64,000 nt of DNA from Candidatus Daviesbacteria bacterium (GTDB lineage: Bacteria > Patescibacteriota > Microgenomatia > Daviesbacterales > UBA10151). The stretch is from contig JACPKL010000010.1 of assembly GCA_016187035.1 (NCBI GenBank), positions 26,014 through 90,013 on the forward strand. Reading direction: 5' to 3'. The notes below the pieces were generated by a model. The model made no database searches. It had not been told where the DNA came from and worked only from the letters and a program-made list of their open reading frames with translations. Positions 1 through 64,000 of the stretch are shown here, in pieces. Position 1 is the first letter of the stretch, and each line of letters opens with the position of its first letter. A program made the position numbers and the translations under genes.

Positions 1-2
1 AA

Positions 3-158
3 CAAAACACTGTTAGTGTAGACACAAAAGATATCACTCTTAAAGCCAACGGCAGGCATGATTGTTGTGTACTGCCCAGGGCAGTTCCAATTGTAGATGC
101 AATGGCAGCACTGGTAATTATAGATCATTACTTAAGGCACAAGGCACAGAATCTATGA
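3..158 (+). CDS. aroC: chorismate synthase, C-terminal fragment (gene continues beyond the left window edge)
   Basis: Frame +3 reads ...[35 protein letters not shown]. This matches the conserved AroC C-terminal block (RHDPCV..RAVP..EAM.A.V..DH.LR). The stop overlaps the next ATG (ATGA at 155-158). It is absent from the ORF track because the window edge truncates it. Confidence 0.75.
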
Positions 159-412
159 TAGGAATTTTACGGGAACAAATTGATATTATTGACGAAAAAC
201 TACTGAAACTTTTGGCAAAAAGGATATCCTTGGTAGAAAAAATCGGAATATACAAAAGACAAAAGAATTTACCAAGCTTTGATGAAAAAAGATGGAATCA
301 GGTTTTAAACTACAGTCTTAAGAAAGCAGAGTCACTTAAACTGTCTAAAGAATTTGTTAAAGAGCTGATGTCTTTAATTCATAAATACTCCTTAAAGACA
401 CAAAAGAGATGA
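155..412 (+). CDS. chorismate mutase, AroQ-type, monofunctional
   Basis: ORF-track 62..412 is trimmed to Met32 (ATG at 155) because the upstream part overlaps the aroC tail. [31 protein letters not shown]... fits the helical AroQ pattern (R..ID.ID..L..LL..R). The gene lies between aroC and tyrA/pheA. Confidence 0.7.
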
Positions 413-1734
413 AGCAAGTTAGCATTGTCGGATTTGGCAGATTTGGCCAAACATTATACAAATTAATCAAAGACGATTTTTTAATTACTCTTTATGATAA
501 AAAAAAGATAGACGTAAGTTCATCAAAAAATACAAAGATTATAAAAAATATCAAGGAAATATATAATAGTGATGTTATTTTTTTCTGTGTTCCGATTAGT
601 TCCTTTGAACAGGTTATTTCTTCACATAAGAAATACTTCCGCGAAAATCAACTTCTTATAGATGTTCTTTCAGTAAAAATGCATCCTGCTAGGGTTTTCG
701 AAAGATATTTAAAAAATAGTCAAACTCAAGCATTACTTACACATCCGATGTTTGGTCCAGACAGTACTAAGTTTGGTTTCGGAGGATTGCCTTTAATCAT
801 GGATCAATTTATGACTGATGGTCTAAATTTTAAATTTTGGAAAGAATATTTTATAAATAAAAAACTTCGTATTATAGAAATGTCTGCAAAGAAACACGAC
901 GAAATGGCAGCAGATTCCCAAGGTTTAACACATTTTATAGGAAGATTACTCAATGCATATCATTTAAAGAAAACTCCAATTGATTCTTTGGGTACAAAAA
1001 AATTATTGGAAGTTGTAGAACAAACATGTAATGACAGCTGGCAGCTATTTACGGACTTGCAGGTATTTAATCCTTACACCAAACAGATGCGTATCAAATT
1101 AGGTAACACTTATGACCAAATATATAGCAAATTATTACCCATGCAGGTTGATCCCGGATTTATTACTTTTGGTATTCAGGGTGGAAAAGGCAGTTTTAAT
1201 GAGGAAGCTTTGCAATATTATATTAAAAAAGAAAAAATAAAGAATTTTAGAATTAAATATTTATATACCTCGGAAAATGTATTCAAAGCTTTGCATAAAG
1301 GAGGTATTGATAGGGGGCAATTTGCTATACATAATTCTGTCGGAGGCATTGTTGGGGAAAGTGTTCATGCCATGGCAAATTATAAATTTAATATTATTGA
1401 AGAATTTGGAATTAAGATTTCACATGCTTTAATGATAAGGAAAGACGCTAACTTTTCTGACATTACAACAATCATTACCCATCCACAAGTCTTAGCCCAG
1501 TGTCAAAGCTCTTTAGCTAAAAAATATCCTCATCTTAAACAAATATCAGGTGAAAAGGAATTAATAGATCATGCAGTGGTAGCAAAACTGCTATCAGAAA
1601 ATAAATTACCAAAAACTATCGCTACCATGGGGAGCAAAGTCTTATCAAGACTTTATAACTTACAAATTATTGAAGATAATCTGCAGGATGCAAAGGAGAA
1701 TTATACCAGTTTCCTTCAAGTTGCAAGAGTTTAG
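409..1734 (+). CDS. fusion protein: arogenate/prephenate dehydrogenase (TyrA) N-terminal domain plus prephenate dehydratase (PheA catalytic) C-terminal domain, no ACT domain
   Basis: The N-terminal ~245 aa carry VGFGRFGQ (NAD fold), THPMFGP and HDEMAADSQGLTHF, as in plant/cyanobacterial-type TyrA. The C-terminal ~190 aa carry GGKGSFNEEA, AIHNSVGGIVGES, THPQVLAQC and NYTSFLQV, as in PDT domains. An ATGA overlap links it to the upstream gene. Confidence 0.7.
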   Translation: MKQVSIVGFGRFGQTLYKLIKDDFLITLYDKKKIDVSSSKNTKIIKNIKEIYNSDVIFFCVPISSFEQVISSHKKYFRENQLLIDVLSVKMHPARVFERYLKNSQTQALLTHPMFGPDSTKFGFGGLPLIMDQFMTDGLNFKFWKEYFINKKLRIIEMSAKKHDEMAADSQGLTHFIGRLLNAYHLKKTPIDSLGTKKLLEVVEQTCNDSWQLFTDLQVFNPYTKQMRIKLGNTYDQIYSKLLPMQVDPGFITFGIQGGKGSFNEEALQYYIKKEKIKNFRIKYLYTSENVFKALHKGGIDRGQFAIHNSVGGIVGESVHAMANYKFNIIEEFGIKISHALMIRKDANFSDITTIITHPQVLAQCQSSLAKKYPHLKQISGEKELIDHAVVAKLLSENKLPKTIATMGSKVLSRLYNLQIIEDNLQDAKENYTSFLQVARV

Positions 1735-3329
1735 ACAATTTGAATATCTTTAACTTTTAACTGTAAATTTTCAAGACCATTAAACCGATTAATTTCTAAA
1801 TAATATGCTAAGTTTATCAATTGGTCTGCCTTTAAAAGAGTTATCCATTCCCCCATGTTAAAAGCAATAGCATCAATTCCCTCTACTTTAAACTTTAAGT
1901 GTTTACCATTCCCAACCGTTCTAATATTAGAAACTTTCATATCCTTTGTTACAAAAATTGGTCTTAAATTCCCAATTCCGAATGGCTCAAACTGTTGTAT
2001 ATCTTTAACCAAATCTTTATTCAATTTATTAAGCTTAATTTCTGCATCAATTATTAAAATTTTTTCTAAATCTGTTGGAAAATTTATTACAAACTTTTCC
2101 AATCTGTTTTTGAATATTTCAATATGTTTACTCTCAATTGTAAATCCTGCTGCTCCAGGATGACCTCCTACATCAATTAATAAATCTTTCTGCTTTCTAA
2201 TTACTTCCACAATATTTATTCCATCTATGGACCTGGCAGACCCCTTAGAAATAACATTACCTACAGATATAGCGATCGTTGGACGAAAATATTCCTCAGT
2301 AATCCTGCCAGCAATCAAACCAATAATTCCAGTCGACCACTCATGGCTATATAACACATGTATTTTTTTTGATACATCAATTAACGTCTTCGCCTGCTCA
2401 ACAGCTATAGTTGTCATTTGTTGACGCATATTATTCTTCTCGCAAAGTAATTGTGCTAATCTGGCAGCTTTAATTGGGTCTTTAGTGCAAAGCAATCTCA
2501 AAGAATCCATAGCATAACCAAGTCTGCCAATAGCGTTTAGTCTTGGACCAATCACAAACCCTATTTCAAAAGAGGATATACTCCCTAAATTAATATTTGC
2601 TTCATTGATCAGTTTTGATAAACCAAGATTTGTTGTTTGATTTAAAACTTTTAACCCTTCAAATACAAATGCTCTTCCTAAACCAATTAATGGAATTAAA
2701 TCACAAACTGTAGCAATTGCTACAAACTGCAGCAATTCCTTTTGTAGATCTTTTTTGATCATTTCTCTTAATAGACACCAGGCAACAGCTGCTCCACACA
2801 TTTTAGTGGAGTGAACAATAGCAAATGCCTCTGGTAAATTATCTTGCGCAAGATGATGGTCAGTAATAATTAAATCTAGACCTATTTCCTTAGCATATTT
2901 AGCTTGTTCAAAAGCAACAATTCCACAATCTACACTAATAACTACTGTAGCGTGCGAGACTTTAGCGAATTCTAAACCTATTCTGGATAAACCATAACCT
3001 TCTTTTTCTCTATGAGGAATATAAGGTAACACTTTTGCACCCAATGAAGTCAAACCCTTATACACGATAGTTGAGGCGCAAATCCCGTCTGCATCATAAT
3101 CTCCATAAACTACAATTAATTCATTGTTTTGTATTGCTCGCTGAATTCTTTTAACAGCTTTACCTATACCTGGTATTTCTAAATTCTTTTTATAGTCTGA
3201 AATCTTAGGATGAAAAAACTTTGTCCTCTCTTTGAGAGTGTTGATACCACGATTCATAAGTAGCTGTTCAGTCAGGTCATTACTCTTAGAAGGTAATATT
3301 TCCCATTTCATATAGCGCAATTGTATCAT
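1731..3329 (-). CDS. recJ: single-stranded-DNA-specific exonuclease RecJ
   Basis: 532 aa with DHH-family motifs GDYDADGI, ITDHH and GGHPGAAGF. Confidence 0.85.
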   Translation of the reverse strand: MIQLRYMKWEILPSKSNDLTEQLLMNRGINTLKERTKFFHPKISDYKKNLEIPGIGKAVKRIQRAIQNNELIVVYGDYDADGICASTIVYKGLTSLGAKVLPYIPHREKEGYGLSRIGLEFAKVSHATVVISVDCGIVAFEQAKYAKEIGLDLIITDHHLAQDNLPEAFAIVHSTKMCGAAVAWCLLREMIKKDLQKELLQFVAIATVCDLIPLIGLGRAFVFEGLKVLNQTTNLGLSKLINEANINLGSISSFEIGFVIGPRLNAIGRLGYAMDSLRLLCTKDPIKAARLAQLLCEKNNMRQQMTTIAVEQAKTLIDVSKKIHVLYSHEWSTGIIGLIAGRITEEYFRPTIAISVGNVISKGSARSIDGINIVEVIRKQKDLLIDVGGHPGAAGFTIESKHIEIFKNRLEKFVINFPTDLEKILIIDAEIKLNKLNKDLVKDIQQFEPFGIGNLRPIFVTKDMKVSNIRTVGNGKHLKFKVEGIDAIAFNMGEWITLLKADQLINLAYYLEINRFNGLENLQLKVKDIQIV

Positions 3330-3405
3330 AGCTTGATAAACGTAAAAACTTCCACCTTCGACGGAGAACCTTTCCTTTTTCTGACGAAAAACGTAAAATT
3401 ACATC

Positions 3406-4800
3406 ATGGTTTATCAATTACCGATCAAAGTAAAAAATATCATGAATCAATTTATTCAGAAAGGATTTCAAATCTATATAGTTGGAGGAGCTATACGTGA
3501 TTTATTAATGGGTAAAAACATTAAAGATTGGGACTTTACAACAGATGCATCTCCGGAGCAAATTCTGAAAATATTTCCAGAAGGATTTTATGACAATAAG
3601 TTTGGTACAGTCGGCCTTTTAGTAAACAAAGAAATCTTTGAAATCACCACAATGAGAAAAGAAGGTATTTATAAAGATTTCCGTCATCCTATAAAAGTTT
3701 CCTGGACTAATAAAGTTGAGGAGGATCTAGCAAGACGGGATTTTACTATCAATGCTATAGCATTAGGTACCCCTAGCAAACACCTTCCAGTCAAAGATAT
3801 GAAGACACCTAGCACACACCTGGAAGGTGAAACACTGGGAATTATAGATCCATTCCAGGGCGAACCAGATATTAAAAATAGAATCATAAGAGCTGTTGGG
3901 AATCCTGATCTTCGCTTTCAAGAAGATGCACTCAGATTAATCAGAGCTATTAGAATTGCCACACAACTGGAATTTGAAATTGAAAAGGCAACAAAAAATG
4001 CGATCGTTCAAAATGTTACCTTAATTAACAATATAGCTAATGAACGAATTAGAGATGAATTATTCAAAATCTTAGCATCTGATAATAGTTACCAAGGGAT
4101 TACTCTCTTAAGAGAGGTTGGACTATTACAAATTATTTTACCTGAACTTGAAAAATGCTTTGGAATAATTCAACAAGGTTCTAAACATGCAAGAATTTAC
4201 GATATCGGTGAACATTCCTTACTTACCCTAAGGTATACACCTTCAAAAAATCCACTAGTGAGACTTTCTGCTTTACTCCATGATATTGGCAAACCAAAGA
4301 CTTACCAGGTTACTGATGACGGTAATGCAACATTCTATAATCATGATGTGATGGGAGGAAATTTAGTCTTAAAGATTGCTAAAAAGTTTAACTTACCAAA
4401 GAAACAATCGGATAAACTTTTTAAATTAATCCGCTTTCATATGTTTACAGTCTCAGAATACCAAACTGATTCAGCTATCAGACGATTTATTAGAAATGTC
4501 GGATTAGAAAATATCGATGATATGATGGCCCTCAGAATTGGTGACAGATTAGGTGGAGGCACTCAAAAAGAAACTTCTTGGAGAATGGAAAAATTTCAAC
4601 AAAGAATAAAGCAAGTTATGCAAAAACCATTCTCAGTTACTGATTTGAAAGTTGACGGCAATGATGTAATGCAGATACTAAAAATTAATCCGTGTCCAAA
4701 AGTTGGTGAAATTTTACAAGAACTTTTTGAAGAGGTCTTAAAAGATGATTCTAAAAATAATCGTGATTATTTGCTACAAAGAATAAAAGCGTTTTCCTGA
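3406..4800 (+). CDS. cca: CCA-adding tRNA nucleotidyltransferase with HD domain
   Basis: GGAIRDLLMG, RRDFTINA and the HD motif LLHDIGKP. A ~20-aa extra segment sits between RRDFTINAIA and IIDPFQG (see repeat 3772..3829). Confidence 0.85.
   Translation: MVYQLPIKVKNIMNQFIQKGFQIYIVGGAIRDLLMGKNIKDWDFTTDASPEQILKIFPEGFYDNKFGTVGLLVNKEIFEITTMRKEGIYKDFRHPIKVSWTNKVEEDLARRDFTINAIALGTPSKHLPVKDMKTPSTHLEGETLGIIDPFQGEPDIKNRIIRAVGNPDLRFQEDALRLIRAIRIATQLEFEIEKATKNAIVQNVTLINNIANERIRDELFKILASDNSYQGITLLREVGLLQIILPELEKCFGIIQQGSKHARIYDIGEHSLLTLRYTPSKNPLVRLSALLHDIGKPKTYQVTDDGNATFYNHDVMGGNLVLKIAKKFNLPKKQSDKLFKLIRFHMFTVSEYQTDSAIRRFIRNVGLENIDDMMALRIGDRLGGGTQKETSWRMEKFQQRIKQVMQKPFSVTDLKVDGNDVMQILKINPCPKVGEILQELFEEVLKDDSKNNRDYLLQRIKAFS
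3772..3829 (+). repeat. palindromic insertion inside cca coding sequence
   Basis: Perfect 10-bp inverted repeat: caccttccag (3781-3790) and ctggaaggtg (3820-3829). Direct repeats cctagcaaacacc (3772-3784) and cctagcacacacc (3808-3820). The block is translated in frame as PSKHLPVKDMKTPSTHLEG. Confidence 0.6.
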
Positions 4801-5685
4801 TCAATGTCCAAGTTTTTCCTCCCACCAGACAAGGAGTGCGGTAGCGTTAAAGATTGAAGAATATGTTCCAGAAATAATCCCTACGAGAAGAGCTACTACA
4901 AACCATCTGATGGTTTCTCCACCAAAAAGAAACAAAGCAATCAATACAAAAATTACTGTTAAAGAAGTATTTAATGATCTACCTAAAGTTTGAATTATAG
5001 ATAAATCAGCAATTGCAATAAATTGTCTCCCTGCATACTTTGTTAAATTTTCCCTAATTCTATCAAAAACAACTATGGTGTCATGAACAGAAAAACCTAT
5101 CACTGTTAAAAGAGCTGTAACAAAAAGACTGTCCACCTCGACAGATAAGAACTTCCCTAAAATAGCGAACACTCCTATAACAACTAAAATGTCATGGATC
5201 AATGCTATCGCTGCAGCTATTCCAAATCTTAATGACGATTGGGGTTTTGGAATCTTTCTAAAGGAAAATGCAATATATATAACTATAGCAATAGATGCTA
5301 ATATCAATGCAATCAAAGCTTTTTGCTCTAGCTCTTTTCCAATGATTGGCCCAACGTTTTCAACCCTTCTCTCCTCAACCTTACCAAATTTCTGATTTAA
5401 GTTAGTTTTTAATATACTAATTTTTGCTTGATCTATTGGTTTTGCTCTAATAGTATAGGTATTATCTGTAACATAGTTAATCGAACTAACCTCAATACCA
5501 TTATTCGCAATCTCTTGTTTCAAAATATCAATATCTATATTCTTTTCAAATTTATACTCGATCAAAGCTCCACCTATAAAATCTATTCCCAATTTTAACC
5601 CTGAGGTTAATAAATAATATAAACCTGGTAATATTACTAGTAGCGAAAAAGCAAAATACCAACCCTTAAATCTCATCAAATTCAT
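4801..5685 (-). CDS. secF: protein translocase subunit SecF
   Basis: 294 aa with six TM segments and the SecD/SecF family pattern (LGIDFIGG, FDRIREN). Confidence 0.85.
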   Translation of the reverse strand: MNLMRFKGWYFAFSLLVILPGLYYLLTSGLKLGIDFIGGALIEYKFEKNIDIDILKQEIANNGIEVSSINYVTDNTYTIRAKPIDQAKISILKTNLNQKFGKVEERRVENVGPIIGKELEQKALIALILASIAIVIYIAFSFRKIPKPQSSLRFGIAAAIALIHDILVVIGVFAILGKFLSVEVDSLFVTALLTVIGFSVHDTIVVFDRIRENLTKYAGRQFIAIADLSIIQTLGRSLNTSLTVIFVLIALFLFGGETIRWFVVALLVGIISGTYSSIFNATALLVWWEEKLGH

Positions 5686-6008
5686 TTAAATTGTTTCGCC
5701 TTTCTTAAATCATCTTCCAATTCTTTTACTAAATTATCAGCTTCTTTTTTTATCATTATTTCTATACCATCAATTTTTTCATTCAAAAATTTCCAAATTT
5801 TTATCTGATCGTTTTCGTGTAGATATTTTATAAATATCTTTTTATCTTCGTTTGATAATTTTGAGAGAACTAAATCTAAAATAGTATGATGTATACTCAA
5901 ATCTACTAACTCAGCAAGGTACAACTGCTCCTTGTAAGAAAACTGCATCCCCTCGAGCTTAAGGTTTATTGATTCTATTTCTATCAAATGAGTGTACCAT
6001 TGTTTCAT
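5682..6008 (-). CDS. hypothetical helical protein between secD and secF
   Basis: 108 aa, charged/helical, with no motif I recognise. It has 4-nt overlaps with both neighbours (5682-5685 and 6005-6008). Confidence 0.5.
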   Translation of the reverse strand: MKQWYTHLIEIESINLKLEGMQFSYKEQLYLAELVDLSIHHTILDLVLSKLSNEDKKIFIKYLHENDQIKIWKFLNEKIDGIEIMIKKEADNLVKELEDDLRKAKQFK

Positions 6009-6901
6009 GCCTGACTCCTCACCTGAATTGACCCTAAAGGAATCCTATCTTTTGGATCATCTACAAAAAAATATAATACAGCTCCTTTTCTTGATCCCTC
6101 AGCCAATCCTAATAAATCTATTACCTCAGGTGAACCACCAAGATGCTTCCCTGTCCACTCTGCAGGACCTGAATCTGCTATAACTGCTACCACCGCCTGC
6201 CCTGTTTTAGGATTTATTATTAACATCTTTCTGTATTTAAAAAAATCTCTGAAACGATCTACGTTTTCGGCATAACCAGGAACTAAAAATGTTTGAATAG
6301 CTAAATAATAACGTTCTCTTAGTTTATCCATCTCTTTAAATTCTACTTTAGAGGGAGAGAAATAACCCCAAGCGCTAAGTCCTGGTGCAATACCAGCTGA
6401 ACCATATTTTGCAAAATCTACAGCGTTTTCTGTATGAGCATATAAATTATCACCTGGATACCTATATAAATGCTGTTCTCCTCCAATTAATCCATAATTC
6501 CTACTTAATCTTATCCCATCAATTTCTGCTACAACCTCAAAACCAAAATCATCAGAAAGAGCTTGAAGGATTCTTGATTCTTCGACAGAATTCAAAGGTC
6601 TAATTTCTTTAGGAATTTCTTTGCCTAATTGTTCTGCTAATAATACATTTTCGTCAAAACCTTTTAGAATATCATCACGACTTTCCACTAAATAAGCTTT
6701 TGGGGCTGAGATAAGATGGGGAGCAGTTAAAAACAGTAGTCCTCCTAAAGATCCTAAAGCTAAGTGTTTTACTGAAGTTTTGACAAACCAATCTAATGAC
6801 TCCTTATGCTTAATCCAAATTTTTTCTTGTAGACCACGATGACGCGCATCCCATCTAGTCTTAAGATATTCATAATGAGGCCTTTTTGATATAAATTTCA
6901 T
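6005..6901 (-). CDS. hypothetical membrane-anchored protein, possible C-terminal RlpA-like double-psi beta-barrel
   Basis: 298 aa with one N-terminal TM segment (LALGSLGGLLFLTAPHLI). The C-terminus NPKTGQAVVAVIADSGPAEWTGKHLGGSPEVIDLLGLAEGSRKGAVLYFFV resembles the RlpA/DPBB pattern (G..V.V.V.D.GP....DLS......G). The domain call is tentative. Confidence 0.5.
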   Translation of the reverse strand: MKFISKRPHYEYLKTRWDARHRGLQEKIWIKHKESLDWFVKTSVKHLALGSLGGLLFLTAPHLISAPKAYLVESRDDILKGFDENVLLAEQLGKEIPKEIRPLNSVEESRILQALSDDFGFEVVAEIDGIRLSRNYGLIGGEQHLYRYPGDNLYAHTENAVDFAKYGSAGIAPGLSAWGYFSPSKVEFKEMDKLRERYYLAIQTFLVPGYAENVDRFRDFFKYRKMLIINPKTGQAVVAVIADSGPAEWTGKHLGGSPEVIDLLGLAEGSRKGAVLYFFVDDPKDRIPLGSIQVRSQA

Positions 6902-6925
6902 ATGTACCTTTCTTAAATCATGTTT

Positions 6926-8224
6926 TTAATTTCGAATAATAAATTTCAGTAAAGTTCTCGTCACCACTATAGCCGTAAACATTGATACCAAAATACCAAT
7001 TGCTAAAGTTACAGCAAAACCACGTACTACTGATTGTCCCATACTATATAAAATTGCAACTGTGATAAGAGAAGATACATTTGAAGCCCATATTGACGAC
7101 CAAGCTCTTTTAAATCCTAAATCTAGGGCTAACACTTTATTTTTACCCCACCTTAGCTCTTCTTTCATTCTTTCGAAAATTAATATATTTGCATCTACTG
7201 CCATCCCAATTGATAGAATGAATCCAGCTATACCTGCCAAAGTTAAAGTTACTTTAAGTTGTGGAATAAAAAATCCAGTTTTAAAAATTGCTAAAACAAG
7301 TAAACTATAAATTACTAATGCTAGGTTAGCTATTAACCCTAGTTTTCCATAGAATATAGCCATATAAGTAAACACAATAAACAAACCAATAACCCCAGCT
7401 GTAAGACTTTTGCTTATTGATTCTTTACCTAAGGAAGGAGGAATAGAAAAGTTGCTTAAGGGAACTAAGGGGACGCGAAGAGCTCCAGCATTAAGTTGGA
7501 TTGCTAAATTCCTTGCTGTCTCAGTTGTAAAATTACCAGTTATAACAGCATTACCTCCTATAATTTCCTGAGAAACTGTTGGAGCCTCAATTGGTTGATT
7601 ATCTAAGAATATAACCAAGGGTCTACCCACATTTCTTTTAGTTATATCAGCAAATTTTTTAGCCCCCTCAGCAGTAAACTCAATTGCAACCTGTGGTCCA
7701 CTCCTTGCACCTTTGTTACCCCCAAAAACAACTTGAGCTTTTTTAACATCAGCACCTGTAAGATCAGTTGGTTTTGCTAGGAATATTGAGGGTAACCCTG
7801 ACTTAGTAGCTTCAATCTCCTGCGCGGATAAGGTTGCCGGCAATTCTCTAAAATCTAATTGGGCAGTCTTCCCCACTAATTCTGCAGCTTGTGAGGACTC
7901 CTTAATCCCGGGCAGTTGCACAAGAATTCTCCGATTCTCTCCTGTTTTAGAAGTTTGAACAATTGCCTCAGAAACACCAAATAAGTTTATACGTCTCTCG
8001 ATCACATTCCGTGCAGACTCTAAAGCATCATCTCGATCTTTCGGATCAATTTTATCCATTTTTGCTTGAAGTACGTATTCTATTCCTCCTTGCAAATCAA
8101 GTCCTAATCGCAAAGGGAAATGAAAAGGAAAAAACTTATTCGCAATGGGTAACTTAGGTAAATCAATGATAATTGAAATTAGAGTGATAAAGATAATAAA
8201 CCATAAAACGAATCTTGGCTTCAT
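6926..8224 (-). CDS. secD: protein translocase subunit SecD
   Basis: 432 aa with an N-terminal TM segment, a periplasmic domain (LGLDLQGG) and a C-terminal six-TM bundle. Confidence 0.85.
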   Translation of the reverse strand: MKPRFVLWFIIFITLISIIIDLPKLPIANKFFPFHFPLRLGLDLQGGIEYVLQAKMDKIDPKDRDDALESARNVIERRINLFGVSEAIVQTSKTGENRRILVQLPGIKESSQAAELVGKTAQLDFRELPATLSAQEIEATKSGLPSIFLAKPTDLTGADVKKAQVVFGGNKGARSGPQVAIEFTAEGAKKFADITKRNVGRPLVIFLDNQPIEAPTVSQEIIGGNAVITGNFTTETARNLAIQLNAGALRVPLVPLSNFSIPPSLGKESISKSLTAGVIGLFIVFTYMAIFYGKLGLIANLALVIYSLLVLAIFKTGFFIPQLKVTLTLAGIAGFILSIGMAVDANILIFERMKEELRWGKNKVLALDLGFKRAWSSIWASNVSSLITVAILYSMGQSVVRGFAVTLAIGILVSMFTAIVVTRTLLKFIIRN

Positions 8225-8231
8225 AATGAGA

Positions 8232-8276
8232 TTAGAAGGTTCCCTTCATTTCCGGAGGAAAGAAGGTTCCCTTCAT
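8232..8276 (-). promoter_or_regulatory. secD leader: tandem 16-nt repeat (two small hairpins) that also forms a 14-codon uORF
   Basis: The minus strand reads ATGAAGGGAACCTTCTttcctccggaaATGAAGGGAACCTTCTAAtctcattATG(secD). Each 16-mer contains the hairpin GAAGG-GAA-CCTTC. Read as an ORF it gives MKGTFFPPEMKGTF*, ending 7 nt before the secD ATG. Confidence 0.45.
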
Positions 8277-8282
8277 AACTAC

Positions 8283-8879
8283 CTATATGATTACCCCTTC
8301 TAAAAGCTCATCTTCGTCACCTATTAACATAATCTTTGACTGAAGTAATACTTTTAAGATAAAAGGGTCGCGTCTTCTAACTCTAAAAGTAAATTCTGCT
8401 TCATCCATAAATGAATAGTTTATCTCTTGCTCTCTTTTAGCTTGCTCATCAGCTATGATAACTTGAAGCTCTGGTAAAACTATGCTTCCTACCACTAGAA
8501 GGTTTACATCCTCAGGATCACTTCGTTCACCTTTCAGAAATTTAGTTGAAATAAAAGAATATTTTATTTTGCCAAGCTTTCCTCTATTTTTAATTAAATT
8601 CCCCCCTAATCCAGAGGTCTTTGCAATTAATGCCAACAACTCTCTATAAAAAATATAGTCTTTTCTAAATCTATACAATCTTCTGTTAGCACGCCACTCA
8701 GAAATAACCATTCCATATTTTTCCATTCTAGCAAGTTCTCGTCTAACAGCATTAATTTCCTCAGAAACTCTCCTTACTATTTCTCGAACATGAAAAAGCG
8801 ACTCTTGAGGAGAAGTTAAAAAAAGTTGTAATATCTTTACCCGGACTCTTGATACGAATAACTCTTCTAACATTGCCAC
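8283..8879 (-). CDS. winged-helix transcriptional regulator
   Basis: 198 aa. The N-terminus SRVRVKILQLFL...FHVREIVRRVSEEINAVRRELARMEKYGMV is typical of ArsR/MarR-like wHTH proteins. Confidence 0.55.
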   Translation of the reverse strand: MAMLEELFVSRVRVKILQLFLTSPQESLFHVREIVRRVSEEINAVRRELARMEKYGMVISEWRANRRLYRFRKDYIFYRELLALIAKTSGLGGNLIKNRGKLGKIKYSFISTKFLKGERSDPEDVNLLVVGSIVLPELQVIIADEQAKREQEINYSFMDEAEFTFRVRRRDPFILKVLLQSKIMLIGDEDELLEGVII

Positions 8880-8903
8880 CTCCTTTCAGGCAGGCAATTA
8901 AGC

Positions 8904-10094
8904 TTAGTAACTCACTTTGGATCCCTCCGGGACAGTTTGAATCCATATTTGCCCTCTGTTAAATTGAATTTCACGACCATTCATATCAACATATTTAGTC
9001 CTTGAAATCCTTGATTGTTTAATCCATTTACCTTCTATGACATTACCATCCATAAAAAATAAGGCTTTACCTGAACCAGTTGTACCATAAAGTAGATGAA
9101 CATTCCCAGGGTAACCATCATTAGCATTTGACTCCCTTTCAAACTGTATTACTATCATCTTAGGTGTTAATTGGGTGTTTTTGTTTAAATCCATATGAGG
9201 AATACCTCCATTGTTCCTTTTATAGGTATTAGTAGTAGCGTCATAGTTCCACTCCACATTATAAGCTGGCTGATTTTCCCAGAAATTAACTTGAATTTTA
9301 TTGGTTTTCCCTTCGGAATTTCTATCCTCTTTAAAACTCCAAGGGGTAAATTTTTTATCCCATTTCATACCTGCTGAATCAGTGGCTGTCCAACCTCTTT
9401 TAGCTCCAATTTCCCATAGTTTCTGAGTGGTAGAATACATGGTATGTTCTGTTGCTACAGAATGACCCAGTCTTTGATAATCCCTCCAAAATACTGGAAA
9501 ACCTATTGAGAACTGATTAAGATCTTTAACCTCATATTTAATAATCCGACCTAAGGCATCTGCCGGTCCAGGAGTATTTGCTCCACCAACATGAGCATAT
9601 AAGGCATCATATTCTCCTAACCAATCCAAAAAATAGGTCCTGGCTGACCTAACTGGTCCAACTTGTGCATCTGATAAATTACAATAAAATAGAGCCATAA
9701 AACGGGTAATCCCCCCCTCAGCTACAGCTTCATATACAACATCAGCTGAAGACAACCCTGATTGAGGTCTAGCTTCAGAATGATTTTCAATCATCACCGC
9801 CAAAGGTCTTCTTTTTTCCCAAAACTCACGGGCTTTTTTAGTGTGCTTAAACCCATTTAAAGGACAAATTTCAGTTTTGGGTTCATTAGGATCTTCTTCT
9901 GTAATACTTGAAGCACTAGGTAATTTTGATTTTGAAGTATCCTGACTTATTGATGGAGTCTGGCTAGCAACTTTGCTAAAAATAGCATAAGAAACACTAG
10001 CAGAACTACCATATAATAAGGTTGATAAAATTATCAATACTAAAATTTTTTGCAAATTTGTTAATCCTTGAAATATTTCTGTTACTTTATTCAT
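8904..10094 (-). CDS. DUF3048-family (YerB-like) secreted or membrane-anchored protein
   Basis: 396 aa with an N-terminal TM/signal segment. RPLAVMIENHSEARPQSGLSSADVVYEAVAEGGITRFMALFY is the characteristic DUF3048 N-terminal block. Confidence 0.7.
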   Translation of the reverse strand: MNKVTEIFQGLTNLQKILVLIILSTLLYGSSASVSYAIFSKVASQTPSISQDTSKSKLPSASSITEEDPNEPKTEICPLNGFKHTKKAREFWEKRRPLAVMIENHSEARPQSGLSSADVVYEAVAEGGITRFMALFYCNLSDAQVGPVRSARTYFLDWLGEYDALYAHVGGANTPGPADALGRIIKYEVKDLNQFSIGFPVFWRDYQRLGHSVATEHTMYSTTQKLWEIGAKRGWTATDSAGMKWDKKFTPWSFKEDRNSEGKTNKIQVNFWENQPAYNVEWNYDATTNTYKRNNGGIPHMDLNKNTQLTPKMIVIQFERESNANDGYPGNVHLLYGTTGSGKALFFMDGNVIEGKWIKQSRISRTKYVDMNGREIQFNRGQIWIQTVPEGSKVSY

Positions 10095-10218
10095 CTCTTA
10101 TTGCTCTTTCCACTACTTGCTGTTCTTCTTTTGATTGTTTCCAAATAAAAAAACTTAGTGCTCCCAACCAAAGCGTTAAAATCCCTAATGCAAACGGGCC
10201 AACCCAATCCGAATACAT
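10087..10218 (-). CDS. small membrane protein (43 aa), not in ORF track
   Basis: The minus-strand ORF reads MYSDWVGPFALGILTLWLGALSFFIWKQSKEEQQVVERAIRDE*, with one TM helix. Its stop overlaps the start of the DUF3048 gene (gATGAATAA). Confidence 0.4.
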   Translation of the reverse strand: MYSDWVGPFALGILTLWLGALSFFIWKQSKEEQQVVERAIRDE

Positions 10219-10301
10219 AAGTTACTCTTTAACTATACCTAGCCCAAAAAAAATTGTCAATGATAACTCTATAAACCCATAGTTTTAGCTTCAACTAGTG
10301 C

Positions 10302-10340
10302 TTGACACGCACAATTGAACATGCTAGGCTCAATTGTGCG
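10302..10340 (+). promoter_or_regulatory. promoter overlapped by an 11-bp perfect inverted repeat (candidate operator)
   Basis: TTGACA (10302-10307), a 17-nt spacer, then TAGGCT (10325-10330). The inverted repeat is cgcacaattga (10308-10318) and tcaattgtgcg (10330-10340). An AAGGGA SD lies 6 nt before the ATG at 10353. Confidence 0.5.
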
Positions 10341-10352
10341 TAAGGGAATTAC

Positions 10353-10649
10353 ATGGCTCTTCACCAGATTAAGAAACAATCAGATTTGGATAAACGATTA
10401 AAATTAATTCGTCAACAAATATATGGCAGAGAAACAGTATTAAGTAAAACTGGACTAACTTCGCAAAATCATTATCAAGCAGCAGTGGAAGACAAAAAAA
10501 ATGCTAAATACATGATATCTAATGTAGAAATAGGCAACTTTTATCAAGATCTTTTCAAAATCGGCATCTTTGCCAGTCTCGCAATAGGCAGCCAAGTTAT
10601 TCTATTTATCTTAATGAAAAATCACGTCTTGAATCTAAATTTCTTTTGA
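10353..10649 (+). CDS. hypothetical small protein with C-terminal TM helix
   Basis: 98 aa with an SD-like AAGGGA upstream and the C-terminal hydrophobic segment IGIFASLAIGSQVILFILM. Confidence 0.5.
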   Translation: MALHQIKKQSDLDKRLKLIRQQIYGRETVLSKTGLTSQNHYQAAVEDKKNAKYMISNVEIGNFYQDLFKIGIFASLAIGSQVILFILMKNHVLNLNFF

Positions 10650-10669
10650 AGGGAGGTGAATTAATAGTT

Positions 10670-10807
10670 ATGCAAATGTATTGTGTTAAATGTAGACAAA
10701 AAAGAGATGCAACAAATGTACAAGAAGTTACCATGAAAAATGGCAAAAAAGCTTCAAAAGGTACTTGTCCAGTTTGTGGAACTTCAATGTTTAAGATTGG
10801 TGGTTAA
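10670..10807 (+). CDS. small zinc-ribbon protein (DUF5679-like), not in ORF track
   Basis: The ORF reads MQMYCVKCRQKRDATNVQEVTMKNGKKASKGTCPVCGTSMFKIGG*, with CxxC...CxxC. A strong SD (GGGAGGTGA, 10651-10659) precedes it and a terminator follows. Confidence 0.7.
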   Translation: MQMYCVKCRQKRDATNVQEVTMKNGKKASKGTCPVCGTSMFKIGG

Positions 10808-10845
10808 ATTTTGGTATTCTAAAGCTTTAGAATTCACCATCTTGA

Positions 10846-10874
10846 AAAAGGGTCTGAGTTCAGACCCTTTTTCG
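10846..10874. terminator. bidirectional rho-independent terminator
   Basis: aaaaaGGGTCTGAgttCAGACCCtttttc lies between the convergent genes ending at 10807 (+) and 10883 (-). Confidence 0.8.
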
Positions 10875-10882
10875 TTAATAAA

Positions 10883-12412
10883 TCATAAATCCTCTCTTGA
10901 TCTATATTGCAAAGCCTCTGCAATATGTTCAGTTAAAATACTCTCTGATGCTGATAAATCAGCAATCGTTCTTCCTAACTTTAGCACACGATGATAACCT
11001 CTAGCAGAAAGGTTCAAAGAAGATACCGCCATCTTCAAAAGTTCTAATCCTTCTTCAGTCACACTACAAAACTCTCTGATGCCAGCATTTGTCATTTCAG
11101 AATTAGTTAAAATTCTGCCTTTAAATCTTTCTTGTTGGATATCTCTTGCTAGTTTCACTCTTGCTCGAATATCTTTAGAACTTTCCATGGTTAGATGTGA
11201 AGACAGTTCATCTACTTCGACTGTCGGCACCTCCAAATAAATATCAATCCTGTCTAAAAGCGGTCCTGAGATTCTTCGTTTATATTTAGCAATTTGTCCA
11301 GGCATACAAGAACAATTCCTTCTTTTATCTCCCAAAAAACCACAAGGACAAGGATTTTGTGCAGCAAATAAAATAAATTGTGCAGGAAAAGTTAAAGAAC
11401 CTGATGAACGAGAAACGGTTATTTTATGATCTTCTAATGGTTGTCTTAAGGACTCTAAAACAGATCTGGGAAACTCTGGCAATTCGTCCAAAAAGAGTAT
11501 ACCTCGATGAGAAAGTGAAATCTCTCCAGGCCTAATTGTATTTCCACCACCTAACAACCCTGCTGCTGAAGCTGTGTGGTGAGGAGTCCTGAAAGGACGT
11601 TGACTAATCAGTGATTTCCCTGAATCTAATAAGCCAGCAATTGAATAAATTTTTGTAACTTCAATTGCCTCATCTAAACTTAAAGACGGCAAGATAGATG
11701 GAAACGCTCTAGCTAACATTGTTTTCCCTGCTCCTGGAGGACCTTTTAACAAAATATTATGCGCTCCAGCTGCAGCAATCTCCAAAGCTCTTTTTGCTTG
11801 CTCTTGACCTTTTATTTGAGAGAAATCATATTCATATTCATCAGTTTCATTGATATTAAGAATATTTCCTTTAATTGGTTCAATATCTAATTGACCTAGT
11901 AAAAATTTAATTAAATCTTGTAAGGAATTAACAGGTAACACTTCCAATCCTCCAATTATACTGGCTTCAACAGCATTATCTTTTGGGACTATTATCCTTT
12001 TTATTTTTCTATTCTTCGCCAAAATTGCCAACGGTAAAATTCCATTAGTTCTCCTTAAAGTTCCATCTAATGACAATTCTCCTATTACTAAACTATTTTG
12101 GATGTCATCGATTTGATTCAGCGGTATTTGCCCAGAAGCAGTTAGAATCCCTAGGGCAATCGGCAAATCGTAAGCTGGTCCTTCTTTTGGTAAATCAGCC
12201 GGAGCCAAATTAACAGTTATCTTTTTAGACGGAAAGTCAGCTTTACAGTTTCTTATTGCAGATCTAACTCTATCTCTACTCTCTTCCACAGCTCTATCAG
12301 CTAATCCAACAATGGTAAAAGAAGGCAACCCAGATGAAGCAATATCTACTTCGCAAACTACAGGCACTGTATCCAATCCTATATTAGCCCCAGAAAGAAC
12401 CTTGGAAAACAT
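10883..12412 (-). CDS. comM: YifB/ComM family Mg-chelatase-like AAA+ ATPase
   Basis: 509 aa with a Lon-like N-terminal domain, Walker A GPPGAGKTMLA, a cysteine cluster (CPCGF...CSC) and a C-terminal ChlI-like domain. Confidence 0.85.
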   Translation of the reverse strand: MFSKVLSGANIGLDTVPVVCEVDIASSGLPSFTIVGLADRAVEESRDRVRSAIRNCKADFPSKKITVNLAPADLPKEGPAYDLPIALGILTASGQIPLNQIDDIQNSLVIGELSLDGTLRRTNGILPLAILAKNRKIKRIIVPKDNAVEASIIGGLEVLPVNSLQDLIKFLLGQLDIEPIKGNILNINETDEYEYDFSQIKGQEQAKRALEIAAAGAHNILLKGPPGAGKTMLARAFPSILPSLSLDEAIEVTKIYSIAGLLDSGKSLISQRPFRTPHHTASAAGLLGGGNTIRPGEISLSHRGILFLDELPEFPRSVLESLRQPLEDHKITVSRSSGSLTFPAQFILFAAQNPCPCGFLGDKRRNCSCMPGQIAKYKRRISGPLLDRIDIYLEVPTVEVDELSSHLTMESSKDIRARVKLARDIQQERFKGRILTNSEMTNAGIREFCSVTEEGLELLKMAVSSLNLSARGYHRVLKLGRTIADLSASESILTEHIAEALQYRSREDL

Positions 12413-12447
12413 TGATAGTAAGACTATTATATAGTAAAATATAGCGG

Positions 12448-12712
12448 CCTAGGAAGAAGGATGATTATCCCGCACTAAATTGATGAGGGAAGGAAAGTCC
12501 AGACAGCGTAGAGTAGGGTGGTTACTGCAAGGTAACGGTCGCAAGATCCAGTTAGAGCAACAGTGACGAACCGAGGTTATGCTCGGGTGAAACGTGGCAA
12601 TCCTCCCCGCTGCAATCCTAGAACCGACAGGACTACTCGTCCATTTGTCGAAGTAAGGAGCATTAGATAAATTATCATCTTGTAACAGAATCTGGCTTAC
12701 TATCTTCCTAGG
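12448..12712 (+). ncRNA. rnpB: RNase P RNA (bacterial type A-like, reduced size ~265 nt)
   Basis: The universally conserved blocks are present: GGAAAGTCCagaC (P4 5' side), GGGTGAAA and ACAGAATCTGGCTTA (P4 3' side). The terminal helix pairs cctaggaagaag with cttcctagg. ORF 12449..12715(-) is an artefact of this RNA. Confidence 0.85.
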
Positions 12713-12714
12713 CA

Positions 12715-13683
12715 CTAAACCTTCTTTCCTTCAATTATTTCATTTACGACAATATATGCAACCACAGCAATAGGTACTGCCAATAATGCTCCCATGAACC
12801 CTAAAAGCCTTGAACCTATTGCGATTGCTAAAATCACAACTAGAGGATTTAATCCCACAGCCCTTTTCATCACCTGGGGGACAATCAAATGGTTTTCCAA
12901 CTGTTGAATTACGAAATACATAGCTGTTGTGCCTATACCCAAGATAGGGGAAATTGTTAATGCTATTAAAATCGTTGGTATTGCTGAAATAATTGGACCA
13001 ATTACCGGAACTACTTCCAAAACTCCTGCAACTACTGCTAGAGGCAAGGCGTATGGAATTCCTAGAATCAATAGTCCAATATAAGTTAATATACCAATAA
13101 CCAAACTTAAGAATAACTGTCCCCTAAACCAACCACCTAGCTTTTCCTCTATTTGAATTATCAATCTTTTAATCCTTACCTCTTTCCCTATAAATAAAGC
13201 GGCAGACCGATCTTCTAAATTTTCTCGCTCTAACATTAGATAGAAGGTTAAAACAAGAAGAAATATAATTGTTAAGAGATTATCAAATATAGAAAGTGTA
13301 ATAGATAAAGCACTTTTTGATAAAGCGCTTAATTGCGCTTGAAGAACTGATTTATCTATTGCTGCCATTTCAAGCAACTGATCTAGATATGGAGGAAGAG
13401 TCAAAAAAAGTTTCCTGGTTTCTTCTAACAGAGGAGGTATCACAAGCACCAGCAACCCTGAGACTAAGGCTATAATAATAATGTAGGTTATAGCAATACT
13501 TAATGATTTAGGAACTCTATATTTAGTCAAAAACTTAACCAAAGGAGATAAAGCAGACATTAAGATTACTGCTATGAATAAAATAATTAGTAAATCCCTA
13601 ATTAAATAGATTAACCAAATACCCAATACGAACACGGCAATAAAAATAACCGTCTTATGAGAAACATCAATCTTTTGCGCCAT
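12715..13683 (-). CDS. AI-2E family transporter (PerM/UPF0118)
   Basis: 322 aa with ~8 TM segments and the C-terminal conserved block VPVIGPIISAIP...IVPQVM...GLNPLVVILA. Confidence 0.8.
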   Translation of the reverse strand: MAQKIDVSHKTVIFIAVFVLGIWLIYLIRDLLIILFIAVILMSALSPLVKFLTKYRVPKSLSIAITYIIIIALVSGLLVLVIPPLLEETRKLFLTLPPYLDQLLEMAAIDKSVLQAQLSALSKSALSITLSIFDNLLTIIFLLVLTFYLMLERENLEDRSAALFIGKEVRIKRLIIQIEEKLGGWFRGQLFLSLVIGILTYIGLLILGIPYALPLAVVAGVLEVVPVIGPIISAIPTILIALTISPILGIGTTAMYFVIQQLENHLIVPQVMKRAVGLNPLVVILAIAIGSRLLGFMGALLAVPIAVVAYIVVNEIIEGKKV

Positions 13684-13689
13684 AGATAT

Positions 13690-14670
13690 TTAAAAAGAAT
13701 CATACCATGAGCGTACTAATTTTTCTATCTTATTCAAATAATTCAAATCTGTAATATCAAACCAATTTACATCTTTTTCTTTTTTAAACCATGTCATTTG
13801 TCTACGAATATAATCATGAATCTTCAATTGTAAAACTTTAATAAGTTCATCCTGAGTCTGAATTCTTCCCTCTAAATAATCAGCTAAAACTCCATATTCT
13901 AACCCTAGTTGTTTCATCCTATCTAAACTCAAACCATTTTTATGAAGATTTTCCGATTCTTCAATCATTCCTAGCTTAATTCTACCCACTACATGCTTAT
14001 CCGACCTTTGGTATAAAATTTCCCTATCAGTAATTAATCCAATTTTTAAAGTATTATAGTTTTGAGATTTGAATTGTAGTTTTGAGTTTTGACATTTGAG
14101 TTTTGAGTTTATCATTATCTCTATTGCTCTGATCAATCTTCTGGGATTTTGCCTATCAGATATATTAAGACTATTCCATTTATCAGGAGAGATATCCTGC
14201 AGTTTTTGTTGTAACTTCTTTACTTTTAAATCGTTTAATTGTTTTCTTAAGTTTTGATCAATAGGTATTGATAAATTAGGCAAACCTTCTAATAATGCTT
14301 TAAGATATAATCCAGTGCCCCCTGCTATTATAGGTAACTTTCTTCTATTAAGAATTCCAAAGATTACTTTATTGGCATCTTTAATATAATCATAAACTGT
14401 ATATTGTTTTTTAGGAACCACCACATCATACTGCCAGATCTTGACCCCCTCCACCTCCCACCTCCCTTTACTTTTTTCCACTCTTAACTGTTTATTGCGT
14501 AAGCAACAAACTTGTTTATTTGGCATTTTCCCTGTACCAAGATCCAATCCCATATAAACCTGCCTTGAATCACAAGAGATTACCTCTCCATCAAACCTTT
14601 TAGCTAAGTATAAAGCTAGATCTGTCTTACCTGTTGAAGTAGGCCCTAAAATTATTAATAATTTTCCCAT
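13690..14670 (-). CDS. miaA: tRNA dimethylallyltransferase MiaA (with two lineage-specific insertions)
   Basis: P-loop GPTSTGKTDLAL, then DSRQVYMGLDLGTGK, PIIAGGTGLY, RRLIRAIE and RRQMTWF. Confidence 0.85.
   Translation of the reverse strand: MGKLLIILGPTSTGKTDLALYLAKRFDGEVISCDSRQVYMGLDLGTGKMPNKQVCCLRNKQLRVEKSKGRWEVEGVKIWQYDVVVPKKQYTVYDYIKDANKVIFGILNRRKLPIIAGGTGLYLKALLEGLPNLSIPIDQNLRKQLNDLKVKKLQQKLQDISPDKWNSLNISDRQNPRRLIRAIEIMINSKLKCQNSKLQFKSQNYNTLKIGLITDREILYQRSDKHVVGRIKLGMIEESENLHKNGLSLDRMKQLGLEYGVLADYLEGRIQTQDELIKVLQLKIHDYIRRQMTWFKKEKDVNWFDITDLNYLNKIEKLVRSWYDSF
14060..14110 (-). repeat. tandem ~7-nt repeat (TTTTGAN units) inside miaA coding sequence
   Basis: The plus strand reads ttttgag atttgaa ttgtag ttttgag ttttgac atttgag ttttgag. 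It is translated as KLKCQNSKLQFKSQN. A related array lies in mltG at 63098-63127. Confidence 0.6.
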
Positions 14671-14684
14671 GAATGTATTATCCT

Positions 14685-15845
14685 TTAAAGAACGTGTCCA
14701 TTTTGAATAAAGATTAGCGAAAGAATTATTAGTAGAACAGAGGACAGCAATATCCAGATATAAAGAAATATCTTATTGTTTGAAAATATGGCTAAAACTA
14801 AATACATAGGAAATAAAGTCAATATATACCTCATCATACATATCCAAAAACTCATTGAATAATAAAAAAACAAATTAATGATCATAAATAATCCATAACT
14901 TATTCTTACTTTTACTAAAACATAGATAGACATAAATAATCCCAAAATAAAAGCTATGATTTGTCCATAACCTAACATAAGTCTATCTATGCCAGAACGC
15001 CAGGATATTGCTTTAAATGCATCTATTAATCCCTGTCCAAACGGAGAAAATCTTTCATACCAATGTTGATTTTGTATGATTGTAAAATAGAAAAAGTTTC
15101 CCCAAAGGTAATAATTAATAGTTAAATAGACTAAGAATCCTGATAAAGAAATCAATAGACCAAATAATAAGATATGCTTATTATTTCGTAATGAAACATT
15201 TAAATAATTAAAAATATTCTTTTTCAAACTACCTTTGTTAAAAATTATTATTTCTAAAAATAAAGCTGGAATCAATGCTAACCCCGCTATTTTAGTTGCA
15301 GAAGCTAACCCTGCACAAATAAAGCTTAACCAGTATCGCTGTCTCCTTACAAAATAAAATGAACTAACAGTCAATGAAATAAATAATGGTTCTGTATATG
15401 GAATGTGAAGAAAAAAAGAGGTAGGAAATATAAATAACATTAAGATAGTCATATTTGCAACTCTTTTTGGGTAATCAATTAAAACCAATTTGTAAAGTAC
15501 AATCGACAGCAATATCGAAAACATAAATGAAGAAAGATATCCAGAAACTAAATAATTTACATTGAACAAAAACTTTAGTAAAAAAATTGATAAAGGAAAG
15601 AGAGGTAAAAGAATAATAAAATTAGCCTCATCTCCTAACTTTTGATATCCAAATTCTGCTACAGATATATAATGAGGCGCATCCCAAACATTCCATAATT
15701 GCCAAATATTTAAATTAGAAGCCCTAGAATTAACAATTAAATTCGTTGATAATTCTGCAATTATAAAGAGAACTATTATTTTGCTAATTAGGGCAATTAG
15801 AATAGGTATATAATATTGTTTGATAAATTGATATAAAACACTCAT
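14685..15845 (-). CDS. GT-C-type polytopic membrane glycosyltransferase (PIG-V-like mannosyltransferase family)
   Basis: 386 aa, multi-TM. The loop motif WNVWDAPHYISVAEFGY resembles the W-D-x2-Y-x-IA-x-GY signature of PIG-V-like enzymes. A paralogous motif occurs in 19979..21376. Confidence 0.6.
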   Translation of the reverse strand: MSVLYQFIKQYYIPILIALISKIIVLFIIAELSTNLIVNSRASNLNIWQLWNVWDAPHYISVAEFGYQKLGDEANFIILLPLFPLSIFLLKFLFNVNYLVSGYLSSFMFSILLSIVLYKLVLIDYPKRVANMTILMLFIFPTSFFLHIPYTEPLFISLTVSSFYFVRRQRYWLSFICAGLASATKIAGLALIPALFLEIIIFNKGSLKKNIFNYLNVSLRNNKHILLFGLLISLSGFLVYLTINYYLWGNFFYFTIIQNQHWYERFSPFGQGLIDAFKAISWRSGIDRLMLGYGQIIAFILGLFMSIYVLVKVRISYGLFMIINLFFYYSMSFWICMMRYILTLFPMYLVLAIFSNNKIFLYIWILLSSVLLIILSLIFIQNGHVL

Positions 15846-17093
15846 ATGAGACTTAATAATAAGTTATTATACCCTTCTATTATCTTTTTCTTAAGTTTTT
15901 CCTTTTATTTTATTTTCGCTGGCAGGTTTAAGTTCGTTTTTCCCACTACCATCTATAATTACTTCAATTTTCTGTCAGAAGCTTTTTTGCACAAAAGTCT
16001 TTCTTTCGTCTCCAGACCTCCTTATTTACATGACCTAATAACTTTTAATAGTAGAATCTATGTATATTGGGGACCAGCACCAGTACTGGTGATAATTCCA
16101 TTTATTATCTTTTTCGGCAGAGAAGTTAGTGATGCTTTATATACATCTTTTATTGCTTCTTTTAATCCGTTAATTTTGTATTTTCTATTACAGCAATTAG
16201 AAAAAATCACTTTGATTAAAACTTCTAATTTCCAAAAATTTATTCTGTGCATTTTTTTTGCATTTGGTACGGTTCATTTTTATTTGTCAATCTTTGGAAC
16301 GGTTTGGTTTACTTCACAAGTTATTTCCATATTTTATTTATTACTGAGTTTACTGAGTATAACAAGATATTCAGATTCAAAAAATTTTATCACTTTACTT
16401 ATTGCAACAATGCTTTTTGGATTAGCCGTAAACGGTCGTTCAGCATTAATATTTTATACACCTCTATTTCTATCTTTATTAATAATCCCTTATCTTATCA
16501 ACAAACATTTTTGCCAACTTGCAAAACATATCATTCTTGTTATGTTTATAGGAATTATCTTCTTGACTGTAAACGCGTTTTATAATTATTTAAGATTTGG
16601 CTCTTTTTTTGAAAATGGCTATCGCTTTCACCGTTTTGCTGCTCATCTAGCCAATGATCAAAAAAGATACGGCTTTTTTAATTTATCCTATGTGCCTAAG
16701 AACTTTTATTACATGTTTACCAACTTTCCTAAACTGGTCGATAAATTCCCTTTCTTTCTATTTGACAAAGAAGGTAATAGCGTATTATTTACTTCACCTT
16801 TAGTTTTGATATCTATTTTTATTGTTAAGAGAAAACATTGGCAAAATAATAAATTAAAATTAATTAATTCCTCAATCCTGATAGGAATGTTATTAACAAT
16901 TGTACTGTTATTATACTTTTGGGGAACAGGATGGGTACAATTTGGTTATAGATACTTGCTAGATATCATACCATTCTTAATCATCCTGCTCGCTGAAGTT
17001 ATCTCTGAAGTTCCCATCATATTAACAATAATCTTATTGACAATATCTATATTAATCAATATTTTAGGAACCTTTTGGTTCCTAAACCTTTAA
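15846..17093 (+). CDS. polytopic membrane protein, GT-C/ArnT-PMT-like glycosyltransferase (by architecture)
   Basis: 415 aa with at least 10 hydrophobic segments and no soluble domain. The call rests on architecture and context only. Its start codon abuts the divergent neighbour (CAT|ATG at 15843-15848). Confidence 0.5.
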   Translation: MRLNNKLLYPSIIFFLSFSFYFIFAGRFKFVFPTTIYNYFNFLSEAFLHKSLSFVSRPPYLHDLITFNSRIYVYWGPAPVLVIIPFIIFFGREVSDALYTSFIASFNPLILYFLLQQLEKITLIKTSNFQKFILCIFFAFGTVHFYLSIFGTVWFTSQVISIFYLLLSLLSITRYSDSKNFITLLIATMLFGLAVNGRSALIFYTPLFLSLLIIPYLINKHFCQLAKHIILVMFIGIIFLTVNAFYNYLRFGSFFENGYRFHRFAAHLANDQKRYGFFNLSYVPKNFYYMFTNFPKLVDKFPFFLFDKEGNSVLFTSPLVLISIFIVKRKHWQNNKLKLINSSILIGMLLTIVLLLYFWGTGWVQFGYRYLLDIIPFLIILLAEVISEVPIILTIILLTISILINILGTFWFLNL

Positions 17094-17097
17094 TCAA

Positions 17098-18351
17098 ATG
17101 TTTATTAAAAGACTTAAACTATTAAATGAAAGGATATTTTGGATTCTAATTTTAATAATTTTGATTAGAGTTCTTTTAGTTTTATTACCTAGTTTCAGAA
17201 TCGATATGACAGATTGGCAAGCATGGACCCAACGACTTGTTCAATTAACTCCTCTTCGGTTTTATTCACCAGATTATTTCTCAGATTACTTCCCTGGTTA
17301 TTTGTATATACTCTGGTTTTTAGGTCTATTTTTTAAAGTATTGTTTCCGCATCTTTCTTTATTCAGCTTTGGATTTGAAATTTATTTGAAATTGCTTACT
17401 AATATCTTTGATTTGGCAACTGCTTATTATATTTATAAAATTATTTCTAGATATAAAAAAGGTCTTGGAATCTCTTCTGCTATTTTTTATTTGATCAATC
17501 CTGCATTAACTTTTAATTCTTCTGTCTGGGGACAAGTTGATGGAATTTTAACTTTTTTCTTAGTTTATTCTTCTTACTGTTTATTGGAACTTAAAAAAAT
17601 CTACCGATTTAGTATCTCTTTCGCTCTGTCTAGTCTGGTCAAACCCCAAGGGACAGCAATATTTCCTATAATGCTGACATATCTAATTACTAATTATAGG
17701 TTTTCAAAATACCTTAGTTTATTAATCATACCCTTATGCTTAATGCTTTTATCTTTACCTTTCTTTTTGAAAGATCCAATATTTGGTCTTTTTCACCTTT
17801 TTCAAAAAAGCACAAGTACATATCCTTATACTTCGATGTTTTCATATAATTTTTGGTCTTTTGCAGGATGGTGGATTCCTGATTCTCACAGTTTCTTAAA
17901 TATACCTTATCGTACTTGGGGAATAATTATCTACTTGTTTTTCTTAATTCTAATTTTATTCCCACTTACTTTCAAAAAGGGTTATAAAAAAAATTCTTTA
18001 GTTTATTTTGCCATATCATTAGCAATTTTTGCTTTCTTCCTCTTTCTAACCAGAATACATCAACGCTATTTATATCCCTTCTTTGCCTTTTTGCTAATTA
18101 CGGCTTTTATTCATAATTCTTTGAGACTTAAGGCCATTTACATCATCTTATCGTTAATCCACTTTATTAACCTATGGTATGTTTACTATTACTATAATTT
18201 TGTATACCCCAATCAACAATTTGCTTCTTTATTTATTTATCAGTTACTAAATCAGTCTTATAACCTTTTTACTTTGTTAAATTTGATTGGTTTTGGAGTA
18301 TTATTGTTAGTATATTATAGATCGAGCTACTCTATAAAAAATTCTAAATAA
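17098..18351 (+). CDS. GT-C membrane glycosyltransferase (DUF2029/GT87 PimE-like)
   Basis: 417 aa. The first loop, RIDMTDWQAWTQRL...FYSPDYFSDYFPGYLY, resembles the D-x3-W...YPP-x-Y loop of polyprenol-phosphate-sugar-dependent GT-C enzymes. Confidence 0.6.
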   Translation: MFIKRLKLLNERIFWILILIILIRVLLVLLPSFRIDMTDWQAWTQRLVQLTPLRFYSPDYFSDYFPGYLYILWFLGLFFKVLFPHLSLFSFGFEIYLKLLTNIFDLATAYYIYKIISRYKKGLGISSAIFYLINPALTFNSSVWGQVDGILTFFLVYSSYCLLELKKIYRFSISFALSSLVKPQGTAIFPIMLTYLITNYRFSKYLSLLIIPLCLMLLSLPFFLKDPIFGLFHLFQKSTSTYPYTSMFSYNFWSFAGWWIPDSHSFLNIPYRTWGIIIYLFFLILILFPLTFKKGYKKNSLVYFAISLAIFAFFLFLTRIHQRYLYPFFAFLLITAFIHNSLRLKAIYIILSLIHFINLWYVYYYYNFVYPNQQFASLFIYQLLNQSYNLFTLLNLIGFGVLLLVYYRSSYSIKNSK

Positions 18352-18354
18352 TTT

Positions 18355-19569
18355 ATGATTAAATCATATCTAAAACCAAAGAATATATTAATCGTAATTT
18401 TACTTTTAACAGCCTTCTTACGATTGTATCGTCTAGATTATCCAAAAAATTACGTCTTTGATGAAGTTTATCATGCTTATACAGCCAAAGAATATTTAAA
18501 AGGTAATAAGGAGGCTTGGAGTCCTTGGGGTAAATCTCCTCCCGGGGTAGCTTTTGAATGGCTGCATCCACCTATAGCTAAGGAATTAATGACATCTTCA
18601 ATGTTTTTATTTAACAGCACAGATGGTTGGGCTTGGAGGTTACCTGGTGTACTTCTCGGGATTTTTGCTGTATTCCTAGTTTATCAACTTGCTCTACTTC
18701 TTTTAAAGAATCAGAATTCTGCTTTAATCTCTGCCTTTATTTTTTCTATAGATGGATTAGTGTTTGTTCAATCCAGAACCGGAATGAATGACGCTTATTT
18801 AGTAGCTTTTATTTTAATCAGTACCATCTTTTTTGTTAAGGAAAGGTTTATACTGTCTGCTCTTTTCATGGGAGTTGCTATAGCCACAAAATGGTCTGGA
18901 ATTTATTTATCATTAATGTATTTTCCAATCCTTTTATACCAGCGCCAATTTAGTAAATTAATATATTTCATTTTAATACCTCCTATCATATATCTAATCA
19001 GTTATACGCCTTACTTTTTAATCGGCTATAAGGTAAGTGATTTTATTGAATTACATCGACAAATATGGTGGTATCAGACACATCTTAAAGCGACTCATGC
19101 ATACTCCTCTCCTTGGTGGTCTTGGCCGCTAAATCTTTATCCTATTTGGTATTTTGTAGATTATCAAAAAAATACTATCGCAAATATTTTTGCTTCGGGC
19201 AATCCAGCTGTTTTTGGAATTGGAAGCATATCTGTAATTCTCACCGCTATTCAAACATTTCAAAAAAAACTATTCAATCTAGTATTAATAGTCCTTGGAT
19301 TTTTAGTTTTTTGGCTGCCTTGGGCGTTTTCTCCAAGAATAATGTTCCTCTATCACCTTAGTCCATCTGTTCCATTCTTAGCGCTATCTTTAGGTCATCA
19401 ACTTGGCTCAAGATTATCAGATAAAAAAGGCCGCCAATTAGTAGTAATCCTATTAATTCTGATGTTAATAAATTTTGTTTTGTTTTTCCCTTTTCTAACT
19501 GGCATACACATTCCTAGAAATTTTATAAATCTTTTTTTTGCTACCAACTTTTCTAAAAATCCTTTTTAA
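18355..19569 (+). CDS. GT39-like protein O-mannosyltransferase (PMT family)
   Basis: 404 aa. YVFDEVYHAYTAKEYL (the DE-motif loop) and WLHPPIAK match bacterial Pmt/PMT_2 signatures. Confidence 0.7.
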   Translation: MIKSYLKPKNILIVILLLTAFLRLYRLDYPKNYVFDEVYHAYTAKEYLKGNKEAWSPWGKSPPGVAFEWLHPPIAKELMTSSMFLFNSTDGWAWRLPGVLLGIFAVFLVYQLALLLLKNQNSALISAFIFSIDGLVFVQSRTGMNDAYLVAFILISTIFFVKERFILSALFMGVAIATKWSGIYLSLMYFPILLYQRQFSKLIYFILIPPIIYLISYTPYFLIGYKVSDFIELHRQIWWYQTHLKATHAYSSPWWSWPLNLYPIWYFVDYQKNTIANIFASGNPAVFGIGSISVILTAIQTFQKKLFNLVLIVLGFLVFWLPWAFSPRIMFLYHLSPSVPFLALSLGHQLGSRLSDKKGRQLVVILLILMLINFVLFFPFLTGIHIPRNFINLFFATNFSKNPF

Positions 19570-19629
19570 GAATCGGGTGAAAGGTTATTTGGATCTTTTA
19601 GACCGAAGGTCACAAGAACCTGTAGGCCC

Positions 19630-19902
19630 TTATTTAATCTGCCTTTTTAAAGTTTTCCCCGCAGTAAAGCCAGGTGTCTTCTTATTAGGGATTTGGATAG
19701 TCTCTCCTGTTTGTGGATTTCTCCCACGCCTGGCTGCCCTTGATCTAATTAAAAAGGTTCCAAAACCTGTAATAACAATTTTTTCTCCTCTGACTAATCC
19801 ATCTTTAATCAAATTAAAGGTTGAATTAACCGCATCAGATGCAGCTCTTTTTGTGAGATTAGCTTTTTTAGCAACCTTTTCAATTAACTCATTTTTTGTC
19901 AT
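19630..19902 (-). CDS. hup: DNA-binding protein HU
   Basis: 90 aa: MTKNELIEKVAKKANLTKRAASDAVNSTF...GFGTF..R.RAARRGRNPQTGETIQIP. Confidence 0.9.
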   Translation of the reverse strand: MTKNELIEKVAKKANLTKRAASDAVNSTFNLIKDGLVRGEKIVITGFGTFLIRSRAARRGRNPQTGETIQIPNKKTPGFTAGKTLKRQIK

Positions 19903-19908
19903 GACATT

Positions 19909-19937
19909 AACTTAGCAAAAGATTAATCTTTTGTAAA
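19909..19937 (-). promoter_or_regulatory. hup promoter with -10 box 6 nt from the ATG (leaderless architecture)
   Basis: The minus strand reads TTTACA-17 nt-TAAGTT-aatgtc-ATG. Confidence 0.45.
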
Positions 19938-19978
19938 GACCCGAAACAATTTAGTAAACTAAGTTATAATTTTATGAG

Positions 19979-21376
19979 ATGGTTTATTTTAAAAAAATTT
20001 TCTTAAACTTAAAGGGACTTTTCATTTTCCCTAAATCTTTTGCAGATAATAAAACCGTACTAAAATATGCAGTATCGCTTTTTTTAATCTGGAGATTGGC
20101 TCTACTTTTTATCGCATTTTTAGGATTAAGTGTCTTCCCAAATCTGGATTTTTATAATAAAAAATTATTCTTCCCTCATATAGGCCTAAATTTTTGGGAC
20201 AGATGGGCTAATTGGGACTCAGGAGCGTTTATGTATATTGCAAAAAACGGATATGTCCCGGGCTGGACAGTCTTTTTCCCATTATACTCAATCTTTATTA
20301 AATTTGTAACACTTTTTGGACTTAATACTTTTTGGGCGGGCTTTCTAATTTCTCAAGTGAGCACCATTATATTTCTATTTTATCTATATAAGATAACCAT
20401 CTTAGATTTTGATACGAAAGTTGCTAAAAGAACACTTTTCGCAATCCTTATTTTCCCCACCAGTTTTTATCTGGGTAGTGTTTATAGCGAATCTTTGTTT
20501 TTAGCAACTTCAATTTCAGCTTGCTATTATGCTAGAAAAGAAAAGTGGTTATTGGCTTCACTATTAGCAGCTTTAGCATCTTCAACTAGACTGGTTGGTC
20601 TCGGAGTAATTCTAGTCATTTTCATTGAGTATTTTACTAAACAACCAAAGATTAATCTTGGTTTCCTCTGGCATAATAGATTCAATAGAGTATCTATCTA
20701 TCTAATTTTAATTATTATTGTTCTAGATATTACTAATAACTCCATTAAAACAAATAACTTACTGATCTCTGGTGTAATAGTTAGTGTAATAGAACTGACT
20801 GCTTGGATTTTGATACTAGTTGGTCTACTTATATTGTCTCAATTTATAAAGTCTATGAAAAGTATAAATATTAATAAAATCTTATCTATTAATTTTGGGT
20901 ATTTATATCTTTCTTTACTTCCTTTTGCTGCTTATCTTCTCTATCAAAAATTTAGATTTGGCTCATATCTAACATTCATTAAAAGTGAGTCCTGGTGGGG
21001 CCGAACACTTAGCGAACCTTGGATAGGACCCTTATATAGTTTCCTGTATCTAATATCAAACTCACCAACTACAACTGAGTTTACTGCTCACATATATGTT
21101 AGGTCTCTAGTTTTTATTATAAGTTTAGTTTGCTTAATAATCTGTTGCTACAAATTACGTCCTTCCTATATTGCCTTTTATTTGATAGCTTTTCTTTTCC
21201 CCTTATTTTCAGGAACCTTGGCCGATTTTCCTAGATATTCTTTAATAATCTTCCCAATGTTTATTATTTTTGGAACAATCAAAAATGAGTTGATCCAAAA
21301 AATGAGTATACTTTTTTCAATACTTCTACTCTCTGTTTTAACTATTCTTTATTTCAACTCTTACTTTTTTATCTAG
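19979..21376 (+). CDS. GT-C-type membrane glycosyltransferase (PIG-V-like), paralog of 14685..15845
   Basis: 465 aa, multi-TM, with the motif WDRWANWDSGAFMYIAKNGY. TATAAT at 19965-19970 lies 8 nt upstream of the ATG. Confidence 0.6.
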   Translation: MVYFKKIFLNLKGLFIFPKSFADNKTVLKYAVSLFLIWRLALLFIAFLGLSVFPNLDFYNKKLFFPHIGLNFWDRWANWDSGAFMYIAKNGYVPGWTVFFPLYSIFIKFVTLFGLNTFWAGFLISQVSTIIFLFYLYKITILDFDTKVAKRTLFAILIFPTSFYLGSVYSESLFLATSISACYYARKEKWLLASLLAALASSTRLVGLGVILVIFIEYFTKQPKINLGFLWHNRFNRVSIYLILIIIVLDITNNSIKTNNLLISGVIVSVIELTAWILILVGLLILSQFIKSMKSININKILSINFGYLYLSLLPFAAYLLYQKFRFGSYLTFIKSESWWGRTLSEPWIGPLYSFLYLISNSPTTTEFTAHIYVRSLVFIISLVCLIICCYKLRPSYIAFYLIAFLFPLFSGTLADFPRYSLIIFPMFIIFGTIKNELIQKMSILFSILLLSVLTILYFNSYFFI

Positions 21377-21440
21377 TTTCTATATGAAACACTCAATAAC
21401 TAAACTAATTAGTCAATGTACGAGTTGGAAACATGCTAAA

Positions 21441-23069
21441 TTAGTATTCCACCTTTTTACCATTTAAAGAGTAAAGTTTAACTCTTGTTAAATCATTGTT
21501 ATATACTAGGATCCAATCCTTAAATTTTTCCGGTAAAGATATACCCTTGGTCAGGATATAATCAAATTTATCGCCTTTTTTAATCCAACTTTCATGGATA
21601 TAAGGAAAGTTAACATAGTATAAATTACTAATCCCGTAGATTAAGACTTTGTTATCAGGTTTTATAGTCCTTGTAAAGAAATTGTCTACATCATAAAAAT
21701 TACCTACATTGTACTCTAAATTATTAGACATAAATGTATCCACATTTTCCTTACCCAAAAAAACAGGAACAAACCGTTTATTGGCAGTGCCGCGGTAGAC
21801 GATAGAACTAAGCGAAACAATCAATACTACTGCCAGAAGAAATTTATATAACAGCTTGCTTTTCAAAAGATTGAGAAGAAGAACAAAAAGCAATGAGAAG
21901 GCCGGCAAATAAGGCATAACGAACCTTCCGCTACTTGCAAGAGGGGTAAAGTAGAGAAGAATGGATCCGAGGGCAAGATATATGAGTAATAAATTAATCA
22001 GTAATCGGGTCTGTTTATTGATTGTTTGAAATAGAATATTGCCAAAATAAAATATTATAAGTGGTAGGGAAATAAAATAAATGGGTGAGAGAGGATCAGG
22101 AGAAAGAAGAAAAATAGACCATGTAGTACTTATAATATCTGTAGGATTAAAAGATGTCGCTTCACCTAAATTTTGATTAATTGGTGAAAAAATAGGATAA
22201 AAAGGATTCCCTGTGTTAAGGTAGGAAAAAATCAACCAGGGAGAAACAATAATGAAAACTATTGTACAAAAAAATAAAGATTGTTTAAGAACAGTAACTA
22301 ATTTAACTTTTTTCAAAAGAGATATATATAGAAGTAAAGTAAGGTAAATAGCAACAGACCATAGGCTTAAAAGTTTGCAAGATGCTGCAAAACCCAGCAT
22401 TGTTGCTGATATTGTCAGCCATTTAGAAAGCCTGTATCTGATAAAGTTAAGAAAACTCCACAAAGCCAAAGTTTCAAAAAAGGTTCTTGCTAAATCAATA
22501 TAGGCTGTTATAGACATCCACCCCACAACCAAATTTGAATAGAAAATAAGGCTGACCAAAAGAGAATCTTTAGATGACAGAAAGCTACGAGATATTTTAT
22601 ATAAAGCAACAAGAGTTGCTATTCCAAATAAAAGATGAATTATTTTAGCAGTGATCTCACTTCCTAAAGCAAGAGCTGCAATATAAAACATCTCAGTAAA
22701 CTTAGGCATGGCTGAATAATAAAGATGTCCGCCTATATAAAAGATAGAGTTTTGTTGCAAATAAATTTTGGGGATTGTTAAATGGTACCAGAGAGCATCA
22801 AAAGCAAGTTCTGGCCCTAAGGCACCAATCAGATTAATCAAGGTTTGAATAATAATTAAAGAGATCAAGAGAATAGAAGATGGCTGATTTTTTCTTATAT
22901 AGATTTTAAAATGCAATAGATCTTTTAATCTTTTCCGAAAGTTTAGAGTTAAAATTAAAAGAAAACTTATCGTACTGATAGAAATAATGTCTTTTTTCAG
23001 AAGATGCAAAAGTCCCAATAAGAATATAAGGTAAGAATAAAGCGCGCTTAAAAGGGCCAATTTAAACAT
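21441..23069 (-). CDS. GT-C membrane glycosyltransferase (ArnT/PMT_2-like) with C-terminal soluble domain
   Basis: 542 aa with ~12 TM segments followed by a ~130-aa C-terminal domain. The loop is ELAFDALWYHLTIPKIY. Confidence 0.6.
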   Translation of the reverse strand: MFKLALLSALYSYLIFLLGLLHLLKKDIISISTISFLLILTLNFRKRLKDLLHFKIYIRKNQPSSILLISLIIIQTLINLIGALGPELAFDALWYHLTIPKIYLQQNSIFYIGGHLYYSAMPKFTEMFYIAALALGSEITAKIIHLLFGIATLVALYKISRSFLSSKDSLLVSLIFYSNLVVGWMSITAYIDLARTFFETLALWSFLNFIRYRLSKWLTISATMLGFAASCKLLSLWSVAIYLTLLLYISLLKKVKLVTVLKQSLFFCTIVFIIVSPWLIFSYLNTGNPFYPIFSPINQNLGEATSFNPTDIISTTWSIFLLSPDPLSPIYFISLPLIIFYFGNILFQTINKQTRLLINLLLIYLALGSILLYFTPLASSGRFVMPYLPAFSLLFVLLLNLLKSKLLYKFLLAVVLIVSLSSIVYRGTANKRFVPVFLGKENVDTFMSNNLEYNVGNFYDVDNFFTRTIKPDNKVLIYGISNLYYVNFPYIHESWIKKGDKFDYILTKGISLPEKFKDWILVYNNDLTRVKLYSLNGKKVEY

Positions 23070-23175
23070 ATACTTTTTCTACATATTAGAAAATAGAAAT
23101 AATAGAGCAAAATGAAAATAACAAACAGAATATAGCAAGTTTGTATTAAAACATCACCCTGCTTTTTGGATAAAT

Positions 23176-24522
23176 TCATTGGGGTAAAGTAGTGATAGTC
23201 TCAGATACCCTAGTCTCTCTGAGAGCTGTAATCCTAACAGAACCCGGCACCATAACATCTCTGGAAATCTGCTCTGCTATATCGTGCGTTAATTTAGGTA
23301 ATCCTTCGTCTGATATTTTATCAGGCATAACAATCACCCTAACTTCTCTACCGGCTTGAACAGCAAAACATTTTTCAACTCCCTCAAAAGATAAAGCAAT
23401 TCTCTCTATGTCAGACAATCTCTTAATATAATCTTCCACATTTTCATGTCTGGCACCAGGCCTTGCTCCAGAAATTGCATCGGCTATATAAACCAAGATT
23501 GATTCAACCGAAGAAAAATCTTTGTCCTCATGATGCTCTGCAATACAATTGATAACTTTTTCCGGCAGGCTAAATTTTTTAGCTAAAGCAACCCCTTTAT
23601 CAACGTGTGAACCTTCATCATCAGCAATAATTTTTCCAATATCATGTAGCAGGCAGCCTAATCTTACTACATTAACATCTGCCTTTAACATATGAGCCAA
23701 AGCTACGCCAATTTGTGTTTCTTCTTGGGTATGTTGAATCAAATTTTGTCCATACGAATATCTATATTTAAATCTTCCAATTAAGTCTACCAATTCAACT
23801 GGTAAATTATATACTCCGATATCATGACATAGTTTTTCTCCAGCCTGCCTCATTATTTTGTTTATGTCTTCTTCTGTTTTAATAACAATCTCTTCAATTC
23901 TTTGAGGTTGAATCCTACCATCTGTAATTAATCTTTCTAAAGCTACCTTGGCAACCTCTCTTCTAACTGGATCAAAAGAAGAAAGAATTAAAGTATCAGG
24001 AATCTCATCATCCATCACTACATCCACGCCTGTTACTTGCTCAAAGGTTCTAACATTTCTCCCTTCTTTGCCAATAATCTTTCCTTTTATATCTTCATCA
24101 GGTAATTTTACTTTTGAGGTGGTAAACTCAGAGATATAATCTGTAACTCCATGCAACATAGAATCTGCAAGAATTTCTTTAGCTAACTTTTCTGATTGAA
24201 GTTTAATTTCGTTCTCAGCTTCTTTAATTTTTTTAGAAATTTCTGCAGTTAAATCTTTCTCAACCTGCTCTAAAAGCAGCTTTTTCGCTTCTTCTGCATT
24301 CAATTTAGAAACCATTTCCAGTTTATCTATTAAATCTATTCTTTTCTTTTCTAAATTTGCTAACTTTTCATCGAAAATTGCCTGTTTTTCCAGCAGTTGT
24401 CTTTCTCTTTCTTCCAGAATACCTTCTCTTTTGGCTAATTCTGCTTCACTGTTAGACAAACTAATATTAGGTGTTGGATTAGATTGTGGACTGAAATTTT
24501 TAGGACCAAATGTACGTTGCAT
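23176..24522 (-). CDS. rny: ribonuclease Y
   Basis: 448 aa with an N-terminal coiled coil, a KH domain (GKIIGKEGRNVRTFE) and an HD domain (LLHDIGK). No obvious N-terminal TM anchor. Confidence 0.85.
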   Translation of the reverse strand: MQRTFGPKNFSPQSNPTPNISLSNSEAELAKREGILEERERQLLEKQAIFDEKLANLEKKRIDLIDKLEMVSKLNAEEAKKLLLEQVEKDLTAEISKKIKEAENEIKLQSEKLAKEILADSMLHGVTDYISEFTTSKVKLPDEDIKGKIIGKEGRNVRTFEQVTGVDVVMDDEIPDTLILSSFDPVRREVAKVALERLITDGRIQPQRIEEIVIKTEEDINKIMRQAGEKLCHDIGVYNLPVELVDLIGRFKYRYSYGQNLIQHTQEETQIGVALAHMLKADVNVVRLGCLLHDIGKIIADDEGSHVDKGVALAKKFSLPEKVINCIAEHHEDKDFSSVESILVYIADAISGARPGARHENVEDYIKRLSDIERIALSFEGVEKCFAVQAGREVRVIVMPDKISDEGLPKLTHDIAEQISRDVMVPGSVRITALRETRVSETITTLPQ

Positions 24523-24531
24523 TTTGCAATT

Positions 24532-25188
24532 TTATCTTTTTTTTAGAAGATTTTCAACAACACCTTTTGTAATCTCATAATCAAACCCTCGTCTTAATAA
24601 AAATTCATAAGCCTTCTTTTTGCTTTCTTGATAAGCTAAGTTTTGCCATCTTGATAACCTCTTATTAACTAGTTGTTCTGCCACTTCTGCTTGCTTGATA
24701 ACTGAAGATTGAGAATTAATGACTTCTTCAATTATTTCTCTATCAATTCCTTTCTTGTATAGTTCTGATTTAATAACTTGAACTCCCTTTTTCTTACTTC
24801 TTGCTTCTATCCAAACCTTAGCAAACTCCTTATCATTTAATAGTCTTTTTTGTTTTAGTTTTTCTATTACTAAATTAACAACTGCCTCAGAAATTTCTTC
24901 CTGCTTTTTGATTTTCCTTTTAAAGGATAAGTTTTTAAGATAATCTTTTATTTCTTTTTCGCTTCTGGCCCTTTTATTAAAAAAAACATAAACTCTCTCC
25001 ATTAACTTACCTATCTCTGCTTCAAAAAGTAATTTTTCTATTAAAGACTGATCAATTATTTTTCCGCTGATCAGACGGTATTCAACCACTAAATCTTCAT
25101 CGGCTCCAAAAGCAAACTGACCATCTAAAAAAATATTAAATCTATGGGGATTCTTCTTTTGGGCTTCAACTGAAGTGATTTTTGGCAT
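24532..25188 (-). CDS. recX: RecX family regulator
   Basis: 218 aa, helical-repeat, immediately downstream of recA with a 1-nt overlap. Confidence 0.7.
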   Translation of the reverse strand: MPKITSVEAQKKNPHRFNIFLDGQFAFGADEDLVVEYRLISGKIIDQSLIEKLLFEAEIGKLMERVYVFFNKRARSEKEIKDYLKNLSFKRKIKKQEEISEAVVNLVIEKLKQKRLLNDKEFAKVWIEARSKKKGVQVIKSELYKKGIDREIIEEVINSQSSVIKQAEVAEQLVNKRLSRWQNLAYQESKKKAYEFLLRRGFDYEITKGVVENLLKKR

Positions 25189-26282
25189 TAAGCTGTCTCT
25201 TGAGTAGATGCATCTTCATCTTCTTCGCCTACAACTAGCCGTTCTTTACCCTCTTTTTGTTTAGCCCAAATTTCTCTTATTTCTTTTTCTAATTTCTCTG
25301 CCTCTTTTTTACTCTGCGCAGCAGAGGAGCTTTGCTCATTTTCTCCTTTAAGATATGCAATTGCAGCAGGCCTACCTTGACCTATTATTTTCTCATCCCA
25401 TTTAATAAAAGCCCCACTCTTTGTTAAAATCCCGAGCTCTATTCCTACATCCAATAACTCTCCTTCATGAGAAATACCGTTTTCATCCATATCAAATTCA
25501 GCAATCCTAAACGGGGGAGCCACTTTATTTTTCACTACTTTAACTCTGTGTCTTGAACCAACAACTGTATCACCTGATTTGATATTTTCTATTTTTCTGA
25601 TATCTAATCTGACTGAGGAATAGAATTTCAGAGCTAAACCGCCGGGAGTAGTCTCTGGATTGCCAAACATTACCCCGATTTTTTGTCTGAGTTGATTGGT
25701 AAAAATAGCAATAGTATTAGTATTTGCAATTGCCCCGGTCAGTTTTCTTAAAGCCTGTGACATTAATCTTGCCTGCACACCAATGGAGGATTCACCCATT
25801 TCACCTTCTAACTCAGAACGGGGAACTAAAGCTGCTACCGAATCAATCACAATTACATCAATTCCTCCAGAACGGATCAAAGCTTCAGCAATTTCTAAAC
25901 CCTGCTCACCAGTATCTGGTTGGGAAATTAACAAATCATCTAATTTAACTCCAATCCTTTGAGCCCTTTGTGGATCTAAAGCATGCTCAGCATCAATAAA
26001 TGCAGCTGCTCCTCCTAGTTTTTGGGCCTCAGCAATTAAATGAAGAGCGATGGAAGTTTTCCCGCTAGCCTCGGGACCAAAGATTTCAATAATTCTTCCT
26101 TTTGGTAAACCACCAACTCCCAAGGCTAAATCTACTGCTAAAGACCCTGTGGAGATAACTTGGGTAGATAGCTTTTCTGCTCTTTCACCAAGCTTCATGA
26201 TGGAACCAGTACCATACTGTTTTTGGATTTGGGCCATAGCGGCAGCAATTGCAGCTTTCTTAGCCTCATTATTTGAAGACAT
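25188..26282 (-). CDS. recA: recombinase RecA (with acidic C-terminal extension)
   Basis: [16 protein letters not shown] and L2/L1 loop regions are present. The start is moved to Met10 (ATG 26282) because a strong promoter lies directly upstream. Confidence 0.9.
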
Positions 26283-26288
26283 AAATTT

Positions 26289-26316
26289 AATATACCAAAT
26301 ATTTCCCAAATGTCAA
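26289..26316 (-). promoter_or_regulatory. recA promoter, -10 box 6 nt from the ATG (leaderless architecture)
   Basis: The minus strand reads TTGACA-16 nt-(TGg)TATATT-aaattt-ATG. Confidence 0.6.
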
Positions 26317-26347
26317 TATCTTAAGTTCAGTAATTATCCTATAGTTG

Positions 26348-26418
26348 TCGGGGAAGAGAGAATCGAACTCTCGATATCGCACCCCCAGCGCGATGTGTTA
26401 CCACTATACCATTCCCCG
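26348..26418 (-). tRNA. tRNA-Pro (anticodon GGG), no encoded CCA
   Basis: The reverse complement is CGGGGAAUGGUAUAGUGGUAACACAUCGCGCUGGGGGUGCGAUAUCGAGAGUUCGAUUCUCUCUUCCCCGA. It has a 7-bp acceptor stem, a T-arm GAGAG/UUCGAUU/CUCUC and the anticodon loop CU-GGG-GG. Confidence 0.9.
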
Positions 26419-26465
26419 TAAGTAGGTTGTATTTTATCATTATGCATTAGTATAATTCCATTGTT

Positions 26466-27170
26466 ATGAAACTTAAAATTGATAATAAAATCTTTGAACG
26501 ATTCCCTGACTTAATATTAGGTGTAGCCAGTATTAATAATATTAATAACAACGGTGATAACCCAGAAATATCAAATTTACTTAGAGAATCTGAAGAGCAA
26601 ATCATGAAAAATTTAGCTAATACTCTAATTATTGAACATCCGCAAATTATTCCCTGGAGAGAAGCTTATAGAAAATTTGGTGCTAAACCAAAAGATTATC
26701 CTTCTTCAATTGAAAATCTATTAAGAAGAACTGTTAAAGGTCAGCAAGTCCGGCACATTAATAAATTAGTAGATATTTATAATATTATTTCTTTAAAATA
26801 TTTACTTCCAGTCGGTGGAGAAGATATTTCAAAAATAAAAGGAGATATCTTTCTTACCTATGCCTCAAGTTCAGAAACCCCAGTCACTCTTTTAGGTGAA
26901 AGCGAACCAAGACCTCCGCACCCAGGAGAAGTAATATATAAAGATGATATCGGTATACTTTGCAGAAGATGGAATTGGAAAGAAGCAGACAGGACTAAGC
27001 TGACAGAAGAAACAAAAAATGCTGTAATTGTTATCGAAGGTCTGCCTCCTGTTGATAAAACAAAAATACAAGAGGCTTTACGCAAGTTAGATGGATTAAT
27101 TAAAAAGTATTGTGGTGGAGAAATTAATTCTTCAGTTTTAGATAAAACAAATCCTCAATTTGAACTATGA
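26466..27170 (+). CDS. stand-alone B3/B4 tRNA-binding domain protein (PheT B3_4-like, COG3382-type)
   Basis: 234 aa. PWREAYRKFGAKPKDYPSSIENLLRR...LVDIYNIISLKYLLPVGGED fits solo B3/4 domain proteins. Confidence 0.65.
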   Translation: MKLKIDNKIFERFPDLILGVASINNINNNGDNPEISNLLRESEEQIMKNLANTLIIEHPQIIPWREAYRKFGAKPKDYPSSIENLLRRTVKGQQVRHINKLVDIYNIISLKYLLPVGGEDISKIKGDIFLTYASSSETPVTLLGESEPRPPHPGEVIYKDDIGILCRRWNWKEADRTKLTEETKNAVIVIEGLPPVDKTKIQEALRKLDGLIKKYCGGEINSSVLDKTNPQFEL

Positions 27171-27436
27171 AACAACATTTAAACATTAAAATCTATGGTT
27201 TAGTCCAGGGAATATTTTTTAGAGCAACAGCTAAGAAGCAAGCTGAAAAATTAAATATCACAGGCTTTGCCAGAAATGAACCAGATGGTTCAGTATATAT
27301 TGAAGCAGAAGGGGAAAAGAACAATTTAGATAAATTCATCAAATGGTGTAATAAAGGTCCTTCCATGGCAGAGGTAGAAAAAGTTATTATTGAAGAAAGT
27401 AAATTACAAAATTTCCCCAACTTCGAAATATATTAA
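27167..27436 (+). CDS. acyP: acylphosphatase
   Basis: 89 aa: YGLVQGIFFRATAKKQAEKLNITGFARNEPDGSVYIEAEGE. Confidence 0.85.
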   Translation: MKQHLNIKIYGLVQGIFFRATAKKQAEKLNITGFARNEPDGSVYIEAEGEKNNLDKFIKWCNKGPSMAEVEKVIIEESKLQNFPNFEIY

Positions 27437-27527
27437 AATACACAATATATAGTATATTGACTGCCAAACATATCAATATGAATTAATTATTAAACTCCTT
27501 AAAAGATATAAACTATATTTAGTTTAA

Positions 27528-27556
27528 TTTGCTCTAATGATACGTATCATCTTAAT
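27528..27556 (-). promoter_or_regulatory. copy 1 of the 28-nt palindrome-centred motif (no gene attached)
   Basis: tttgctctaATGATACGTATCATcttaat sits in the convergent spacer between acyP and metK. In the other copies an ATG follows the motif; here the corresponding triplet is ATT. Confidence 0.5.
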
Positions 27557-27591
27557 CGAATATCAGAACTCCTAGTAATAACTAGTAAATA

Positions 27592-28707
27592 CTAAACTAT
27601 TCTTTCCCAGGGGAATTCTTCCCTACCGAAGTGACCATAGGAAGCTGTAGGAAGATATATTGGCCTTTGCAAATCTAATCCTTTTAATATCCCCGCAACC
27701 GAAGTATCTAAAATTTTCTCCATAAAAGACAAAATAACTTTATGTGATTTTTTAGCTGTCCCAAAAGTCTCTACATCCTGCATAGTTGGTTTTTTTGCCC
27801 CTATAAAATAAGCAAGTCTTACTTCTGCCCTGTCTGCTAATTTTTGTGCCACAATATTTTTAGCTAAATACCTGGCAGCATATGCACCTGAGCGGTCAAC
27901 TTTTGTTGGGTCCTTTCCTGAAAAAGCGCCTCCTCCTACCCTGGCATATCCTCCATATCCATCCACTACAATTTTTCTGCCGGTAACTCCACAATCAGCA
28001 GCAGGACCGCCATGATGCCAAACCCCTGTCCCGTTAACAATTAAGTCTTTAATATCAATTTTGTATCCAAACTGCTCTAAAACTGGCATCACCACTGCAT
28101 TATAGATATCTTTTTTAACTTTATTTAATTTAACTGACTCTTCATGAGGTATCGCAATTACTACTTGTAAAACCTTTTTTGGCTTACCATTTTCATACTC
28201 TACAGTTATCTGGCTTTTGCCATCTGGCCGAAGGTATGGGACTAACTTTTCCTCCCTGACTTGATCCATTCTTTTGGTTAAAGCGTGGGCTATCATAATA
28301 GCTGTTGGCATCAGTTCTTTAGTTTCCGAACAAGCGTATCCGAATTGCATTCCCTGGTCACCAGCTCCTTTATGATCTACCCCCACTGAAATTTCCGGTG
28401 ATTGTTCATGAATATGCAAATCAATTAAAGATTTATCAGAAAAATTATAGATAGAATCCGTATACCCTAATCTTCTGATTTGCTCTCTGGCAACTTTTTT
28501 AAAATCCACTTTAGCATTTGCTGTAATTTCTCCGGAAATTACCACCCTGTTAAAACCTACCAATGTTTCACAGGCCACATGTCCAAATCTGTCCTGGGTT
28601 AAGACTGCATCTAATATTGCATCAGAAATTTGGTCACAGATTTTATCCGGATGACCTGCGCATACTGATTCAGACGTAAATGTTGTAATACCATTACTTT
28701 TTATCAT
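27592..28707 (-). CDS. metK: S-adenosylmethionine synthetase
   Basis: GHPDKICDQISD, GAGDQG and GGGAFSGKD. The start is moved to Met29 (ATG 28707) because the upstream 84 nt belong to the riboswitch/terminator. Confidence 0.9.
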   Translation of the reverse strand: MIKSNGITTFTSESVCAGHPDKICDQISDAILDAVLTQDRFGHVACETLVGFNRVVISGEITANAKVDFKKVAREQIRRLGYTDSIYNFSDKSLIDLHIHEQSPEISVGVDHKGAGDQGMQFGYACSETKELMPTAIMIAHALTKRMDQVREEKLVPYLRPDGKSQITVEYENGKPKKVLQVVIAIPHEESVKLNKVKKDIYNAVVMPVLEQFGYKIDIKDLIVNGTGVWHHGGPAADCGVTGRKIVVDGYGGYARVGGGAFSGKDPTKVDRSGAYAARYLAKNIVAQKLADRAEVRLAYFIGAKKPTMQDVETFGTAKKSHKVILSFMEKILDTSVAGILKGLDLQRPIYLPTASYGHFGREEFPWERIV

Positions 28708-28711
28708 ATCT

Positions 28712-28850
28712 TCAAAAAAACCTCTCAAAAGAGAGGTTGAAAGTTTCCCTTCGATTACGCTCAGGGCACATTGTCCTCTCGGATCTGGCACCTTAACTTA
28801 AGGTTGCCGGCTCACCTTTTTCAGGCAGCACTCTTAATGCTTGTTAATAG
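28712..28850 (-). ncRNA. SAM riboswitch (SAM-I clan, short-P2 SAM-I/IV-like) with terminator expression platform
   Basis: The minus strand reads ...AAGAGUGCUGCCUGAAAAAGGUGAGCCGGCAACCUUAAGUUAAGGUGCCAGAUCC... It contains the SAM-I/IV core strings GAGUGC, GCCGGCAACC-hairpin-GGUGCCA. These are followed by the terminator AACCUCUCuuuuGAGAGGUU+U7 (plus 28714-28738), which ends 6 nt before the metK ATG. An upstream GAGAGG could form an antiterminator with CCUCUC. Confidence 0.6.
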
Positions 28851-28866
28851 TAAACCACAAATCAAA

Positions 28867-30258
28867 CTATTTGTCAAAAACTGCGTGTTTTTCAATAATT
28901 TCTACTATCTCTTTTTTCTTATCATTTACATCCAGATGTTGGTGTGTTTCTATGTTTAATCTAAGTAGCGGTTCAGTATTAGAGGATCTTAAAGAAAACC
29001 TCCACTCAGGATAAGTGATAGCAATTCCGTCTAAATCTGAAAACTCCCCATCAGAGTAGTTTTCTTTTAGTCTTTCCATTATCTCCTCCGCATTTTGGAC
29101 TTTAAAGTTTATCTCACCTGATTCATGAGAAGACCTAACTTCTTCTGCCAGTTGTGACAAAGTTTTATTCTCCCTGCTCATCACTGAAAGAATAAGTAAA
29201 ATCACAGGAAGAGGAGATTCTGCTCCTCCTGTTGCTCCCCAATAAAAATGACCTGATGCTTCACCAGCAAACAAACCCTCATTTTTGTGCATAGCCTCAG
29301 TCACAAATGCATGACCGGTTTTAGTAATCACCAGTTCCCCACCAAATTGTTCAACAGCTTTTTTGGGAGTAAAAACATATTTTAAGTCAACCAAAACTTT
29401 TCCTTTTTCTACTTTTAGCAGTTCCCTAGCTACTAAACTGGTAATAGAGGAAGGTAAAACTATTCCACCTTTTTCATCTATAAAATATAACCTGTCCCCA
29501 TCTCCATCAGGTGCCAGTCCTAAATCTGCTTTTTCTTCAACCACCCTTTTTTGTAAATCCTTTAAAGTATCAAACTGGATAGGATCCGGCTGGTGAACCG
29601 GAAAAGTCCCGTCTAATTCAAAATTCATTTTAATAAGTTCACCTGGAATGTGTTTAAAAAGTTCTTCGATATATAATGCCCCCATGGCATTTGCAGGATC
29701 TGCCACCACCCTAAACTTATTTATCTTAGGATGATGAGCAATTTCTAAAGCATTTTTGACTTCATCTTCTAATACTCCTTCATGTTTTGTTATATTTCCC
29801 TTTTCAGTCTTTTCAAATTCTACTCCTTCTAAAGCCATTTTTTTAATATCATCCATCCCGGTACTTTTACCAATCTTTAAAATGCCTTTGTCGGTTTTTA
29901 AAACAATTTTTAGCCCGTTATATTCTTTGGGATTATGGGAAGCAGAAATTTGAATACCGCAATCATAGCTGTAATTATTTACACAAAAATAGAAAGTAGG
30001 AGTGGAAACCAAACCAGGATCAATTACCTCCGCCCCAACTTCTACTAAAGCTTGTGTCACTTTTTCAAAAAGAATAGGGGAAGATATTCTCATATCCCTG
30101 CCAAGAACCAGTTTTAATGATTTGGCATTTTTATGATTGAGAAAGAATTTATAAATTGCCCTGACAATTGGCACTATATTTTCTTCATTTATTTCAGAAG
30201 GATAAATACCTCTGATATCATAACTTTTAAAGATTTTTTCAGGAGGCATACTTTGCAT
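28867..30258 (-). CDS. phosphomannomutase/phosphoglucomutase family enzyme
   Basis: 463 aa with the active-site loop ISASHNPKEYNGLK, the metal loop APDGDGDRL and the sugar loop GEASGH. Confidence 0.8.
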   Translation of the reverse strand: MQSMPPEKIFKSYDIRGIYPSEINEENIVPIVRAIYKFFLNHKNAKSLKLVLGRDMRISSPILFEKVTQALVEVGAEVIDPGLVSTPTFYFCVNNYSYDCGIQISASHNPKEYNGLKIVLKTDKGILKIGKSTGMDDIKKMALEGVEFEKTEKGNITKHEGVLEDEVKNALEIAHHPKINKFRVVADPANAMGALYIEELFKHIPGELIKMNFELDGTFPVHQPDPIQFDTLKDLQKRVVEEKADLGLAPDGDGDRLYFIDEKGGIVLPSSITSLVARELLKVEKGKVLVDLKYVFTPKKAVEQFGGELVITKTGHAFVTEAMHKNEGLFAGEASGHFYWGATGGAESPLPVILLILSVMSRENKTLSQLAEEVRSSHESGEINFKVQNAEEIMERLKENYSDGEFSDLDGIAITYPEWRFSLRSSNTEPLLRLNIETHQHLDVNDKKKEIVEIIEKHAVFDK

Positions 30259-30306
30259 CTTAAGATTAGTATTGTATCAAACTCATGCAACAATTACACT
30301 GGTATA

Positions 30307-30696
30307 TTAACGTTTTGGAGACTGCTTTTTGGCTCTGGCTTTTTGAGCATTACCGTATTTTCTTCTTTCTTTTACCCTGGCATCCCTGGTCAGGAACCCT
30401 TCTCTTTTTAAAGTAACTTTAAGCTCAGGTTCCGCCTTTGCAATAGCCCTGGCTAAACCATGTATTACTGATCCTAATTGAGACACTTTCCCCCCACCCT
30501 CTACTTTCACAGAAACTGCATACTTATTAACTGTTTTTGTTAGTTCTAAGGGTTTGCTAATTTGTTTTTGAAATATTGTACCAAGAAAATATTCTGTAAC
30601 TGGTTTACCATTAATAGTAATTTGCCCATTTCCAGGCAGTAGTCTCACTCTAGCAATTGCTTCTTTTCTTCTTCCAACCGTAGAAACATTACTCAT
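30307..30696 (-). CDS. rpsI: 30S ribosomal protein S9
   Basis: [12 protein letters not shown]...ends [11 protein letters not shown]. Confidence 0.9.
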
Positions 30697-31090
30697 TTAA
30701 CTTCTCCTCTGCTGGAAAAACTTTCAATTTCTTAATCATCTTCCTACCTAACTTATTTTGCGGTAACATTCCTTTAACAGCATGTTCCAAGATATATTCT
30801 GGTCTTCTTGATAATATTTTATCAAAAGTTTCCACCCTAAGTCCTCCGGGATAACCTGAATGTCTTGTGTATGTTTTTTCTGCAGTTTTTCTACCAGTTA
30901 ACTTGACTTTACTAGCATTTGTCACCACCACAAAATCTCCAGTATCTAAGTAAGATACAAAGTTTAGTTTGTTTTTTCCCATTAAAATAGTTGCTATTTC
31001 AGTTGCTAATCTTCCTAAAATTTTGCCACTAGCATCAATACGGTGATATTCTCTTTTAATTTCTTTTGCTGAAACTACGTTGGTACTCAT
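30689..31090 (-). CDS. rplM: 50S ribosomal protein L13
   Basis: Typical L13 blocks [14 protein letters not shown] and [10 protein letters not shown]. Confidence 0.9.
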
Positions 31091-31092
31091 AA

Positions 31093-31470
31093 TTATTTAG
31101 TTTTCAATGGTTTTAATTGTTCTACCCCTATTAAACTCATCCTCACTAAAGTTGTTCTGTCTCCCTCTCTTACACCAATTCTTACCGTAGTTGTATACCC
31201 AGAAACTCTAGAATTTAGCTTGGGAATAATTTCTTTGACTAGTCTTTCTTGCAAAAGTCCGTTAGTAAAATAGGATTGTAGAAGTCTTTGGGAGTTTTTG
31301 TCTTTTGCTAGATTTATAACTTTATCTACCAAACCTTTTATTGCTTTTGCCTTACTCTCTGAAGTAATTATCGTCCCATGTAAAATTAACAGCTGCACTA
31401 AACTTTTAAAAAGTGCCTCTCGTTCATTTTTATTTCGTCCCAGCTTTTTACCATAAACTCTATGCCTCAC
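31093..31470 (-). CDS. rplQ: 50S ribosomal protein L17
   Basis: [24 protein letters not shown], downstream of rpoA. Confidence 0.9.
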
Positions 31471-32365
31471 TAAGAGTTAACCTCCTCTCTAAAAGCTTTT
31501 CAGATATTAGACTTAGTGATTTAGTACCTAAGTTCTTTGTTTTAAGAAGTTGATTTTTTGGAATATTTATTAAATCTGCAATGGTATTTATCTCAATAGC
31601 TTTTAAAGCATTAGTGATCCTGACTGGCAAATCTAATTCTTCTATTGTAAGTTTTAATACTTCATCTGAGACTTTTAAATCTGTTTCTATTACTTCTTCT
31701 TCTAAAACAGGTTCATAGATTTTATGAAAAGCATCTGATAAAATCCTTGCTGCTTCATTTAAAGCGTCGAGAGGAGTTATAGCACCATTAGTAGCTATGT
31801 CCAAAATCAGCTTATCAAAATTTGTACTCCTGCCAACACGTGTTGGTTCAACAGAATAATTAACAGATATAATTGGAGGAAACAAAGCATCTACAGCAAT
31901 TACTCCTACTTCATTTATTTTTCTTTCTTCAGCGATCGAGTACCCCTGTCCCGACTCTGCAGTCATCTCCATATTTAATCTCGATTTATTGTCAGTTAGA
32001 CTAGCAACTATCTGATCCTTGTTAATTACCTCACCATCCCCTTCTATCTCAAAATCTCCTGCTCTAACAACTTTTTTTCCTGAAGCTTTAATAGATAATT
32101 TGATTGGCTTTTCTGAATTAACACGAAGATGGATTTTTTTGATATTCAAAATTATCTCGATTACATCTTCTAATACACCATCTATCGTTGAAAACTGATG
32201 AGGTACGCCCTCAATTTTGACAGAAGTTACAGCTGCACCCTTAAGTGATGTTAGTAATATCCTTCTTAGACTATTTCCCAAAGTATGACCAAATCCAGCC
32301 TCAAGAGGCTCTATGGTAATTGTGGCAAGATTATCTATTTCTTTTTCAACTTTTACTTTGAACAT
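31460..32365 (-). CDS. rpoA: DNA-directed RNA polymerase subunit alpha
   Basis: 301 aa. The N-terminal domain carries GFGHTLGNSLRRILL; the C-terminal domain carries ELDLPVRITNALK. Confidence 0.9.
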   Translation of the reverse strand: MFKVKVEKEIDNLATITIEPLEAGFGHTLGNSLRRILLTSLKGAAVTSVKIEGVPHQFSTIDGVLEDVIEIILNIKKIHLRVNSEKPIKLSIKASGKKVVRAGDFEIEGDGEVINKDQIVASLTDNKSRLNMEMTAESGQGYSIAEERKINEVGVIAVDALFPPIISVNYSVEPTRVGRSTNFDKLILDIATNGAITPLDALNEAARILSDAFHKIYEPVLEEEVIETDLKVSDEVLKLTIEELDLPVRITNALKAIEINTIADLINIPKNQLLKTKNLGTKSLSLISEKLLERRLTLSEA

Positions 32366-32379
32366 ATTCTTCTAATCAA

Positions 32380-32982
32380 TTATCGAGAATAATACCCAAC
32401 AATAAGCTGTTCGTCTATTGATTGCTCCATTTCTTCCCTATTTGGAATTCTTAAAACCTTGCCTACTGTAGCTTTTCTATCAAGCCACTCTGGCAAGGTC
32501 GTCAAATCCTCTAAGCTCATTTTAACCTGTGTATTATCTCTTAATTTGTCAGATATTGCAATAGTTTCTCCAATCTTCACCTTATATGAAGGTATAGTCA
32601 TTTTTTTATCCATTACTTTAATATGACCATGAGAAACTAATTGTCTTGCTTCGGCACGACTTTTAACAAAACCTAACCTATACACTACATTATCTAATCT
32701 GGTTTCTAGCAGTTCAAGAAGACTTAAACCTGTAGCTCCTTTAACTTTGCTGGCTGAAGTTAGATAATTTTTAAATTGCTTCTCAAGTACACCATATAAC
32801 CTTTTAGCTTTTTGTTTTTCTCGAAGCTGCAATCCATATTCAGAAAGCCTTCTCCTCATCTTACCCCCATGTTGACCAGGAGGAAGAGCGCCTTTCTGCT
32901 CGATAGCTCTAATATCTTTTGATGTTAAAGCTATCCCCTCACGTCTGGATAACCTTCTTTTAGGACCGGTATACCTAGCCAT
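32380..32982 (-). CDS. rpsD: 30S ribosomal protein S4
   Basis: MARYTGPKRRLSRREG with an S4 RNA-binding domain (RLDNVVYRLGF). Confidence 0.9.
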   Translation of the reverse strand: MARYTGPKRRLSRREGIALTSKDIRAIEQKGALPPGQHGGKMRRRLSEYGLQLREKQKAKRLYGVLEKQFKNYLTSASKVKGATGLSLLELLETRLDNVVYRLGFVKSRAEARQLVSHGHIKVMDKKMTIPSYKVKIGETIAISDKLRDNTQVKMSLEDLTTLPEWLDRKATVGKVLRIPNREEMEQSIDEQLIVGYYSR

Positions 32983-33375
32983 TTATACTCTTCTCCTTTT
33001 CTTAGGCCTTGGACCGTTATGTGGGATAGGAGTTACATCAGCAATCATAGTAATATTTATACCAGCACTCCTTAAAGCCTTAATAGTGGCATCTCTGCCT
33101 GATCCTGGACCTTTGATGTAAACTTCACATGCAGTTATACCTAAAGCTTTAGCCTTTTGAGCTACTGTTTCCATAGCAGAAATAGCTGCATAGGGGGTGG
33201 CTTTTCTTGCACCTTTAAATCCAGAATTACCTGATGAACCCCAAGCTACAGTATTACCCTTAGTATCAGTTAAAGTAACTAAGGTATTATTAAATGTAGC
33301 AGTCACATAGACTCTACCGTTTGTAAACCTTTTTTCTACCTTTTTTGATTTAGATGTTATCTGTTTCTTTGCCAT
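32983..33375 (-). CDS. rpsK: 30S ribosomal protein S11
   Basis: The S11 core is GRVYVTATFNNTLVTLTD. Met3 (33375) is preferred because the SD AAGGGAG lies 6 nt upstream; an alternative start is at 33381. Confidence 0.9.
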   Translation of the reverse strand: MAKKQITSKSKKVEKRFTNGRVYVTATFNNTLVTLTDTKGNTVAWGSSGNSGFKGARKATPYAAISAMETVAQKAKALGITACEVYIKGPGSGRDATIKALRSAGINITMIADVTPIPHNGPRPKKRRRV

Positions 33376-33403
33376 AGTCATCTCCCTTATGAGTCCGCTT
33401 ACC

Positions 33404-33838
33404 TCACTTAGTCTCCTTTCTTACAGGAGGGGGAGCAGAAGCTGTTGTTGATCCCCCTGTTTTTGCTACAACTTCTTTCCTAACAGTACCAACAGTCTTT
33501 CTTTTTCCTCGTTTAGTTCTAGCATTAGATCTAGTTCTTTGACCTCTAACCGGTAAACCTCTTTTGTGTCTAGTACCTTTATAGCTTCCAATTTCTACTA
33601 ATCTTCTAATATTTTGCTCAATCTCTTGCCTCAAATCTCCTTCAACCTTAAATTGTTCTACTCTCTTTTGCAATTTATTGATCTCGTCTTCTGTTAAATC
33701 TTTAATTCTGGTAGCTGCATCTACACCAGCATCTTTTATTATCTGGGCCACATTAGAACGACCTATACCAAAGATATAAGTTAATCCAATATCTACCCTC
33801 TTATTCTCTGGAAGATCTACACCAGCAATACGTGCCAT
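33404..33838 (-). CDS. rpsM: 30S ribosomal protein S13 (with C-terminal extension)
   Basis: [10 protein letters not shown]... The start is trimmed to Met7 (33838), which has a GGGGGA SD upstream. Confidence 0.9.
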
Positions 33839-33889
33839 GTTAGATATTCCCCCCAAATTTAAAATTTAAAATTGATATAGAATTCATAC

Positions 33890-34006
33890 TTATCCCTGAC
33901 GTTGTTTATGTCTTGGGTCACGTGGGCATATTATATACAAGATGCCTTCACGCTTAACCACTTTGCAAAACTTACATCTCACTTTAATTGACGCTGCAAC
34001 TTTCAT
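33890..34006 (-). CDS. rpmJ: 50S ribosomal protein L36 (not in ORF track)
   Basis: [38 protein letters not shown]. Its ATG overlaps the infA stop (ATGA). Confidence 0.9.
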
Positions 34007-34245
34007 TTTAGTCTAAATATTATCCTTCCTTTATCCAAATCATATTTTGGACTCATCTCCACCCTCACTGCATCTCCTTCCAATAGTCTAATATAATGCA
34101 TTCTCATTTTCCCAGAGATATGACACAAAATGATCCTACCCTGAAGCTCTGGCAGCTCATCACTCCGTTCAACTTCTATTCTAAATAAGGTATTGGGCAA
34201 AACTTCTACAACTTTACCCACTACCTCTATCACATCTTTAGCCAC
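34003..34245 (-). CDS. infA: translation initiation factor IF-1
   Basis: 80 aa S1-like OB fold with a GTG start. It carries a short insert (SDELPELQG) relative to typical IF-1. Confidence 0.85.
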
Positions 34246-34277
34246 GTTTTTTTAGTCCTTTCTAAAAAAAGGCAAGT

Positions 34278-34321
34278 CTTCGACTCTGAGGTCTGACGAC
34301 TTTCGTCGCTCAGACTCGAAG
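34278..34321. repeat. GC-rich imperfect long hairpin in the infA-map spacer
   Basis: cttcga-ctctgag-gtctgacgac-tttc-gtcgctcagac-tcgaag. The outer and inner stems are complementary. It shares the words cttcgact and gctcag with the rplC/fusA repeat. Confidence 0.6.
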
Positions 34322-34371
34322 AGGTTCTGCAGTATTTTAACAGAACTAGCTTCAGTTTACAACCCATAATA

Positions 34372-35118
34372 TTATATTTTAGTCAAAACTTCTGCCTTCT
34401 CTTTTCCTACTATTACAGTCATCTCGAATAATCCACCCCAAGATCCATCAGAGGCAGAAAAAGTCCAATTATCAGAACCTAAAACTACTTCAGATGTATT
34501 TTTAGTATAAATTACTTCTATTGCTAAAGTCATGCCTTGTTTTAAAATTACTCCTGTACCTTTATCACCAAAACCTGGAACTTCTGGATCTTCATGCAAA
34601 CTTCTGCCTATTCCATGCCCAACTAAACTTCTAACTATATGGTACCCTGCCTTTTCCACTCTAGATTGAATCGCATAGGAAATATCACCAATTCTATTTC
34701 CTAATTTAGCTTGATAAATTCCATCCCATAAAGCTTCTTCCCCCACTTTCAAAAACCGTTGTTTTTCCCGATGCTCTGATGTACCAACCAACACACTCCA
34801 GGCACAATCAGTATGCCAACCTTTATACATAACAGCTAAATCAACACTGACCAAATCCCCTTCTTTAAACTTTCGTTCAGTCGGCAAACCATGAACCACT
34901 TGATCGTTAACTGTTATACATGTTGCATACTTATAATCTGGGACTGTTTTATAAGACAAATCCCCTCCTAATTTATAAATTTCCTCTTCAGCAGCTTTAT
35001 CAACTTCAATTTCAGATACTCCTATATTTATAGTCTCTAATGATTTCCTTAATGCTGAACCAGCAATACTACCGGACTTTTTCATCAAATTTAATTCATA
35101 CGAATTTCTTGATTTCAT
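34372..35118 (-). CDS. map: type I methionine aminopeptidase
   Basis: 248 aa with metal-ligand blocks DLVSVDLAV, GHGIG and TLAIE. Confidence 0.9.
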   Translation of the reverse strand: MKSRNSYELNLMKKSGSIAGSALRKSLETINIGVSEIEVDKAAEEEIYKLGGDLSYKTVPDYKYATCITVNDQVVHGLPTERKFKEGDLVSVDLAVMYKGWHTDCAWSVLVGTSEHREKQRFLKVGEEALWDGIYQAKLGNRIGDISYAIQSRVEKAGYHIVRSLVGHGIGRSLHEDPEVPGFGDKGTGVILKQGMTLAIEVIYTKNTSEVVLGSDNWTFSASDGSWGGLFEMTVIVGKEKAEVLTKI

Positions 35119-35620
35119 TTTGGACTGTTTGGATATCTCCCATACCCTCCACTTCCACTAATATACCCTGCTTTCTATAATAATCCAGTAACGGCCGGGT
35201 TTGTCGATAATACAAATCTAGTCTAGTTTTAATCGACTTTGGTGCATCATCACTACGACCTCTACCCATCAATCTCCTCATTACTTCTTTTTCTGGAACA
35301 TCTAAGTAAATAACACGATCAAATTTTGGATCAAAAAGCCTTAATTGCTCCATGTTTCTAGGATAACCATCCATTACAAATCCACTTTTACAGTCAGGTT
35401 GACTTAATCTATCCTTAACAATCTTATATGTTGTTTTGTCATCTACCAGATGACCTTCTTCTAAAATTGTTTTAACTATTTGTCCAAAACCGACTTTCTC
35501 TTGTGATAATTTACGAAATATTTCTCCGGTTGAAATATAAGGGACTTGCAAATATTGTGCTAGAAACCTACCCTGTGTAGATTTTCCTGAACCTTGTGGT
35601 CCAATAAGTAATACTTTCAT
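35096..35620 (-). CDS. adk: adenylate kinase (short form, no zinc lid)
   Basis: [15 protein letters not shown] and RSDD. Only 174 aa. Confidence 0.85.
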
Positions 35621-36909
35621 CTTCTAGCAAATACCTCATAACTTCTTTCTATTAGCTTACTTTCAAACTGCTTAGCAGTATCTAAAATTACAGAAACCAC
35701 GATTAGAAGTCCTGTTCCTCCTAAAATTAAAGTTTTAATACCGGTAACTTGCGATGCAATTGAAGGTAATATAGCAATCGCTCCTAAAAAAATTGCTCCG
35801 GCTAATGTTACCCTAACCATAATATAATTAAGGTAAGCGGCTGTTTGACTGCCAGGTCTAATGCCTGGAATAAATCCTCCATATTTTTTAATCTCATCAG
35901 ATACTTTGGTTGGATTAAAAATCACTGCGGTATAAAAGAAAGTGAAACCAACAACTAGTACAAAATAAACTAAATTATATATAAGACTACCGGGGTTAAA
36001 GTTTGCAGCTAAAGTTCGTCCTAAGAAAGACAATTGTGGTTGATTAAGATTAGCTAAATACGAACCTGCAAAAGAAGGAACCAGTACTAAAGAAACCGCA
36101 AATATAATTGGAATTACTCCAGCTTGATTAACACGAAGAGGTAAATAAGTTTGTGCTCCGCTGCTACTTTCCTTTCCAGCGATAAATCTTCTAGCATATG
36201 CAATAGTAATTTGCCTTCTGCCTTCATTAATGAACACTATTCCAGCGATAACTAAAACCGCCATGATTAGAAAAAATAGTACATTTAAAATTTGTGTTTG
36301 GTCTAAAGTAGATACTGCTTGTGACAAAACTACAGGTAAACGGCTAACAATTCCTGCAAAGATTAAAAGCGAAATACCGTTCCCAATACCATATTCAGTA
36401 ATTAATTCTCCCAACCATACTAAAAAAACAGTCCCAGCGCTCATTCCAACTATAATAGCTGCCATTTGAATTGGTGTTGTAGATGACAAAATACCCTGAT
36501 TCCGGAGCAGAAGAAACATACCGATTGATTGTAAAAAGGCTAGAGGGACACAAAGGTATCTCGTATATTGATCAATCATCTGTCTACCATACTCCCCCTC
36601 TTTTGATAAAGCCTCCAGTGACGGAATAATCATTGTTAGAAGTTGAATAATAATTGAAGCGTTAATATAAGGATTAAGACCTAAAGCAATTATAGAAAAG
36701 TTGGCAAGAGTTCCACCAGAAAAAATATCCAGTAATCCTAAAAATTGGTTTGAAGTAAATAATTGTTGTAATGCTACTAAATCTACACCAGAAACAGGGA
36801 TATGAGATACAATTCTAAAAATAATAACAATGAGGGCAGTAATTAATATTTTAGTTCTTAATTCCTTAATCTTAAAAGCCTTCAGGATTGGGGCAAAAAC
36901 ATCAAGCAT
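35617..36909 (-). CDS. secY: preprotein translocase subunit SecY
   Basis: 430 aa, 10 TM segments, in the canonical position between rplO and adk. Confidence 0.9.
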
Positions 36910-37339
36910 ACTCTACCTTTCCACCCTTATGTTCAATTTCCATCTTAGCTTTTTTAGAAACCGGTAATTTAACTACCAAAGACACAGTTAGTCCGCCATC
37001 TGCTAATATTTTTACTCCTTTAGCAAGATCCTCTTTATCAATAATATTGACTTTGAAAAGTTGTTCTAAATCAACTAATGAGTTTTTCTTAAAGATGTTC
37101 AATTTGCTAAGAGTAATTGGTTTAGGTTTTACAGACACTCTACGATTTCCCAAACCAACTCTTTTGGGAAGTTTTTTAAAGGTTGGTAATCCAGCTCCAG
37201 GTAAACCTACTGGGATTTTACCTCTTGCTTTCTGACCTTTAGTTCCACGTCCGGCTGTTTTACCTTTACCGGATCCTACTCCCCTCCCTATTCTTTTGTT
37301 ACTTCTGCGTTTTGATTTTAAAACTTGGTGTAATTTCAT
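36902..37339 (-). CDS. rplO: 50S ribosomal protein L15
   Basis: [25 protein letters not shown]. Confidence 0.9.
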
Positions 37340-37833
37340 GTGTTCACCTTTCTTAATTGGCTCAATGCTTTTAAGGTTGCATAAACATTAGATGCTTTGT
37401 TCTTAGTGCCTAAAGATTTTGAAACAACATCATGTATACCAGCTGCCTCTACTACCACCCTTACAGCTCCTCCTGCAATTACTCCGCTGCCAATTGGCGC
37501 AGGTTTTAACAAAACCTGGGCTGCACCATATTTAACTAGGATTGGATGCGGGATAGTTCTACCTTTTAATGCGACATCAATTAAATGTTTTTTAGCATAA
37601 GTTGTAGCCTTCCTAATTGCTGATTGAACTTCAGTAGCTTTACCTAAACCAACCCCGACTTTCCCTTTTCTATCCCCCACCACCACCAAAACAGAAAGAG
37701 ATCTTTTATCTCCCCCTTGGGTCTTTTTAGAAACACGGTTAACTTGCACAACCCTTTCAAAAAACTCTGAATCAAATCCTAGTGAGTTTTTGTTATTTTG
37801 ATACCTTCTGTTAAATCTTCTATTTTGATCCAT
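37336..37833 (-). CDS. rpsE: 30S ribosomal protein S5
   Basis: The S5 dsRBD and C-terminal domain are present. It overlaps rplO directly, so no rpmD (L30) lies between them. Confidence 0.9.
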   Translation of the reverse strand: MDQNRRFNRRYQNNKNSLGFDSEFFERVVQVNRVSKKTQGGDKRSLSVLVVVGDRKGKVGVGLGKATEVQSAIRKATTYAKKHLIDVALKGRTIPHPILVKYGAAQVLLKPAPIGSGVIAGGAVRVVVEAAGIHDVVSKSLGTKNKASNVYATLKALSQLRKVNT

Positions 37834-37837
37834 AACT

Positions 37838-38185
37838 TTAAAATTTTAGTCCTCCTTCTCTTGCTCCTCTTGCCAACTCACTTATTCTACCTTGATATAC
37901 AAAACCACCCCTATCAAATACCACTGCTTTGATTTTAGCTTTAATTGCTTTGTCTGCTAATTGCCGACCTATTTTGTAAGCCTTTTCAATTTTAGCACCT
38001 GTCTCTTTCATATCAGATACAGCAACTACAGTTTTTCCTATATTATCATCAATGATTTGTGCATATATATGCTGATTAGATTTAAACACGGCAAGTCTTG
38101 GACGTTTTGCAGTTCCAGTTAAATATTTTCTTATCTTTGTATGTTTCTTTACTCTTAAATCTTTATTCATATAGATCTTTGTCAT
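37838..38185 (-). CDS. rplR: 50S ribosomal protein L18
   Basis: RPRLAVFKSNQHIYAQIIDD...FDRGGFVYQGRISELARGAREGGLKF. Confidence 0.9.
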   Translation of the reverse strand: MTKIYMNKDLRVKKHTKIRKYLTGTAKRPRLAVFKSNQHIYAQIIDDNIGKTVVAVSDMKETGAKIEKAYKIGRQLADKAIKAKIKAVVFDRGGFVYQGRISELARGAREGGLKF

Positions 38186-38245
38186 TCCTGCGAAGGCAGG
38201 AATCCATACAAATTATTTATGGATCCCGTATCAAGTACGGGATGA
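38181..38245. repeat. multi-hairpin GC-rich palindromic element in the rplF-rplR spacer, overlapping the rplR start codon
   Basis: gtcat-TCCTGCgaagGCAGGA-ATCCATAcaaattattTATGGAT-CCCGTAtcaagTACGGG-atgac. It comprises three local hairpins closed by the outer stem gtcat/atgac. It belongs to the widely seen repeat type that yields spurious SFLRRQESI / SRIKYGMT peptides, as in ORF 38098..38331. Confidence 0.7.
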
Positions 38246-38258
38246 CTCGCTTTGCTCA

Positions 38259-38822
38259 TCACTTAGCTCCTACTCCAGCAGCTCCTACTTTTGCGCTTTT
38301 TCCTACTTTCTTCCTGATATATTCTCCTTGATATCTGATACCTTTGCCTTTATAAGCATCCGGCATTTTAACTTTTTTTAGGTTAGCGGCAATTTGCCCG
38401 ACCAGTTGTTTATCAATCCCCGATACTTTTATTTTTGTATTATCTGTTACTTCAAAATTTATCCCCTCAATTGCCTCGATTTCAACAGGGTGAGAATACC
38501 CTACATTTAACACTAATTTTTGGCCATTAATTTGTGCTCTAAATCCTACACCCACTAGCTCTAAGTCTTTACTCCAACCCTGGACCACACCTATAACCAT
38601 ATTTGCTATTAAACTTCTTATTAGACCGTGCAAAGCCTTTACATTTTTTTGATCATCTTTTCTGCTAACTTTAATTTTCTCTCCTTCGATTTTCACCTCA
38701 ATGCCTGAATCTATTTTGAGATCAAGTTTACCTTTTGGACCTAAGACAGTGATCAGACCATTATTTTTTTCAACAGTTACTCCTGAAGGTATTAATATAA
38801 TTGAATTACCAATTCTACTCAT
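38259..38822 (-). CDS. rplF: 50S ribosomal protein L6
   Basis: MSRIGNSIILIPSGVTV...two L6 alpha/beta repeats. Confidence 0.9.
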   Translation of the reverse strand: MSRIGNSIILIPSGVTVEKNNGLITVLGPKGKLDLKIDSGIEVKIEGEKIKVSRKDDQKNVKALHGLIRSLIANMVIGVVQGWSKDLELVGVGFRAQINGQKLVLNVGYSHPVEIEAIEGINFEVTDNTKIKVSGIDKQLVGQIAANLKKVKMPDAYKGKGIRYQGEYIRKKVGKSAKVGAAGVGAK

Positions 38823-38834
38823 TTAACTTTAGAA

Positions 38835-39209
38835 TTACCAAACAAAGGCTAATACTTCTCCTCCTATTTTATTTTTTCTTGCTTGCTTATCAGTCATCAG
38901 GCCCCTTGGAGTAGAAATAATTGCAATACCTAAACCGCTTAATACATAAGGTAAATCAGCTACTCTTTTATAAATACGGAGTGATGGCTTAGAAATCCTT
39001 TTGATATCACTAATTGCTGGTTTCCTAGTAATATATTTCAAGGTCACAACAATCTCCCTATCTTTGCATTGGACACCTTCCAAAAATCCCTCATCTTTTA
39101 AGAGCTGCATTAGGTTGAAAATGAGTTTTGAATATCTCACCACCACAGATTGTTTACCTATCTGATAGCCATTTTTTATTCTAATTAATGCATCTGCAAC
39201 TATATCCAT
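38835..39209 (-). CDS. rpsH: 30S ribosomal protein S8
   Basis: DIVADALIRIKNG...GGEVLAFVW. Confidence 0.9.
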   Translation of the reverse strand: MDIVADALIRIKNGYQIGKQSVVVRYSKLIFNLMQLLKDEGFLEGVQCKDREIVVTLKYITRKPAISDIKRISKPSLRIYKRVADLPYVLSGLGIAIISTPRGLMTDKQARKNKIGGEVLAFVW

Positions 39210-39213
39210 TAGA

Positions 39214-39393
39214 TTACCAACTCGCTTTCTTTACTCCAGGCAACAATCCAAGATGTGCCAATTCTCGAAAACAAAGTCTACATAAACCGAATTTACGTAT
39301 ATACCCTCTAGGTCTTCCGCATCGCATACATCGGTTTCTCTTTTGAACTTCATATTTAAATTCATTTTTAACAATGTTACTTACTTTAGCCAT
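39214..39393 (-). CDS. rpsN: 30S ribosomal protein S14 type Z (zinc-binding; not in ORF track)
   Basis: [59 protein letters not shown]. Confidence 0.9.
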
Positions 39394-39398
39394 ATATT

Positions 39399-39938
39399 TT
39401 ATGCTTTAAAAGGCATTCCTAAATATTCCAATAATTTCTTGCCAGTATCTTTATTTCTTGCTGTGGTAGTAATCGTTACTGCCATTCCCCTTGTTTTATC
39501 AATTGTTTTGTAATCTACTTCTGGAAAAATGGTTTGTTCTTTTAAACCAATATTTAAATTGCCATTATTATCAAAGGATTTTTCAGAAATCCCTCTAAAA
39601 TCTCTAACCTTTGGTAAAACTATATTGGTCAACTTGTCTAAGAAAGCATACATTCTATCCCCTCGCAACGTTACCATGACCCCTATTGATTGTCCTTTTG
39701 TAACTTTAAATGTTGCTATAGATTTTTTTGCATAAGTTGTGATTGGTGTTTGTCCAACTAAAGCCTTTATGTATACTTTAACTTTATCAAGCACCGAATG
39801 ATTATCCTTAGCCTCACCTAAGCCAACACTAATAACTATTTTTGATAACTTAGGTACTGCCAACTTATTCTTCAAAGCTAACTCTTGCTGTAATTTATCT
39901 CTGACTTCCTTGATGTATTTTTCTTTTAAACGATTCAT
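39399..39938 (-). CDS. rplE: 50S ribosomal protein L5
   Basis: 179 aa with the L5 blocks [15 protein letters not shown] and [14 protein letters not shown]. Confidence 0.9.
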
Positions 39939-39943
39939 GGGTT

Positions 39944-40252
39944 TTATTTATTTATCTCCTTTTTGCATTTTCTGCATATTCTAACTTTTGTTTTGTTTAT
40001 TATTTCAAAACCTACTCTTGCTACCTTATTGCAGTTAGGACAAACTAATCCTATATTTGATATATCTAAAGGCTTTGGAATATCAATTATTCCACCTTCT
40101 GCGCCTTGCATTTTTCTAACATGCCTTTTATAAAGATTTATTCCACCTACAAATACTCTGCTTTTCTTTGCTAAAACATATTCCACTTTACCTTCTTTTC
40201 CTCTATCTTTACCAAGTAAAATTTTCACTTTATCTCCTTTTTTTATCCTCAT
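39944..40252 (-). CDS. rplX: 50S ribosomal protein L24 (with Cys4 zinc-ribbon-like insert)
   Basis: The KOW motif is IKKGDKVKILLGKDRGKEG. CPNC...CRKC is present. Confidence 0.9.
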   Translation of the reverse strand: MRIKKGDKVKILLGKDRGKEGKVEYVLAKKSRVFVGGINLYKRHVRKMQGAEGGIIDIPKPLDISNIGLVCPNCNKVARVGFEIINKTKVRICRKCKKEINK

Positions 40253-40253
40253 A

Positions 40254-40622
40254 TCACCATACCTCCTGTGCTAAAGAAACTATTTTTGTATACCCTGCAT
40301 CTCTAACTTCTCTAGCAATTGGGCCAAATATACGTGTTGATCTAAGATTTCCTTCATCATCAATTAAGACAGCTGCATTATCATCAAATTTGATATAAGA
40401 ACCATCATCGCGTCTTGTCTCTTTTCTGCATCTGACTATAACCGCCTTTACTACTTCATGATCTTTAGCTTGTCCGTTAGAATCTGCTCCCTTAACAACT
40501 GCTACCACTCTTTGACCTAAAGCAGCTTTTCTTTTTTTAGATCCCCCCAGCGGTTGTATCACCTGCAAAACCTTAGCTCCACTATTATCTGCCACTGTTA
40601 ATCTACTCCTGTGTTGGACCAT
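40254..40622 (-). CDS. rplN: 50S ribosomal protein L14
   Basis: [17 protein letters not shown]... Confidence 0.9.
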
Positions 40623-41048
40623 TTATTTTGTCTCCTTCTTTTTACTAGCTTTCTTCTTTTCAGAACGCCTCAGAGTATCAGTGTTTTCAAATTTATCAGA
40701 TCCACCGGAATTCTGATTTACTGGTTTTCCTAAGTTTTCAGAGTTTGCCGAACTTTCCTCTGGCATTACTTCAGAAATTATTTCTTCTGCCGCTTCTTTT
40801 AGTTCAATCCCGGCAATCTCTGCGATATCTTTACCTAATACTTTGACTACTCTCCAAGCCTTTCTTTTGGAAACAGGCTTACAGTTTATGAAACTGACTA
40901 TATCTCCTATTTTGACTCCAATCGGATCATCCACTAAGTAAGTTTTAGTTCTTACAAAGGTCTTTTTATACAAAGGGTGTATAGCAGTTCTTTCAACTAA
41001 AACAGCAGCAGTTTTAATAGAACTTGTAGAAACAACTCTTCCTATCAT
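40623..41048 (-). CDS. rpsQ: 30S ribosomal protein S17 (with ~60-aa C-terminal extension)
   Basis: An S17 OB core (GRVVS...HPLYKK..VRTKTY.V.D) is followed by an acidic and then a Lys-rich tail. Confidence 0.85.
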   Translation of the reverse strand: MIGRVVSTSSIKTAAVLVERTAIHPLYKKTFVRTKTYLVDDPIGVKIGDIVSFINCKPVSKRKAWRVVKVLGKDIAEIAGIELKEAAEEIISEVMPEESSANSENLGKPVNQNSGGSDKFENTDTLRRSEKKKASKKKETK

Positions 41049-41329
41049 TTTTGATCTCCTCGTTTTACCCGAAACTCAGATTGGCTTTCTGACTTTTCTG
41101 AGTTTTTCTGAACTTTTGACTCTAGTTCCATCAAAAGTTCTTTCTGTTTTAGAACAGTCAAAACCTTTGCTAAATCTTTTTTCTTTTTACTGATAGATTT
41201 TAAGTCCTTTAATTTTTTCATATTTTTATCCACTACTAAATCCATAAGCTCTTTTTTAAAAACCTCTACTTTTCCTTTTAGTTCTTTTAAATCTAAACCT
41301 TTAATTTCTATAAATTCCTGTCTTTTCAT
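41045..41329 (-). CDS. rpmC: 50S ribosomal protein L29 (extended)
   Basis: A helical hairpin protein in the canonical position between rplP and rpsQ. Confidence 0.8.
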   Translation of the reverse strand: MKRQEFIEIKGLDLKELKGKVEVFKKELMDLVVDKNMKKLKDLKSISKKKKDLAKVLTVLKQKELLMELESKVQKNSEKSESQSEFRVKRGDQK

Positions 41330-41356
41330 ATTTTTTTGACTCCTGTCAAAATATTT

Positions 41357-41770
41357 TTAGCTCTTTTCTACAAACTTGGTGCCAACTGGTAATTTATGTG
41401 CTGCCAATCTTAAAGCTTCTTCCGCAATCTCTTTTGTTACTGCTCCCATTTCAAAAAGCAACTGTCCTCTTCTTATAACAGCCACATACCCTTCTACATC
41501 TCCTTTGCCAGAGCCCATTCTTGATTCTGCTGGATGTTTGGTAACAGGTTTATCAGGAAAAATCCTTATCCAAATACGCCCGCCTCTTTGGGTATAATGA
41601 GCCATAGCCCTTCTTGCTGACTCAATTTGTTTGGCACTAATCCACCCAGCTGCCATAGCCTTTAACCCAAACACTCCAAAAGCCAGATTATTACCTCTGG
41701 TAGCAACACCAGTTCTCTTACCTTTAAACATTTTTCTGTGTTTACTTCTTTTCGGTTGTAATAGTGCCAT
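41357..41770 (-). CDS. rplP: 50S ribosomal protein L16
   Basis: [21 protein letters not shown]... Confidence 0.9.
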
Positions 41771-41833
41771 ACTAAATCTTAAGTTCTCCTTTACGTTTTT
41801 GGCGGAGACAAAAAGACAAAGGTGAGTTTATAA

Positions 41834-42475
41834 TCATAATTTTACCTCACCTTTATTTATCCAAACTTTTACTCCAACATATCCAGATTTGGTTAAGCTC
41901 GGGTAAACTGCAAAATCTATATCTGCTCTTAAAGTATGTAACGGCATTGTACCAGTTGCTTTCCATTCACGCCTGGCGATTTCTGCTCCACCAATCCTGC
42001 CAGATAAAACAATCCTAACCCCTTTTGCTCCAGCTCTCATTACCCGATCAATTGCTTGATTCATTACTCTTTGTGCTGGTAATCTTTTAGCTAACTGTTC
42101 TGCTATTGACTGGGCTACTAAATAAGCTGATGAGTCTGCTGATCTTAACTCCATCGGTGAAACTTCCAGATTATTTCCGTCTTTTATATTTAATGCTGAA
42201 AGTAAAAACTTTTTGGTTTCTGTTAAACCACTACCGCCTCTACCGATTAAAATCCCTGGTCTAGAAACAAAAATTATAACTTTTGTCTTATTAACTGCTC
42301 TTTCTATTTCTACGGATTGAATACCGGCAGGTCGAAGCTTTTTCATCAAAAGATCTCTAATTTTTATATCCTGACAAACAAACTGTTTATATTTAATCCC
42401 CTTGGCAAACCAGCGTGATTTCCATAGAGTTCCAATACCCATTCTAAAACCAACCGGGTGAATCTTTTGTCCCAT
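41834..42475 (-). CDS. rpsC: 30S ribosomal protein S3
   Basis: MGQKIHPVGFRMGI, with the KH domain and C-terminal domain. Confidence 0.9.
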   Translation of the reverse strand: MGQKIHPVGFRMGIGTLWKSRWFAKGIKYKQFVCQDIKIRDLLMKKLRPAGIQSVEIERAVNKTKVIIFVSRPGILIGRGGSGLTETKKFLLSALNIKDGNNLEVSPMELRSADSSAYLVAQSIAEQLAKRLPAQRVMNQAIDRVMRAGAKGVRIVLSGRIGGAEIARREWKATGTMPLHTLRADIDFAVYPSLTKSGYVGVKVWINKGEVKL

Positions 42476-42819
42476 TATTTTGCCTCCTTTACACTATCTG
42501 AAAGCACTATCTTGATATGACTCATTCTTTTTTTGTATGGCTTGACCCTTCCCCTTGTTCCAGCATGAAAGCGGCGCATCTTCATGCTTTCATTAACTTC
42601 AATCTTTTTAAAACCTATTTTCATGACGTCCGCACCGGCCTGCTTTGCATTAGCTAAACTTACTTCCAAAGCTTTTGCCAAATCTCTTGAAGCAGACTTT
42701 GGTGTAACCCGAAGTACATCCAGAGCCTTTAATGGATTCATTTTTCTCACCAAGTCAACCACTAGCCGCAGTTTTCTTGGTGAAGTATGAATATATTTCT
42801 GTATTGCAACTATTTCCAT
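42475..42819 (-). CDS. rplV: 50S ribosomal protein L22
   Basis: IHTSPRKLRLVVDLVR. Confidence 0.9.
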   Translation of the reverse strand: MEIVAIQKYIHTSPRKLRLVVDLVRKMNPLKALDVLRVTPKSASRDLAKALEVSLANAKQAGADVMKIGFKKIEVNESMKMRRFHAGTRGRVKPYKKRMSHIKIVLSDSVKEAK

Positions 42820-42823
42820 GTTT

Positions 42824-43108
42824 TTAAGTCTTTGATGTTGACTTTTCTGTCACCTTTCCGTGTGATCTAAATATTCTGGTTGGAGCAAACTCACCTAATC
42901 TATGACCAACCATTGATTCAGATACAAAAACTGTCACAAAATTTTTACCCTGATGTACTAAAAAAGTTAGTCCTACAAATTCCGGTGGAATTTGTGATTT
43001 TCTAGCCCAAGTTTTTATTGAGGTTTTTGCTCCTCCAGCTTTTTGAGCTAGCACTTTTTCCATTAGTTTTTTATCTATATATGGTCCTTTTTTAGTACTT
43101 CTAGACAT
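42824..43108 (-). CDS. rpsS: 30S ribosomal protein S19
   Basis: [12 protein letters not shown]...[11 protein letters not shown]. Confidence 0.9.
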
Positions 43109-43161
43109 AAATCTTAGATCCTTTGTCGCCTTTATGGCTCCTCAGGATGACGCAAAGCGTC
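43109..43161. repeat. GC-rich structured element filling the rplB-rpsS spacer
   Basis: gatcctttgtcgcctttatggctcctcaggatGACGCaaaGCGTC. It has a terminal hairpin gacgc/gcgtc overlapping the rplB stop, and ctttg/caaag complementarity. Confidence 0.5.
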
Positions 43162-43894
43162 ACTTTCTCCTTTTTAAAATATATTTATCACTCCATTTAC
43201 CTTTAACTCTTGTTTTACCAACTGCTGATCTACCATATTTTGTCATAGGATTCCTGCCTATTCCGGAACGGCCTTCTCCCCCACCGTGCGGATGAGAATC
43301 AGGATCTTGCGCTACTCCCCTAACTGTTGGCTTAATTCCCATATGGCGCGCTCTACCAGCCTTACCAATTACTCTTTGTTTAACTTCTTCATTGCCTAAT
43401 GCTCCAATTGTTGCTAAAGAATCTAAATTTACTTTTCTAACCTCCCCTGAAGGCAATTTTAAATGTGCAAACCCACCTTCTTTAGCTAAAAGCTGTAAAG
43501 CTACACCTGCACTTCTTCCTAGCTGTCCTCCTTTACCAGGAGAAAGCTCCACGTTATGAACCAAATTACCAATAGTGATATTTTTTAGCCTCATAGCATT
43601 TCCTATTTTTATCTCAGTTCTATCTGAAGAGACAATTTTATCTCCCAAGTTCAAACCTTTTGGAGCCAAAATATATCTGTATTCCCCATCTGCGTATTTA
43701 ATTAGAGCAATCTCAACATTCCTATTTGGATCATATTCTAACCCTACTACTTCACCTGTAACTCCAAATTTATCCCTTCTAAAATCTATGTTGCGGTAAT
43801 ATCTTTTATGCCTGCCTCCCTGGTGGCGGACTGTAATCATTCCGCCGGATCCTCTACCAGAATGTTTTTTCAGCAATACTTTTAATTTGTTCAT
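43160..43894 (-). CDS. rplB: 50S ribosomal protein L2 (N-terminally short, 244 aa)
   Basis: RHQGGRHKR.YR.IDF...GGGEGRS. About 30 N-terminal residues are missing relative to E. coli L2. Its start overlaps the rplW stop (TAATG), so no upstream coding room exists. Confidence 0.9.
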   Translation of the reverse strand: MNKLKVLLKKHSGRGSGGMITVRHQGGRHKRYYRNIDFRRDKFGVTGEVVGLEYDPNRNVEIALIKYADGEYRYILAPKGLNLGDKIVSSDRTEIKIGNAMRLKNITIGNLVHNVELSPGKGGQLGRSAGVALQLLAKEGGFAHLKLPSGEVRKVNLDSLATIGALGNEEVKQRVIGKAGRARHMGIKPTVRGVAQDPDSHPHGGGEGRSGIGRNPMTKYGRSAVGKTRVKGKWSDKYILKRRK

Positions 43895-44325
43895 TATTTT
43901 CCAGTAATTACCTTTCTTTGTGTTGTTGGAGCAGCTCCTACTGCAGATTTCTCCACTTTTACTTTTGTCCTGCCCAAAATATCCTTCTTCTCCTTCAGTT
44001 TAATTGGCTCTGCTTCGGCTGTGGTGACTACTGCTTCCTCTTCTTTTGGTGTCTCAAACAGGGGAATCTTAGTCTGTTTTCCGGTTTGAACAATAGCTTT
44101 TTTATAACCAGTGGTTTTATATAATTTTCTCACCCTTCTTTGGGATTTAACCTCACCTTTCACATTAAGGGTTTTAACAGAAATAACCTTGACATTAAAT
44201 TTCCCAGCTACAGCTTTGGCAATAGCTGCTTTATTGGCTTTCTTATCTACTTCAAAAGTATACTGGTGAACCTTTGCCAGCTCCATCGATTTCTCAGTTA
44301 TAATAGGCCGTTTAATTACAATCAT
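43894..44325 (-). CDS. rplW: 50S ribosomal protein L23 (with C-terminal extension)
   Basis: An L23 core (IKRPIITEKS...) is followed by a ~45-aa tail. Confidence 0.85.
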   Translation of the reverse strand: MIVIKRPIITEKSMELAKVHQYTFEVDKKANKAAIAKAVAGKFNVKVISVKTLNVKGEVKSQRRVRKLYKTTGYKKAIVQTGKQTKIPLFETPKEEEAVVTTAEAEPIKLKEKKDILGRTKVKVEKSAVGAAPTTQRKVITGK

Positions 44326-44984
44326 TTTTTTAATCCTTCCAAGGCATCTTTTGTAAGCAGCAATCTTGCATGTTTTAATACATCCAAGGCATTTATTAAA
44401 TTGATTGGTAAAACATCAACACCCGGGATGTTCTTAACTGCCCTTGCTAAATTATCCTGTTTTTTATCAGTTACAATTAAAGCGCTCTTAACAGCCAGTT
44501 TTTGCATTAATCTGGCTATTTCTTTAGTTTTTCCAGAGGCCTTATCTGTCCCTGATATTCCCAGAACTTCTTTGCCTTTTGCTTTTGACGAGAGAGCAGA
44601 GAATAAGGCTGCTTTTTTCATTTTCTTTGGTAAATCCAATCTAACTTTTCTACTCTTAGGACCAAAGACAATTCCTCCTCCCACAAAAATCGGCGCCCTG
44701 ATTGCACCGTGTCTAGCCCGCCCTGTTCCTTTTTGTCTATAGATTTTGGCTGTTGAACCAACTACTTCACCCCTAGTTTTAGTTGAACCATTAAGTTGCT
44801 TTTGATTAGTTGTATAAACCCTAATCGCTTGGGATAAAAGTTGTTTATTTACTTTAGCTCCAAAAATGTCTTTTGGTAAAGTTAAAGTAGTAGTACTTTT
44901 TTGACCACTTAAAGTATAAACAGGAATAGATAAATTACTCGTTGCCCGCGTACTTATTGATGATTCTTTCTTAACTCTTGGCAT
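44322..44984 (-). CDS. rplD: 50S ribosomal protein L4
   Basis: The start is trimmed to MPRVKKE (ATG 44984) with the SD GAAGGAGGGGA upstream. The L4 block is RQKGTGRARHGAIRAPIFVGGG. Confidence 0.9.
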   Translation of the reverse strand: MPRVKKESSISTRATSNLSIPVYTLSGQKSTTTLTLPKDIFGAKVNKQLLSQAIRVYTTNQKQLNGSTKTRGEVVGSTAKIYRQKGTGRARHGAIRAPIFVGGGIVFGPKSRKVRLDLPKKMKKAALFSALSSKAKGKEVLGISGTDKASGKTKEIARLMQKLAVKSALIVTDKKQDNLARAVKNIPGVDVLPINLINALDVLKHARLLLTKDALEGLKK

Positions 44985-45780
44985 TTTCCCCTCCTTCGTT
45001 ATTTGGTGTATCAGATGAAATCGGAGTATCAGTAGTTTGCTTGTCCGCCGACTCACTAACTTCTGATTTATCTGAAGCTCCTTCCTCTTCCTCGTCTACT
45101 TTTTCTTCAGGTGGTGGGGTATAACCTTTAACCCGACCAAATTTAGTTACTGTAACCAAACCTCCAATTGGGCCTGGCACAGCACCTTTAACAATTAAAT
45201 ACCCCTTAACTTTATCTATTCCAACAACTTCTAAATTCCTGACGCTGACTGACGCGCTGCCCATATGCCCTGCCATTTTCTTCCCTTTATATACCCTTCC
45301 CGGAGTAGTTCCGGAACCAATTGCCCCTGGAGCTCTTTGTCTATCTGATTGACCGTGAGTCCTTGGTCCACCATGGAATCCATGACGTTTAACAACTCCA
45401 GCAAATCCCCTGCCTTTTGAGACGCCGCTGACTTTAATTGAATCACCGATTGAAAAAACCTGGTCCAGCTTAATCTCTGTTCCAGGCTGTATAGTCCCGA
45501 GCGGACCTGTCCTGAGCGAAGTCGAAGGAGTCGAGGGATCTTCCATAATTTCGATTTCTCTAAACCAGCGAAGGGGTTGTTCAATACCAGCTTTTTTACC
45601 ATGTCCAATTTGAGGTTTTTTAACTGACTTTTTAGTACCAAACCCAAGTTGGACTGAGTTAGAATTAACTTGAGTTACAAAATTAGGACCTATCTGCAAA
45701 GCAGTAGCCCCTACTCTTCTACCCCGAGAGTCATAAGTACTAGTCATATTCTTTTTAATACCAAACAATGTGTTAAACAT
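44971..45780 (-). CDS. rplC: 50S ribosomal protein L3 (with in-frame repeat insertion and acidic C-terminal tail)
   Basis: The start is trimmed to MFNTLFGIKKNMT (ATG 45780), which aligns with the E. coli L3 N-terminus. FAGVVKRHGFHGGPRTHGQSDRQRAPGAIG is present. Confidence 0.9.
   Translation of the reverse strand: MFNTLFGIKKNMTSTYDSRGRRVGATALQIGPNFVTQVNSNSVQLGFGTKKSVKKPQIGHGKKAGIEQPLRWFREIEIMEDPSTPSTSLRTGPLGTIQPGTEIKLDQVFSIGDSIKVSGVSKGRGFAGVVKRHGFHGGPRTHGQSDRQRAPGAIGSGTTPGRVYKGKKMAGHMGSASVSVRNLEVVGIDKVKGYLIVKGAVPGPIGGLVTVTKFGRVKGYTPPPEEKVDEEEEGASDKSEVSESADKQTTDTPISSDTPNNEGGENAKS
45494..45540 (-). repeat. GC-rich mini-repeat inserted in frame in rplC
   Basis: The plus strand gtcccgagcggacctgtcctgagcgaagtcgaaggagtcgagggatc is read on the minus strand as [16 protein letters not shown]. 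The same core, with unit expansions, lies in fusA at 49314-49393. Confidence 0.8.
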
Positions 45781-45814
45781 AAAAAAGAGTGACCTGCCAA
45801 AGGCATAGTCACTC
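45781..45814 (-). terminator. terminator/attenuator-like hairpin plus U6 immediately upstream of the rplC ATG
   Basis: The minus strand reads GAGTGAC-ta-TGCC-ttt-GGCA-g-GTCACTC-TTTTTT-ATG. Confidence 0.55.
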
Positions 45815-45830
45815 AGTAATTGTGCCTTCA

Positions 45831-45867
45831 ATTGTCGTATCCTTCGACTTTGCTCAGGACGCACAAT
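45831..45867. repeat. inverted partial copy of the rplC/fusA repeat core, flanked by a short inverted repeat, in the rpsJ-rplC spacer
   Basis: attgtcg-tatccttcgactttgctcaggacg-cacaat. The core ccttcgactTtgctcaggac matches the reverse complement of the coding copies (ccttcgactTcgctcaggac) apart from a T/C difference. Confidence 0.6.
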
Positions 45868-45955
45868 CTACTGAAATTTTTATTAATCATTAATTAACCA
45901 CTTGAAATGGTCATGTAGGGGAATTGTAACAAAGCTAGAGGTTAAATGCAAGCTG

Positions 45956-46264
45956 CTACATCTTAACTTCAATGTCAACACCTGCAGGAATCTCAAGGTG
46001 CATTAAAGAGTCTATGGTTTTTTGGGTGGGCTCAACAATGTCAACCATTCTTTTGTGGGTCCTAATTTCAAATGCTTCTCTGGCATTTTTATCAGTATGA
46101 GGAGATTTTAAAACTGTCATTCTTTCAGTCTTAGTAGGTAGGGGAATAGGACCAACTATTTTGGCTCCTGTTCTTAAAGCTGTATCCAAAAGAGAATCAC
46201 AGGTATTATCAAGTACCCTATGATCGTAACTTTTAAGTTTAACACGTATTCTGCCTCTTGGCAT
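45956..46264 (-). CDS. rpsJ: 30S ribosomal protein S10
   Basis: [14 protein letters not shown]...PLPTK...SPH.DK..REQFE-like blocks. Confidence 0.9.
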
Positions 46265-46301
46265 ATAAAGCTTATTCCCCTTTCAATGTGCACAACAAAA
46301 C

Positions 46302-47486
46302 TTAGGCTATTATCTTGGTAATTACCCCGGCGCCAACTGTTTTACCGCCTTCTCTAACAGCAAATCTTAAACCTTCTTCCATCGCTACAGGTGTAATTAA
46401 TTTCCCCGTCACTTTAACAGTATCTCCTGGCATAGCCATTTCCACACCTTCAGGAAGTTGAACTTCACCAGTTACATCAGTGGTTCTAATATAGAATTGT
46501 GGTCTGTAACCTTTGAAAAATGGAGTATGTCTTCCTCCTTCTTCCTTAGATAAGATGTAAACTTCTGCTTCAAATTCAGAATGCGGAGTGATTGAGCCGG
46601 GTTTAGCAAGTACCTGACCTCTTTCAACATCATCCTTTTCAATACCTCTTAGTAAAATTCCTGCATTGTCTCCGGCCTGACCTTCATCAAGAAGTTTATG
46701 AAACATCTCAATACCTGTGACTACACTTTTCTTAGTTGATCTTATACCCACAATTTCTATCTCCTCATTAAGTTTAACTTTTCCTCTTTCAATTCTGCCT
46801 GTTACTACTGTTCCACGGCCTTTAATCGAGAATACATCTTCAACCGCCATCAAAAATGGCTTATCCACATCTCTTACTGGTGTGGGAATCCACTCATCAA
46901 CTTTAGCCATCAATTCTTCAATTGCTTTAATCGCTTCAGGATCACCATTCAAGGCTTTTAAGGCTGAGCCTCTAACTATTGGGGAATTTGGATCATAATT
47001 GTATTTCTTTAAAAGGTCTTTAATTTCTTCTTCTACTAAATCAATTAATTCTGGATCTGATACTTGATCAATTTTATTTAGGAAAACTACAATTGCTGGA
47101 ACTCCTACTTGGTAAGCAAGCAATAAATGCTCTCTTGTTTGAGGCATTGGACCGTCTGGAGCAGAAACAACCAAAATAGCACCATCGGTTTGAGCAGCAC
47201 CGGTAATCATATTCTTGATGTAATCTGCATGGCCTGGCATGTCAATATGGGCATAGTGCCTTTTTTCTGTTTCATATTCTTGGTGAGAAATATTAATGGT
47301 AATACCACGGGCTTTTTCTTCCGGAGCATTATCAATTTGGTCAACTGATCTTTTTTCTGCCATTCCTTTAGCAGCTAAAACACTGGTTATTGCAGCAGTT
47401 AAAGTAGTTTTACCATGGTCAACATGACCCATGGTACCAACGTTCACATGTGGTTTTGATCTGTCAAATTTTTTTGCCTCAGCCAT
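46302..47486 (-). CDS. tuf: elongation factor Tu
   Basis: [18 protein letters not shown] and NKID. 394 aa. Confidence 0.95.
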
Positions 47487-47498
47487 AATTTAGTCTTT

Positions 47499-47521
47499 AA
47501 AAACAGCGTTCTCTTACGCTG
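47499..47521 (-). terminator. hairpin plus U5 in the 75-nt spacer upstream of tuf
   Basis: The minus strand reads CAGCGtaagagaaCGCTG-TTTTT, 13 nt before the tuf ATG. Confidence 0.45.
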
Positions 47522-47529
47522 CCTTTAAT

Positions 47530-47558
47530 AATATACATAAATCTTACATAAAATGCAA
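47530..47558 (-). promoter_or_regulatory. candidate tuf promoter
   Basis: The minus strand reads TTGCAT-17 nt-TATATT, located upstream of the hairpin at 47499-47521. Confidence 0.4.
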
Positions 47559-47561
47559 TAG

Positions 47562-47783
47562 TTAAGTTAAAGGGGGGGGTTTTGGTTTAAGATAATTTGT
47601 TGTTAATCTTAAAGTTAAATCAGCTGCCCTTAATACACCTCCCATTAATGTATCATACTCATCTGGATCATCAGATGGCTCGGTTGTGTTTAGTCTTTGA
47701 AGCATCCTTACTGTTAGTAATTCCGCAGCTTCTATCAAAGGTGTTTCGATTGTCCCCGGAAATCGATCAGGGCTTAAAGCCAT
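47562..47783 (-). CDS. hypothetical small acidic protein between fusA and tuf
   Basis: The 73-aa ORF is co-directional with the operon: MALSPDRFPGTIETPLIEAAELLTVRMLQRL...DDPDEYDTLMGG... It ends KPKPPPLT across a C8 run (plus-strand G8 at 47572-47579). No recognisable family. Confidence 0.4.
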   Translation of the reverse strand: MALSPDRFPGTIETPLIEAAELLTVRMLQRLNTTEPSDDPDEYDTLMGGVLRAADLTLRLTTNYLKPKPPPLT

Positions 47784-47824
47784 ACTTTATAGAAATATCA
47801 TATTTAAAAAACAGTTGTCAACCA

Positions 47825-49999
47825 TTAGCGCTCAACCCGGCCGGTAAAGCCTGAGGACTCGACAATTTTTTGAGTAATATTTTGTGGAACCGGTTCATAA
47901 TGGTCTGCTTCCATATAATAAGTAGCCCTGCCCTGAGACATACTCCTGATAGCTGTAGCATATCCATGCATTTCAGCCAGAGGCACTAAGGCCAATACCA
48001 CCCTGGCATTTCCCCTTGACTCAGATGATAAAATCTGAGCTCTTTTTGAGGATAAATCACCAATAATCTCACCTAAAAATTCATCGGGAGTGGTTACTTC
48101 CACTTTCATTATTGGCTCAAGTAAAATCATATCTGCAATTTTGGCTGCCTCAGACAAGCCTAAAGAGGCTGCAATTTTAAAAGCTATCTCAGAGGAATCA
48201 ACATCATGAAAAGAACCGTCATAAACAGTCACTTTAATATCTGTAACAGGGAAGCCTGCTAAAATCCCTGTATCTTCTTTTTCAATCACTCCTTTTTCAA
48301 TTGGCGGTATAAACTCTCTTGGAATGGCTCCGCCAACCACCTCTGAAACAAATTCCCTGCCTTGCCCTCTTGGCAATGGTTCAATCTTCAAAAGACAATG
48401 TCCATATTGACCCCTGCCACCTGTCTGCCTGATATATTTACCCTCTCCTTCAGCATATTTAGTAATAGTCTCTTTATAAGCTACCTGCGGCTGGCCAACA
48501 TTAGCATCAACTTTAAACTCTCTTTTCATTCTATCTACTAAAATTTCCAGTTGTAATTCTCCCATGCCGGCAATAATAGTTTGGCCTGTTTCAGCATCAG
48601 ACTTAACCCTGAAAGTAGGATCTTCCTCAGCCAGTCTTTGTAAAGACAATCCCAGTCTCTCCTGATCTGATTTAGTTTTGGGTTCAATAGCCAAAGAAAT
48701 GACCGGATCTGGAAAAGTGATAGACTCTAAAATAATTGGCGAAGTTTCATCGCATAAAGTATCTCCGGTAATAGTATCTTTAAGCCCAACAGCTGCCACA
48801 ATTTCTCCGGCAAAAGCCTCTTCAATTTCTTCCCTGTCATTAGCATGCATTAAAAGCAGCCTGCCTACCCGTTCTTTAATTTGTTTGGTAGAGTTATAAA
48901 CATAAGAACCGCTCTTTAAAGTTCCTGAGTAAACTCTAATATAAGTTAATTTCCCCACATGAGGATCAACCTGAATTTTAAAAGCCAAAGCAGATAAAGA
49001 AGCTTTAGGATCTGTTTTCTCAATATCCTGGGGAGAAGGCAGATATTCCACCACACAATCTAACATTTTTTGGACACCTTTATTTCTTAGAGATGACCCT
49101 GCTAAAACTGGAACAATCTTACTCCCAATGACAGCTCTTCTTAAAGCAAGTTTCAACTCTTCAACGGACATATCTTGCCCGCCCAAGTATTTTTCCATTA
49201 AGATATCATCAGTACCGGCAATTTCTTCAACTAATTTTTCCCTGGCTGCTTTAACTTCTTCCGCCATATCAGCAGGAATTTCTACTTCATTAAATTTAGC
49301 GCCGGTATCACTTGTCCCGAGCGGACCTGTCCTGAGCGGACCTGTCCTGAGCGAAGTCGAAGGAGTCGAAGGAGTCGAAGGAGCCGAGGGATCACCTTCC
49401 CAAATATAGGCTTTTTCAGTCAGTAAATCTACCACACCTTTAAAATCATTTTCCCGTCCAATGGGTAAATTGTAGGCAATGGCATTGGCCCCTAACCTAT
49501 CCCTGGCAGACTGGATTGTAGCCTGAAAATCTGCACCCACCACATCCATTTTATTGGAAAAAGCAATCAAAGGCACATTGTATTTGTTAGCCTGCCTCCA
49601 GACAGTCTCTGTTTGAGACTGCACTCCTGAGGAAGAATCCAACACAATTACCGCACCATCTAATACTCTCAAAGACCTTTCCACCTCAGCAGTAAAATCT
49701 ACATGTCCGGGAGTATCAATTAAATTAATTCTATTTTCCAAAGACTCAAAAAGACCCTGTTTAACTGTCCAAAAGGCAGTAATTGCAGCAGATACAATGG
49801 TGATACCACGTTCCCTTTCCTGCTCCATCCAGTCAGTAGTAGTAGTTCCCTCGTCAATATCACCAATTTTATAAGTTCTGCCCGTATAAAAAAGAATTCT
49901 TTCAGTGGTGGTGGTCTTCCCTGCATCAATGTGAGCGATTATCCCAATGTTTCTAATCCTATCTAAGGGGAAATCTCTGTTAGTCTTTTGTAAGCCCAT
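47825..49999 (-). CDS. fusA: elongation factor G (with in-frame repeat insertion in the G' region)
   Basis: [20 protein letters not shown] and NKMD, with domains II-V present. 724 aa. Confidence 0.95.
49314..49393 (-). repeat. expanded copy of the GC-rich mini-repeat inserted in frame in fusA
   Basis: The plus strand is gtcccga-(gcggacctgtcctga)x2-gcgaa-(gtcgaagga)x3-gccgagggatc. It is read on the minus strand as [27 protein letters not shown]. Confidence 0.8.
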
Positions 50000-50221
50000 T
50001 TAATTTTTCTCCAATTCCTTAATAATCTTTTTTACCTGCTCAATCTGCACTCTTAAAGTTGTTGCATCCTCAATAGCCATAGAATAGGCTGCATTTTCAG
50101 ACAAATCCCCTTCTTGAGCAGCCAAGCCCTTTTTTTGCTGAACTGCAACCAGCTGCTCTTCCAGCTTTTTGAGGTTATCCTGCCACATTTTTAGTTTTTC
50201 TTGTTTTAAATTTTCGTCCAT
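50000..50221 (-). CDS. GreA/GreB N-terminal coiled-coil-only protein (no C-terminal globular domain)
   Basis: 73 aa. EGDLSENAAYSMAIED matches the Gre-factor finger tip (GDLSENAEY). The stop abuts the fusA ATG with no gap. Confidence 0.6.
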   Translation of the reverse strand: MDENLKQEKLKMWQDNLKKLEEQLVAVQQKKGLAAQEGDLSENAAYSMAIEDATTLRVQIEQVKKIIKELEKN

Positions 50222-50224
50222 ATC

Positions 50225-50249
50225 TAAAAAACCTCCCTCAAGGGAGGTC
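50225..50249 (-). terminator. rho-independent terminator downstream of the toxin gene; its 3' arm doubles as a GGGAGG SD-like element
   Basis: The minus strand reads ACCTCCCttgAGGGAGGT-TTTTT-agat-ATG(50221). Confidence 0.55.
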
Positions 50250-50314
50250 CCATTGGTAAATATTAAGTAATCCGATCCTAAAAGTCAAATACACCTATCC
50301 TTCAAAGTTTTGTT

Positions 50315-50581
50315 TTACTGGTAATGATCATTAATATCTACAACTTCTATCTCACCTACCTCAATCATACCAAATATGGCTCTATATTTGTGATCGATTC
50401 TAAATGAATATAGATTAAGATCTTTGGGTTCTAGTTTTTCTGTATTAAGAGAGGGATGGGAAATATTTTCTTCAAGTAATTTAATTTGTTTGGTGTATTT
50501 TTCACTTAAATTGCGCTTGGTCAAATATTTAGCTAGCCTTACTTTAAGAGGTTTTATCTTCATAAAAAGAAGAGTCTTCAA
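50315..50581 (-). CDS. RelE/ParE-superfamily type II toxin
   Basis: 88 aa. NISHPSLNTEKLEPKDLNLYSFRIDHKYRAIFGMIEVGEIEVVDINDHY fits the RelE/YafQ-like pattern (HPSL..+KL.....YS.RI...YRAIF......I.V..I..H). It overlaps the upstream RHH gene. An alternative start is Met7 at 50563. Confidence 0.65.
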   Translation of the reverse strand: MKTLLFMKIKPLKVRLAKYLTKRNLSEKYTKQIKLLEENISHPSLNTEKLEPKDLNLYSFRIDHKYRAIFGMIEVGEIEVVDINDHYQ

Positions 50582-50819
50582 GTCCTCGTATTATACTTTT
50601 AATGAACTTTTGGTTATATTTACCTGTTTTGAGCAGATCTGTTTCAACCTCTTCTAAGGGCTTTCTTACAAAGGATCTAAACTCAATTTCTCCGCTGGAG
50701 AAATATCTTCTTAGTAAACTTCTGATAAATTCAGAACGGGTTGCGAAACCCCGCCTTTTTGTCTCAGAATCAACGTTCTTTGCTATTTGATCTGGAAGAG
50801 AAATAGTGACGGTTGTCAT
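50544..50819 (-). CDS. ribbon-helix-helix (CopG/ParD-like) antitoxin
   Basis: Trimmed to MTTVTISLPDQIAKNVDSETKRRGFATRSEFIRSLLRRYF (ATG 50819), which has the classic RHH beta-strand plus two helices. Confidence 0.65.
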   Translation of the reverse strand: MTTVTISLPDQIAKNVDSETKRRGFATRSEFIRSLLRRYFSSGEIEFRSFVRKPLEEVETDLLKTGKYNQKFIKSIIRGLEDSSFYEDKTS

Positions 50820-50828
50820 ATTACTAAT

Positions 50829-50857
50829 ATTTAACAATATTTGTGAATTTTTGTCAA
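50829..50857 (-). promoter_or_regulatory. candidate promoter of the TA pair
   Basis: The minus strand reads TTGACA-17 nt-TTAAAT-attagtaat-ATG(50819). Confidence 0.45.
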
Positions 50858-50878
50858 GGTTTGGATAGATTCCAAAAG

Positions 50879-51409
50879 TCAACCCAACTGATAACTCCAT
50901 CCTGGTTGCCACTTAAATAGGGTTGTTGTCAAGGTTTCTAATGATACTCCTTTTATCCAATGCTCTAATCCAAATCGAGTGGCACGATGCCCAATAATCA
51001 TTACCTTTTTATCCTCATAATTTATCTTTAAATCATCCAAGAAATCCTTTATTCTTTTAGATGACTGTTCATAACTCTCACCATTCGGGAATGGTTCTGT
51101 TATATAATTAATCAGTTGGGGTTCCACTTCACTACTTGGATGCCTGGTTAAATCACCGTAATCACATTCCCTAAGTCTTGGATCTTTAATAATTGGAAAC
51201 TTTTTTCCAAAAGCAATTTCTGCGGTTTTGTATGACCTTTGTAAATCAGAGCAAAAGATAGTATCGAACTTTTGATCTTTATATCTTCTACCTAATTGTT
51301 TCGCTTGTTGCTCACCAAGTGATGAAAGCGTTATATCATTGTGTCCAGATGATAAGTAATTCTCATTATCCAAACTAGTAGCGTGGGTTTCAAAAATGAT
51401 TGTTATCAT
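50879..51409 (-). CDS. histidine phosphatase superfamily protein (PGAM-like) with non-canonical first motif
   Basis: 176 aa. SDLQRSYKTAEI and IIGHRATR fit the family. The N-terminal motif reads FETHATSLDN where RHGxT..N is expected (Arg to Thr, Gly to Ala). Confidence 0.6.
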   Translation of the reverse strand: MITIIFETHATSLDNENYLSSGHNDITLSSLGEQQAKQLGRRYKDQKFDTIFCSDLQRSYKTAEIAFGKKFPIIKDPRLRECDYGDLTRHPSSEVEPQLINYITEPFPNGESYEQSSKRIKDFLDDLKINYEDKKVMIIGHRATRFGLEHWIKGVSLETLTTTLFKWQPGWSYQLG

Positions 51410-51412
51410 ATA

Positions 51413-51441
51413 CTTGCTCTAATGATTCGTATCATCTTAAT
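51413..51441 (-). promoter_or_regulatory. copy 2 of the 28-nt palindrome-centred motif, 12 nt upstream of the phosphatase ATG
   Basis: cttgctctaATGATtCGTATCATcttaat, with one central mismatch in the palindrome. Confidence 0.55.
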
Positions 51442-51446
51442 AGATG

Positions 51447-51893
51447 CTAAAAAGCCTTTTTGTCTTTGGATTTTTTCTCAAGTTCTTTTTTTAAATATCT
51501 CCATGCCCCACTACCTTTTCCTCTGGTTGCTGGAGTTATTAATACTTGAGCAGTTTTGTTAAGAATCTCTTTTAATTTTTCATCTCTTAAAATTCTGCTT
51601 ACAGCCTTTTTATAACCATTACTCCCATATTTTATAGCATTATTAACCACAGCCACCGTTTGGAAACTGACATGCAAAACTTTATTTATTTCCCGATATT
51701 CATATCCTTGAGTTAAAAGGAAAGCGATAGCTAATCTTTTAGTTAGCATTATTCGTTCTGTAGGGGTAAGTAAATCACTAACAATTTCATCTGCATCTTG
51801 AGAATTTTTAATCCCAATTAAAGTCTTCGTAAATATTTCCCAACATCTGTCATAAACATCTTTGGAGATTGGATATTTTGAAACTTGGGTCAT
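51447..51893 (-). CDS. YerC/YecD-like TrpR-family DNA-binding protein
   Basis: 148 aa. LLTPTERIMLTKRLAIAFLLTQGYEYREINKVLHVSFQTVAVVNN matches the TrpR-related YerC pattern. Confidence 0.6.
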   Translation of the reverse strand: MTQVSKYPISKDVYDRCWEIFTKTLIGIKNSQDADEIVSDLLTPTERIMLTKRLAIAFLLTQGYEYREINKVLHVSFQTVAVVNNAIKYGSNGYKKAVSRILRDEKLKEILNKTAQVLITPATRGKGSGAWRYLKKELEKKSKDKKAF

Positions 51894-51921
51894 TTGCTTT
51901 GATGATACGTATCATCTTAAT
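51893..51921 (-). promoter_or_regulatory. copy 3 of the 28-nt palindrome-centred motif, abutting the yerC-like start codon
   Basis: caTTTGCTTTGATGATACGTATCATCTTAAT. On the minus strand, the TATCAT of the palindrome lies 8 nt upstream of the ATG. Confidence 0.55.
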
Positions 51922-51975
51922 AATAGTAAGAAAAATATACTATGTCAATAATTTTGAGTATTTTGATATTGGAGT

Positions 51976-52146
51976 TTATTTTTTACTTTCGGATTTTCTA
52001 AATAAAGCAACTGCAATTTCTGCATTTGATGCACCCTGCTGGCTTAAGATAAGGATATTTTCTGCAAGCTCCCTTACTGATTGGACAGTATTATACCCAC
52101 TTTCTGGTAGAATGTCATAGCAGGTTCTGGGGCAGTTCTTAATCCA
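51976..52146 (-). pseudogene. start-less reading frame encoding a truncated LuxR-type HTH remnant
   Basis: The frame -1 relative to ORF 52074..52367 reads ...SVRELAENILILSQQGASNAEIAVALFRKSESKK*. This matches G-x-SN-x-EIA-x2-L of LuxR/FixJ HTHs but stops before the recognition helix ends. There is no ATG/GTG/TTG start in the open frame. Confidence 0.35.
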
Positions 52147-52367
52147 TTAACTCCTTCTTGTCTAAGGTAAGCCTCTATTCCTTTTAGAATCTCACTTCCA
52201 GCAACAGCTGCATCTCCTTCATTTAGATCGTCTGGGGGAAACTTTGATAATTCTAAAGCCCTAGCAATTAAAGGATGGGATTGTCTATTGATTGGCCCAT
52301 TAGGAGATCTATGTTTAGCAACTTTTAGGGCAACAATTAGTCCCTCTACTTTTCTTTCTATTGGCAC
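52074..52367 (-). CDS. hypothetical protein (possibly degenerate)
   Basis: 97 aa. The C-terminal ...AMTFYQKVGI weakly recalls a GNAT C-terminal strand (A..FY.K.GF). No confident family. Confidence 0.35.
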   Translation of the reverse strand: MPIERKVEGLIVALKVAKHRSPNGPINRQSHPLIARALELSKFPPDDLNEGDAAVAGSEILKGIEAYLRQEGVNGLRTAPEPAMTFYQKVGIILSNQ

Positions 52368-52462
52368 TTCAACTTGGATTGGATCATCAAACCACTGTTG
52401 GAGTGTACTTAATTTGGTTTACTGCTCTGGCTAATCTTCTAGTGGCAGCAAAATCTATAGGA

Positions 52463-52939
52463 TCACCAACGGAAGTGGGAGAATGCACGATTAGCAGCAG
52501 CTTGCCGTTGAACATCTTCTTTCTTCTTGATAGCAGCTCCAGCGCTATTTGCTGCCTCCATTAATTCTTTGGCTAATTTCTCATTAAAAGTATGAAACTG
52601 CTTATTTGATCTAGACTTTGCTGCTGCTAAAATCCACCTGATTGCCAAGGCTTCTTTTCTATCACCTCTAACCTCTACTGGCACCTGATAAGATGCACCA
52701 CCTACTCTTCTGGGTCTAACCTCCATTTTAGGAGATACATTTTGGATAGCTTTTTCCAGGATAGTTACTGGCTCTTGTTTTGTTTGCTCTTTGATTACCT
52801 TTAAAGCACCGTAAACAAGATCTTGGGCAATAGATTTTTTACCATCCATCATTATTTTATTTATCATCCTGGAGACTAATCTGGATCCATAAAGAGGATC
52901 AGGTGATAACAATTTCTTTGGAGCTTTTTTACTTCTCAT
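52463..52939 (-). CDS. rpsG: 30S ribosomal protein S7
   Basis: 158 aa: DPLYGSRLVSRMINKIMMDGKKS... Confidence 0.9.
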   Translation of the reverse strand: MRSKKAPKKLLSPDPLYGSRLVSRMINKIMMDGKKSIAQDLVYGALKVIKEQTKQEPVTILEKAIQNVSPKMEVRPRRVGGASYQVPVEVRGDRKEALAIRWILAAAKSRSNKQFHTFNEKLAKELMEAANSAGAAIKKKEDVQRQAAANRAFSHFRW

Positions 52940-52942
52940 GTT

Positions 52943-53407
52943 TTAGGCTGCTGGTGTGGGTGTTACTTTAGGAGCAGCTGCTCTAGGAACAACCCCAGCA
53001 CCTCCTTTCTTAGTACCATATATGCTTCTACCTCTTTTTCTACCTACTACTCCGGCCAAATCCAGCTTGCCTCTAATTAAATGATATTTAACTCCAGGCA
53101 AATCTTTAACCCTGCCTCCCCGAACCAAAACTATACCATGTTCTGCTAAGCTGTGGCCTTCACCTTGGATATATGCTGTAACCTCTGTTCTGTTAGACAG
53201 CCTGACCCTGGCTACTTTTCTTAAAGCAGAGTTTGGTTTTTTAGGAGTCATAGTTTTGACTAAAGTAACTACACCCCTTTTTTGAGGGTTAAAATCTTGA
53301 GTATAATGTCTGTCTTTAGCATTAAAGCTACGACGCAGCGCAGTAGCTTTAATTTTTTTAGTCAGTCTTTTCCGACCTTTTCGAATTAATTGGTTAATTG
53401 TTGGCAT
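52943..53407 (-). CDS. rpsL: 30S ribosomal protein S12 (with Ala/Pro-rich C-terminal extension)
   Basis: [12 protein letters not shown]...[10 protein letters not shown]... Confidence 0.9.
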
Positions 53408-53410
53408 ATT

Positions 53411-56400
53411 TTATGATTCTATCTTAGCCCTTTCAGGACTGGTTGGTATTAAACGCCCAATTATAACATTCTCCTTTAATCCCACTAATCTATCAATCTT
53501 ACCTGACATAGCTGCATCTGATAAAACCGAGGTGGTTTCCTGGAATGATGCTGAAGACAAGAAACTCTCAGTCTGCAAAGATGCCCTGGTAATACCCAGG
53601 ATAATCACTTCTGCGGTAGCTGGTTCACCACCCCCTGCTAAAACTCGTTCATTCTCTTCCTCAAATCTTAATTTATCAATTACTTCTCCTGGTAACAGAT
53701 TAGTGTCACCTTGTGATTCAATTCTTACTTTATCAGACATTTTTCTAACAATTACTTCAAAATGCTTCTCGTTAATAGGCACACCTTGAGATTCATAAAC
53801 AGAACAGACTTCATCAACAATATATCGCTGAGCTGCTTGTAAACCTTGAGTCCGCAGTATTTCTTTTACATCAACATGCCCTGTTGCTAAAACTGTCCCA
53901 GCATCGATCAATTGATCCTCTCCCACTAGAAGAGTTGCTGTTGCGGGAATAACATATTCTCTTTCTTCGTGAGGTTTTTGGGTAGTCTTAACCCTAACTC
54001 TTATGCCTAGCTCTGTTTCGACAATAGAGATTTTACCAGCAATCTCTGCCAAAGGAGCTACCACTTTAGGCGTTCTAGCTTCAAACAGCTCTTCAACCCT
54101 AGGAAGTCCTTGAGTAATATCTAATCCCACAATACCTCCAGTATGAAAAGTACGCATAGTAAGCTGTGTGCCTGGCTCACCAATTGCTTGTGCAGCCACT
54201 ACTCCTACTGGGGTTCCTAATTTCACAAGCTCCCTTGTAGTTAAATCATACCCATAACAATAGCTGCATATGCCATATTTTGCCTCACAAGTCAATGGAG
54301 ATCGAGCCATCACGCTAGTCACACCTTCTTTAAGAAGTTTTTGAATAGTTTCCTCAGTTAATATTGTTCCCTCTTTAATTAATACTTTGCGACTACCTGG
54401 TTCTTTGATCTCTCCCAAAACCATTCTACCCAAAAGCTCTTCTCTGGCATGATTAAAGCTGCTTTTTGAGATAATGTATTCTAAACCAACCCTTGTCCCA
54501 CAATCCTCTATTCTGATTATCACATCATGTGCCACATCAACTAATCTTCTTGTTAAATAACCAGCATCTGCTGTTTTTAAAGCTTTATCAGCTACACCTT
54601 TTCTAGCGCCCCTAGCTGAGGTAAAGTATTCAAATACCGATAAACCTTGTCTATAATTTGACTTAGTCGGCAACTCAACTATTTTACCTGTTGGATCAGT
54701 AGATAATCCTCTCATAGCAGAAAGTTGCTTAGCTTGATCTCTTGAACCCCTAGCTCCAGCCTCTACCATCATCCTAATTGGGTTATCTGATCCTAAATGA
54801 TCCCAGGTAGCTGCTGATAAATCTTCTGTTGTCTTAATCCAAACCATTTGGGAGAGTTGTGATTTTTCTTGTGGAGTTATTAAACCTTTGATTACATTAG
54901 ATTCAATTTTTTGAATCTCCAACTCTGCCTCATCTAAATATCTTTGTTTATCAGGGACAATTTTAGCATCAAAAATAGAAATTGAAACCCCCGCAATAGT
55001 GGCTCCCCAAAAACCAATACTCTTGATATTATCAACTAATTCGGATACAGCTTCTTTATCCATCATATCCATAGCCTTTAATATAATGTCACGGATAGTT
55101 ACTCCTTTAATAGTCGAATTAAGAAATCTCATCTGAGATGGAAGCACTTGGTTAAATAAAATTCTACCAATTGATGTCTCAATAACTTCTTTGCCAATTC
55201 TAACTTGAATTCTTTGCTGGATTTTTACTTGCTTTACATGATAAGCTCTAATCGCATCCTCCTCGTTAGCAAAAAACTTTATCTTAGCAAAAGATGCTCT
55301 TTTCTCGCTTTCTTTTACCTCTGGAAGCGATGTAATATAGTAACAACCTAAAGCCATTTCTCTATTTGGCACAGTAATTGGTTGGGCATTAGCTGGACCA
55401 AAGATGTTTTCTCTTGCCAGCATTAAACTTTTTGCTTCCTCTTGGGCTTTGGCAGCAAGCGGAACATGAACTGCCATTTGGTCTCCGTCAAAATCAGCAT
55501 TAAATCCAGCACAGATACAAGGATGTATTTGAATCGCATGTCCATCTACCAATACAGGAAAAAATGCCTGAATACCTAATCTATGTAAAGTAGGGGCACG
55601 ATTAACTAAAATCGGATGGCCTTCTATAATCTCTTCTAGAATATCCCAAACCTCAGCAGAACGAGCTTCTAAAACATTTTTAGCCCCCTTAACATTAGAA
55701 GCTAAACCTCTGGCAATCATTTCCCTTAAAACAAATGGCTTAAACATTTCTAAAGCCATTTCTTTTGGCAAACCCACTTGGTTAAGTTTTAATCTTGGTC
55801 CAACCACAATCACAGATCTTCCTGAATAATCAACTCTTTTACCTAACAAGTTTTGTCTAAATCGACCTTGTTTTCCTCGAAGCATATCAGACAATGATCT
55901 CAAAACATGTGTCGTAGCTGGTCCACCCCTTCTAGATGTTCTTGAAGACGAATCTATTAATGAATCTACAGCTTCTTGTAACATTCTTTTTTCATTACGT
56001 AAAATAATTTCTGGAGCGCCTAAGTTTATTAATCTATTTAAGCGGTTATTTCTGTTAATTACTCTTCTGTATAAATCATTCAAGTCAGAAGTGGCAAAAC
56101 GCCCTCCAGGCAGTTGCACCATTGGACGAAGGTCCGGAGGCAAAACTGGTAGAACTCGCAAGATTAACCATTCTGGTTGGACTTGAGCAGAACGCATTCC
56201 TTCAATTAATCTCAACCTCTTAGTTGATTTAATATGTTTTTGGCCAGTTGATTTTCTAATTTCCTCCCGAAGAGTAGCTGACAGCTTATCCAAATCTAAT
56301 TTTTGTAAAACCTCAAGCAAGCTTTCAGCTCCCATTCCTACCTTAACAAAATCAGATACTCCATATTCTGACAATTTATAATATTCTTCCTCTGATAATA

Positions 56401-57121
56401 ACTTTAAAGGAGTAACACTTTTGACTAGATCTGACACAGCTTTAAATATTCCTTCAATTTGACCAACTTCAACCACTTGGTTATCTCTTAGTTTTTGAAT
56501 CTCATGTCTGTTTTTTATACTTAGCTCCTGAGATTCCAATTCAAACTTCTCTTTATCTAGTCTTTTTTTCAAATCAGTCAAATCTTTTTTCAACTGCTCT
56601 TCTAATCCTTTAATGCTTTTATCCAAATTAACCTTTGATTGTGCAAGCTTACTTGCCAAATCTTTCCCCAGTTTTTCTAAAGCAGCTCCTTTTTTTGTAG
56701 AATCAATACTAATAACTAAATAGGAAGCAAAATAAACCACAGCTTCTAAATTCTTAGGAGAAATATCTAAAATTAAGGATAATTTCGAAGGAGCGCCTTT
56801 GACAAACCAGGAATGAGCAACAGGTGAAGCCAAACTAATATGTCCCATTCTCTCGCGTCTAACTTTATTTTGAGTAACTTCAACACCGCATTTATCACAA
56901 ATTACCCCTCTAAATCTGATTCTCTTATATTTTCCACAATAACACTCATAATCTTTAGTGGGGCCGAAGATGTTCTCTGAAAAAAGTCCATCTTTCTCAG
57001 CTTTCAGGGTTCTATAGTTTATAGTTTCAGGCTTGGTAACCTCGCCAAAAGACCAGCTGCGGATTTGTTCTGGACTAGCTACTGTAAGTTTTAAAGCTTC
57101 AAAATCTAATAAATCATTCAT
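53411..57121 (-). CDS. rpoC: DNA-directed RNA polymerase subunit beta'
   Basis: 1236 aa with a zinc-binding CxC..CxxC, the NADFDGD active site and the trigger-loop region. Confidence 0.95.
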   Translation of the reverse strand: MNDLLDFEALKLTVASPEQIRSWSFGEVTKPETINYRTLKAEKDGLFSENIFGPTKDYECYCGKYKRIRFRGVICDKCGVEVTQNKVRRERMGHISLASPVAHSWFVKGAPSKLSLILDISPKNLEAVVYFASYLVISIDSTKKGAALEKLGKDLASKLAQSKVNLDKSIKGLEEQLKKDLTDLKKRLDKEKFELESQELSIKNRHEIQKLRDNQVVEVGQIEGIFKAVSDLVKSVTPLKLLSEEEYYKLSEYGVSDFVKVGMGAESLLEVLQKLDLDKLSATLREEIRKSTGQKHIKSTKRLRLIEGMRSAQVQPEWLILRVLPVLPPDLRPMVQLPGGRFATSDLNDLYRRVINRNNRLNRLINLGAPEIILRNEKRMLQEAVDSLIDSSSRTSRRGGPATTHVLRSLSDMLRGKQGRFRQNLLGKRVDYSGRSVIVVGPRLKLNQVGLPKEMALEMFKPFVLREMIARGLASNVKGAKNVLEARSAEVWDILEEIIEGHPILVNRAPTLHRLGIQAFFPVLVDGHAIQIHPCICAGFNADFDGDQMAVHVPLAAKAQEEAKSLMLARENIFGPANAQPITVPNREMALGCYYITSLPEVKESEKRASFAKIKFFANEEDAIRAYHVKQVKIQQRIQVRIGKEVIETSIGRILFNQVLPSQMRFLNSTIKGVTIRDIILKAMDMMDKEAVSELVDNIKSIGFWGATIAGVSISIFDAKIVPDKQRYLDEAELEIQKIESNVIKGLITPQEKSQLSQMVWIKTTEDLSAATWDHLGSDNPIRMMVEAGARGSRDQAKQLSAMRGLSTDPTGKIVELPTKSNYRQGLSVFEYFTSARGARKGVADKALKTADAGYLTRRLVDVAHDVIIRIEDCGTRVGLEYIISKSSFNHAREELLGRMVLGEIKEPGSRKVLIKEGTILTEETIQKLLKEGVTSVMARSPLTCEAKYGICSYCYGYDLTTRELVKLGTPVGVVAAQAIGEPGTQLTMRTFHTGGIVGLDITQGLPRVEELFEARTPKVVAPLAEIAGKISIVETELGIRVRVKTTQKPHEEREYVIPATATLLVGEDQLIDAGTVLATGHVDVKEILRTQGLQAAQRYIVDEVCSVYESQGVPINEKHFEVIVRKMSDKVRIESQGDTNLLPGEVIDKLRFEEENERVLAGGGEPATAEVIILGITRASLQTESFLSSASFQETTSVLSDAAMSGKIDRLVGLKENVIIGRLIPTSPERAKIES

Positions 57122-57153
57122 AAGTCACCTGCTTAAATTACTTAAGATATCTC

Positions 57154-60100
57154 CTACTTCTTTTCCATCTCACTAGCATCTATCACTTCAAAATTACTTG
57201 ATTCAGCTTCTAATTCTGATTCGTTGGCAGTAGGCTGCATTTCTAAAGTTTGCTCCAATTGAGCAACTTCCTGTTTTATCTCTGCCTTTTCCTCAGTTTC
57301 CTGAGTCTGGATCAATTTAGCTCCAATAGTGTCTACTGATAATCCTAATGCCTGAAGCTCTTTCACTAACACTTTAAACGATTCAGGAATTAAAGCCTGA
57401 GGAATTTCAATCCCCTTAACGATTGCCTCAAAAGCTTTAGCGCGTCCAACTACATCATCACTTTTAAGAGTTAACATTTCTTGTAGGATATGCGCTGCAC
57501 CATATGCTTCAAGCGCCCAGACTTCCATCTCTCCTAATCTTTGTCCGCCCATTTGGGCTTTTCCGCCTAGGGGTTGTTGAGTAACCAATGAATATGGACC
57601 AGTTGAGCGGGCATGGATTTTTTCTTCCACCATGTGGATTAATTTCAAAATGTAATTTCTGCCAACCACAATAGTTCTATCAAAAGGTTCACCAGTTTTT
57701 CCGTTAATTAATTTAACTTTACCATCAACTGGTAAATTAGCTTTTTTAAGCTCTTCAACCAACTTTTCCTCGGATAGCTTCTCAAAAACTGGCGCAGCTA
57801 CGTGATAACCTAATCTGGTGGCTGCAAATCCCCAATGAGTTTCTAAAAGTTGTCCCAGATTCATCCTTGATAGAACTGATAAAGGTGAGATGATAATATC
57901 AACTGGAGTACCGTCCTCTAAATGAGGCATGTCTGCAATAGGCACAATTTTTGAGATGACTCCTTTGTTTCCATGTCTGCCTGCTAGCTTATCGCCTTCG
58001 GTCACTTTTCTGATTTGAGCTACTTTAACTTTAATCCTCATTAAGATTCCTGTATCCAACTCATCTCCTTCTTCTCGGGATAGAATTTGTACTCCGATCA
58101 CAGTACCTCTTTCGCCGTGAGGAATCCTCAAAGAAGTATCTCTGATCTCTTTAGCTTTTTCTCCAAAGATAGCACGAAGCAACCTTTCTTCTGCAGTTAA
58201 TTCTGTTTCACCTTTTGGTTGCACTTTACCAACCAAAATATCATTTGGTCCAACCTCTGCACCAATTCTGACTATTCCTCTTTCATCTAAATTAGCCAAA
58301 GATTCTTCTGAAACATTCGGAATGTCGCGGGTTAATTCTTCAGGTCCTAACTTAGTTTCTACTACATCTATCTCATATTCTTCAATATGAATACTTGTTA
58401 AAAGATCCTCTTTGACTAATCTATCTGAAATGACAATGGCATCCTCGTATCCTAATCCCTCAAAGCTCATATAAGCAATCAGCAGGTTTTGGCCTAAGGC
58501 TAACTCTCCATTCTTTGTGGCAGCTCCATCAATCAACAGATCTCCTTTTTTGACCTTAGCTCCAATTTCTACCACTCCTTTTTGGGAATAACAAGTACCT
58601 TGAGGTGAATGAACAAATTTTTTAATTTCATATTTATATTCATTTTTTACAGCTTTCAAGATTAATTTTTTCCCATCAACATAAGTAACTACCCCATCCT
58701 CAGGTGCTTTTACTATCCTACCCATATTTTCTGCCACAATTTTTTCCATCCCTGTTCCTACCACAGGAGCAGAAGGAAGCAATAATGGAACTGCTTGGCA
58801 CTGCATCTGAGTACCCATTAAAGCCCTGTTAGCATCATCATTGGCTAAAAATGGAATAAGCGAAGCGGAAATTCCAAAAATCTGTTGAGGAGATATATCA
58901 ATTAAAGAAATATCTGAAGCTTTACCTTCATAGAAAACACCTTGATAACGGGTAGGTACCCGATCAGGAATGATATTGCCTCTATCATCAATTTCCACTG
59001 TAGCCTCAGTAATATGGAAATTCTCTTCATCATCAGCTGATAAGTAAATTATCTCATCTGTTACTTTATTTTTTCCTTTTTGCTGTATTATTTTTCTATA
59101 GGGAGTTTCCAAAAATCCGTATTCATTTATTCTGCAGAAAAGCGCCAAATAGGTAACCAATCCAATATTTTGCCCTTCTGGTGATCTGATTGGATCAATT
59201 CTGCCATACTGAGAATGATTAATATCTCTGACTGAGAAAGAAGCCCGATCTCTAGTTATTCCTCCAACACCCATAACAGACAATCTTCTTAAGTGGTCTA
59301 ATTCAGACAAAGGATTAACCTGATCTAAAATGCTAGAAAGTTGAGAGGAACGGAAAAATTCATTAATTGCCGCAATTACTGGCTTGGCATTGATTAAACC
59401 CCCAGGGGTCACTTCTTGATCCTGAGCCGTTAAACTCATTCTCTCTTTAATAATTCGTTCAAGTCTTAATACTCCAATCCTAAAAGCGTTTTGCTGTACT
59501 AATTCTCCAGCACATCTAACACGCCTGTTTGCTAAATGATCAATATCGTCTAATTTACCTTCTCTATTACTTAATCTAATTAGATATTTCAAAGCAGCGA
59601 TTATATCTGTTTTAGTTAAAATCCAATTCTCTTCAGTATTTGATAAGTCTAGATTTAATCTTTTATTAATTTTAAAACGGCCTACCTTGGTTAAATTATA
59701 TCGACGAGAGGCAAAAAACATGCCTTCGAGCAAAGCTTTAGCATTATCTAAAACAACCGGATCTCCTGGCCTCATTTTTCTAAAAATCTCAAGTAAAGCT
59801 TCCTCGCTATTTTCAGTTGGATCTTTAGATAAAGTAACCTCAATGAATTTGTTCTCACCATTATCAACATCCTTAAACTGCTCAATTATTGCATCAGTTT
59901 CAGAAACTCCAATTGCTCGAAGAAAGGTAGTTGCAGCAAATTTTCTTCTTCTATCAATCTTGGCAGTTAAAACACCTGTTCTAGAAACAGAAAACTCTAA
60001 CCAAGAACCTCGATAAGGACGGATTTCTGCAGAATATAATCTTTTACCAGTAATTGGATCATCCATTGCTGAAAAAAATACACCAGGTGAACGAACTAAT

Positions 60101-60507
60101 TGATTAATAATTACTCTTTCAACACCGTTAATAATGAATGTACCTTTATCAGTCATTTGTGGTATGTCTCCCAAAAACACTTCCTGCAAACTTTTCTGAC
60201 CTGTTTGTTTATTAATTAGAGTCGCTTCTATTTTCAGAGGAGCATCAAAGGTAACTCCTTTTTCTCTAGCTTGCTCAGCAGTATATTTACCTTTACCGAA
60301 ATAAAAGGACCCTAATTCTAGGGTCCAATTTTTTCCTGTAAAGTCCTCCACAGGAGAAATTTCAGCAAGGACTTCTTTAATACCTTCTTTAATAAACCAA
60401 TTATATGAATCTAGTTGAATTTGGATTAAATTCAATTGAGGAACCAAGTTTGGTGATTTACTCCAATATTTACGTTCGTTTTTCTGTATATCTAATTTCG
60501 CTGACAT
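57154..60507 (-). CDS. rpoB: DNA-directed RNA polymerase subunit beta
   Basis: 1117 aa. A Rif-region-like FFGSSQLSQF variant (FFRSSQLSSILDQ), GRHGNKGV and GGQRLGEMEVWALEAYGA. Confidence 0.95.
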   Translation of the reverse strand: MSAKLDIQKNERKYWSKSPNLVPQLNLIQIQLDSYNWFIKEGIKEVLAEISPVEDFTGKNWTLELGSFYFGKGKYTAEQAREKGVTFDAPLKIEATLINKQTGQKSLQEVFLGDIPQMTDKGTFIINGVERVIINQLVRSPGVFFSAMDDPITGKRLYSAEIRPYRGSWLEFSVSRTGVLTAKIDRRRKFAATTFLRAIGVSETDAIIEQFKDVDNGENKFIEVTLSKDPTENSEEALLEIFRKMRPGDPVVLDNAKALLEGMFFASRRYNLTKVGRFKINKRLNLDLSNTEENWILTKTDIIAALKYLIRLSNREGKLDDIDHLANRRVRCAGELVQQNAFRIGVLRLERIIKERMSLTAQDQEVTPGGLINAKPVIAAINEFFRSSQLSSILDQVNPLSELDHLRRLSVMGVGGITRDRASFSVRDINHSQYGRIDPIRSPEGQNIGLVTYLALFCRINEYGFLETPYRKIIQQKGKNKVTDEIIYLSADDEENFHITEATVEIDDRGNIIPDRVPTRYQGVFYEGKASDISLIDISPQQIFGISASLIPFLANDDANRALMGTQMQCQAVPLLLPSAPVVGTGMEKIVAENMGRIVKAPEDGVVTYVDGKKLILKAVKNEYKYEIKKFVHSPQGTCYSQKGVVEIGAKVKKGDLLIDGAATKNGELALGQNLLIAYMSFEGLGYEDAIVISDRLVKEDLLTSIHIEEYEIDVVETKLGPEELTRDIPNVSEESLANLDERGIVRIGAEVGPNDILVGKVQPKGETELTAEERLLRAIFGEKAKEIRDTSLRIPHGERGTVIGVQILSREEGDELDTGILMRIKVKVAQIRKVTEGDKLAGRHGNKGVISKIVPIADMPHLEDGTPVDIIISPLSVLSRMNLGQLLETHWGFAATRLGYHVAAPVFEKLSEEKLVEELKKANLPVDGKVKLINGKTGEPFDRTIVVGRNYILKLIHMVEEKIHARSTGPYSLVTQQPLGGKAQMGGQRLGEMEVWALEAYGAAHILQEMLTLKSDDVVGRAKAFEAIVKGIEIPQALIPESFKVLVKELQALGLSVDTIGAKLIQTQETEEKAEIKQEVAQLEQTLEMQPTANESELEAESSNFEVIDASEMEKK

Positions 60508-60699
60508 GAGTAGATGGCCTATTTACTCCCTTTTTTAAAGGGTAATTGGACAGTTTAGATTCCGTCTTGTATAGGGTCAACAAAAAGAAAGCATACGTAC
60601 TCGTACGCCTTTAAGTTTTTTATTTGACTATTGGCAGTTTATCACAACAATCTCTATCCGTCAATAGGCCTATAATTATGTCAACGAATAGCGTACTTA

Positions 60700-60728
60700 T
60701 TGATTTCTAATGGGTAGGTCTCTAAAAT
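60700..60728 (+). promoter_or_regulatory. promoter of the orphan gene, -10 box 7 nt from the ATG (leaderless architecture)
   Basis: TTGATT (60700-60705), 17 nt, TAAAAT (60723-60728), aaagcta, ATG (60736). Confidence 0.5.
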
Positions 60729-60735
60729 AAAGCTA

Positions 60736-62073
60736 ATGGCAGAATCCCAATCTTCCCCTGAACAATCAACCACAGTTATGCAACATACTTCCTCATCTAA
60801 TGATCGTCAAGAGATACGAGAGTTTTCTAAATTAACTCCAGAAGGCAGACAGACAAGAAGTGAAACAGCATTAGCAGTTTTATCAGCAAGAAGAGATACT
60901 CGTGCTGCGGACGCTAGAATTGCTGAACTTAAATCAATCATTAATAGCATCTCAGCAGATTCTGAACAAAGGAGGGAAAGGATAGCGAGTCTGCAAGCTG
61001 AATTAGATACAGAAAGAGAGGATTTAGCACAAACAGAAGCTTCATTGGTAAGTAAGATCTATCATTTGTTAGGACAAAAGTCTCAAGCAGTCGATGTTAG
61101 AGAACATCAAGTCAAAGTTACGGAAGGGTTCACTCAATATCACCATGAAGAAATCGCTAGAAACGATAAGCAGTTAAGAGAGTCTGGAGAAACTTTAAAG
61201 AGATTTCAAGAAAGAAAAGTTGGTTTAAGAAGTGCAAAGAGCCTTCTTGATGATTTTTATACAGAACAGGCAGGCAGATTTGAAGAATATCGGAAAGATC
61301 AAGAACGAAGGAAGATGATTTCTCAAATTACAGATATAGCAAATGTTGCAGATGAGTATGGGGTGTATTTTATACATGGAATTTTACCTGCATTCGCTGA
61401 GGATGTAATGGGTGGTGAAGCAATGTCGCAACGAAACCCTTTGCTTAAATGGAATGCAGGATGGCGCCAGCGTACTGCAATCGTTGTGGGATTGCAGCCT
61501 GATATATCAGTATCAGCCATAAAACCTGGAGATACACCTGTCAATATGTGGTCAAGAATGGGAGTTATTATAAATGGAGGGAATCTCGTTAACGCTCATC
61601 CTAGGGATGCATCTACCGTAGTGAAAGGAATTCAAGAACAGCAATCAGCCCACCATGACAAAACATTTTATGAAATGCAACCTGAGGAAGTAGGAGAAAA
61701 CATTCGAGCAGCTATCGAAGGTCGAGGACCAAAGGACTATAATGAATTTGTTGTTCGAGATCCAGAAATAGCTGGTTTTTATTTATGTCTAGATGCTGAC
61801 GATCCAGAAAGGATAGTATATAGAACACCTATTAATAAATATATCGAAGGAATTATTGGCTATCTAACAGAAAACAATATTCCTCTCTATATCGTTCATA
61901 ATGGAGCTGTATATGAAGGAGAACCTATTTTAGATAGTTCAGGGAAAATCATTATTCAACGCGTGGGTGAACCACTTAGTCCTTCAGACATAATCAGGAG
62001 AAAGATTACAATTGATTATTCCCATCAAGAGACAATGAAGCAAGAAGGACTAGCCTCTTTAAATCTTTCTTAA
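60736..62073 (+). CDS. orphan protein: ~200-aa N-terminal coiled coil plus ~240-aa C-terminal globular domain of unknown family
   Basis: 445 aa and the only plus-strand gene in a ~33-kb minus-strand block. The N-terminal half is rich in R/E/Q/A heptad-like sequence. The C-terminal half (GVYFIHGILPAF...YNEFVVRDPEIAGFYLCLD...) matches nothing I recognise. It has its own promoter and terminator. Confidence 0.6.
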   Translation: MAESQSSPEQSTTVMQHTSSSNDRQEIREFSKLTPEGRQTRSETALAVLSARRDTRAADARIAELKSIINSISADSEQRRERIASLQAELDTEREDLAQTEASLVSKIYHLLGQKSQAVDVREHQVKVTEGFTQYHHEEIARNDKQLRESGETLKRFQERKVGLRSAKSLLDDFYTEQAGRFEEYRKDQERRKMISQITDIANVADEYGVYFIHGILPAFAEDVMGGEAMSQRNPLLKWNAGWRQRTAIVVGLQPDISVSAIKPGDTPVNMWSRMGVIINGGNLVNAHPRDASTVVKGIQEQQSAHHDKTFYEMQPEEVGENIRAAIEGRGPKDYNEFVVRDPEIAGFYLCLDADDPERIVYRTPINKYIEGIIGYLTENNIPLYIVHNGAVYEGEPILDSSGKIIIQRVGEPLSPSDIIRRKITIDYSHQETMKQEGLASLNLS

Positions 62074-62075
62074 CG

Positions 62076-62098
62076 TACCCGCTCGCGGGTATGGTTTT
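62076..62098 (+). terminator. rho-independent terminator of the orphan gene
   Basis: tACCCGctcgCGGGTa-tggtttt begins 3 nt after the stop codon. Confidence 0.6.
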
Positions 62099-62166
62099 GG
62101 CTGATTTTGAGGCTAAATTTATTAAAAGTCTGCTTCTTTATTCCTCTAAATACATATAAGAGGAGT

Positions 62167-62538
62167 TTATAGGCAAGTATCGCCAAAATATTTTCTTGCT
62201 ATTTGTTTATCTTTTTTTATTTGCGTTATCAGCTTATCAACACTGTGGAATTTTTTATTTTCCCTGATCTTTTTTAAAAGTTTTACCGTAATCCACTGAT
62301 TGTAAATATTTTTATCAAAGTCCAAAATATAAGTTTCAGCCTGGTATTTTTTTTCATTAAAAGTTTCAGCTTTACCTATAAAAGTTAGGGCAGGATAAAT
62401 AGATCTACTTAGTTTGATTTGAGAGATGTATATCCCTTCAGGAATATTTTTAGTTAAATTAATATTAGCTGTAGGAAAACCCAACTTTTTCCCTCTTTGT
62501 TGATGTTTTCGGACTTTCCCCCAAAATTTATACCTCAT
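62167..62538 (-). CDS. monofunctional riboflavin kinase (RibF C-terminal domain type)
   Basis: 123 aa: GKVRKHQQRGKKLGFPTANINL...YPALTFIG. No FAD-synthetase domain. Confidence 0.75.
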   Translation of the reverse strand: MRYKFWGKVRKHQQRGKKLGFPTANINLTKNIPEGIYISQIKLSRSIYPALTFIGKAETFNEKKYQAETYILDFDKNIYNQWITVKLLKKIRENKKFHSVDKLITQIKKDKQIARKYFGDTCL

Positions 62539-63494
62539 TATGGATTGCTTGCTACGTTTTGGTTATGCTCTTCTAATGTTTTTGCATAATATGAGTTACC
62601 TTTGGGATCATGGTAATAGTATAAATAAGGAGTATTAGAATCAGCATTAGCTACAGCTTTTAGGCTAGAGAGGGATGGGTTACAAATAGGTCCAGGCGGT
62701 AAACCTCTATATAAATAAGTATTGTAAGGAGAGGGTATTTTTAAATCATCTTGAGTTAAATTTCTTTTCCACCAGCTTTTTTCCTTTTCCTGATACCCTA
62801 AAGCATATTGGATTGTTGCATCAGCATTTAAACCCATGCCTATTTTTAATCTTTTAAGCAAAATGCTGGCTACTTCTGTCCTGACTTTATCTGAACGGGC
62901 TTCTCTTTCCACAATAGAAGCTAAAATGACTCCCTGCTGTTCAGTTAACCCTAAAGACTTAATTTTTGATTTTAGATCATCAGAGTATTTTTCATCAAAG
63001 GTACTTTTGAGCCTTATAGCTATCTGGTCTTCTGCTACATCAATGGGGAATAAATATGTATCCGGAAACATATACCCTTCTTTTGCCGCCGCTATAAATT
63101 TTGACTTTTGACTTTTGAATTTTGAACTTAATACATCTGCCATTTCTTCTACCCTCCATCCTTCTAAAAGAGTCACCCAAACGTCTAGAGGTTTCTCAGT
63201 TAAGGTTTTAAGTGTCTGTTGAGCAGAAAAAGAAGAAGAGAGTCTAAAAGTGCCAGCTTGAACCTGATTTGCTAATCCTGATTGCTTACCATAAAGAGTA
63301 AAAGCCCAAGATGATTTTATTAAACCCATTTTTTTAAGGTTTTCTACAACTTTAGAAAAATCCTCTCCCTTATCGACTACAAATATCCTGGCGGATTTAT
63401 CAGAAGAAGGTGAGGAAAGCTGAGAAGACCAAAAGAGTTTAATTATAAAGATTATAATGGTTATAATTATTATAAATTTTATACTTTTTTTCAT
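62538..63494 (-). CDS. mltG: endolytic murein transglycosylase MltG (YceG-like)
   Basis: An N-terminal TM segment, then ILASIVEREA, GLNADATIQYALG and YNTYLYRGLPPGPICNP. Met6 (63494) is preferred for its ATGA overlap with the ruvX stop. An alternative start is at 63509. Confidence 0.85.
   Translation of the reverse strand: MKKSIKFIIIITIIIFIIKLFWSSQLSSPSSDKSARIFVVDKGEDFSKVVENLKKMGLIKSSWAFTLYGKQSGLANQVQAGTFRLSSSFSAQQTLKTLTEKPLDVWVTLLEGWRVEEMADVLSSKFKSQKSKFIAAAKEGYMFPDTYLFPIDVAEDQIAIRLKSTFDEKYSDDLKSKIKSLGLTEQQGVILASIVEREARSDKVRTEVASILLKRLKIGMGLNADATIQYALGYQEKEKSWWKRNLTQDDLKIPSPYNTYLYRGLPPGPICNPSLSSLKAVANADSNTPYLYYYHDPKGNSYYAKTLEEHNQNVASNP
63098..63127 (-). repeat. tandem 7-nt repeat (TTTTGAN x4) inside mltG coding sequence
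   Basis: The plus strand reads attttgac ttttgac ttttgaa ttttgaa. It is translated as KFKSQKSKF. The unit is the same as in the miaA array at 14060-14110. Confidence 0.6.
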
Positions 63495-63868
63495 CTTGAA
63501 TCTAACCAATCTTGAAGAATTATAGCAGCTGCAGTAGCATCATTTTTACGCCGTTTTTCTTTAGAAATGTTTGACTCAATCATTTGCATAGTTGCCTTCT
63601 GAGAAGATAATGTCTCATCGAAAGTTAATACATCTAACCCCAGTTTTTGTAAGGCTTTCACAAAACCTAATACCGCCTGGCTCATCTTCCCTTCTGGTAA
63701 ACCAACAATTATTTGATCAAACTTCTCCTGCCGTACTAATTCTCCAATTTGCATTACAGCATCTTTGAAAGATCTAACTTCAATTATTTTAAAAGGAGAA
63801 GTAAAACTACCCTCAGAAGTTGCCAAACCAACTCTTTTTAATCCAAAATCAACTCCTAAATACCTCAT
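63491..63868 (-). CDS. ruvX: putative pre-16S rRNA nuclease / Holliday junction resolvase-like YqgF (RuvX)
   Basis: 125 aa, MRYLGVDFGLKRVGLATSEG..., in the canonical position upstream of mltG. Confidence 0.85.
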   Translation of the reverse strand: MRYLGVDFGLKRVGLATSEGSFTSPFKIIEVRSFKDAVMQIGELVRQEKFDQIIVGLPEGKMSQAVLGFVKALQKLGLDVLTFDETLSSQKATMQMIESNISKEKRRKNDATAAAIILQDWLDSR

Positions 63869-63871
63869 GTA

Positions 63872-64000
63872 TCAAATCATTTTACCCAAAACTACTAACC
63901 TTTTATAGTTTAAACCTGGAGGTACACAAGTCATTAATGAAATATATCGACCTTGTGGATCAGAAGGAGCTATTACAGATAGATCGCTGGGGTCTACCAC
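63872..64000 (-). CDS. sortase, C-terminal fragment (gene continues beyond the right window edge)
   Basis: The minus frame reads VVDPSDLSVIAPSDPQGRYISLMTCVPPGLNYKRLVVLGKMI*. L-x-TC with the catalytic Cys, followed by R-L-V-V, is the sortase C-terminal signature. Confidence 0.6.
   Translation of the reverse strand: MVDPSDLSVIAPSDPQGRYISLMTCVPPGLNYKRLVVLGKMI

Follow-up and report, generated by a model that had tools for sequence, protein, structure and literature searches.

A cluster of six GT-C membrane glycosyltransferases in a Candidatus Daviesbacteria bacterium with a recurrent pair of GT-C_B-fold and GT39-like genes

Eukaryotic protein O-mannosyltransferases (PMTs) are obligate dimers of two GT-C subunits. 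In the Corynebacterineae LM/LAM and arabinogalactan are built by a series of GT-C enzymes (PimE, MptA/B/C, Emb, Aft) before ligation by Lcp1. The mycobacterial Pmt (Rv1002c, GT39) pulls down a GT87-like protein, the homolog of Rv0051, and the two have been modelled as a Pmt1-Pmt2-like heterodimer in which the partner (Rv0051/ML2687c) is proposed to be a scaffold or acceptor-presenting subunit; a GT87::GT39 fusion of Paenibacillus (UniProt V9WAU2) is also described (bioRxiv 10.64898/2026.07.15.738315, July 2026).

The window analysed here, a stretch of 64,000 nucleotides, belongs to Candidatus Daviesbacteria (CPR), a groundwater bacterium with a tiny genome, as the first-pass annotation had surmised in calling it a small-genome organism. 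Positions 14685-23069 (8385 bp) specify six large polytopic proteins (G1-G6), each with many hydrophobic segments. The open reading frames bear out the earlier description of six consecutive genes with hup as the sole interruption:

14685-15845, minus strand: G1 (HYW41_03965), 386 aa, PIG-V/GPI18-like (GT76-like) GT-C membrane glycosyltransferase
15846-17093, plus strand: G2 (HYW41_03970), 415 aa, GT-C_A-fold protein
17098-18351, plus strand: G3 (HYW41_03975), 417 aa, GT-C_B-fold (ALG6/PIG-M/PimE-like) protein, partner of G4
18355-19569, plus strand: G4 (MBI2597289.1, 'phospholipid carrier-dependent glycosyltransferase'), 404 aa, GT39-like PMT core without a MIR domain
19630-19902, minus strand: hup, 90 aa, HU/IHF-type DNA-binding protein (Bac_DNA_binding, E-value=1.6e-32)
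19979-21376, plus strand: G5 (HYW41_03990), 465 aa, second PIG-V-like GT-C protein, accessory gene
21441-23069, minus strand: G6 (MBI2597292.1, 'glycosyltransferase family 39 protein'), 542 aa, PMT_2/ArnT-like GT-C_A protein, accessory gene

The hup gene, a conserved backbone gene found at the identical position in loci L004 and L006, lies within the cluster but outside the glycosylation machinery.

All six proteins are members of the GT-C superfamily by several independent lines of evidence. G1, G2, G3 and G5, named 'hypothetical protein' by NCBI, matched no Pfam family at E≤1, bar a sub-threshold VKOR match for G3, and gave nothing significant in profile searches of PDB sequences; BLASTP among the six revealed G1 and G5 as the sole similar pair. 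The missing direct Pfam matches and the hypothetical names of these four would suit transporters or other polytopic look-alikes, a reading that is contradicted by the Foldseek, Pfam, PDB and profile-profile results and whose probability is very nearly negligible. Transporter structures appeared only at Foldseek probabilities ≤0.11 and TM-scores ≤0.2, beneath all GT-C matches (G2 and G3), while Pfam, Pfam at the level of homologs, AlphaFold/Foldseek and profile-profile comparison agree on GT-C enzymes for all six. The profile searches could have revealed non-glycosyltransferases; at family level Pfam, PDB and profile-profile comparison returned GT-C. Each protein possesses a conserved acidic residue or pair in its first loop (G1 D55, G2 D63, G3 D36, G4 D36-E37, G5 D80, G6 D91). 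The families proposed from motifs were largely right: two PIG-V-like paralogs (G1, G5), a GT39/PMT-like protein (G4), a GT87/PimE-like protein in the broad sense of GT-C_B (G3), and a PMT_2/ArnT-like protein with a soluble tail (G6). The quoted motifs are present in G1, G3, G4 and G5, with the qualification that the 'WD..Y' spacing is loose, 3 to 5 residues lying between.

G4 contains the motifs VFDEVYH and HPPIAK and the Pfam domains PMT (E-value=2.9e-18) and PMT_4TMC (E-value=5e-18), both over the curated cut-offs. Using phmmer, it aligned to yeast Pmt1 of the Pmt1-Pmt2 dimer (GT39; 6p25_A, E-value=6.8e-9) on either side of the MIR domain, in two segments that take in the DE motif and the C-terminal 4-TM region; VFDEVYH is aligned with VFDEVHF of Pmt1. 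The D36-E37 pair was kept in 58/58 ungapped partners. With 65 bits where the NCBIfam Pmt equivalog requires 800, and a length at least 100 aa below that of actinobacterial Pmt, G4 is a GT39-like core and not a proven protein O-mannosyltransferase. It differs from the yeast system in lacking MIR, in being half the size and in having a partner of the other GT-C class (B, not A), and its donor would be based on bacterial polyprenyl phosphate, not on dolichyl phosphate.

The partner, G3, carries IDMTDW and SDYFPGY. Its AlphaFold2 model (pLDDT 91.8) found its best structural match in ALG6 (6snh; E-value=9.3e-7, TM 0.72), and Foldseek also returned GPI-MT1 (9wno), PimE (9dm7/9dm5; TM 0.59-0.66), ALG3 and PIG-U. 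GT87 was matched by 3/36 G3 homologs and PMT_2 by 4/36. In bacteria and archaea D36 was kept in 77 of 80 homologs, the other three having gaps; D105 and D148 were D/E in 99-100%, and R319, H321 and R323 reach at least 90% conservation. An active site, and not a scaffold, would be expected to show such a pattern.

The pairing of the two genes was counted in 80 species-representative loci with a G3 homolog. G3 was fused to a G4-like PMT in 22/80 loci, with G3 N-terminal and G4, recognised as PMT/PMT_4TMC by Pfam, C-terminal; the genes were same-strand neighbours in 36/80 and opposite-strand neighbours in 5/80, making 63/80 fused or adjacent, many of these adjacency counts coming from related lineages and not from independent events. 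A further 5/80 loci had a non-adjacent G4-like gene within 3 kb. Paired or fused loci occur in Microgenomates, Chloroflexi and several archaeal lineages; in the window the gap is 3 nt.

The G3-G4 pairing appears to match the mycobacterial Pmt/GT87-like heterodimer. Common to it and Rv1002c with Rv0051/MSMEG6899 are a GT39-type PMT core without MIR and a GT-C_B/GT87-like membrane partner, and, when the Paenibacillus fusion is included, translational fusion in some lineages and the Asp-Glu motif in the PMT half. By class G3 is likened to Rv0051; it has itself no Pfam GT87 match, its nearest structure being ALG6. The mycobacterial partner is reportedly devoid of catalytic residues, whereas G3 keeps an invariant Asp in its first loop and further polar invariants. 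No beta-propeller (Rv3212-like) or DivIVA-like (Rv1209-like) partner was seen in the window, and the hosts are CPR, Chloroflexi and archaea, not Actinobacteria or Firmicutes.

G2, formerly placed by architecture alone, is now put in GT-C by its fold, its family having no Pfam or NCBIfam model of its own. The top 34 Foldseek matches in the PDB of its AlphaFold2 model (pLDDT 95.1, pTM 0.94) were all GT-C-fold chains, at moderate TM-scores of about 0.5: PglB (5ogl, E-value=4.7e-4), STT3, ArnT (5f15), AglB and Pmt4, and further GPI-MT1, Emb, AftB, ALG6 and the GPI-transamidase subunit PIG-U. The significant PDB matches of the G2 and G3 models alike were GT-C-fold proteins throughout. PMT_2 was matched by 8/50 G2 homologs, hhalign linked the G2 and G6 families (probability 97.4%, E-value=1.5e-11), and the first-loop D63 shows conservation of at least 90%.

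G1 and G5, with the motif stretches WDAPHYISVAEFGY and WDSGAFMYIAKNGY, respectively, are paralogs (26% identity, BLASTP E-value=5e-19; G5 against the G1 family by hhalign, probability 100%, E-value=3.6e-49), G5 having an insertion of ~80 aa with two extra hydrophobic segments. Of 42 aligned G1 homologs, 27 matched PF04188 (Mannosyl_trans2; best E-value=2.9e-14). D55 is invariant across the G1 family; G5 D80 aligned to it, as did G6 D91 when the G1 family was compared with the PMT_2-like G6 family (hhalign probability 97.2%, E-value=3.7e-11). With PIG-V/GPI18 (GPI mannosyltransferase II, GT76, PF04188) G1 and G5 have the first-loop Asp and the general architecture in common, but they themselves fall under every Pfam threshold and no other GPI-pathway gene is present. 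To our knowledge bacterial 'Gpi18-like' proteins are uncharacterised.

G6 narrowly exceeds the Pfam PMT_2 cut-off (26.6 against 26.1 bits); its homologs matched PMT_2 in 40/54 and PMT in 17/54 cases. The family (6744 cluster representatives at E≤1e-3) has an invariant D91, and its profile matched ArnT (5ezm, E-value=3.8e-6). G6 is distinguished from ArnT and the three-component systems (GT2 synthase, small flippase, GT-C; GtrA/B/Gtr-type, CsbB-GtcA-YfhO) by an extra N-terminal hairpin and a conserved soluble C-terminal domain of ~110 aa, without a Pfam match, hydrophobic segments being absent after about residue 430.

The same genes in the same order were found in other Daviesbacteria contigs, and the arrangement is therefore not due to chance. 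In about 30 loci G3/G4 form an uninterrupted run with G1, G2 or both, and all four are contiguous in the window and in L006, L010, L023, L077, L080, L081 and L085. G1 and G2 also lie beside the pair in the distant Woesebacteria, Bathyarchaeia and the bacterial MAG 'Ca. Fervidifonticultor'. The recurrent module is G1-G2-G3-G4, with G3-G4 as its tight core. The housekeeping backbone of the locus (rny, hup, miaA) has a variable slot, and G5 and G6 are additional genes within it: only three GT-C genes are present in L004, L006 has a DUF2079 gene where the window has G5/G6, a G1-family gene occurs on G5's side of G4 in just two of the eight closest species loci (L012 and L015), and the related loci have no clear G6-type gene at this position. 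The comparison thus speaks against the single six-gene pathway of the first-pass annotation. Nor is an exceptional density supported: in Daviesbacteria and relatives this locus commonly holds two to five such genes, and five PMT_2/PMT genes in tandem, together with a PIG-V-like gene, occur in L089 from a further uncultured bacterium.

Pfam scans of the non-ribosomal ORFs of the window revealed no GT2, flippase or LCP gene, and a purpose-built GT2 profile found no GT2 in ORFs of at least 90 aa in six frames, which agrees with the earlier remark that donor synthase and flippase are missing there. No Microgenomates locus had a linked donor synthase, flippase or obvious acceptor. In archaeal loci, in the order G3, G4, GT2, and in three bacterial loci, a GT2 abuts the pair; it is closest to polyprenyl-phosphate glycosyltransferases (ArnC, PgfS, AglJ, dolichyl-phosphate hexose transferase). 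The archaeal order has the synthase-plus-GT-C logic of the three-component systems; the window differs from these in having no linked GT2 or GtrA-like flippase. The supposed phosphomannomutase (28867-30258) is a four-domain protein of the PGM/PMM superfamily, scoring 338 bits for PMM/PGM (cut-off 618) and 311 for archaeal-type GlmM (cut-off 439), and its specificity appears ambiguous. Its link to the cluster is weakened by its position in a conserved metK-mutase housekeeping block, also present in L004. Mannose had been deduced from family names only; ALG6, the closest structure to G3, is a glucosyltransferase, and the sugars used by PMT_2/ArnT-like enzymes vary. Mannosylation and the phosphomannomutase link are unproven, and a connection with an epibiotic lifestyle is purely conjectural.

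Protein glycosylation by six GT-C enzymes with a heteromeric G3-G4 core is the explanation that we favour, at slightly better than even confidence. Alternatively, the product of the GT-C enzymes might be a polysaccharide, lipid-linked or lipid-anchored, that grows on the outer face and that an LCP protein may ligate to peptidoglycan, G4 being PMT-like with a non-protein acceptor. In 18 loci the G3 homolog has an LCP glycopolymer ligase gene as its immediate neighbour and FemAB nearby, and in L088 an LCP gene adjoins a fusion-G2-G1-like block; by this adjacency a wall-polymer pathway fits as well as protein glycosylation, but the 18 loci are related lineages rather than independent events and the adjacency is largely the synteny of one lineage. 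LCP enzymes can, moreover, also serve protein glycosylation (Actinomyces LcpA). The structural relatives of G3 (ALG6, PimE, ALG3, GPI-MT1) all act on lipid-linked acceptors, PIG-V-like enzymes have glycolipids as substrates, and the PMT_2 and PIG-V-like genes of L089 lie amid GT2, GT4 and Wzx-type polysaccharide genes. The Corynebacterineae lines (PimE, MptA/B/C, EmbA-C, AftA-D, Lcp1) offer a precedent with several GT-C families, a PimE-like fold as in G3 and, in related loci, an LCP gene beside the module; extracytoplasmic action in series, with polyprenyl-phosphate sugars, would be common to both. The mycobacterial families are unmatched at sequence level, however, and their genes are dispersed where those of the window are packed together. 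Against polymer assembly stand the lack of LCP, priming transferase and flippase genes in the window, and the presence in G4 of both GT39-core halves and the invariant Asp-Glu typical of protein O-mannosyltransferases; we regard it as possible, if rather unlikely.

It is still less probable that G4 alone is active, with G3 as a non-catalytic scaffold or acceptor-presenting subunit and the other four unrelated enzymes with separate acceptors in a permissive locus. In the mycobacterial model the GT87-like partner is without catalytic residues yet needed for Pmt function (bioRxiv 10.64898/2026.07.15.738315), and the variable content of the locus, as in L004 and L006, points the same way. The retention of D36 in 77/77 ungapped homologs, and of D105, D148, R319, H321 and R323, argues otherwise for G3, and the recurrence of G1 and G2 in the distant lineages argues against a chance accumulation of those two.

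On the favoured explanation, protein glycosylation, we infer from the superfamily that each enzyme would take its sugar from a polyprenyl-phosphate carrier, loaded by a synthase that would be encoded outside the window, and transfer it at the outer surface of the cytoplasmic membrane via the conserved acidic residue of the first extracytoplasmic loop. G3 and G4 would act together as a heteromer, comparable to yeast Pmt1-Pmt2 and the mycobacterial complex, in which G4 would place the first hexose onto Ser/Thr of exported proteins and G3, as it keeps a candidate catalytic Asp, may add the next sugar or help to present the acceptor. G2 and G1, often found alongside the pair, would lengthen the glycan or add branches to it, and G5 and G6, strain-level additions in the variable slot between rny and hup, would diversify the product. 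In this bacterium the likely role of the core pair is to attach sugars to surface proteins or wall polymers.

Window positions 14685-23069 hold six long ORFs and one short one, and these confirm the description in the first-pass annotation of a cluster of six large membrane proteins (G1 to G6) interrupted only by hup, which specifies a DNA-binding protein. The features are as follows:

14685-15845, minus strand, G1, 386 aa
15846-17093, plus strand, G2, 415 aa
17098-18351, plus strand, G3, 417 aa
18355-19569, plus strand, G4, 404 aa
19630-19902, minus strand, hup, 90 aa
19979-21376, plus strand, G5, 465 aa
21441-23069, minus strand, G6, 542 aa

The spacing is 4 nt between G2 and G3 and 3 nt between G3 and G4, so that these three genes look like a single operon; G6 lies on the minus strand downstream of rny. 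G1 is divergent from G2 with the two start codons in contact (CAT/ATG at 15843-15848), and since there is zero intergenic DNA the promoter and ribosome-binding site of each would have to sit within the other gene. At the same junction the relatives represented by loci L006, L010 and L004 have a gap of 4 to 83 nt. Scans for promoters and terminators gave site counts equal to the shuffled expectation and were uninformative. Exact protein matches in NCBI assign the cluster to Candidatus Daviesbacteria bacterium with locus tags HYW41_03965 onward, in which G4 is named 'phospholipid carrier-dependent glycosyltransferase', G6 'glycosyltransferase family 39 protein' and G1, G2, G3 and G5 'hypothetical protein'. 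The G+C content is 28.6% across G1-G3 (window 14001-18000) versus 34-36% in the flanking housekeeping genes, which may reflect membrane proteins rich in Phe, Ile, Leu, Tyr and Asn or a different origin.

The housekeeping neighbours are, on one side, a comM-like ATPase, RNase P RNA, an AI-2E transporter and miaA, and on the other rny, recX, recA, a B3_4 protein, metK and a PGM/PMM-family mutase (28867-30258), beyond which lies the ribosomal protein and rpoBC region. The mutase had been read as a phosphomannomutase and listed as a linked gene. As specific evidence for mannose this was rejected, since the gene belongs to a conserved metK-mutase block: it also adjoins metK in L004, a relative with only three GT-C genes. 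Its scores are below every equivalog cut-off (PMM/PGM, 338 vs 618; archaeal-type GlmM, 311 vs 439). The RNase P RNA (12449-12715, plus strand) is of the bacterial class A type, scoring 108 bits against an Rfam gathering score of 100, and matches the model from end to end within 267 nt, a compact length for class A; an 88-aa minus-strand ORF at the same coordinates is thus probably spurious. Two further ORFs lack family matches. One of 445 aa (60736-62073, plus strand; Pfam and NCBIfam) is rich in Ser/Thr at its N-terminus and contains a charged region that may be a coiled coil; it is flanked by the ribosomal/RNA-polymerase block, on the rpoB side of the latter, and by a gene with a riboflavin kinase domain. 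The other, of 298 aa (6005-6901, minus strand), lies between secD and secF; an identical ORF is present in L090, from the same organism, and in the Daviesbacteria relative L004 its position is taken by an ORF of similar size, likewise with no family match.

Hydropathy shows many hydrophobic segments in each of the six proteins, which are strongly hydrophobic and polytopic, and AlphaFold2 models G2 and G3 as helical bundles almost throughout. Direct Pfam scanning recognised only G4 and G6, and direct Pfam and NCBIfam scans gave nothing usable for G1, G2, G3 and G5. A VKOR match of G3 (E 0.025) and weak AZOBR_p60025 and LA_3751 matches were far under the cut-offs and were discarded. When the G1, G2 and G3 family profiles were searched against PDB sequences with hmmsearch no significant match was found, and comparison of folds was needed instead. 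The model of G2 (pLDDT 95.1) was compared with the PDB using Foldseek, and its top 34 matches were all GT-C-fold chains, the matches including PglB, STT3, ArnT, AglB, Pmt4, GPI-MT1, Emb, AftB, ALG6 and the GPI-transamidase subunit PIG-U; transporters reached probabilities of at most 0.04. Profile-profile comparison linked the G1 and G2 families to that of G6 (probability 97%, E about 1e-11). The Foldseek results for G2 and G3, taken with the Pfam, PDB and profile evidence at the family level, led us to reject a reading of these proteins as transporters. All six are GT-C-fold proteins, as the first-pass annotation had proposed, and the motifs that it quoted are indeed present; Pfam, fold and profile-profile evidence agree in this.

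In every one of the families an acidic residue is conserved immediately past the first membrane helix, and it is a candidate catalytic residue; family topology and positive-inside reasoning suggest that the loop carrying it faces outward. The first-loop Asp of G1 aligns with that of G6 in the profile-profile comparison.

G1 and G5 are PIG-V-like paralogs (26% identity, E 5e-19). Although neither itself matches PF04188 (Mannosyl_trans2, PIG-V) at E<=1 in the Pfam scan, 27 of the 42 aligned G1 homologs do so, with a best E of 2.9e-14, and eight match PMT_2. Compared with the G1 family profile using hhalign, G5 gave a probability of 100% (E 3.6e-49) and showed an insertion some 80 residues long; D55 of G1 is invariant and G5 D80 aligns to it. 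The predicted likeness of these two proteins to solved GT-C structures is supported only indirectly, by homologs that match PF04188 and by the hhalign comparison with the G6 family. The G2 family has almost no annotation (PMT_2 matched by 8/50 homologs), and D63 is conserved in at least 90% of its members. G2 represents a widespread GT-C_A family for which neither Pfam nor NCBIfam has a dedicated model.

G6 narrowly passes the cut-off for PF13231 (PMT_2; 26.6 bits vs 26.1). Its family comprised 6744 cluster representatives in an exhaustive search, and among 54 aligned members PMT_2 was matched in 40 and PMT in 17; the family profile matches ArnT (5ezm, E 3.8e-6) and D91 is invariant. As a single sequence G6 matches the G2 family weakly (probability 11%), whereas profile against profile the match is clear. 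The C-terminal 112 residues of G6 (window 21441-21779) constitute a soluble domain, conserved across the family and bearing FYDxDG and HNLYYxDFPF motifs, to which Pfam returned no match and PDB sequences only insignificant ones.

The most informative feature of the cluster, which the first-pass annotation did not single out, is the G3-G4 pair. G4 possesses PMT (E 2.9e-18, 66.8 bits; cut-off 22.7) and PMT_4TMC (E 5e-18, 65.8 bits; cut-off 32.4) domains. With phmmer it aligns to yeast Pmt1 in two pieces flanking the MIR domain, VFDEVYH against VFDEVHF, and at 404 aa it lacks this lumenal domain of the eukaryotic PMTs, as does the actinobacterial Pmt (bioRxiv 10.64898/2026.07.15.738315). Since it falls far short of the NCBIfam equivalog PrMnsylTfPmt (65.2 bits; cut-off 800), it is classed as GT39-like and not as an ortholog of the characterised bacterial Pmt. 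G3 has no Pfam match. Its model (pLDDT 91.8) finds the B class of GT-C with Foldseek, namely ALG6 (E 9.3e-7, TM 0.72), GPI-MT1, PimE (TM 0.59-0.66), ALG3, PIG-U, ALG9 and ALG12. Assignment to GT-C_B is secure; placement in a GT87/PimE-like family is not, GT87 (PF09594) being matched by three and PMT_2 by four of 36 homologs.

One genome per species was scanned with the G3 family profile, which yielded 80 loci, and the ORFs of these were searched with the profiles of the six families. G3 and G4 homologs are tightly coupled, up to outright fusion.

Position of the G4-like PMT relative to the G3 homolog
Fused in a single reading frame: 22/80 loci
Adjacent, same strand, within 150 bp: 36/80 loci
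Adjacent, opposite strand: 5/80 loci
Within 3 kb: 5/80 loci
No G4-like PMT in the retrieved stretch, some of which end at contig ends: 12/80 loci

Fusions of about 810-845 aa were found in Woesebacteria, Blackburnbacteria and other Microgenomates, and of about 990-1050 aa in Dehalococcoidia, Chloroflexia and one Nitrososphaerota genome. Two examples of fusions are L068 9992-12460 and L045 9902-12895. The order is the same in all of them, with G3 at the N-terminus and G4 at the C-terminus. In Pfam scans the C-terminal half is recognised as PMT, PMT_2 and PMT_4TMC, and the N-terminal half matches no family. The two genes stand as adjacent pairs in Daviesbacteria, Levybacteria, Bathyarchaeia, Methanoperedens and one Nanoarchaeia genome. 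The D36-E37 pair of G4 is retained in all 58 ungapped partners across the 80 loci. D36 of G3 is kept in 77/80, the other three having gaps, D105 is D/E in 99% and D148 in 100%, and conservation reaches at least 90% at each of R319, H321 and R323. The G3 model has D36 opening the first loop helix, nine residues past TM1, and the start of this helix is the usual place of the catalytic base in GT-C enzymes. Because these six residues are kept across bacteria and archaea, G3 is probably an active, catalytically competent partner. We also infer that it makes up a single unit with G4.

In about 30 loci the pair stands in one contiguous block with homologs of G1 and/or G2. All of G1-G4 are contiguous in several Microgenomates (L010, L023, L077, L080, L081 and L085), and G1, G3 and G4 in the Bathyarchaeia locus L087; the G1-G4 module is thus recurrent. 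Other Daviesbacteria contigs keep the backbone rny-hup-...-G4-G3-(G2)-G1-miaA with differing gene content: L004 has only G4, the G3 homolog and G1, and L006 has G1 to G4 with a DUF2079 membrane protein in place of the window's G5 and G6. Among the eight closest species G5-type genes are at the locus in two and G6-type genes clearly in none. Dense GT-C clusters are not unique to the window either. In an uncultured bacterium (GCA_030647365.1; L089 1-11182) five tandem PMT_2/PMT genes stand ahead of GT2, GT4, a PIG-V-like gene, a Wzx-type (Polysacc_synt) flippase and more GT2 and GT4. The earlier interpretation is thus supported in part: the GT-C identity stands, but the cluster is a local elaboration of a widespread module rather than a single, unique six-step pathway.

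Many records titled 'uncultured Gammaproteobacteria bacterium isolate binchicken_...' (L009, L012-L015, L017, L027 and others) contain G3 homologs 60-71% identical to the Daviesbacteria protein, and L012-L015 also have Daviesbacteria-like synteny; the organism names look like placeholders or errors.

The sugar donor was addressed through neighbouring genes. In keeping with the first-pass annotation, which saw neither a polyprenol-phosphate-mannose synthase nor a flippase in the window, Pfam scans of the non-ribosomal ORFs found no GT2, flippase or LCP gene there, and a GT2 profile made from linked archaeal genes matched none of the ORFs of at least 90 aa in the six frames. In other lineages a donor-type GT2 is linked to the pair. 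A 250-aa GT2 directly follows G3-G4 in 17 mostly archaeal loci (e.g. L048 12949-13695), the hosts of this arrangement being Bathyarchaeia, Nitrososphaerota and one Nanoarchaeia genome, and related GT2 genes adjoin the module in three bacterial loci. In L048 (9896-13695) and about 16 other archaeal loci the order is G3 homolog, G4-like PMT and 250-aa GT2, with ends that abut or overlap. The best NCBIfam matches of the linked GT2 are ArnC, PgfS, AglJ, dolichyl-phosphate hexose transferase and PpgS, all under their cut-offs, and on this similarity it is expected to be the donor synthase. Such polyprenyl-P-glycosyltransferase-like genes beside G3-G4 homologs lend indirect support to the use of polyprenyl-phosphate sugars, which the enzymes would take up at the outer face of the membrane. 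The PMT plus PMT_4TMC architecture in archaea seems to have been little discussed.

The explanation that we prefer is O-glycosylation of exported proteins, in which G4 would start an O-linked glycan, G3, G2 and G1 would extend it and G5 and G6 would diversify it; 'mannosylation', the term used in the first-pass annotation, is a family label and not a result. The search of the window for an acceptor gave one weak lead, a DUF3048-type protein (8904-10094, minus strand) in which a membrane anchor at the N-terminus precedes a stretch rich in Ser/Thr (12 Ser/Thr in 30 residues). The label comes from Pfam on its orthologs in L004 and L006, where the gene is kept in the same neighbourhood, and that it might be an acceptor is speculation only. 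The main rival is a line for a wall polymer or lipoglycan, which the lipid-linked acceptors of the structural relatives of G3 would suit, as would LCP and FemAB neighbours in related loci. In 18 Levybacteria-type loci the immediate neighbour of the G3 homolog is a glycopolymer ligase of the LCP family (LytR_cpsA_psr; e.g. L016 8849-9979), with FemAB and UvrD close to it, and L088 has the fusion, G2, a 385-aa ORF at the usual position of G1 (placed by position only) and then LCP (12290-13198). The LCP genes hint at a link to the cell wall for which the window itself has no counterpart. A Big_13/fn3 surface protein adjoins G4 in 14 loci, and the Chloroflexi have a DUF2298 membrane protein placed between G2 and the fusion.

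Protein O-glycosylation by a coupled pair has a parallel in mycobacteria. Tagged Pmt of M. smegmatis pulls down a homolog of the GT87-like Rv0051, the pair has been modelled as a heterodimer resembling yeast Pmt1-Pmt2, and in Paenibacillus a GT39 enzyme is fused to one of the GT87 family (bioRxiv 10.64898/2026.07.15.738315, July 2026). G3-G4 is likewise a GT39-type enzyme coupled or fused to a GT-C_B/GT87-like protein, and the pull-down is the precedent for a physical heterodimer. The two differ in that the partner ML2687c/Rv0051 is reported to be without catalytic residues (bioRxiv 10.64898/2026.07.15.738315), whereas G3 looks catalytically competent. A bolder proposal, possible if on balance unlikely, is that G3-G4 is an ancient GT-C machine with two active sites, heteromeric or fused, in which the PMT initiates and its partner extends. 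It would be common to CPR Microgenomates, Chloroflexi and several archaeal lineages; the GT39-like PMT would start the O-glycan on exported proteins and the competent ALG6/GT87-like partner would add the next sugar in the same complex. With G1 and G2 this would make an O-glycan assembly line entirely outside the membrane, for which lipid-monophosphate sugars would suffice, with no cytoplasmic oligosaccharide assembly. If true, PMT-type protein O-glycosylation would extend well beyond Actinobacteria and eukaryotes, and structural studies would have in the fusions a Pmt dimer that occurs naturally as a single chain.

No dedicated study of such GT-C modules in CPR, Daviesbacteria or Microgenomates was found in the literature, and two papers on CPR genomes touch only briefly on genes for GT87 or dolichol-phosphate mannosyltransferase. 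Four 'hypothetical protein' genes (G1, G2, G3 and G5) can now be assigned to a fold and class. The pattern of adjacency and fusion suggests that PMT-like enzymes usually act with a second GT-C subunit, an idea raised for mycobacteria only in a 2026 preprint (bioRxiv 10.64898/2026.07.15.738315); the G3-G4 pair fits the mycobacterial pattern, carries it over to CPR bacteria, Chloroflexi and archaea, and has a partner of active appearance. The breadth of this distribution and the natural fusions (810 to 1050 aa) make the partnering idea directly testable, and the fusions, together with enrichment-cultured carriers such as Methanoperedens, offer test material for PMT-type glycosylation in bacteria and archaea. 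CPR bacteria are reliant on cell-surface contact and unable to make many envelope precursors. It is plausible that a conserved, locally diversifying surface-glycosylation locus is in these organisms a determinant of envelope properties or of phage/host recognition.

Follow-up and report, generated by a model that had tools for sequence, protein, structure and literature searches.

In-frame copies of a GC-rich mini-repeat in the genes for ribosomal protein uL3 and EF-G of a Candidatus Daviesbacteria genome

In a Candidatus Daviesbacteria genome of ~35% GC, the gene for ribosomal protein uL3 (rplC) carries an in-frame insert that recurs, nearly letter for letter, in the gene for EF-G (fusA). We consider it probable (roughly 70%) that this block is a non-autonomous mini-repeat of the REP/RPE kind, tolerated in loops of proteins and RNAs, whose copies are kept alike by gene conversion and changed in size by slippage. 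The comparison of the two genes supports repeat DNA tolerated inside essential genes and not convergent protein evolution. Repeats of the REP/RPE kind are already known; what is new is this variant, which is absent from Rfam and whose motif sequence was not found in the literature searched. The analysis covers a 64-kb stretch of the genome (the window), in which the two host genes and their inserts are located as follows:

44971..45780, minus strand: rplC (ribosomal protein uL3, 269 aa), host of the insert; open reading frame starting with the ATG at 45780
45496..45537, minus strand: composite mini-repeat in rplC, in frame; delimited against insert-free and short-form orthologues
47825..49999, minus strand: fusA (EF-G, 724 aa), second host; open reading frame, with comparison of homologues and structures
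49310..49390, minus strand: composite mini-repeat in fusA, in frame; +81 nt relative to insert-free orthologues, 27 aa

The product of rplC matches a Candidatus Daviesbacteria "50S ribosomal protein L3" at 100% (PF00297) and the uL3 chains in the PDB with E ~1e-40. The preliminary description had placed a 47-nt core in frame within this gene, at 45494-45540, and we reproduced its exact coordinates, the minus-strand reading frame and the 16-aa translation. The alignment of L3 orthologues delimits the insert itself as 14 additional codons (45496-45537): the gene is 42 nt longer here than in the orthologue L123, which lacks the insert, and 24 nt longer than in those with the short form. On the sense strand it reads CCC TCG ACT CCT TCG ACT TCG CTC AGG ACA GGT CCG CTC GGG, and it is made up of the 18-nt short form, one 9-nt unit (TCCTTCGAC) and one 15-nt unit (AGGACAGGTCCGCTC); Tandem Repeats Finder reports 2.1 copies of the 9-nt period, and only one 15-nt unit is readable. 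The insertion site lies in the loop directly after RWFRE, in agreement with its earlier assignment to the loop past the W-F-R segment; in T. thermophilus uL3 the loop corresponds to residues ~84-90. This loop is absent or short in the solved bacterial uL3 chains and in 41 of 120 close homologues; the site falls in a gap of the alignment to solved uL3, and the length of the loop varies among orthologues. A model of L3 calculated with AlphaFold2 from a 34-sequence alignment (mean pLDDT 47.5) was too poor for use.

The insert in fusA contains the same modules, with two copies of the 15-nt unit and four of the 9-nt unit (2.7 and 4.1 copies, respectively, according to Tandem Repeats Finder). The alignment with EF-G of T. 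thermophilus is interrupted exactly at the insert, between residues 191 and 190/192 of 1dar, and the site again lies in a gap of the alignment to solved EF-G, in a loop of variable length among the orthologues. Residues 190-192 of T. thermophilus EF-G lie in the G' subdomain. The flanks of both inserts align to orthologues and to PDB chains, the host proteins are otherwise intact, and all inserts found at the two sites (+18 and +42 in L3, +24 and +81 in EF-G) are multiples of three and lack stops.

The two blocks share the order of modules, the reading frame and the GAT...AC bracket, and their longest exact common block is 35 nt, which bears out the claim that the two genes have near-identical nucleotides in one frame. 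The accompanying claim of a single-base difference depends on how the blocks are compared. It holds if the extra 15-nt and 9-nt sub-units are skipped, in which case one difference is left, GTCGAGGGATC in L3 versus GCCGAGGGATC in fusA; it does not hold for the ungapped comparison, in which the L3 47-mer and its best fusA register (49329-49373) differ at 2 of 45 positions (96%). No other 47-mer in the window matches that of L3 at up to 3 mismatches. The 20-nt core, GTCCTGAGCGAAGTCGAAGG, has 4 matches in the window at up to 3 mismatches, versus 0.00 expected and none in shuffled sequences. Copies assigned to the family are found in rplC and fusA (coding) and in the rplC leader (non-coding), and copy number and homogeneity in this genome are accordingly read from three or four copies in 64 kb. 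The non-coding features of the window are:

45781..45873, minus strand: conserved rplC leader; 24 predicted pairs, 5 of them with compensatory changes
45840..45860, minus strand: non-coding copy, inverted relative to the coding ones and transcribed as GTCCTGAGCAAAGTCGAAGGA; 1 mismatch in 20
28748..28767, minus strand: segment with weak resemblance to the motif (GCCCTGAGCGTAATCGAAGG, 3 mismatches), forming the last hairpin in a SAM-I/IV-like aptamer that precedes metK

The rplC leader, which has no match in Rfam, comprises a first hairpin (P1), then a terminator-like hairpin (GAGTGA...TCACTC) and a T run. The copy at 45840..45860 forms the apex of P1, where other Daviesbacteria have a loop of 4-6 nt; in L122 and L193 the motif is found in the terminator loop of the leader instead. 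These leader motifs appear to be independent landings in RNA hairpin loops. The aptamer upstream of metK scores 35.2 bits against RF01725, under the gathering score of 41.1, and the membership of the segment at 28748..28767 in the motif family is uncertain.

The L3 loop is occupied in different ways in the relatives. Among 120 L3 homologues, 25 have the short form, 2 the composite, 3 a partial version (i.e. partial short-form motifs, PST/PSS without LGT), 41 have nothing and 49 have other sequences. At this L3 codon the 18-nt short form is present in many Daviesbacteria; others are empty, decayed or occupied by another variant of the family. The DNA of the short form, gat CCCTCGACTTCGCTCGGG act, is found in L121, L125, L127 and L190, and with one substitution in L124 and L189. 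A clean case of presence and absence of the insert is provided by the close L3 proteins P0003 and P0065. The distribution appears "patchy" on a poorly resolved neighbor-joining tree of L3 (195 columns); behind the short form stand, almost without exception, the same codons for I-Q (ata cag), as would be expected of one old insertion more than of several successive ones.

For EF-G, about 100 of 120 orthologues have no insert, 11 have a short one of the LGT type, shared by the four orthologues nearest to that of the window, and 5 have one of the SGQ type; the composite is found in the window only. At the same EF-G codon, L191 and L193 possess two different variants of the family, +24 nt each. 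Most orthologues of both proteins are either empty or occupied by a shorter form at exactly the same codon, as expected from the element insertion that had been proposed. Among the genomes that have both genes on one contig, the state of the L3 site shows no coupling to that of the EF-G site.

Among the genomes compared, only this one has the composite in both genes. The composite also occurs on L168, L174 and L185, which are unrelated metagenome contigs, and the L3 gene of L122, an independent MAG, shares the composite architecture but differs by four substitutions, of which three are GC to AT; the EF-G gene of L122 contains a decayed copy of the L193 type. The insertions in L3 and in EF-G are thus both older than this genome, and what distinguishes the lineage is that its two copies have changed in parallel to the composite. 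Such a parallel change points to gene conversion between the copies or to re-colonisation of a resident copy, and not to two fresh insertions. The initial proposal of insertion or gene conversion is supported, with the refinement that short forms reside at both sites in the relatives.

The short form is preserved at the level of codons. In six diverged L3 genes, the codon is identical where the residue is the same in 6 of 6 columns of the short form, compared to 21 of 125 columns (17%) elsewhere in L3 (p ~2e-5). The insert uses the codons CCC, TCG, CTC and GGG in genes whose GC3 is 0.24-0.37, and the synonymous sites of the L3 genes are saturated. Since the codons are frozen in six L3 genes, the DNA is being maintained and is not drifting. 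It must be noted, as an observation that speaks against reading the block as a selfish repeat, that a short form kept without change in six L3 genes could instead be functional.

The core, which can be written CCY-TCGACTTCGCTC-RGG, belongs to a family of repeats that occurs in many phyla as well as on viral contigs. The core consists of a 3-5 bp inverted repeat around a conserved centre of 12 nt, and its variants within the family conform to GAGC-N3-4-TCGA. The examined loci yielded 287 family matches versus 12 in shuffles, and the 20-mer matched 39 viral contigs versus 0 for the reversed control. The same 20-nt sequence is present in Proteobacteria, Acidobacteria, Planctomycetes, Cyanobacteria, Bacteroidota, CPR and viral contigs. 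For the scan of 596 Gb with a 17-mer we estimated ~550 chance matches and used the analysis of flanks to separate the signal; at this chance level, and with at least 126 distinct matches listed, we therefore derive neither a total count nor a taxonomic distribution from the scan. Of the 126 distinct matches listed, C is found at position -3 in 123 and at -2 in 115, and the base at -1 pairs with R as T-A in 71, C-G in 47, T-G in 5 and in other combinations in 3. The near-identity across phyla is hard to explain by vertical inheritance of selfish DNA alone.

In the other phyla the copies are mostly intergenic and often lie at the apex of longer, host-specific hairpins, and the non-coding copies in the relatives are found after rpsG and in leader hairpins. 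Further in-frame hosts include LeuRS of a Patescibacterium (PERSR) and two phage ORFs (VLSEVEG in one of them). The intergenic location of the core in many phyla, the rare GC-ending codons kept in the inserts and the use of other frames elsewhere agree with the earlier argument against protein convergence. BLAST against plasmids gave matches of 19-29 nt with no annotated repeat feature. The covariance models of Rfam 15, with both gathering and E-value thresholds, detected nothing at or near the inserts or motif copies, and full-text literature searches with the motif sequence strings returned unrelated primers only. The insert peptides of five open frames, X-linked, had no match at E<=10 among 5.8 billion sequences, a number at which no peptide so short and of such low complexity could be significant. 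According to the predictions the hairpin is weak (MFE of the short form -1.8 kcal/mol), with positive z-scores and a fold no better than that of shuffles; a purely structure-driven mechanism is therefore unsupported, and for the same reason the thermodynamic hairpin was dropped as the main evidence.

The closest parallels are found among several types of small dispersed repeats. The Rickettsia palindromic elements, or RPEs (Ogata et al. 2000, 2002, as summarised in PMC10969869), are dispersed non-autonomous repeats, intergenic as well as inserted in frame in unrelated housekeeping genes. The mini-repeat resembles them in being both intergenic and in frame in unrelated genes, where the host protein is intact and the insert is translated as an additional peptide. 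However, RPEs, as described in PMC10969869, are ~100-150 bp long, have clear palindromic arms and are confined to Rickettsia, whereas the mini-repeat is 18-81 nt long with arms of 3-5 bp, contains internal tandem units of 9 and 15 nt, and is found in a CPR bacterium with a core shared by many phyla and phages. The CGTC-tagged REP superfamily is small, GC-rich, present in several phyla and has no dedicated transposase known (Di Nocera et al. 2013, PMC3733652). Like these REPs, the mini-repeat is often located downstream of ORFs, and at times nested in longer palindromes or intragenic with added residues. The REP palindrome, as given in PMC3733652, spans 20-40 bp, with a stem of 8-9 bp starting with A/T pairs, a loop of 4-5 nt and a CCA tail. 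In contrast, the mini-repeat has a stem of 3-6 GC pairs and a strongly conserved centre of 11-12 nt, no CCA tail was seen, and its hairpin is no more stable than in shuffles. Many of the copies follow YGTC. On the GA strand, CGTC precedes the leader copy, TGTC the fusA copy and the inner units, and AGTC the L3 copy, and among the matches listed across phyla G and T or C predominate at positions -5 and -4. This "tag" overlaps the stem and is therefore not unpaired, unlike the REP tag (GTAG, or CGTC/TGTC). The motif was not found in the text and supplements of PMC3733652, where the consensus sequences are given in figures, and membership in the CGTC-REP superfamily was not adopted, as the geometry of stem and loop differs.

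The GC clusters of yeast mitochondria offer another analogy, with optional in-frame clusters in var1 and reported AG/TAG target duplications (PMC8811140). With them the mini-repeat shares its nature as a GC-rich mini-element of an AT-rich genome, its in-frame position in a ribosomal protein gene, size polymorphism, alleles of presence and absence and, probably, spread and reshuffling linked to gene conversion and mergers into composite elements. On the other hand, the yeast clusters are mitochondrial, have other sequences and are better palindromes, and no comparable duplication is evident in the mini-repeat. MITEs are likewise non-autonomous and dispersed and sometimes form in-frame fusions (PMC10969869), but the mini-repeat is much smaller and has neither transposon-type terminal inverted repeats (only the arms of 3-5 bp) nor a consistent target-site duplication. 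The translational bypass elements ("byps") of Magnusiomyces mitochondria (cited in PMC8811140) are skipped by the ribosome, so that the frame need not be kept; they resemble the present inserts as GC-cluster-like insertions within protein-coding genes of an AT-rich genome. The inserts described here are all multiples of three without stops, which fits ordinary read-through, unlike byps, and ribosomal bypass was discarded because every one of them keeps the frame. A simple repeat made by slippage also fails as a model, as the 15-nt unit and the junctions are absent from the short form and the composite recurs elsewhere.

We propose the following scenario for the REP/RPE-like mini-repeat. A very small GC-rich repeat, near-identical in many phyla and phage contigs, would have become dispersed in Daviesbacteria, with its copies surviving where the harm is small, i.e. 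at hairpin apices in structured RNAs, and in proteins in variable loops, only if the length is a multiple of three and free of stops. The wider clade would already have had the 18-24 nt short form in the L3 loop and in the EF-G loop (T. thermophilus 190-192). In this genome both resident copies may have been converted to one composite variant, after which replication slippage would have set the numbers of the 9-nt and 15-nt units (2 and 1 in L3, 4 and 2 in EF-G). The ribosome would read through the inserts, adding 14 residues to L3 and 27 to EF-G, in both cases rich in Pro, Ser, Thr and Gly. These peptides are presumably disordered and may be neutral. Neither a clear target-site duplication nor a terminal inverted repeat was seen at the junctions in comparison with the empty sites, nor was a copying event or enzyme, and Pfam revealed neither a Y1 transposase (RAYT), the type that accompanies GTAG REPs, nor any other transposase in 40 ORFs of the 64-kb window outside the core ribosomal-protein cluster. 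In keeping with the proposed gene conversion between copies, RecA, RecX, RecJ and RuvX are encoded within the window.

On the proposed scenario, even the most streamlined bacteria (CPR) would harbour, within their core genes for translation, repeat DNA that is active or was so until recently, and some of the differences in length between CPR ribosomal proteins and factors would be repeat insertions and not adaptations. Such insertions matter for phylogenies, for annotation and for the reading of lineage-specific extensions in structures of CPR ribosomes. Moreover, a cross-phylum motif of ~20 nt that is frozen at synonymous sites provides a handle on the spread and persistence of REP-like elements without a transposase, be they junk or signal, and the alleles at the two codons, which may be empty, short, variant, composite or decayed, make up a natural series for testing this.

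On a bolder and less likely reading, the core would not be ordinary junk of one lineage but an undescribed, nearly universal nucleic-acid module, either the footprint of an unrecognised way of copying by a host enzyme that most bacteria and phages have in common or a site for a conserved factor. We put this forward only tentatively; if true, it would explain the 20-nt identity across phyla, the letter-perfect keeping against AT pressure and the overwriting of one variant by another at the same codon. Alternatively, and in our view improbably, the motif may be a functional DNA or RNA signal for a conserved factor, with the rplC copy under purifying selection for a role in, e.g., expression, processing, recombination or chromosome biology and the peptide as a by-product. 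The codons of the short form frozen in six diverged L3 genes (p ~2e-5), the 12-nt centre near-identical across phyla and phages, and the location of copies in leaders with a regulatory role, that of rplC and the riboswitch of metK, would all be in line with a signal, as would the presence of CCYGAGC...TCGARGG on the transcribed strand in ~16 of 20 usable non-coding cases, which is suggestive and partly non-independent. However, the motif occurs in both orientations, and the mRNAs for L3 and EF-G carry the strand opposite to that of the leader copies. About one third of the L3 homologues and most EF-G orthologues do without it, several copies are decaying, and variants replace each other at one site. 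Furthermore, there is no match to an Rfam family, folding is weak, and tandem arrays with variable unit counts are untypical of a defined binding site.

It is very unlikely that the inserts are adaptive extensions rich in Pro, Ser, Thr and Gly, which selection would have favoured as peptides in the loops of uL3 and EF-G, e.g. as surface features of ribosome and factor peculiar to the lineage, and whose similarity in DNA reflects shared ancestry of the coding block. Both hosts are translation proteins, both loops have been repeatedly occupied in the clade, and the lengths are always multiples of three, as such extensions would require; but the synonymous sites are fixed on rare codons, the same DNA is found in intergenic regions and in other frames that specify unrelated peptides, the occupancy of the two sites is uncoupled across genomes with both genes on one contig, and near L3 relatives (P0003 and P0065) differ by the whole insert. 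We find it hardly credible that each gene underwent a local low-complexity expansion by slippage, with a coincidental likeness. Both blocks do contain short arrays of tandem units, 9 and 15 nt in period, but this view is already contradicted by the shared non-repetitive junctions, and it accounts neither for the 35-nt exact common block with the same order of modules, nor for the 15-nt unit, which is not derivable from the short form by duplication alone, nor for the same composite on unrelated metagenome contigs (chance expectation 0). Finally, the contig is from a MAG, and short GC-rich repeats can confuse assemblers, but an origin of the identity in a collapsed or chimeric repeat can practically be dismissed: the copies differ in unit number and sit in unique in-frame flanks, the independent MAG L122 has a decayed version of the same L3 composite, and many assemblies, produced in separate projects, show short forms at the two sites.

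The GC-rich block in rplC (45494-45540) belongs to a family of very small, widely shared repeats which, in Daviesbacteria, has colonised tolerant loops in essential genes of translation. The earlier reading, that repeat insertion or gene conversion rather than convergent protein evolution placed the same nucleotides in rplC and fusA, holds: one DNA family is found in both genes, in intergenic DNA and in other reading frames. The 47-mer quoted in the preliminary description was recovered at these coordinates, and in the rplC frame it is indeed translated as a 16-residue peptide. It is among the few stretches of the window (G+C content ~35%) that reach at least 63% G+C, the fusA block being the other conspicuous one. 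On its minus strand the window carries the str, S10 and spc clusters of ribosomal-protein genes.

The rplC reading frame and the fusA block in the window
44971-45864, minus strand: ORF containing rplC; start taken at ATG 45780, giving a 269-aa uL3
49314-49393, minus (gene) strand: fusA block, with modules common to the L3 block

A Candidatus Daviesbacteria protein bearing the name 50S ribosomal protein L3, encoded on a 176-kb contig, matches this uL3 at 100% identity. The C-terminus of the window uL3 (44971-45130, minus strand) is an acidic low-complexity tail of ~50 residues (PPPEEKVDEEEEG...), which overlaps the start of rplD and is kept as a feature in Daviesbacteria homologues.

On the plus strand, the L3 block is composed of GTCCCGAGCGGACCT + GTCCTGAGCGAAGTCGAAGGA + GTCGAGGGA + TC, and the fusA block of GTCCCGAGCGGACCT + GTCCTGAGCGGACCT + GTCCTGAGCGAAGTCGAAGGA + GTCGAAGGA + GTCGAAGGA + GCCGAGGGA + TC. 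In fusA, Tandem Repeats Finder detects 2.7 copies of a 15-nt unit and 4.1 copies of a 9-nt unit; in rplC it detects 2.1 copies of a 9-nt unit. The longest exact block common to the two inserts is 35 nt, and nothing comparable is expected by chance. The single-base difference originally claimed between them stands if differences in unit number are allowed, but not for an ungapped comparison, where the best register gives 96% identity across 45 nt. Both inserts are read in the same frame, as proposed, and on the sense strand both are bracketed by GAT at the 5' side and AC at the 3' side.

Aligning 120 close L3 homologues, the check suggested at the outset, identifies the block as an insertion at a variable loop after RWFRE; in alignments to solved bacterial uL3 chains the insert remains unaligned after the REI motif.

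Classes of the L3 loop (stretch between RWFRE and PGTEIKL) among 120 close homologues
Short, as in VKSSEENLQPG: 41/120
With PST(S/T)LGT: 25/120
Long form, as in the window: 2/120
With a partial short-form motif (PST/PSS without LGT): 3/120
Other lengths: 49/120

The insert DNA was compared in eleven orthologous loci (L handles denote loci from other genomes or contigs). The L3 gene of L123 is without an insert; L121, L125, L127 and L190 carry gat/aat CCC TCG ACT TCG CTC GGG act, from which L124 and L189 differ by a single base (ACG). The window insert consists of these 18 nt with TCCTTCGAC and AGGACAGGTCCGCTC in addition. The long form recurs in L122, where four bases are substituted, three of the changes being from G/C to A/T. 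In several lineages another insert, GEGESVKGE(V/E)..., occupies the loop, as in L126 (7255-7330) and in the homologous proteins P0002, P0020, P0033, P0102 and P0116; in L126 the KPGTE segment is duplicated alongside it, and a 10-nt direct repeat, AAGGGTGAAG, is present as well. The L3 loop is a general indel hot spot.

At the EF-G site, about 100 of 120 orthologues have IWEGDETGAKF, 11 have DPS(T/A)xLGTS(D/E), including the four nearest to the window (85-87% identity), and 5 have PSTxSGQ-type peptides; among these 120 the long form is confined to the window. The insert DNA reads gat CCCTCGACTCCGCTCGGG acaagt gat in L191 and gat CCTTCGACAGGCTCAGGACAAAGT gaa in L193, the latter being a different variant of the repeat family, equal in length and placed at the identical codon; L122 has a decayed copy of the L193 type. 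When the window protein is aligned with T. thermophilus EF-G, the alignment is interrupted precisely by the insert, around residues 190-192, a part of the G' subdomain. Relative to the same protein, the window EF-G has a further 9-residue insertion in the G domain (VKQGLFESL, residues ~78-86, near 49740-49770), which bears no likeness to the repeat.

Scanning one genome per species (596 Gb) with the 17-mer TCGACTTCGCTCRGGAC returned at least 120 loci, to be read against roughly 550 estimated chance matches, so that the unconstrained flanks, and not the match list, are the evidence. Among the matches listed, 126 distinct instances have C at -3 in 123 cases and C at -2 in 115, and the -1 base pairs with the R of the pattern as T-A (71), C-G (47) or T-G (5), with 3 exceptions. 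Since these bases lie outside the 17-mer, nearly all listed matches represent one element, (G)YCCY-TCGACTTCGCTC-RGGAC. The stem has only two states (CCC/GGG and CCT/AGG), so two element lineages could account for the -1/R association just as base pairing could. By record title, hosts among the matches listed include Proteobacteria (many sphingomonads), Acidobacteria, Planctomycetes, Verrucomicrobia, Cyanobacteria, Flavobacteria, Omnitrophota, Patescibacteria and others. The 20-mer core occurs in 39 viral contigs and its reversed control in 0, and the looser pattern CCY-GAG-N3-8-CGA-RGG occurs 287 times in 1.5 Mb of collected loci versus 12 in shuffles, with CTTGT, CGGAGT, CGTAGT and CCTGT among its centre variants. 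The window composite (TCGAC TCCTTCGAC TTCGCTC AGGACAGGTCCGCTC) is also present in the unrelated metagenome contigs L168, L174 and L185, so that it represents a standing variant within the family and was not built in this genome. No Rfam family matched the motif or the inserts, and full-text searches with diagnostic motif strings returned only unrelated primers; the core is identical across phyla, and no description of it was found in the literature searched.

Copies in genomes with at most 50% G+C are mostly intergenic, and many lie at the apex of a longer host-specific hairpin. The leader between rpsJ and rplC (45781-45873, minus strand), compared in the window, L122, L123, L124, L126, L127 and L189-L193, is conserved in Daviesbacteria and comprises a promoter-like TTGCAT...TTAAAAT, hairpin P1, and GAGTGAG...CTCACTC with a T run, a terminator-like hairpin that may act as terminator or attenuator. 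RNAalifold predicts 24 pairs, five with compensatory changes, and such changes occur in P1; the leader matches no Rfam family and is possibly a ribosomal-protein leader not described before. In the window, GTCCTGAGCAAAGTCGAAGGA (45840-45860) replaces the 4-6 nt loop of P1, whereas in L122 and L193 a motif copy, and in L191 a motif variant, occupies the terminator-like loop. The motif has thus landed independently, in one hairpin or another according to lineage. Upstream of metK (27592-28704 region), a SAM-I/IV-like aptamer (28732-28845, minus strand), which scores 35.2 bits, short of the Rfam gathering score (41.1), and precedes an intrinsic terminator, has in its last hairpin the motif-like apex GCCCTGAGCGTAATCGAAGGG, a weaker relative of the motif.

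Motif DNA is also translated in other frames, as CPERSRR and VLSEVEG in phage ORFs and as WPDKSEGPERSRGKETVDW in the leucyl-tRNA synthetase of another Patescibacterium (L018 3184-3203; contig DATCJB010000015.1), whose gene carries the motif in frame but in another frame and orientation (KSEGPERSRGKET). In some Daviesbacteria the N-terminal extension of uL4 (L190 7790-7900, and also L127 and L124) contains an in-frame palindrome of ~100 nt from another widespread family, GTCATTGCGA...TCGCAATGAC, joined with the motif variant CCTTCGACAAGCTCAGGG to encode ...VIATPSKTRGKQS...LRQAQGKLPRNDK; the window uL4 is without it. A simple survivorship filter explains the RNA-loop and protein-loop patterns alike: copies would remain in the apical loops of RNAs and the variable loops of proteins, the places least harmed by 18-80 additional nt, and those surviving in genes would be multiples of three without stops. 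The CCYGAGC...TCGARGG strand is on the transcript in ~16 of 20 usable non-coding cases, a small and not fully independent count; the L3 and EF-G mRNAs carry the opposite strand.

The six short-form L3 genes are 69-76% identical in nucleotide sequence (GC3 0.24-0.37). Among columns with one amino acid in all six, a single codon is used in 6/6 inside the insert versus 21/125 outside (p about 2e-5), and the fixed codons (CCC, TCG, ACT, CTC, GGG, ACT) are mostly rare and G/C-ending. The short form in L3 is thus frozen at synonymous sites. A neutral old insert would drift to A/T, as seen in the L122 copies; hence live copies are re-templated from other copies, through gene conversion or through repeated site-specific insertion, or else are under constraint as nucleic acid. 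Two observations favor re-templating: at a single EF-G codon one variant has taken the place of another, with a one-base shift that compensates, and both copies in the window have changed in parallel to the composite while close relatives retain short forms. Constraint with a single old origin is in turn favored by the L3 short form being almost always followed by the same I-Q codons. The window encodes RecA, RecX, RecJ and RuvX, and no transposase was found among 40 ORFs scanned. As DNA, the short form folds with -1.8 kcal/mol (nearest-neighbour), and none of the forms, whichever strand is taken and whether as RNA or as DNA, folds better than shuffles. A short inverted repeat with a conserved asymmetric centre therefore describes the element better than a strong hairpin does. 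Tandem G-A/A-G pairs beside the stem, outside what the energy model captures, are conceivable on the CCYGAGC...TCGARGG strand. Translational bypassing as in Magnusiomyces is unlikely, since every insert keeps the frame.

In its behaviour the element matches three known systems. Rickettsia palindromic elements (PMC10969869) are in-frame repeats in unrelated genes; they share the in-frame habit but are ~150 bp long, truly palindromic and genus-restricted. The CGTC-tagged REP superfamily (PMC3733652) is multi-phylum, sometimes intragenic or nested in palindromes, and without a dedicated transposase; its 8-9 bp stem, 4-5 nt loop and CCA tail differ from the geometry of the window element. Yeast mitochondrial GC clusters are found as optional in-frame insertions in var1, a ribosomal protein gene, and undergo gene conversion and cluster merger (PMC8811140). 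Membership in any of these families is unsupported. New here are four kinds of allele (short, variant, composite and decayed) at the two insertion codons in L3 and EF-G, together with the synonymous-site freeze of the short form, the independent landings in rplC-leader hairpin loops and the cross-phylum identity of the core.

A 31-nt repeat containing the 14-nt palindrome ATGATACGTATCAT is present in three copies (27529-27559, 51414-51444 and 51894-51924), two of them on either side of a Trp_repressor-family gene (51447-51893); the copies look like a putative operator set for this regulator. The operon junctions rpsJ-rplC and tuf-fusA are insertion hot spots: the former has acquired GIY-YIG nuclease, DUF3276, DUF2283 and sigma70_r4 genes in L127, L189, L190, L191 and L193, and the latter contains toxin-antitoxin pairs and other small ORFs in relatives. 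Between rpsL/rpsG and fusA (50315-50912, minus strand), a ribbon-helix-helix (CopG) gene overlaps an 88-aa ORF that has no Pfam match, and the two probably constitute a toxin-antitoxin pair inside the str operon region.

Follow-up and report, generated by a model that had tools for sequence, protein, structure and literature searches.

How does a block of tandem GC-rich repeats come to lie, in frame, inside the gene for elongation factor G of a Candidatus Daviesbacteria bacterium, and what kind of DNA is it? A related block lies in rplC, a second gene of the translation apparatus. We address the question from the whole stretch of DNA analysed, 64 kb long and called the window below, and from its relatives. 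We consider that the insert is, with a probability of about 0.7, a stack of ~24-nt GC-rich hairpin repeat units that are either members of the Ssn-related motifs (SRM repeats) or their closest sister. The coordinates of the features are collected in Table 1.

Table 1. Features of the window that bear on the origin of the repeats (positions within the 64-kb window).
Feature	Position	Strand	Basis or remark
fusA (elongation factor G, 724 aa), host gene	47825..49999	-	ORF
fusA insert, 81 nt, 27 codons, EF-G G' loop	49310..49390	-	orthologue comparison
Outer-layer 5' half TGTCCCGAGCG, degenerate form	49313..49323	+	common to relatives' 24-nt insert
Two tandem 15-nt units GCGGACCTGTCCTGA, stacked consensus-type 5' halves	49321..49350	+	
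Exact copy of pan-bacterial 23-mer core CCTGTCCTGAGCGAAGTCGAAGG	49341..49363	+	
Three tandem 9-nt units GTCGAAGGA, stacked 3' halves	49356..49382	+	
Outer-layer 3' half GCCGAGGGATC	49383..49393	+	its GAGGG pairs with CCC of outer 5' half
rplC (ribosomal protein L3, 269 aa from MFNTLFGIKK), second host gene	44971..45780	-	ORF
Two-layer in-frame rplC copy, 16-residue reading	45493..45540	-	net insert 45 nt, 45493-45537
Solo degenerate core GTCCTGAGCAAAGTCGAAGGA	45840..45860	-	apical loop of conserved hairpin, rpsJ-rplC spacer
Solo degenerate core GCCCTGAGCGTAATCGAAGGG, non-coding	28747..28767	-	adjoins terminator-like hairpin
Empty GIY-YIG cassette site, junction AAATGCAAGCTGCT / ACATCTTAAC, rpsJ-rplC	45944..45967	.	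aligned to both L223 cassette flanks
Two NTS-like hairpins, face to face, 11 nt apart, rplF-rplR spacer	38179..38248	.	gene-less pair of cassette ends

The Insert in Elongation Factor G

The EF-G of the window is 100% identical to a Candidatus Daviesbacteria EF-G at NCBI (P0001) and matches EF-G entries of the PDB down to E = 1.8e-261. The GC-rich block that an earlier note on this DNA had described inside fusA is real and in frame, with 63% GC; its length, given there as 80 nt, is 81 nt when measured against orthologues, a multiple of three. It forms the largest GC island of the window (105 nt, 62% GC, compared with 35% for the window and 41% for fusA). TRF resolves the block into a 15-nt unit (2.7 copies, 49313-49353) and a 9-nt unit (4.1 copies, 49355-49391), both arranged head-to-tail with 92-96% matches. 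The consensus of a complete unit appears to be CCTG(T)CCTGAGC, a short centre, and then GTCGAAGG. Halves of the unit are unequal in number in the fusA insert, with three 5' halves and four 3' halves, so that slippage is needed on top of nesting.

When the protein is aligned with T. thermophilus EF-G of the PDB, residues 204-229 remain unmatched, the break falling in the G' region between chain residues 191 and 190; the earlier note had assigned the insert to a loop of the G' subdomain. The AlphaFold model, which was built from 43 close relatives and is poor (mean pLDDT 44.6), is used for a local statement on the insert only: residues 203-235 have pLDDT < 50 and no secondary structure, and are flanked by two strands.

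Copies Elsewhere in the Window

The product of rplC matches L3 entries of the PDB down to E = 8.5e-40. The second copy that had been proposed for this gene is borne out by comparison with orthologues, and it has the same frame and orientation as the copy in fusA. The two have an exact 36-mer in common; for an exact 29-mer common to both copies, 0 matches are expected (100 shuffles). They had been thought to differ solely by unit number; they differ also by one substitution, GCCGAGGG in fusA and GTCGAGGG in rplC. Because stops are lacking in five of the unit's six reading frames, the common frame in the two genes is weak evidence by itself. The rplC insert is missing from L3 of six other Daviesbacteria alleles, and comparison with orthologues reveals neither target-site duplication nor terminal inverted repeats around it. 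GTGAT is found on either side of the fusA insert, and GAAG(GT)GAT precedes the inserts in both fusA and rplC; these strings are short and ambiguous, and we do not claim them as a target-site duplication or a target motif.

Two more degenerate copies of the core occur in the window (45841-45858 and 28748-28765), both on the other strand and both non-coding. The hairpin that presents the first of these in the rpsJ-rplC spacer is found at the relative's locus L316 with its stem kept and its loop different. In total, the window holds two full copies, two solo cores and two NTS-like hairpins. Loose matches across the Daviesbacteria loci number 23 in 382 kb, compared with ~4 in shuffles. Copies of the family are mostly intergenic, and within the Daviesbacteria loci examined they are in frame only in fusA and in the rplC of this genome.

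The inserts of fusA and rplC fold no better than shuffles on either strand (z = +0.4 to +1.1); a palindromic hairpin of the RPE or REP kind was rejected, z being above 0 for both inserts on both strands. For the minimal 23-mer a weak hairpin is predicted (-0.8 kcal/mol, z = +0.5), and this core retains TGTC, not GTCAT. Hairpins of the cassettes found in relatives, as we discuss below, do fold better than shuffles (z = -2.1 and -2.8), and variant units keep their stem pairing by compensatory changes (CCC...GGG vs CCT...AGG).

The fusA Site in Other Daviesbacteria

The insert is missing in 100 of 120 close EF-G relatives, and the site is empty in most Daviesbacteria. About one in six Daviesbacteria EF-Gs has a 24-nt single unit at the same codon, and independent assemblies of relatives are among those that hold inserts there. 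By sequence these units belong to at least three classes, and they are read in two frames: they consist of CCCTCGRCTYCGCTCGGGACAAGT (read PSxxLGTS), of CCTTCGACARGCTCAGGRCAARGT (read PSTxSGQx), or of a double unit. Three relatives (L222, L223, and L234) have in their fusA insert the same CCCGAG...CGAGGG variant that forms the outer layer here. When filled and empty alleles are compared, the insertion is cleanly 24 nt long, and any duplication amounts to no more than an ambiguous 1-3 nt. The filled alleles are dispersed over the EF-G tree, and for all 20 of them the nearest allele is an empty one rather than another filled one, a pattern in which recurrent gain is not separable, on the available tree, from recurrent precise loss or allele transfer.

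These comparisons suggest that units landed at the fusA site long ago or repeatedly, that the site is shared by many Daviesbacteria, and that this genome stands apart only in the expansion of units and in its rplC copy. Since related DNA at the same site is read in different frames in relatives (LGTS vs SGQ), the conserved object is the DNA and not the peptide, and the insert a nucleotide-level repeat rather than a selected peptide.

The Core Unit Across Bacteria

The 23-nt core CCTGTCCTGAGCGAAGTCGAAGG is found exactly in genomes of more than 15 phyla, where its flanks are unrelated. It occurs in at least 120 stretches of species-representative genomes from many phyla, and 119 of the 120 stretches listed belong to metagenome-assembled genomes (MAGs), the remaining one to an isolate. 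An exact 18-mer is present in 101 viral-contig stretches with GC contents of 24-74%, and prophage contigs derived from isolates also have the core. The edges of the unit are sharp: information content falls to ~0 outside the 23-mer with RAG before it and R after it.

The core lies in frame in MetRS (that of Flagellimonas flava, for example), a nitrilase-type CN_hydrolase, the barrel of class II RNR, a DNA methylase, a phage portal protein and NRPSs, and within other proteins it takes both orientations and at least four reading frames. An artefact of assembly or contamination is an unlikely source of the cross-phylum 23-mer, since the core is in frame within the MetRS of an isolate. The suggestion that the element colonises translation proteins specifically is not upheld, as most copies of the family are intergenic. 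The presence of the core in hundreds of unrelated genomes, and in parts of the window that do not code for protein, supports the earlier note in taking the object as a nucleotide element. Comparison of EF-G orthologues and of the distribution of the core revealed neither a homologous peptide at this site in unrelated lineages that lacks the nucleotide repeat, nor a core confined to these loci and fixed in relatives as ordinary coding sequence.

Clustering of the ORFs within 400 nt of the exact core at 221 loci recovered only prophage structural genes of high-GC contigs; GIY-YIG genes were not enriched, and their occurrence at 2-3 of the 221 loci does not exceed expectation. In the window and in 14 loci with the motif, Rfam has no family that covers it at the gathering or E-value thresholds, and a literature search with the peptide and DNA-core strings returned nothing relevant. 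Some copies of the 23-mer sit in hairpin loops. Flanking stems of at least 6 bp surround 5-6% of copies, compared with ~1% in permuted controls, and a structured RNA with a conserved apical loop on variable stems was rejected on this weak enrichment.

GIY-YIG Cassettes and the Ssn System

Sister motifs in inverted orientation flank GIY-YIG ORFs of ~91 aa on both sides at five loci of relatives (L223, L248, L187, L290, and L247). A sister motif is also seen at the one visible end of a GIY-YIG ORF in L234, and three more loci (L308, L316, and L324) have a GIY-YIG gene with inverted flanking motifs. The homologues of the encoded protein number 1588 at E < 1e-10; the best 120 of these are ~73-137 aa long, and the few source names among them are Daviesbacteria, Gottesmanbacteria and other Patescibacteria. 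Pfam PF01541 (GIY-YIG) alone is on record for the homologues, and the Daviesbacteria protein has only a sub-threshold NCBIfam match (GIY-YIG, group I intron endonuclease). The cassettes are positioned between rpsG and His_Phos_1, rpsJ and rplC, or recR and ybaB. Cassettes of relatives thus occupy spacers of the same ribosomal operons, at 0.3-3 kb from fusA and rplC. The window itself has no GIY-YIG ORF. One cassette hairpin (L316:912-985) consists of GTCATCCTGA, a core of 44 nt and GAAGGATCTC; the core is identical to the rplC insert at 40 of 44 positions, and the composite was assembled identically in eight samples from four sources.

The earlier note knew of no characterised equivalent of the element, but a close relative exists in the hairpin repeats beside the genes of Ssn-type GIY-YIG ssDNA nucleases (PMC11893778). 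The SsnA family comprises single-domain nucleases of 94 aa with hairpin repeats of 20-50 nt alongside their genes (Chenal et al., 2025, Nat Commun 16:2388, PMC11893778). The NTS-ssnA-NTS layout is IS-like, the distribution of Ssn spans many phyla, and the Neisseria and Wolbachia enzymes bind and cut one strand of the motif as single-stranded DNA (PMC11893778). The pattern published for SRMs, HGTCWYN(0-2)YYVSBRHN(0-5)WNVSBRGN(0-2)RNCYNB, was derived from 29 genomes of four phyla, and the partner nuclease is CDD family cd10448 (PMC11893778). That study showed the target of the nuclease and left open how the repeats multiply (PMC11893778).

In architecture the Daviesbacteria units and cassettes appear to match the Ssn system. 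Within the window the SRM pattern is matched once, by the hairpin at 38219-38247 on the minus strand; the other arm of the same pair agrees with 24 of the 28 positions of the Neisseria NTS consensus, and among its four mismatches two form a compensatory pair. The pattern has no match in the units of fusA and rplC, the solo cores, the 23-mer, or the GIY-YIG-flanking hairpins of L223, L187 and L290. A loose scan of the window for GTCAY, a hairpin and ATC gave 19 matches, compared with ~21 in shuffles; of these we credit only the compact pair of hairpins at 38.2 kb.

Origin of the Insert

We infer the following course of events from these comparisons. In Daviesbacteria a single 24-nt unit would have landed in the G' loop of EF-G on one or more occasions. 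The present lineage may then have gained consensus-type units inside the old unit, by re-insertion into its centre or by templated repair of the centre, and replication slippage of the 15-nt and 9-nt halves would have added more. The two-layer copy may subsequently have moved into a variable loop of rplC, 3.8 kb off. Copies within genes would persist only if they are a multiple of three, stop-free and in a tolerant surface loop, and their product would be a Pro/Ser/Thr/Gly-rich, disordered peptide that need not have a function. If the cognate nuclease behaves like Ssn of Neisseria and Wolbachia, it would bind one ssDNA strand at the hairpin and cleave next to it. A more specific proposal, which we put forward tentatively and at clearly less than even odds, is that the ~24-nt unit is itself mobile, the smallest such unit known, and is moved by Ssn-type nucleases without target duplication and in a fixed orientation. 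Its targets would be exposed ssDNA in hairpin loops, in the centres of resident units and at the preferred fusA site, and precise exit would be possible. Such mobility would explain why units are nested like the layers of an onion, why filled and empty fusA alleles are scattered, and why proteins of many phyla have the identical 23-mer in frame.

Movement of this kind would be dispensable if short-patch gene conversion or template switching had copied a cassette hairpin, nearby in the same operon, into fusA and rplC. The anchor would be the old 24-nt fusA unit or the microhomology after GAAG(GT)GAT, which both inserts follow. In the L316 hairpin composite the middle layer corresponds to the old fusA unit (TCCCGAGCG..GCCGAGGGA), and a single conversion would therefore add exactly 24 nt; the relatives' cassettes lie 0.3-3 kb from both genes, and target duplication was not found. 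However, the window has an empty cassette site and no cassette, the microhomology is short, and conversion does not explain how a unit first reached fusA or why unrelated proteins in other phyla have the same unit. We regard conversion without transposition as a possible but doubtful account of the two inserts. An ordinary coding minisatellite, in which slippage expanded a stretch of fusA and the rplC copy is coincidental or a one-off duplication with no dispersed element behind it, would fit the head-to-tail 15-nt and 9-nt units, both multiples of three, and the unequal number of halves. Slippage is almost certainly part of the story; as a complete explanation, however, the minisatellite is already contradicted and we rate it as unlikely, since the core turns up outside coding sequence in the window, at more than 200 unrelated loci and within a cassette hairpin, and different subfamilies occupy the same codon in relatives. 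Moreover, the inner units are consensus-perfect and the outer ones have variants common to relatives, and thus the inner units are not recent copies of the outer.

The remaining alternatives are less probable still. A peptide selected as a Pro/Ser/Thr-rich flexible linker, for EF-G G' or L3 function such as L7/L12 contacts, would be in keeping with in-frame translation, with the same frame in both genes and with a surface-exposed site, but the insert is missing in most close relatives, whose frame differs where they are filled (SGQ vs LGT), the core is read in at least four frames elsewhere, and the nucleotide identity between fusA and rplC exceeds what peptide constraint would require; we hold such selection to be very unlikely. 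Only a marginal chance is left to a non-autonomous transposon of the RPE or MITE class that inserts in frame by means of terminal inverted repeats. Such elements do occupy surface loops of housekeeping proteins in frame (PMC10969869), and Rickettsia is listed among the SRM-rich genomes (PMC11893778); against this, the unit is ~24 nt and not ~150 bp, the host is a CPR bacterium, and a palindrome-driven fold, terminal inverted repeats and target duplication are all missing. Repeat-induced mis-assembly or faulty binning would be a natural concern in a MAG, where short-read assembly is prone to errors in tandem unit number, and MAGs supply nearly all the genome matches listed. It is hardly credible here, as the frame is intact in both genes, the codon that bears the insert is also filled in independently assembled relatives, eight samples give an identical cassette composite, and the core is found in an isolate's MetRS and in isolate-derived prophage contigs.

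Implications

Read as a stack of SRM-type or sister units, the insert means that a CPR bacterium has a divergent branch of these repeats, in frame, in two proteins essential for translation, and indicates that selfish DNA of ~24 bases can lodge in essential proteins. The filled and empty fusA site, the different subfamilies that occupy it, the layered units and the clean empty cassette site amount to natural experiments on the movement of the repeats. The published SRM pattern misses a large pan-bacterial subfamily, and this subfamily probably gives rise to spurious peptides familiar from metagenome proteins, among them VLSEVEG and a 21-residue peptide. There are consequences for repeat annotation and for the interpretation of loop insertions in phylogenetic marker proteins. 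If the units are indeed moved by Ssn-type enzymes, these nucleases would be remodelers of essential proteins.

Comparison With Known Repeat Systems

RPEs are ~150 bp long and lie in frame within surface loops of housekeeping proteins (PMC10969869). The likeness to RPEs drawn in the earlier note holds for behaviour, in that in-frame repeats are tolerated in surface loops, and not for membership, the unit here being ~24 nt with no palindrome-driven fold. As with RPEs, the repeats enter unrelated housekeeping genes, are tolerated in surface regions and, to judge from the intact frame, are probably translated. Unlike RPEs, which are palindromic and encode a conserved peptide module, the unit has several reading frames and a link to GIY-YIG cassettes. 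It also differs from a generic MITE in having no terminal inverted repeats of its own and no target duplication.

Yeast mitochondrial GC clusters are GC-rich mini-elements in an AT-rich genome and are occasionally in frame in a protein gene; they are, however, organellar and palindromic, and lack the link to the ends of GIY-YIG cassettes. The SDR repeats of Nostoc and Anabaena, attributed to Elhai et al. (2008), are reportedly mobile-looking units of 21-27 nt with sharp ends that are nested in one another, and to our knowledge no partner gene has been identified for them. The units described here are likewise short, sharp-ended and nested; their sequences differ from those of SDR, and the SDR families are cyanobacterial.

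The REP/REPIN-RAYT system has in common with the present one short hairpin repeats and a single-copy partner gene flanked by its own repeats, as well as inverted doublets (such as that at 38179-38248) and recognition on single-stranded DNA, which would apply here by analogy with Ssn. The partner differs, being a GIY-YIG nuclease and not RAYT, an IS200/IS605-like Y1 transposase, and REPs are essentially extragenic.

The closest system remains that of SRM and NTS. Several differences set the Daviesbacteria units apart: those of fusA and rplC and the cassette ends fail the published degenerate pattern, the stem contains a tandem G.A step (CCTGA...GAAGG), and units occur in stacks or one inside another. 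Of the NTS copies, only 2% lie within genes (PMC11893778), whereas the units here are in frame in essential genes, and unlike the published SRM cases the host is a CPR bacterium whose window has no ssn gene. The resemblances concern the organization as a whole: short, GC-rich repeats that appear to be oriented hairpins with a 5' GTC(AT) box, placed as inverted repeats on either side of a GIY-YIG-only gene of ~90-95 aa in an IS-like layout, apparently dispersed solo copies, and an occurrence in many phyla.

Inserts in EF-G and L3

The GC-rich block in fusA has the sequence earlier described and is the top GC island of the 64-kb window (105 nt, 62% GC against 35% overall). Comparison with orthologues puts the fusA insert at exactly 81 nt (49310-49390), not the 80 nt first given, and the rplC insert at 45 nt. 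A second copy in rplC, in the same frame as in fusA, was borne out, with an exact 29-mer common to both copies and absent from shuffles. The copies had been said to differ in whole-unit number only; unit number does differ, but so does one base. The unit is open in five of six reading frames. All window counts cover 64 kb of the genome.

Features of the window discussed in the text
Feature	Position	Strand	Remarks
GC-rich block in fusA	49314-49393		translated as 27 aa
fusA	47825-49999	minus	host gene of the block
15-nt tandem unit	49313-49353		2.7 copies (TRF)
9-nt tandem unit	49355-49391		4.1 copies (TRF)
rplC	44971-45780	minus	host gene of the shorter copy
rplC copy	45493-45540	minus	orientation and reading frame as in fusA; 16 aa
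Acidic tail of L3	44971-45140		C-terminal, low complexity, ~55 aa
Degenerate core	45841-45858 (45840-45860 as solo core)	opposite to fusA/rplC copies	non-coding; apical loop of the hairpin below
Hairpin upstream of rplC	45829-45875		stem TTGTCGTA / CGCACAA
Degenerate core	28748-28765	opposite to fusA/rplC copies	non-coding
Empty cassette site	45944-45967		rpsJ-rplC spacer
Two NTS-like hairpins	38179-38248		rplF-rplR spacer; inverted, 11 nt apart
RNase P RNA	12449-12715		bacterial class A

The source lineage is Candidatus Daviesbacteria (CPR/Patescibacteria), and the EF-G is 100% identical to the protein P0001. Placement of the insert in the G' region was confirmed by alignment with T. thermophilus EF-G, which breaks at chain residues 191/190 and leaves residues 204-229 unpartnered. 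In an AlphaFold model that is poor as a whole (mean pLDDT 44.6), residues 203-235 are unstructured (pLDDT <50) between two strands. L3 has ~13 extra residues at its insert; the matching loop in six other Daviesbacteria alleles varies in length (6-20 aa) and has the motif in none of the six. Folding of the two inserts on both strands was no better than that of shuffles (z = +0.4 to +1.1), which rules out a long palindrome of the RPE (Rickettsia palindromic element) or REP type. An Rfam search found no family over the motif.

Other peculiarities were seen in and around these genes. EF-G lacks a ~15-aa segment at the start of domain II (about residue 325, after LPSPQDI) that is present in most Daviesbacteria EF-Gs and in that of T. 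thermophilus; without the insert its length is 697 aa, against the usual 712. The acidic tail of L3 (PPPEEKVDEEEEGASDKSEVSE...) is also found in the related loci L222, L223, and L225; in the PDB, most L3 chains of bacteria measure ~205-220 aa. The stem of the hairpin upstream of rplC is kept in locus L316, with another mini-hairpin, TTCGCCTAGGCGAA, as the loop; a hairpin bearing the motif, followed by a T-run, lies 26 nt upstream of rplC in L225. The rplC-upstream hairpin may be a leader structure with its loop as a landing pad. Elsewhere in the window, RNase P RNA is markedly reduced: the full model (positions 1-367) is matched by only 267 nt, and the score is just over threshold (108 vs 100 bits).

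The fusA site in relatives

The insert is absent in 100 of the 120 closest EF-Gs, in which W-E-G-D-(E/D/Q)-T-G-A-K-F is uninterrupted; the other 20 have extra residues at the site, most commonly 8 aa (e.g., PSTSLGTS). The empty site reads TGGGAAGGTGAT / GAAACNGG. Inserts of the motif type, all in identical orientation, are CCCTCGGCTTCGCTCGGGACAAGT (L222), CCCTCGACTCCGCTCGGGACAAGT (L223), CCCTCGACTTTGCTCGGGACAGGT (L234), CCTTCGACAGGCTCAGGACAAAGT (L225), CCTTCGACAAGCTCAGGGCAAGGT (L243), and a double unit (L227). The unit center of the L225/L243 class is 1 base shorter, compensated downstream, so the same DNA is read SGQ, not LGT. What is conserved at the site is the DNA sequence, not the peptide. 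Three codons upstream of where the motif sits, L241 has an unrelated insert that is 69 nt long, GC-rich, and palindromic; the loop thus takes more than one kind of GC-rich element. In L241 (5388-6215) and L242 (EF-G P0037), this insert is translated as PARNASPARKDNSVSGGQSDAGG.

Filled alleles are scattered on a shallow neighbor-joining tree of EF-G. Outside the insert, each of the 20 filled EF-Gs has its closest match in an empty allele, not a filled one, with only some margins clear, among them those of P0086 (92.8% identity to an empty vs 87.0% to a filled allele) and P0037 (94.1% vs 89.0%). This pattern implies several gains, several precise losses, or allele exchange. The fusA-tuf-rpsJ-rplC order in L222, L223, L225, and L227 is broken up, in the fusA/tuf and tuf/rplC gaps, by small selfish-looking genes: PhdYeFM/ParE toxin-antitoxin pairs, a RelA_SpoT gene, 23S_rRNA_IVP proteins, DUF3276, and GIY-YIG. 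None of these was found in the fusA-rplC interval of the window.

Layered structure of the copies

Read on the plus strand, the fusA insert consists of ACT TGTCCCGAGCG, GACCTGTCCTGAGCG, GACCTGTCCTGAGCG, AA, three copies of GTCGAAGGA, and GCCGAGGG. Its outermost halves (CCCGAG ... CGAGGG) are the variant common to L222, L223, and L234, and its inner halves are of consensus type (CCTGAG ... CGAAGG). The inner units are thus not recent duplicates of the outer ones, and probably arose by addition within an older unit. With each full layer the insert grows by 15 + 9 = 24 nt, so the frame is kept. The rplC copy has exactly two layers; the fusA copy has three and one extra 9-mer, which requires slippage besides layering. 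Variant units retain their pairing, CCC opposite GGG or CCT opposite AGG, in line with a hairpin.

An independent case of a unit within a unit is seen in L290 (1400-1520), where a second family unit, CTTCGACTAACGCTCAGG, is nested in the center of the hairpin at the downstream end of a GIY-YIG cassette. Head-to-tail arrays of whole 23-24-nt units are found in an alphaproteobacterial MAG (L104:300-380) and, in frame and translated as PSTSIRPSTSLRPSTSLR, in a low-GC viral contig (L049:7363-7420); whole-unit tandem amplification therefore occurs too.

The core in other bacteria

The ~24-nt unit is discrete and dispersed, and survives in frame in many proteins. The exact 18-mer CCTGAGCGAAGTCGAAGG was found in 101 IMG/VR contig stretches (GC 24-74%), and the exact 23-mer CCTGTCCTGAGCGAAGTCGAAGG in at least 120 stretches among species-representative genomes. 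Hosts among the 23-mer matches listed include Acidobacteriota, Chloroflexota, Planctomycetota, Bacteroidota, several proteobacterial classes, Verrucomicrobiota, Cyanobacteria, Nitrospirota, Myxococcota, Eremiobacterota, and CPR lineages, with one isolate, Flagellimonas flava. Information content is ~0 beyond RAG-(23-mer)-R, which marks a discrete unit with unrelated flanks. Among the matches listed, about one copy in ten is centered in an inverted sister motif, a related hairpin repeat (...TTCGACnAG-unit-GCTCAGG...), and a few lie within loops of other palindromes; general flank complementarity is only weakly enriched. The core is in frame in MetRS of the isolate (L140), between the anticodon-binding and tRNA-binding domains, and the exact core is in frame in a CN_hydrolase (L186), a class II ribonucleotide reductase barrel (L201), a DNA methylase (L151), a phage portal-MuF protein (L093), and NRPSs. 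In-frame cores occur in two orientations and at least four frames, with peptides that include RLRSGQ.

GIY-YIG cassettes

When Daviesbacteria loci were scanned loosely, sister motifs turned up in operon spacers. In L223, a GIY-YIG ORF of 91 aa lies between rpsJ and rplC. Homologous ORFs in L248, L187, L290, L247, and L234 have inverted sister motifs alongside, of the form GTCAT-stem-GAA-stem-ATC(TC), which stand on both sides in every case where the two ends can be seen. Common to the cassette ends is the frame GTCATCCTGA-variable part-GAAGGATCTC, and they adopt the hairpin fold expected of them (z = -2.1 and -2.8). Cassettes occupy the rpsG/His_Phos_1 gene gap just upstream of fusA, rpsJ/rplC, and recR/ybaB. 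The protein has 1588 homologues at E <1e-10, all with Pfam GIY-YIG; the best 120 of these are ~73-137 aa, and the few with a named source among them come from Daviesbacteria, Gottesmanbacteria, and other Patescibacteria.

Cassettes are associated not only with sister motifs but also with the very composite found in rplC. The variable part of the rpsJ-rplC cassette in L316-L323, TCCCGAGCGGACTTGTCCTGAGTGCAATCGAAGGAGTCGAGGGA, is identical to the window rplC insert at 40 of 44 positions, and the same assembly recurs in eight samples from four sources. In the window, the rpsJ-rplC spacer corresponds exactly to the L223 cassette site without its cassette (AAATGCAAGCTGCT / ACATCTTAAC), and no GIY-YIG ORF was found in the 64-kb window. 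The cassette filling this site in L223 and L316-L323 is ~400 bp and antisense to the operon.

Origin and relation to known systems

The copies are layered, the fusA site is polymorphic, and a cassette site stands empty. Together with the discrete, dispersed unit and the cassette link, these observations support the proposal of the earlier note that the repeat is a mobile or recombinogenic nucleotide element. A single unit would have reached the EF-G loop first and later been enlarged from within, through slippage combined with either re-insertion or templated repair. The rplC copy could derive from the one in fusA or from the hairpin of a cassette, and the translated peptide would be a tolerated passenger. 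Units may move through insertion driven by a nuclease, through short-patch conversion with nearby cassette ends as the source, or through both.

Ssn are single-domain GIY-YIG proteins (~94 aa, cd10448); they bind a hairpin repeat on one of its strands and cut the adjoining single-stranded DNA (Chenal et al., 2025; PMC11893778). The Neisseria repeat is NTS, CGTCATTCCCGCGMAVGCGGGAATCYRG, and the wider class is named Ssn-related motifs (SRM); ssn genes have repeats on their flanks in an IS-like layout, and the family is spread across phyla, with repeat-rich hosts that include Rickettsia and Wolbachia (PMC11893778). The two canonical NTS-like hairpins of the window form a pair, REPIN- or MITE-like, that encloses no gene. 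One fits the published SRM pattern; the other, TTGTCATTCCTGCGAAGGCAGGAATCCAT, shares 24 of 28 positions with the NTS consensus of Neisseria, and two of the four mismatches are a compensatory pair.

The likeness to RPEs drawn in the earlier note is apt as analogy but not as membership, given how the inserts fold. The nearest known system to the fusA/rplC units is Ssn with its repeats, and we infer that the unit is an Ssn-type recognition hairpin. The units are divergent and escape the published degenerate SRM pattern, which matched neither them nor the cassette ends found here. The repeat is probably a divergent variant of the Ssn repeat system. In this CPR bacterium it lies within two translation proteins that are essential, whereas just 2% of NTS copies are intragenic (PMC11893778).
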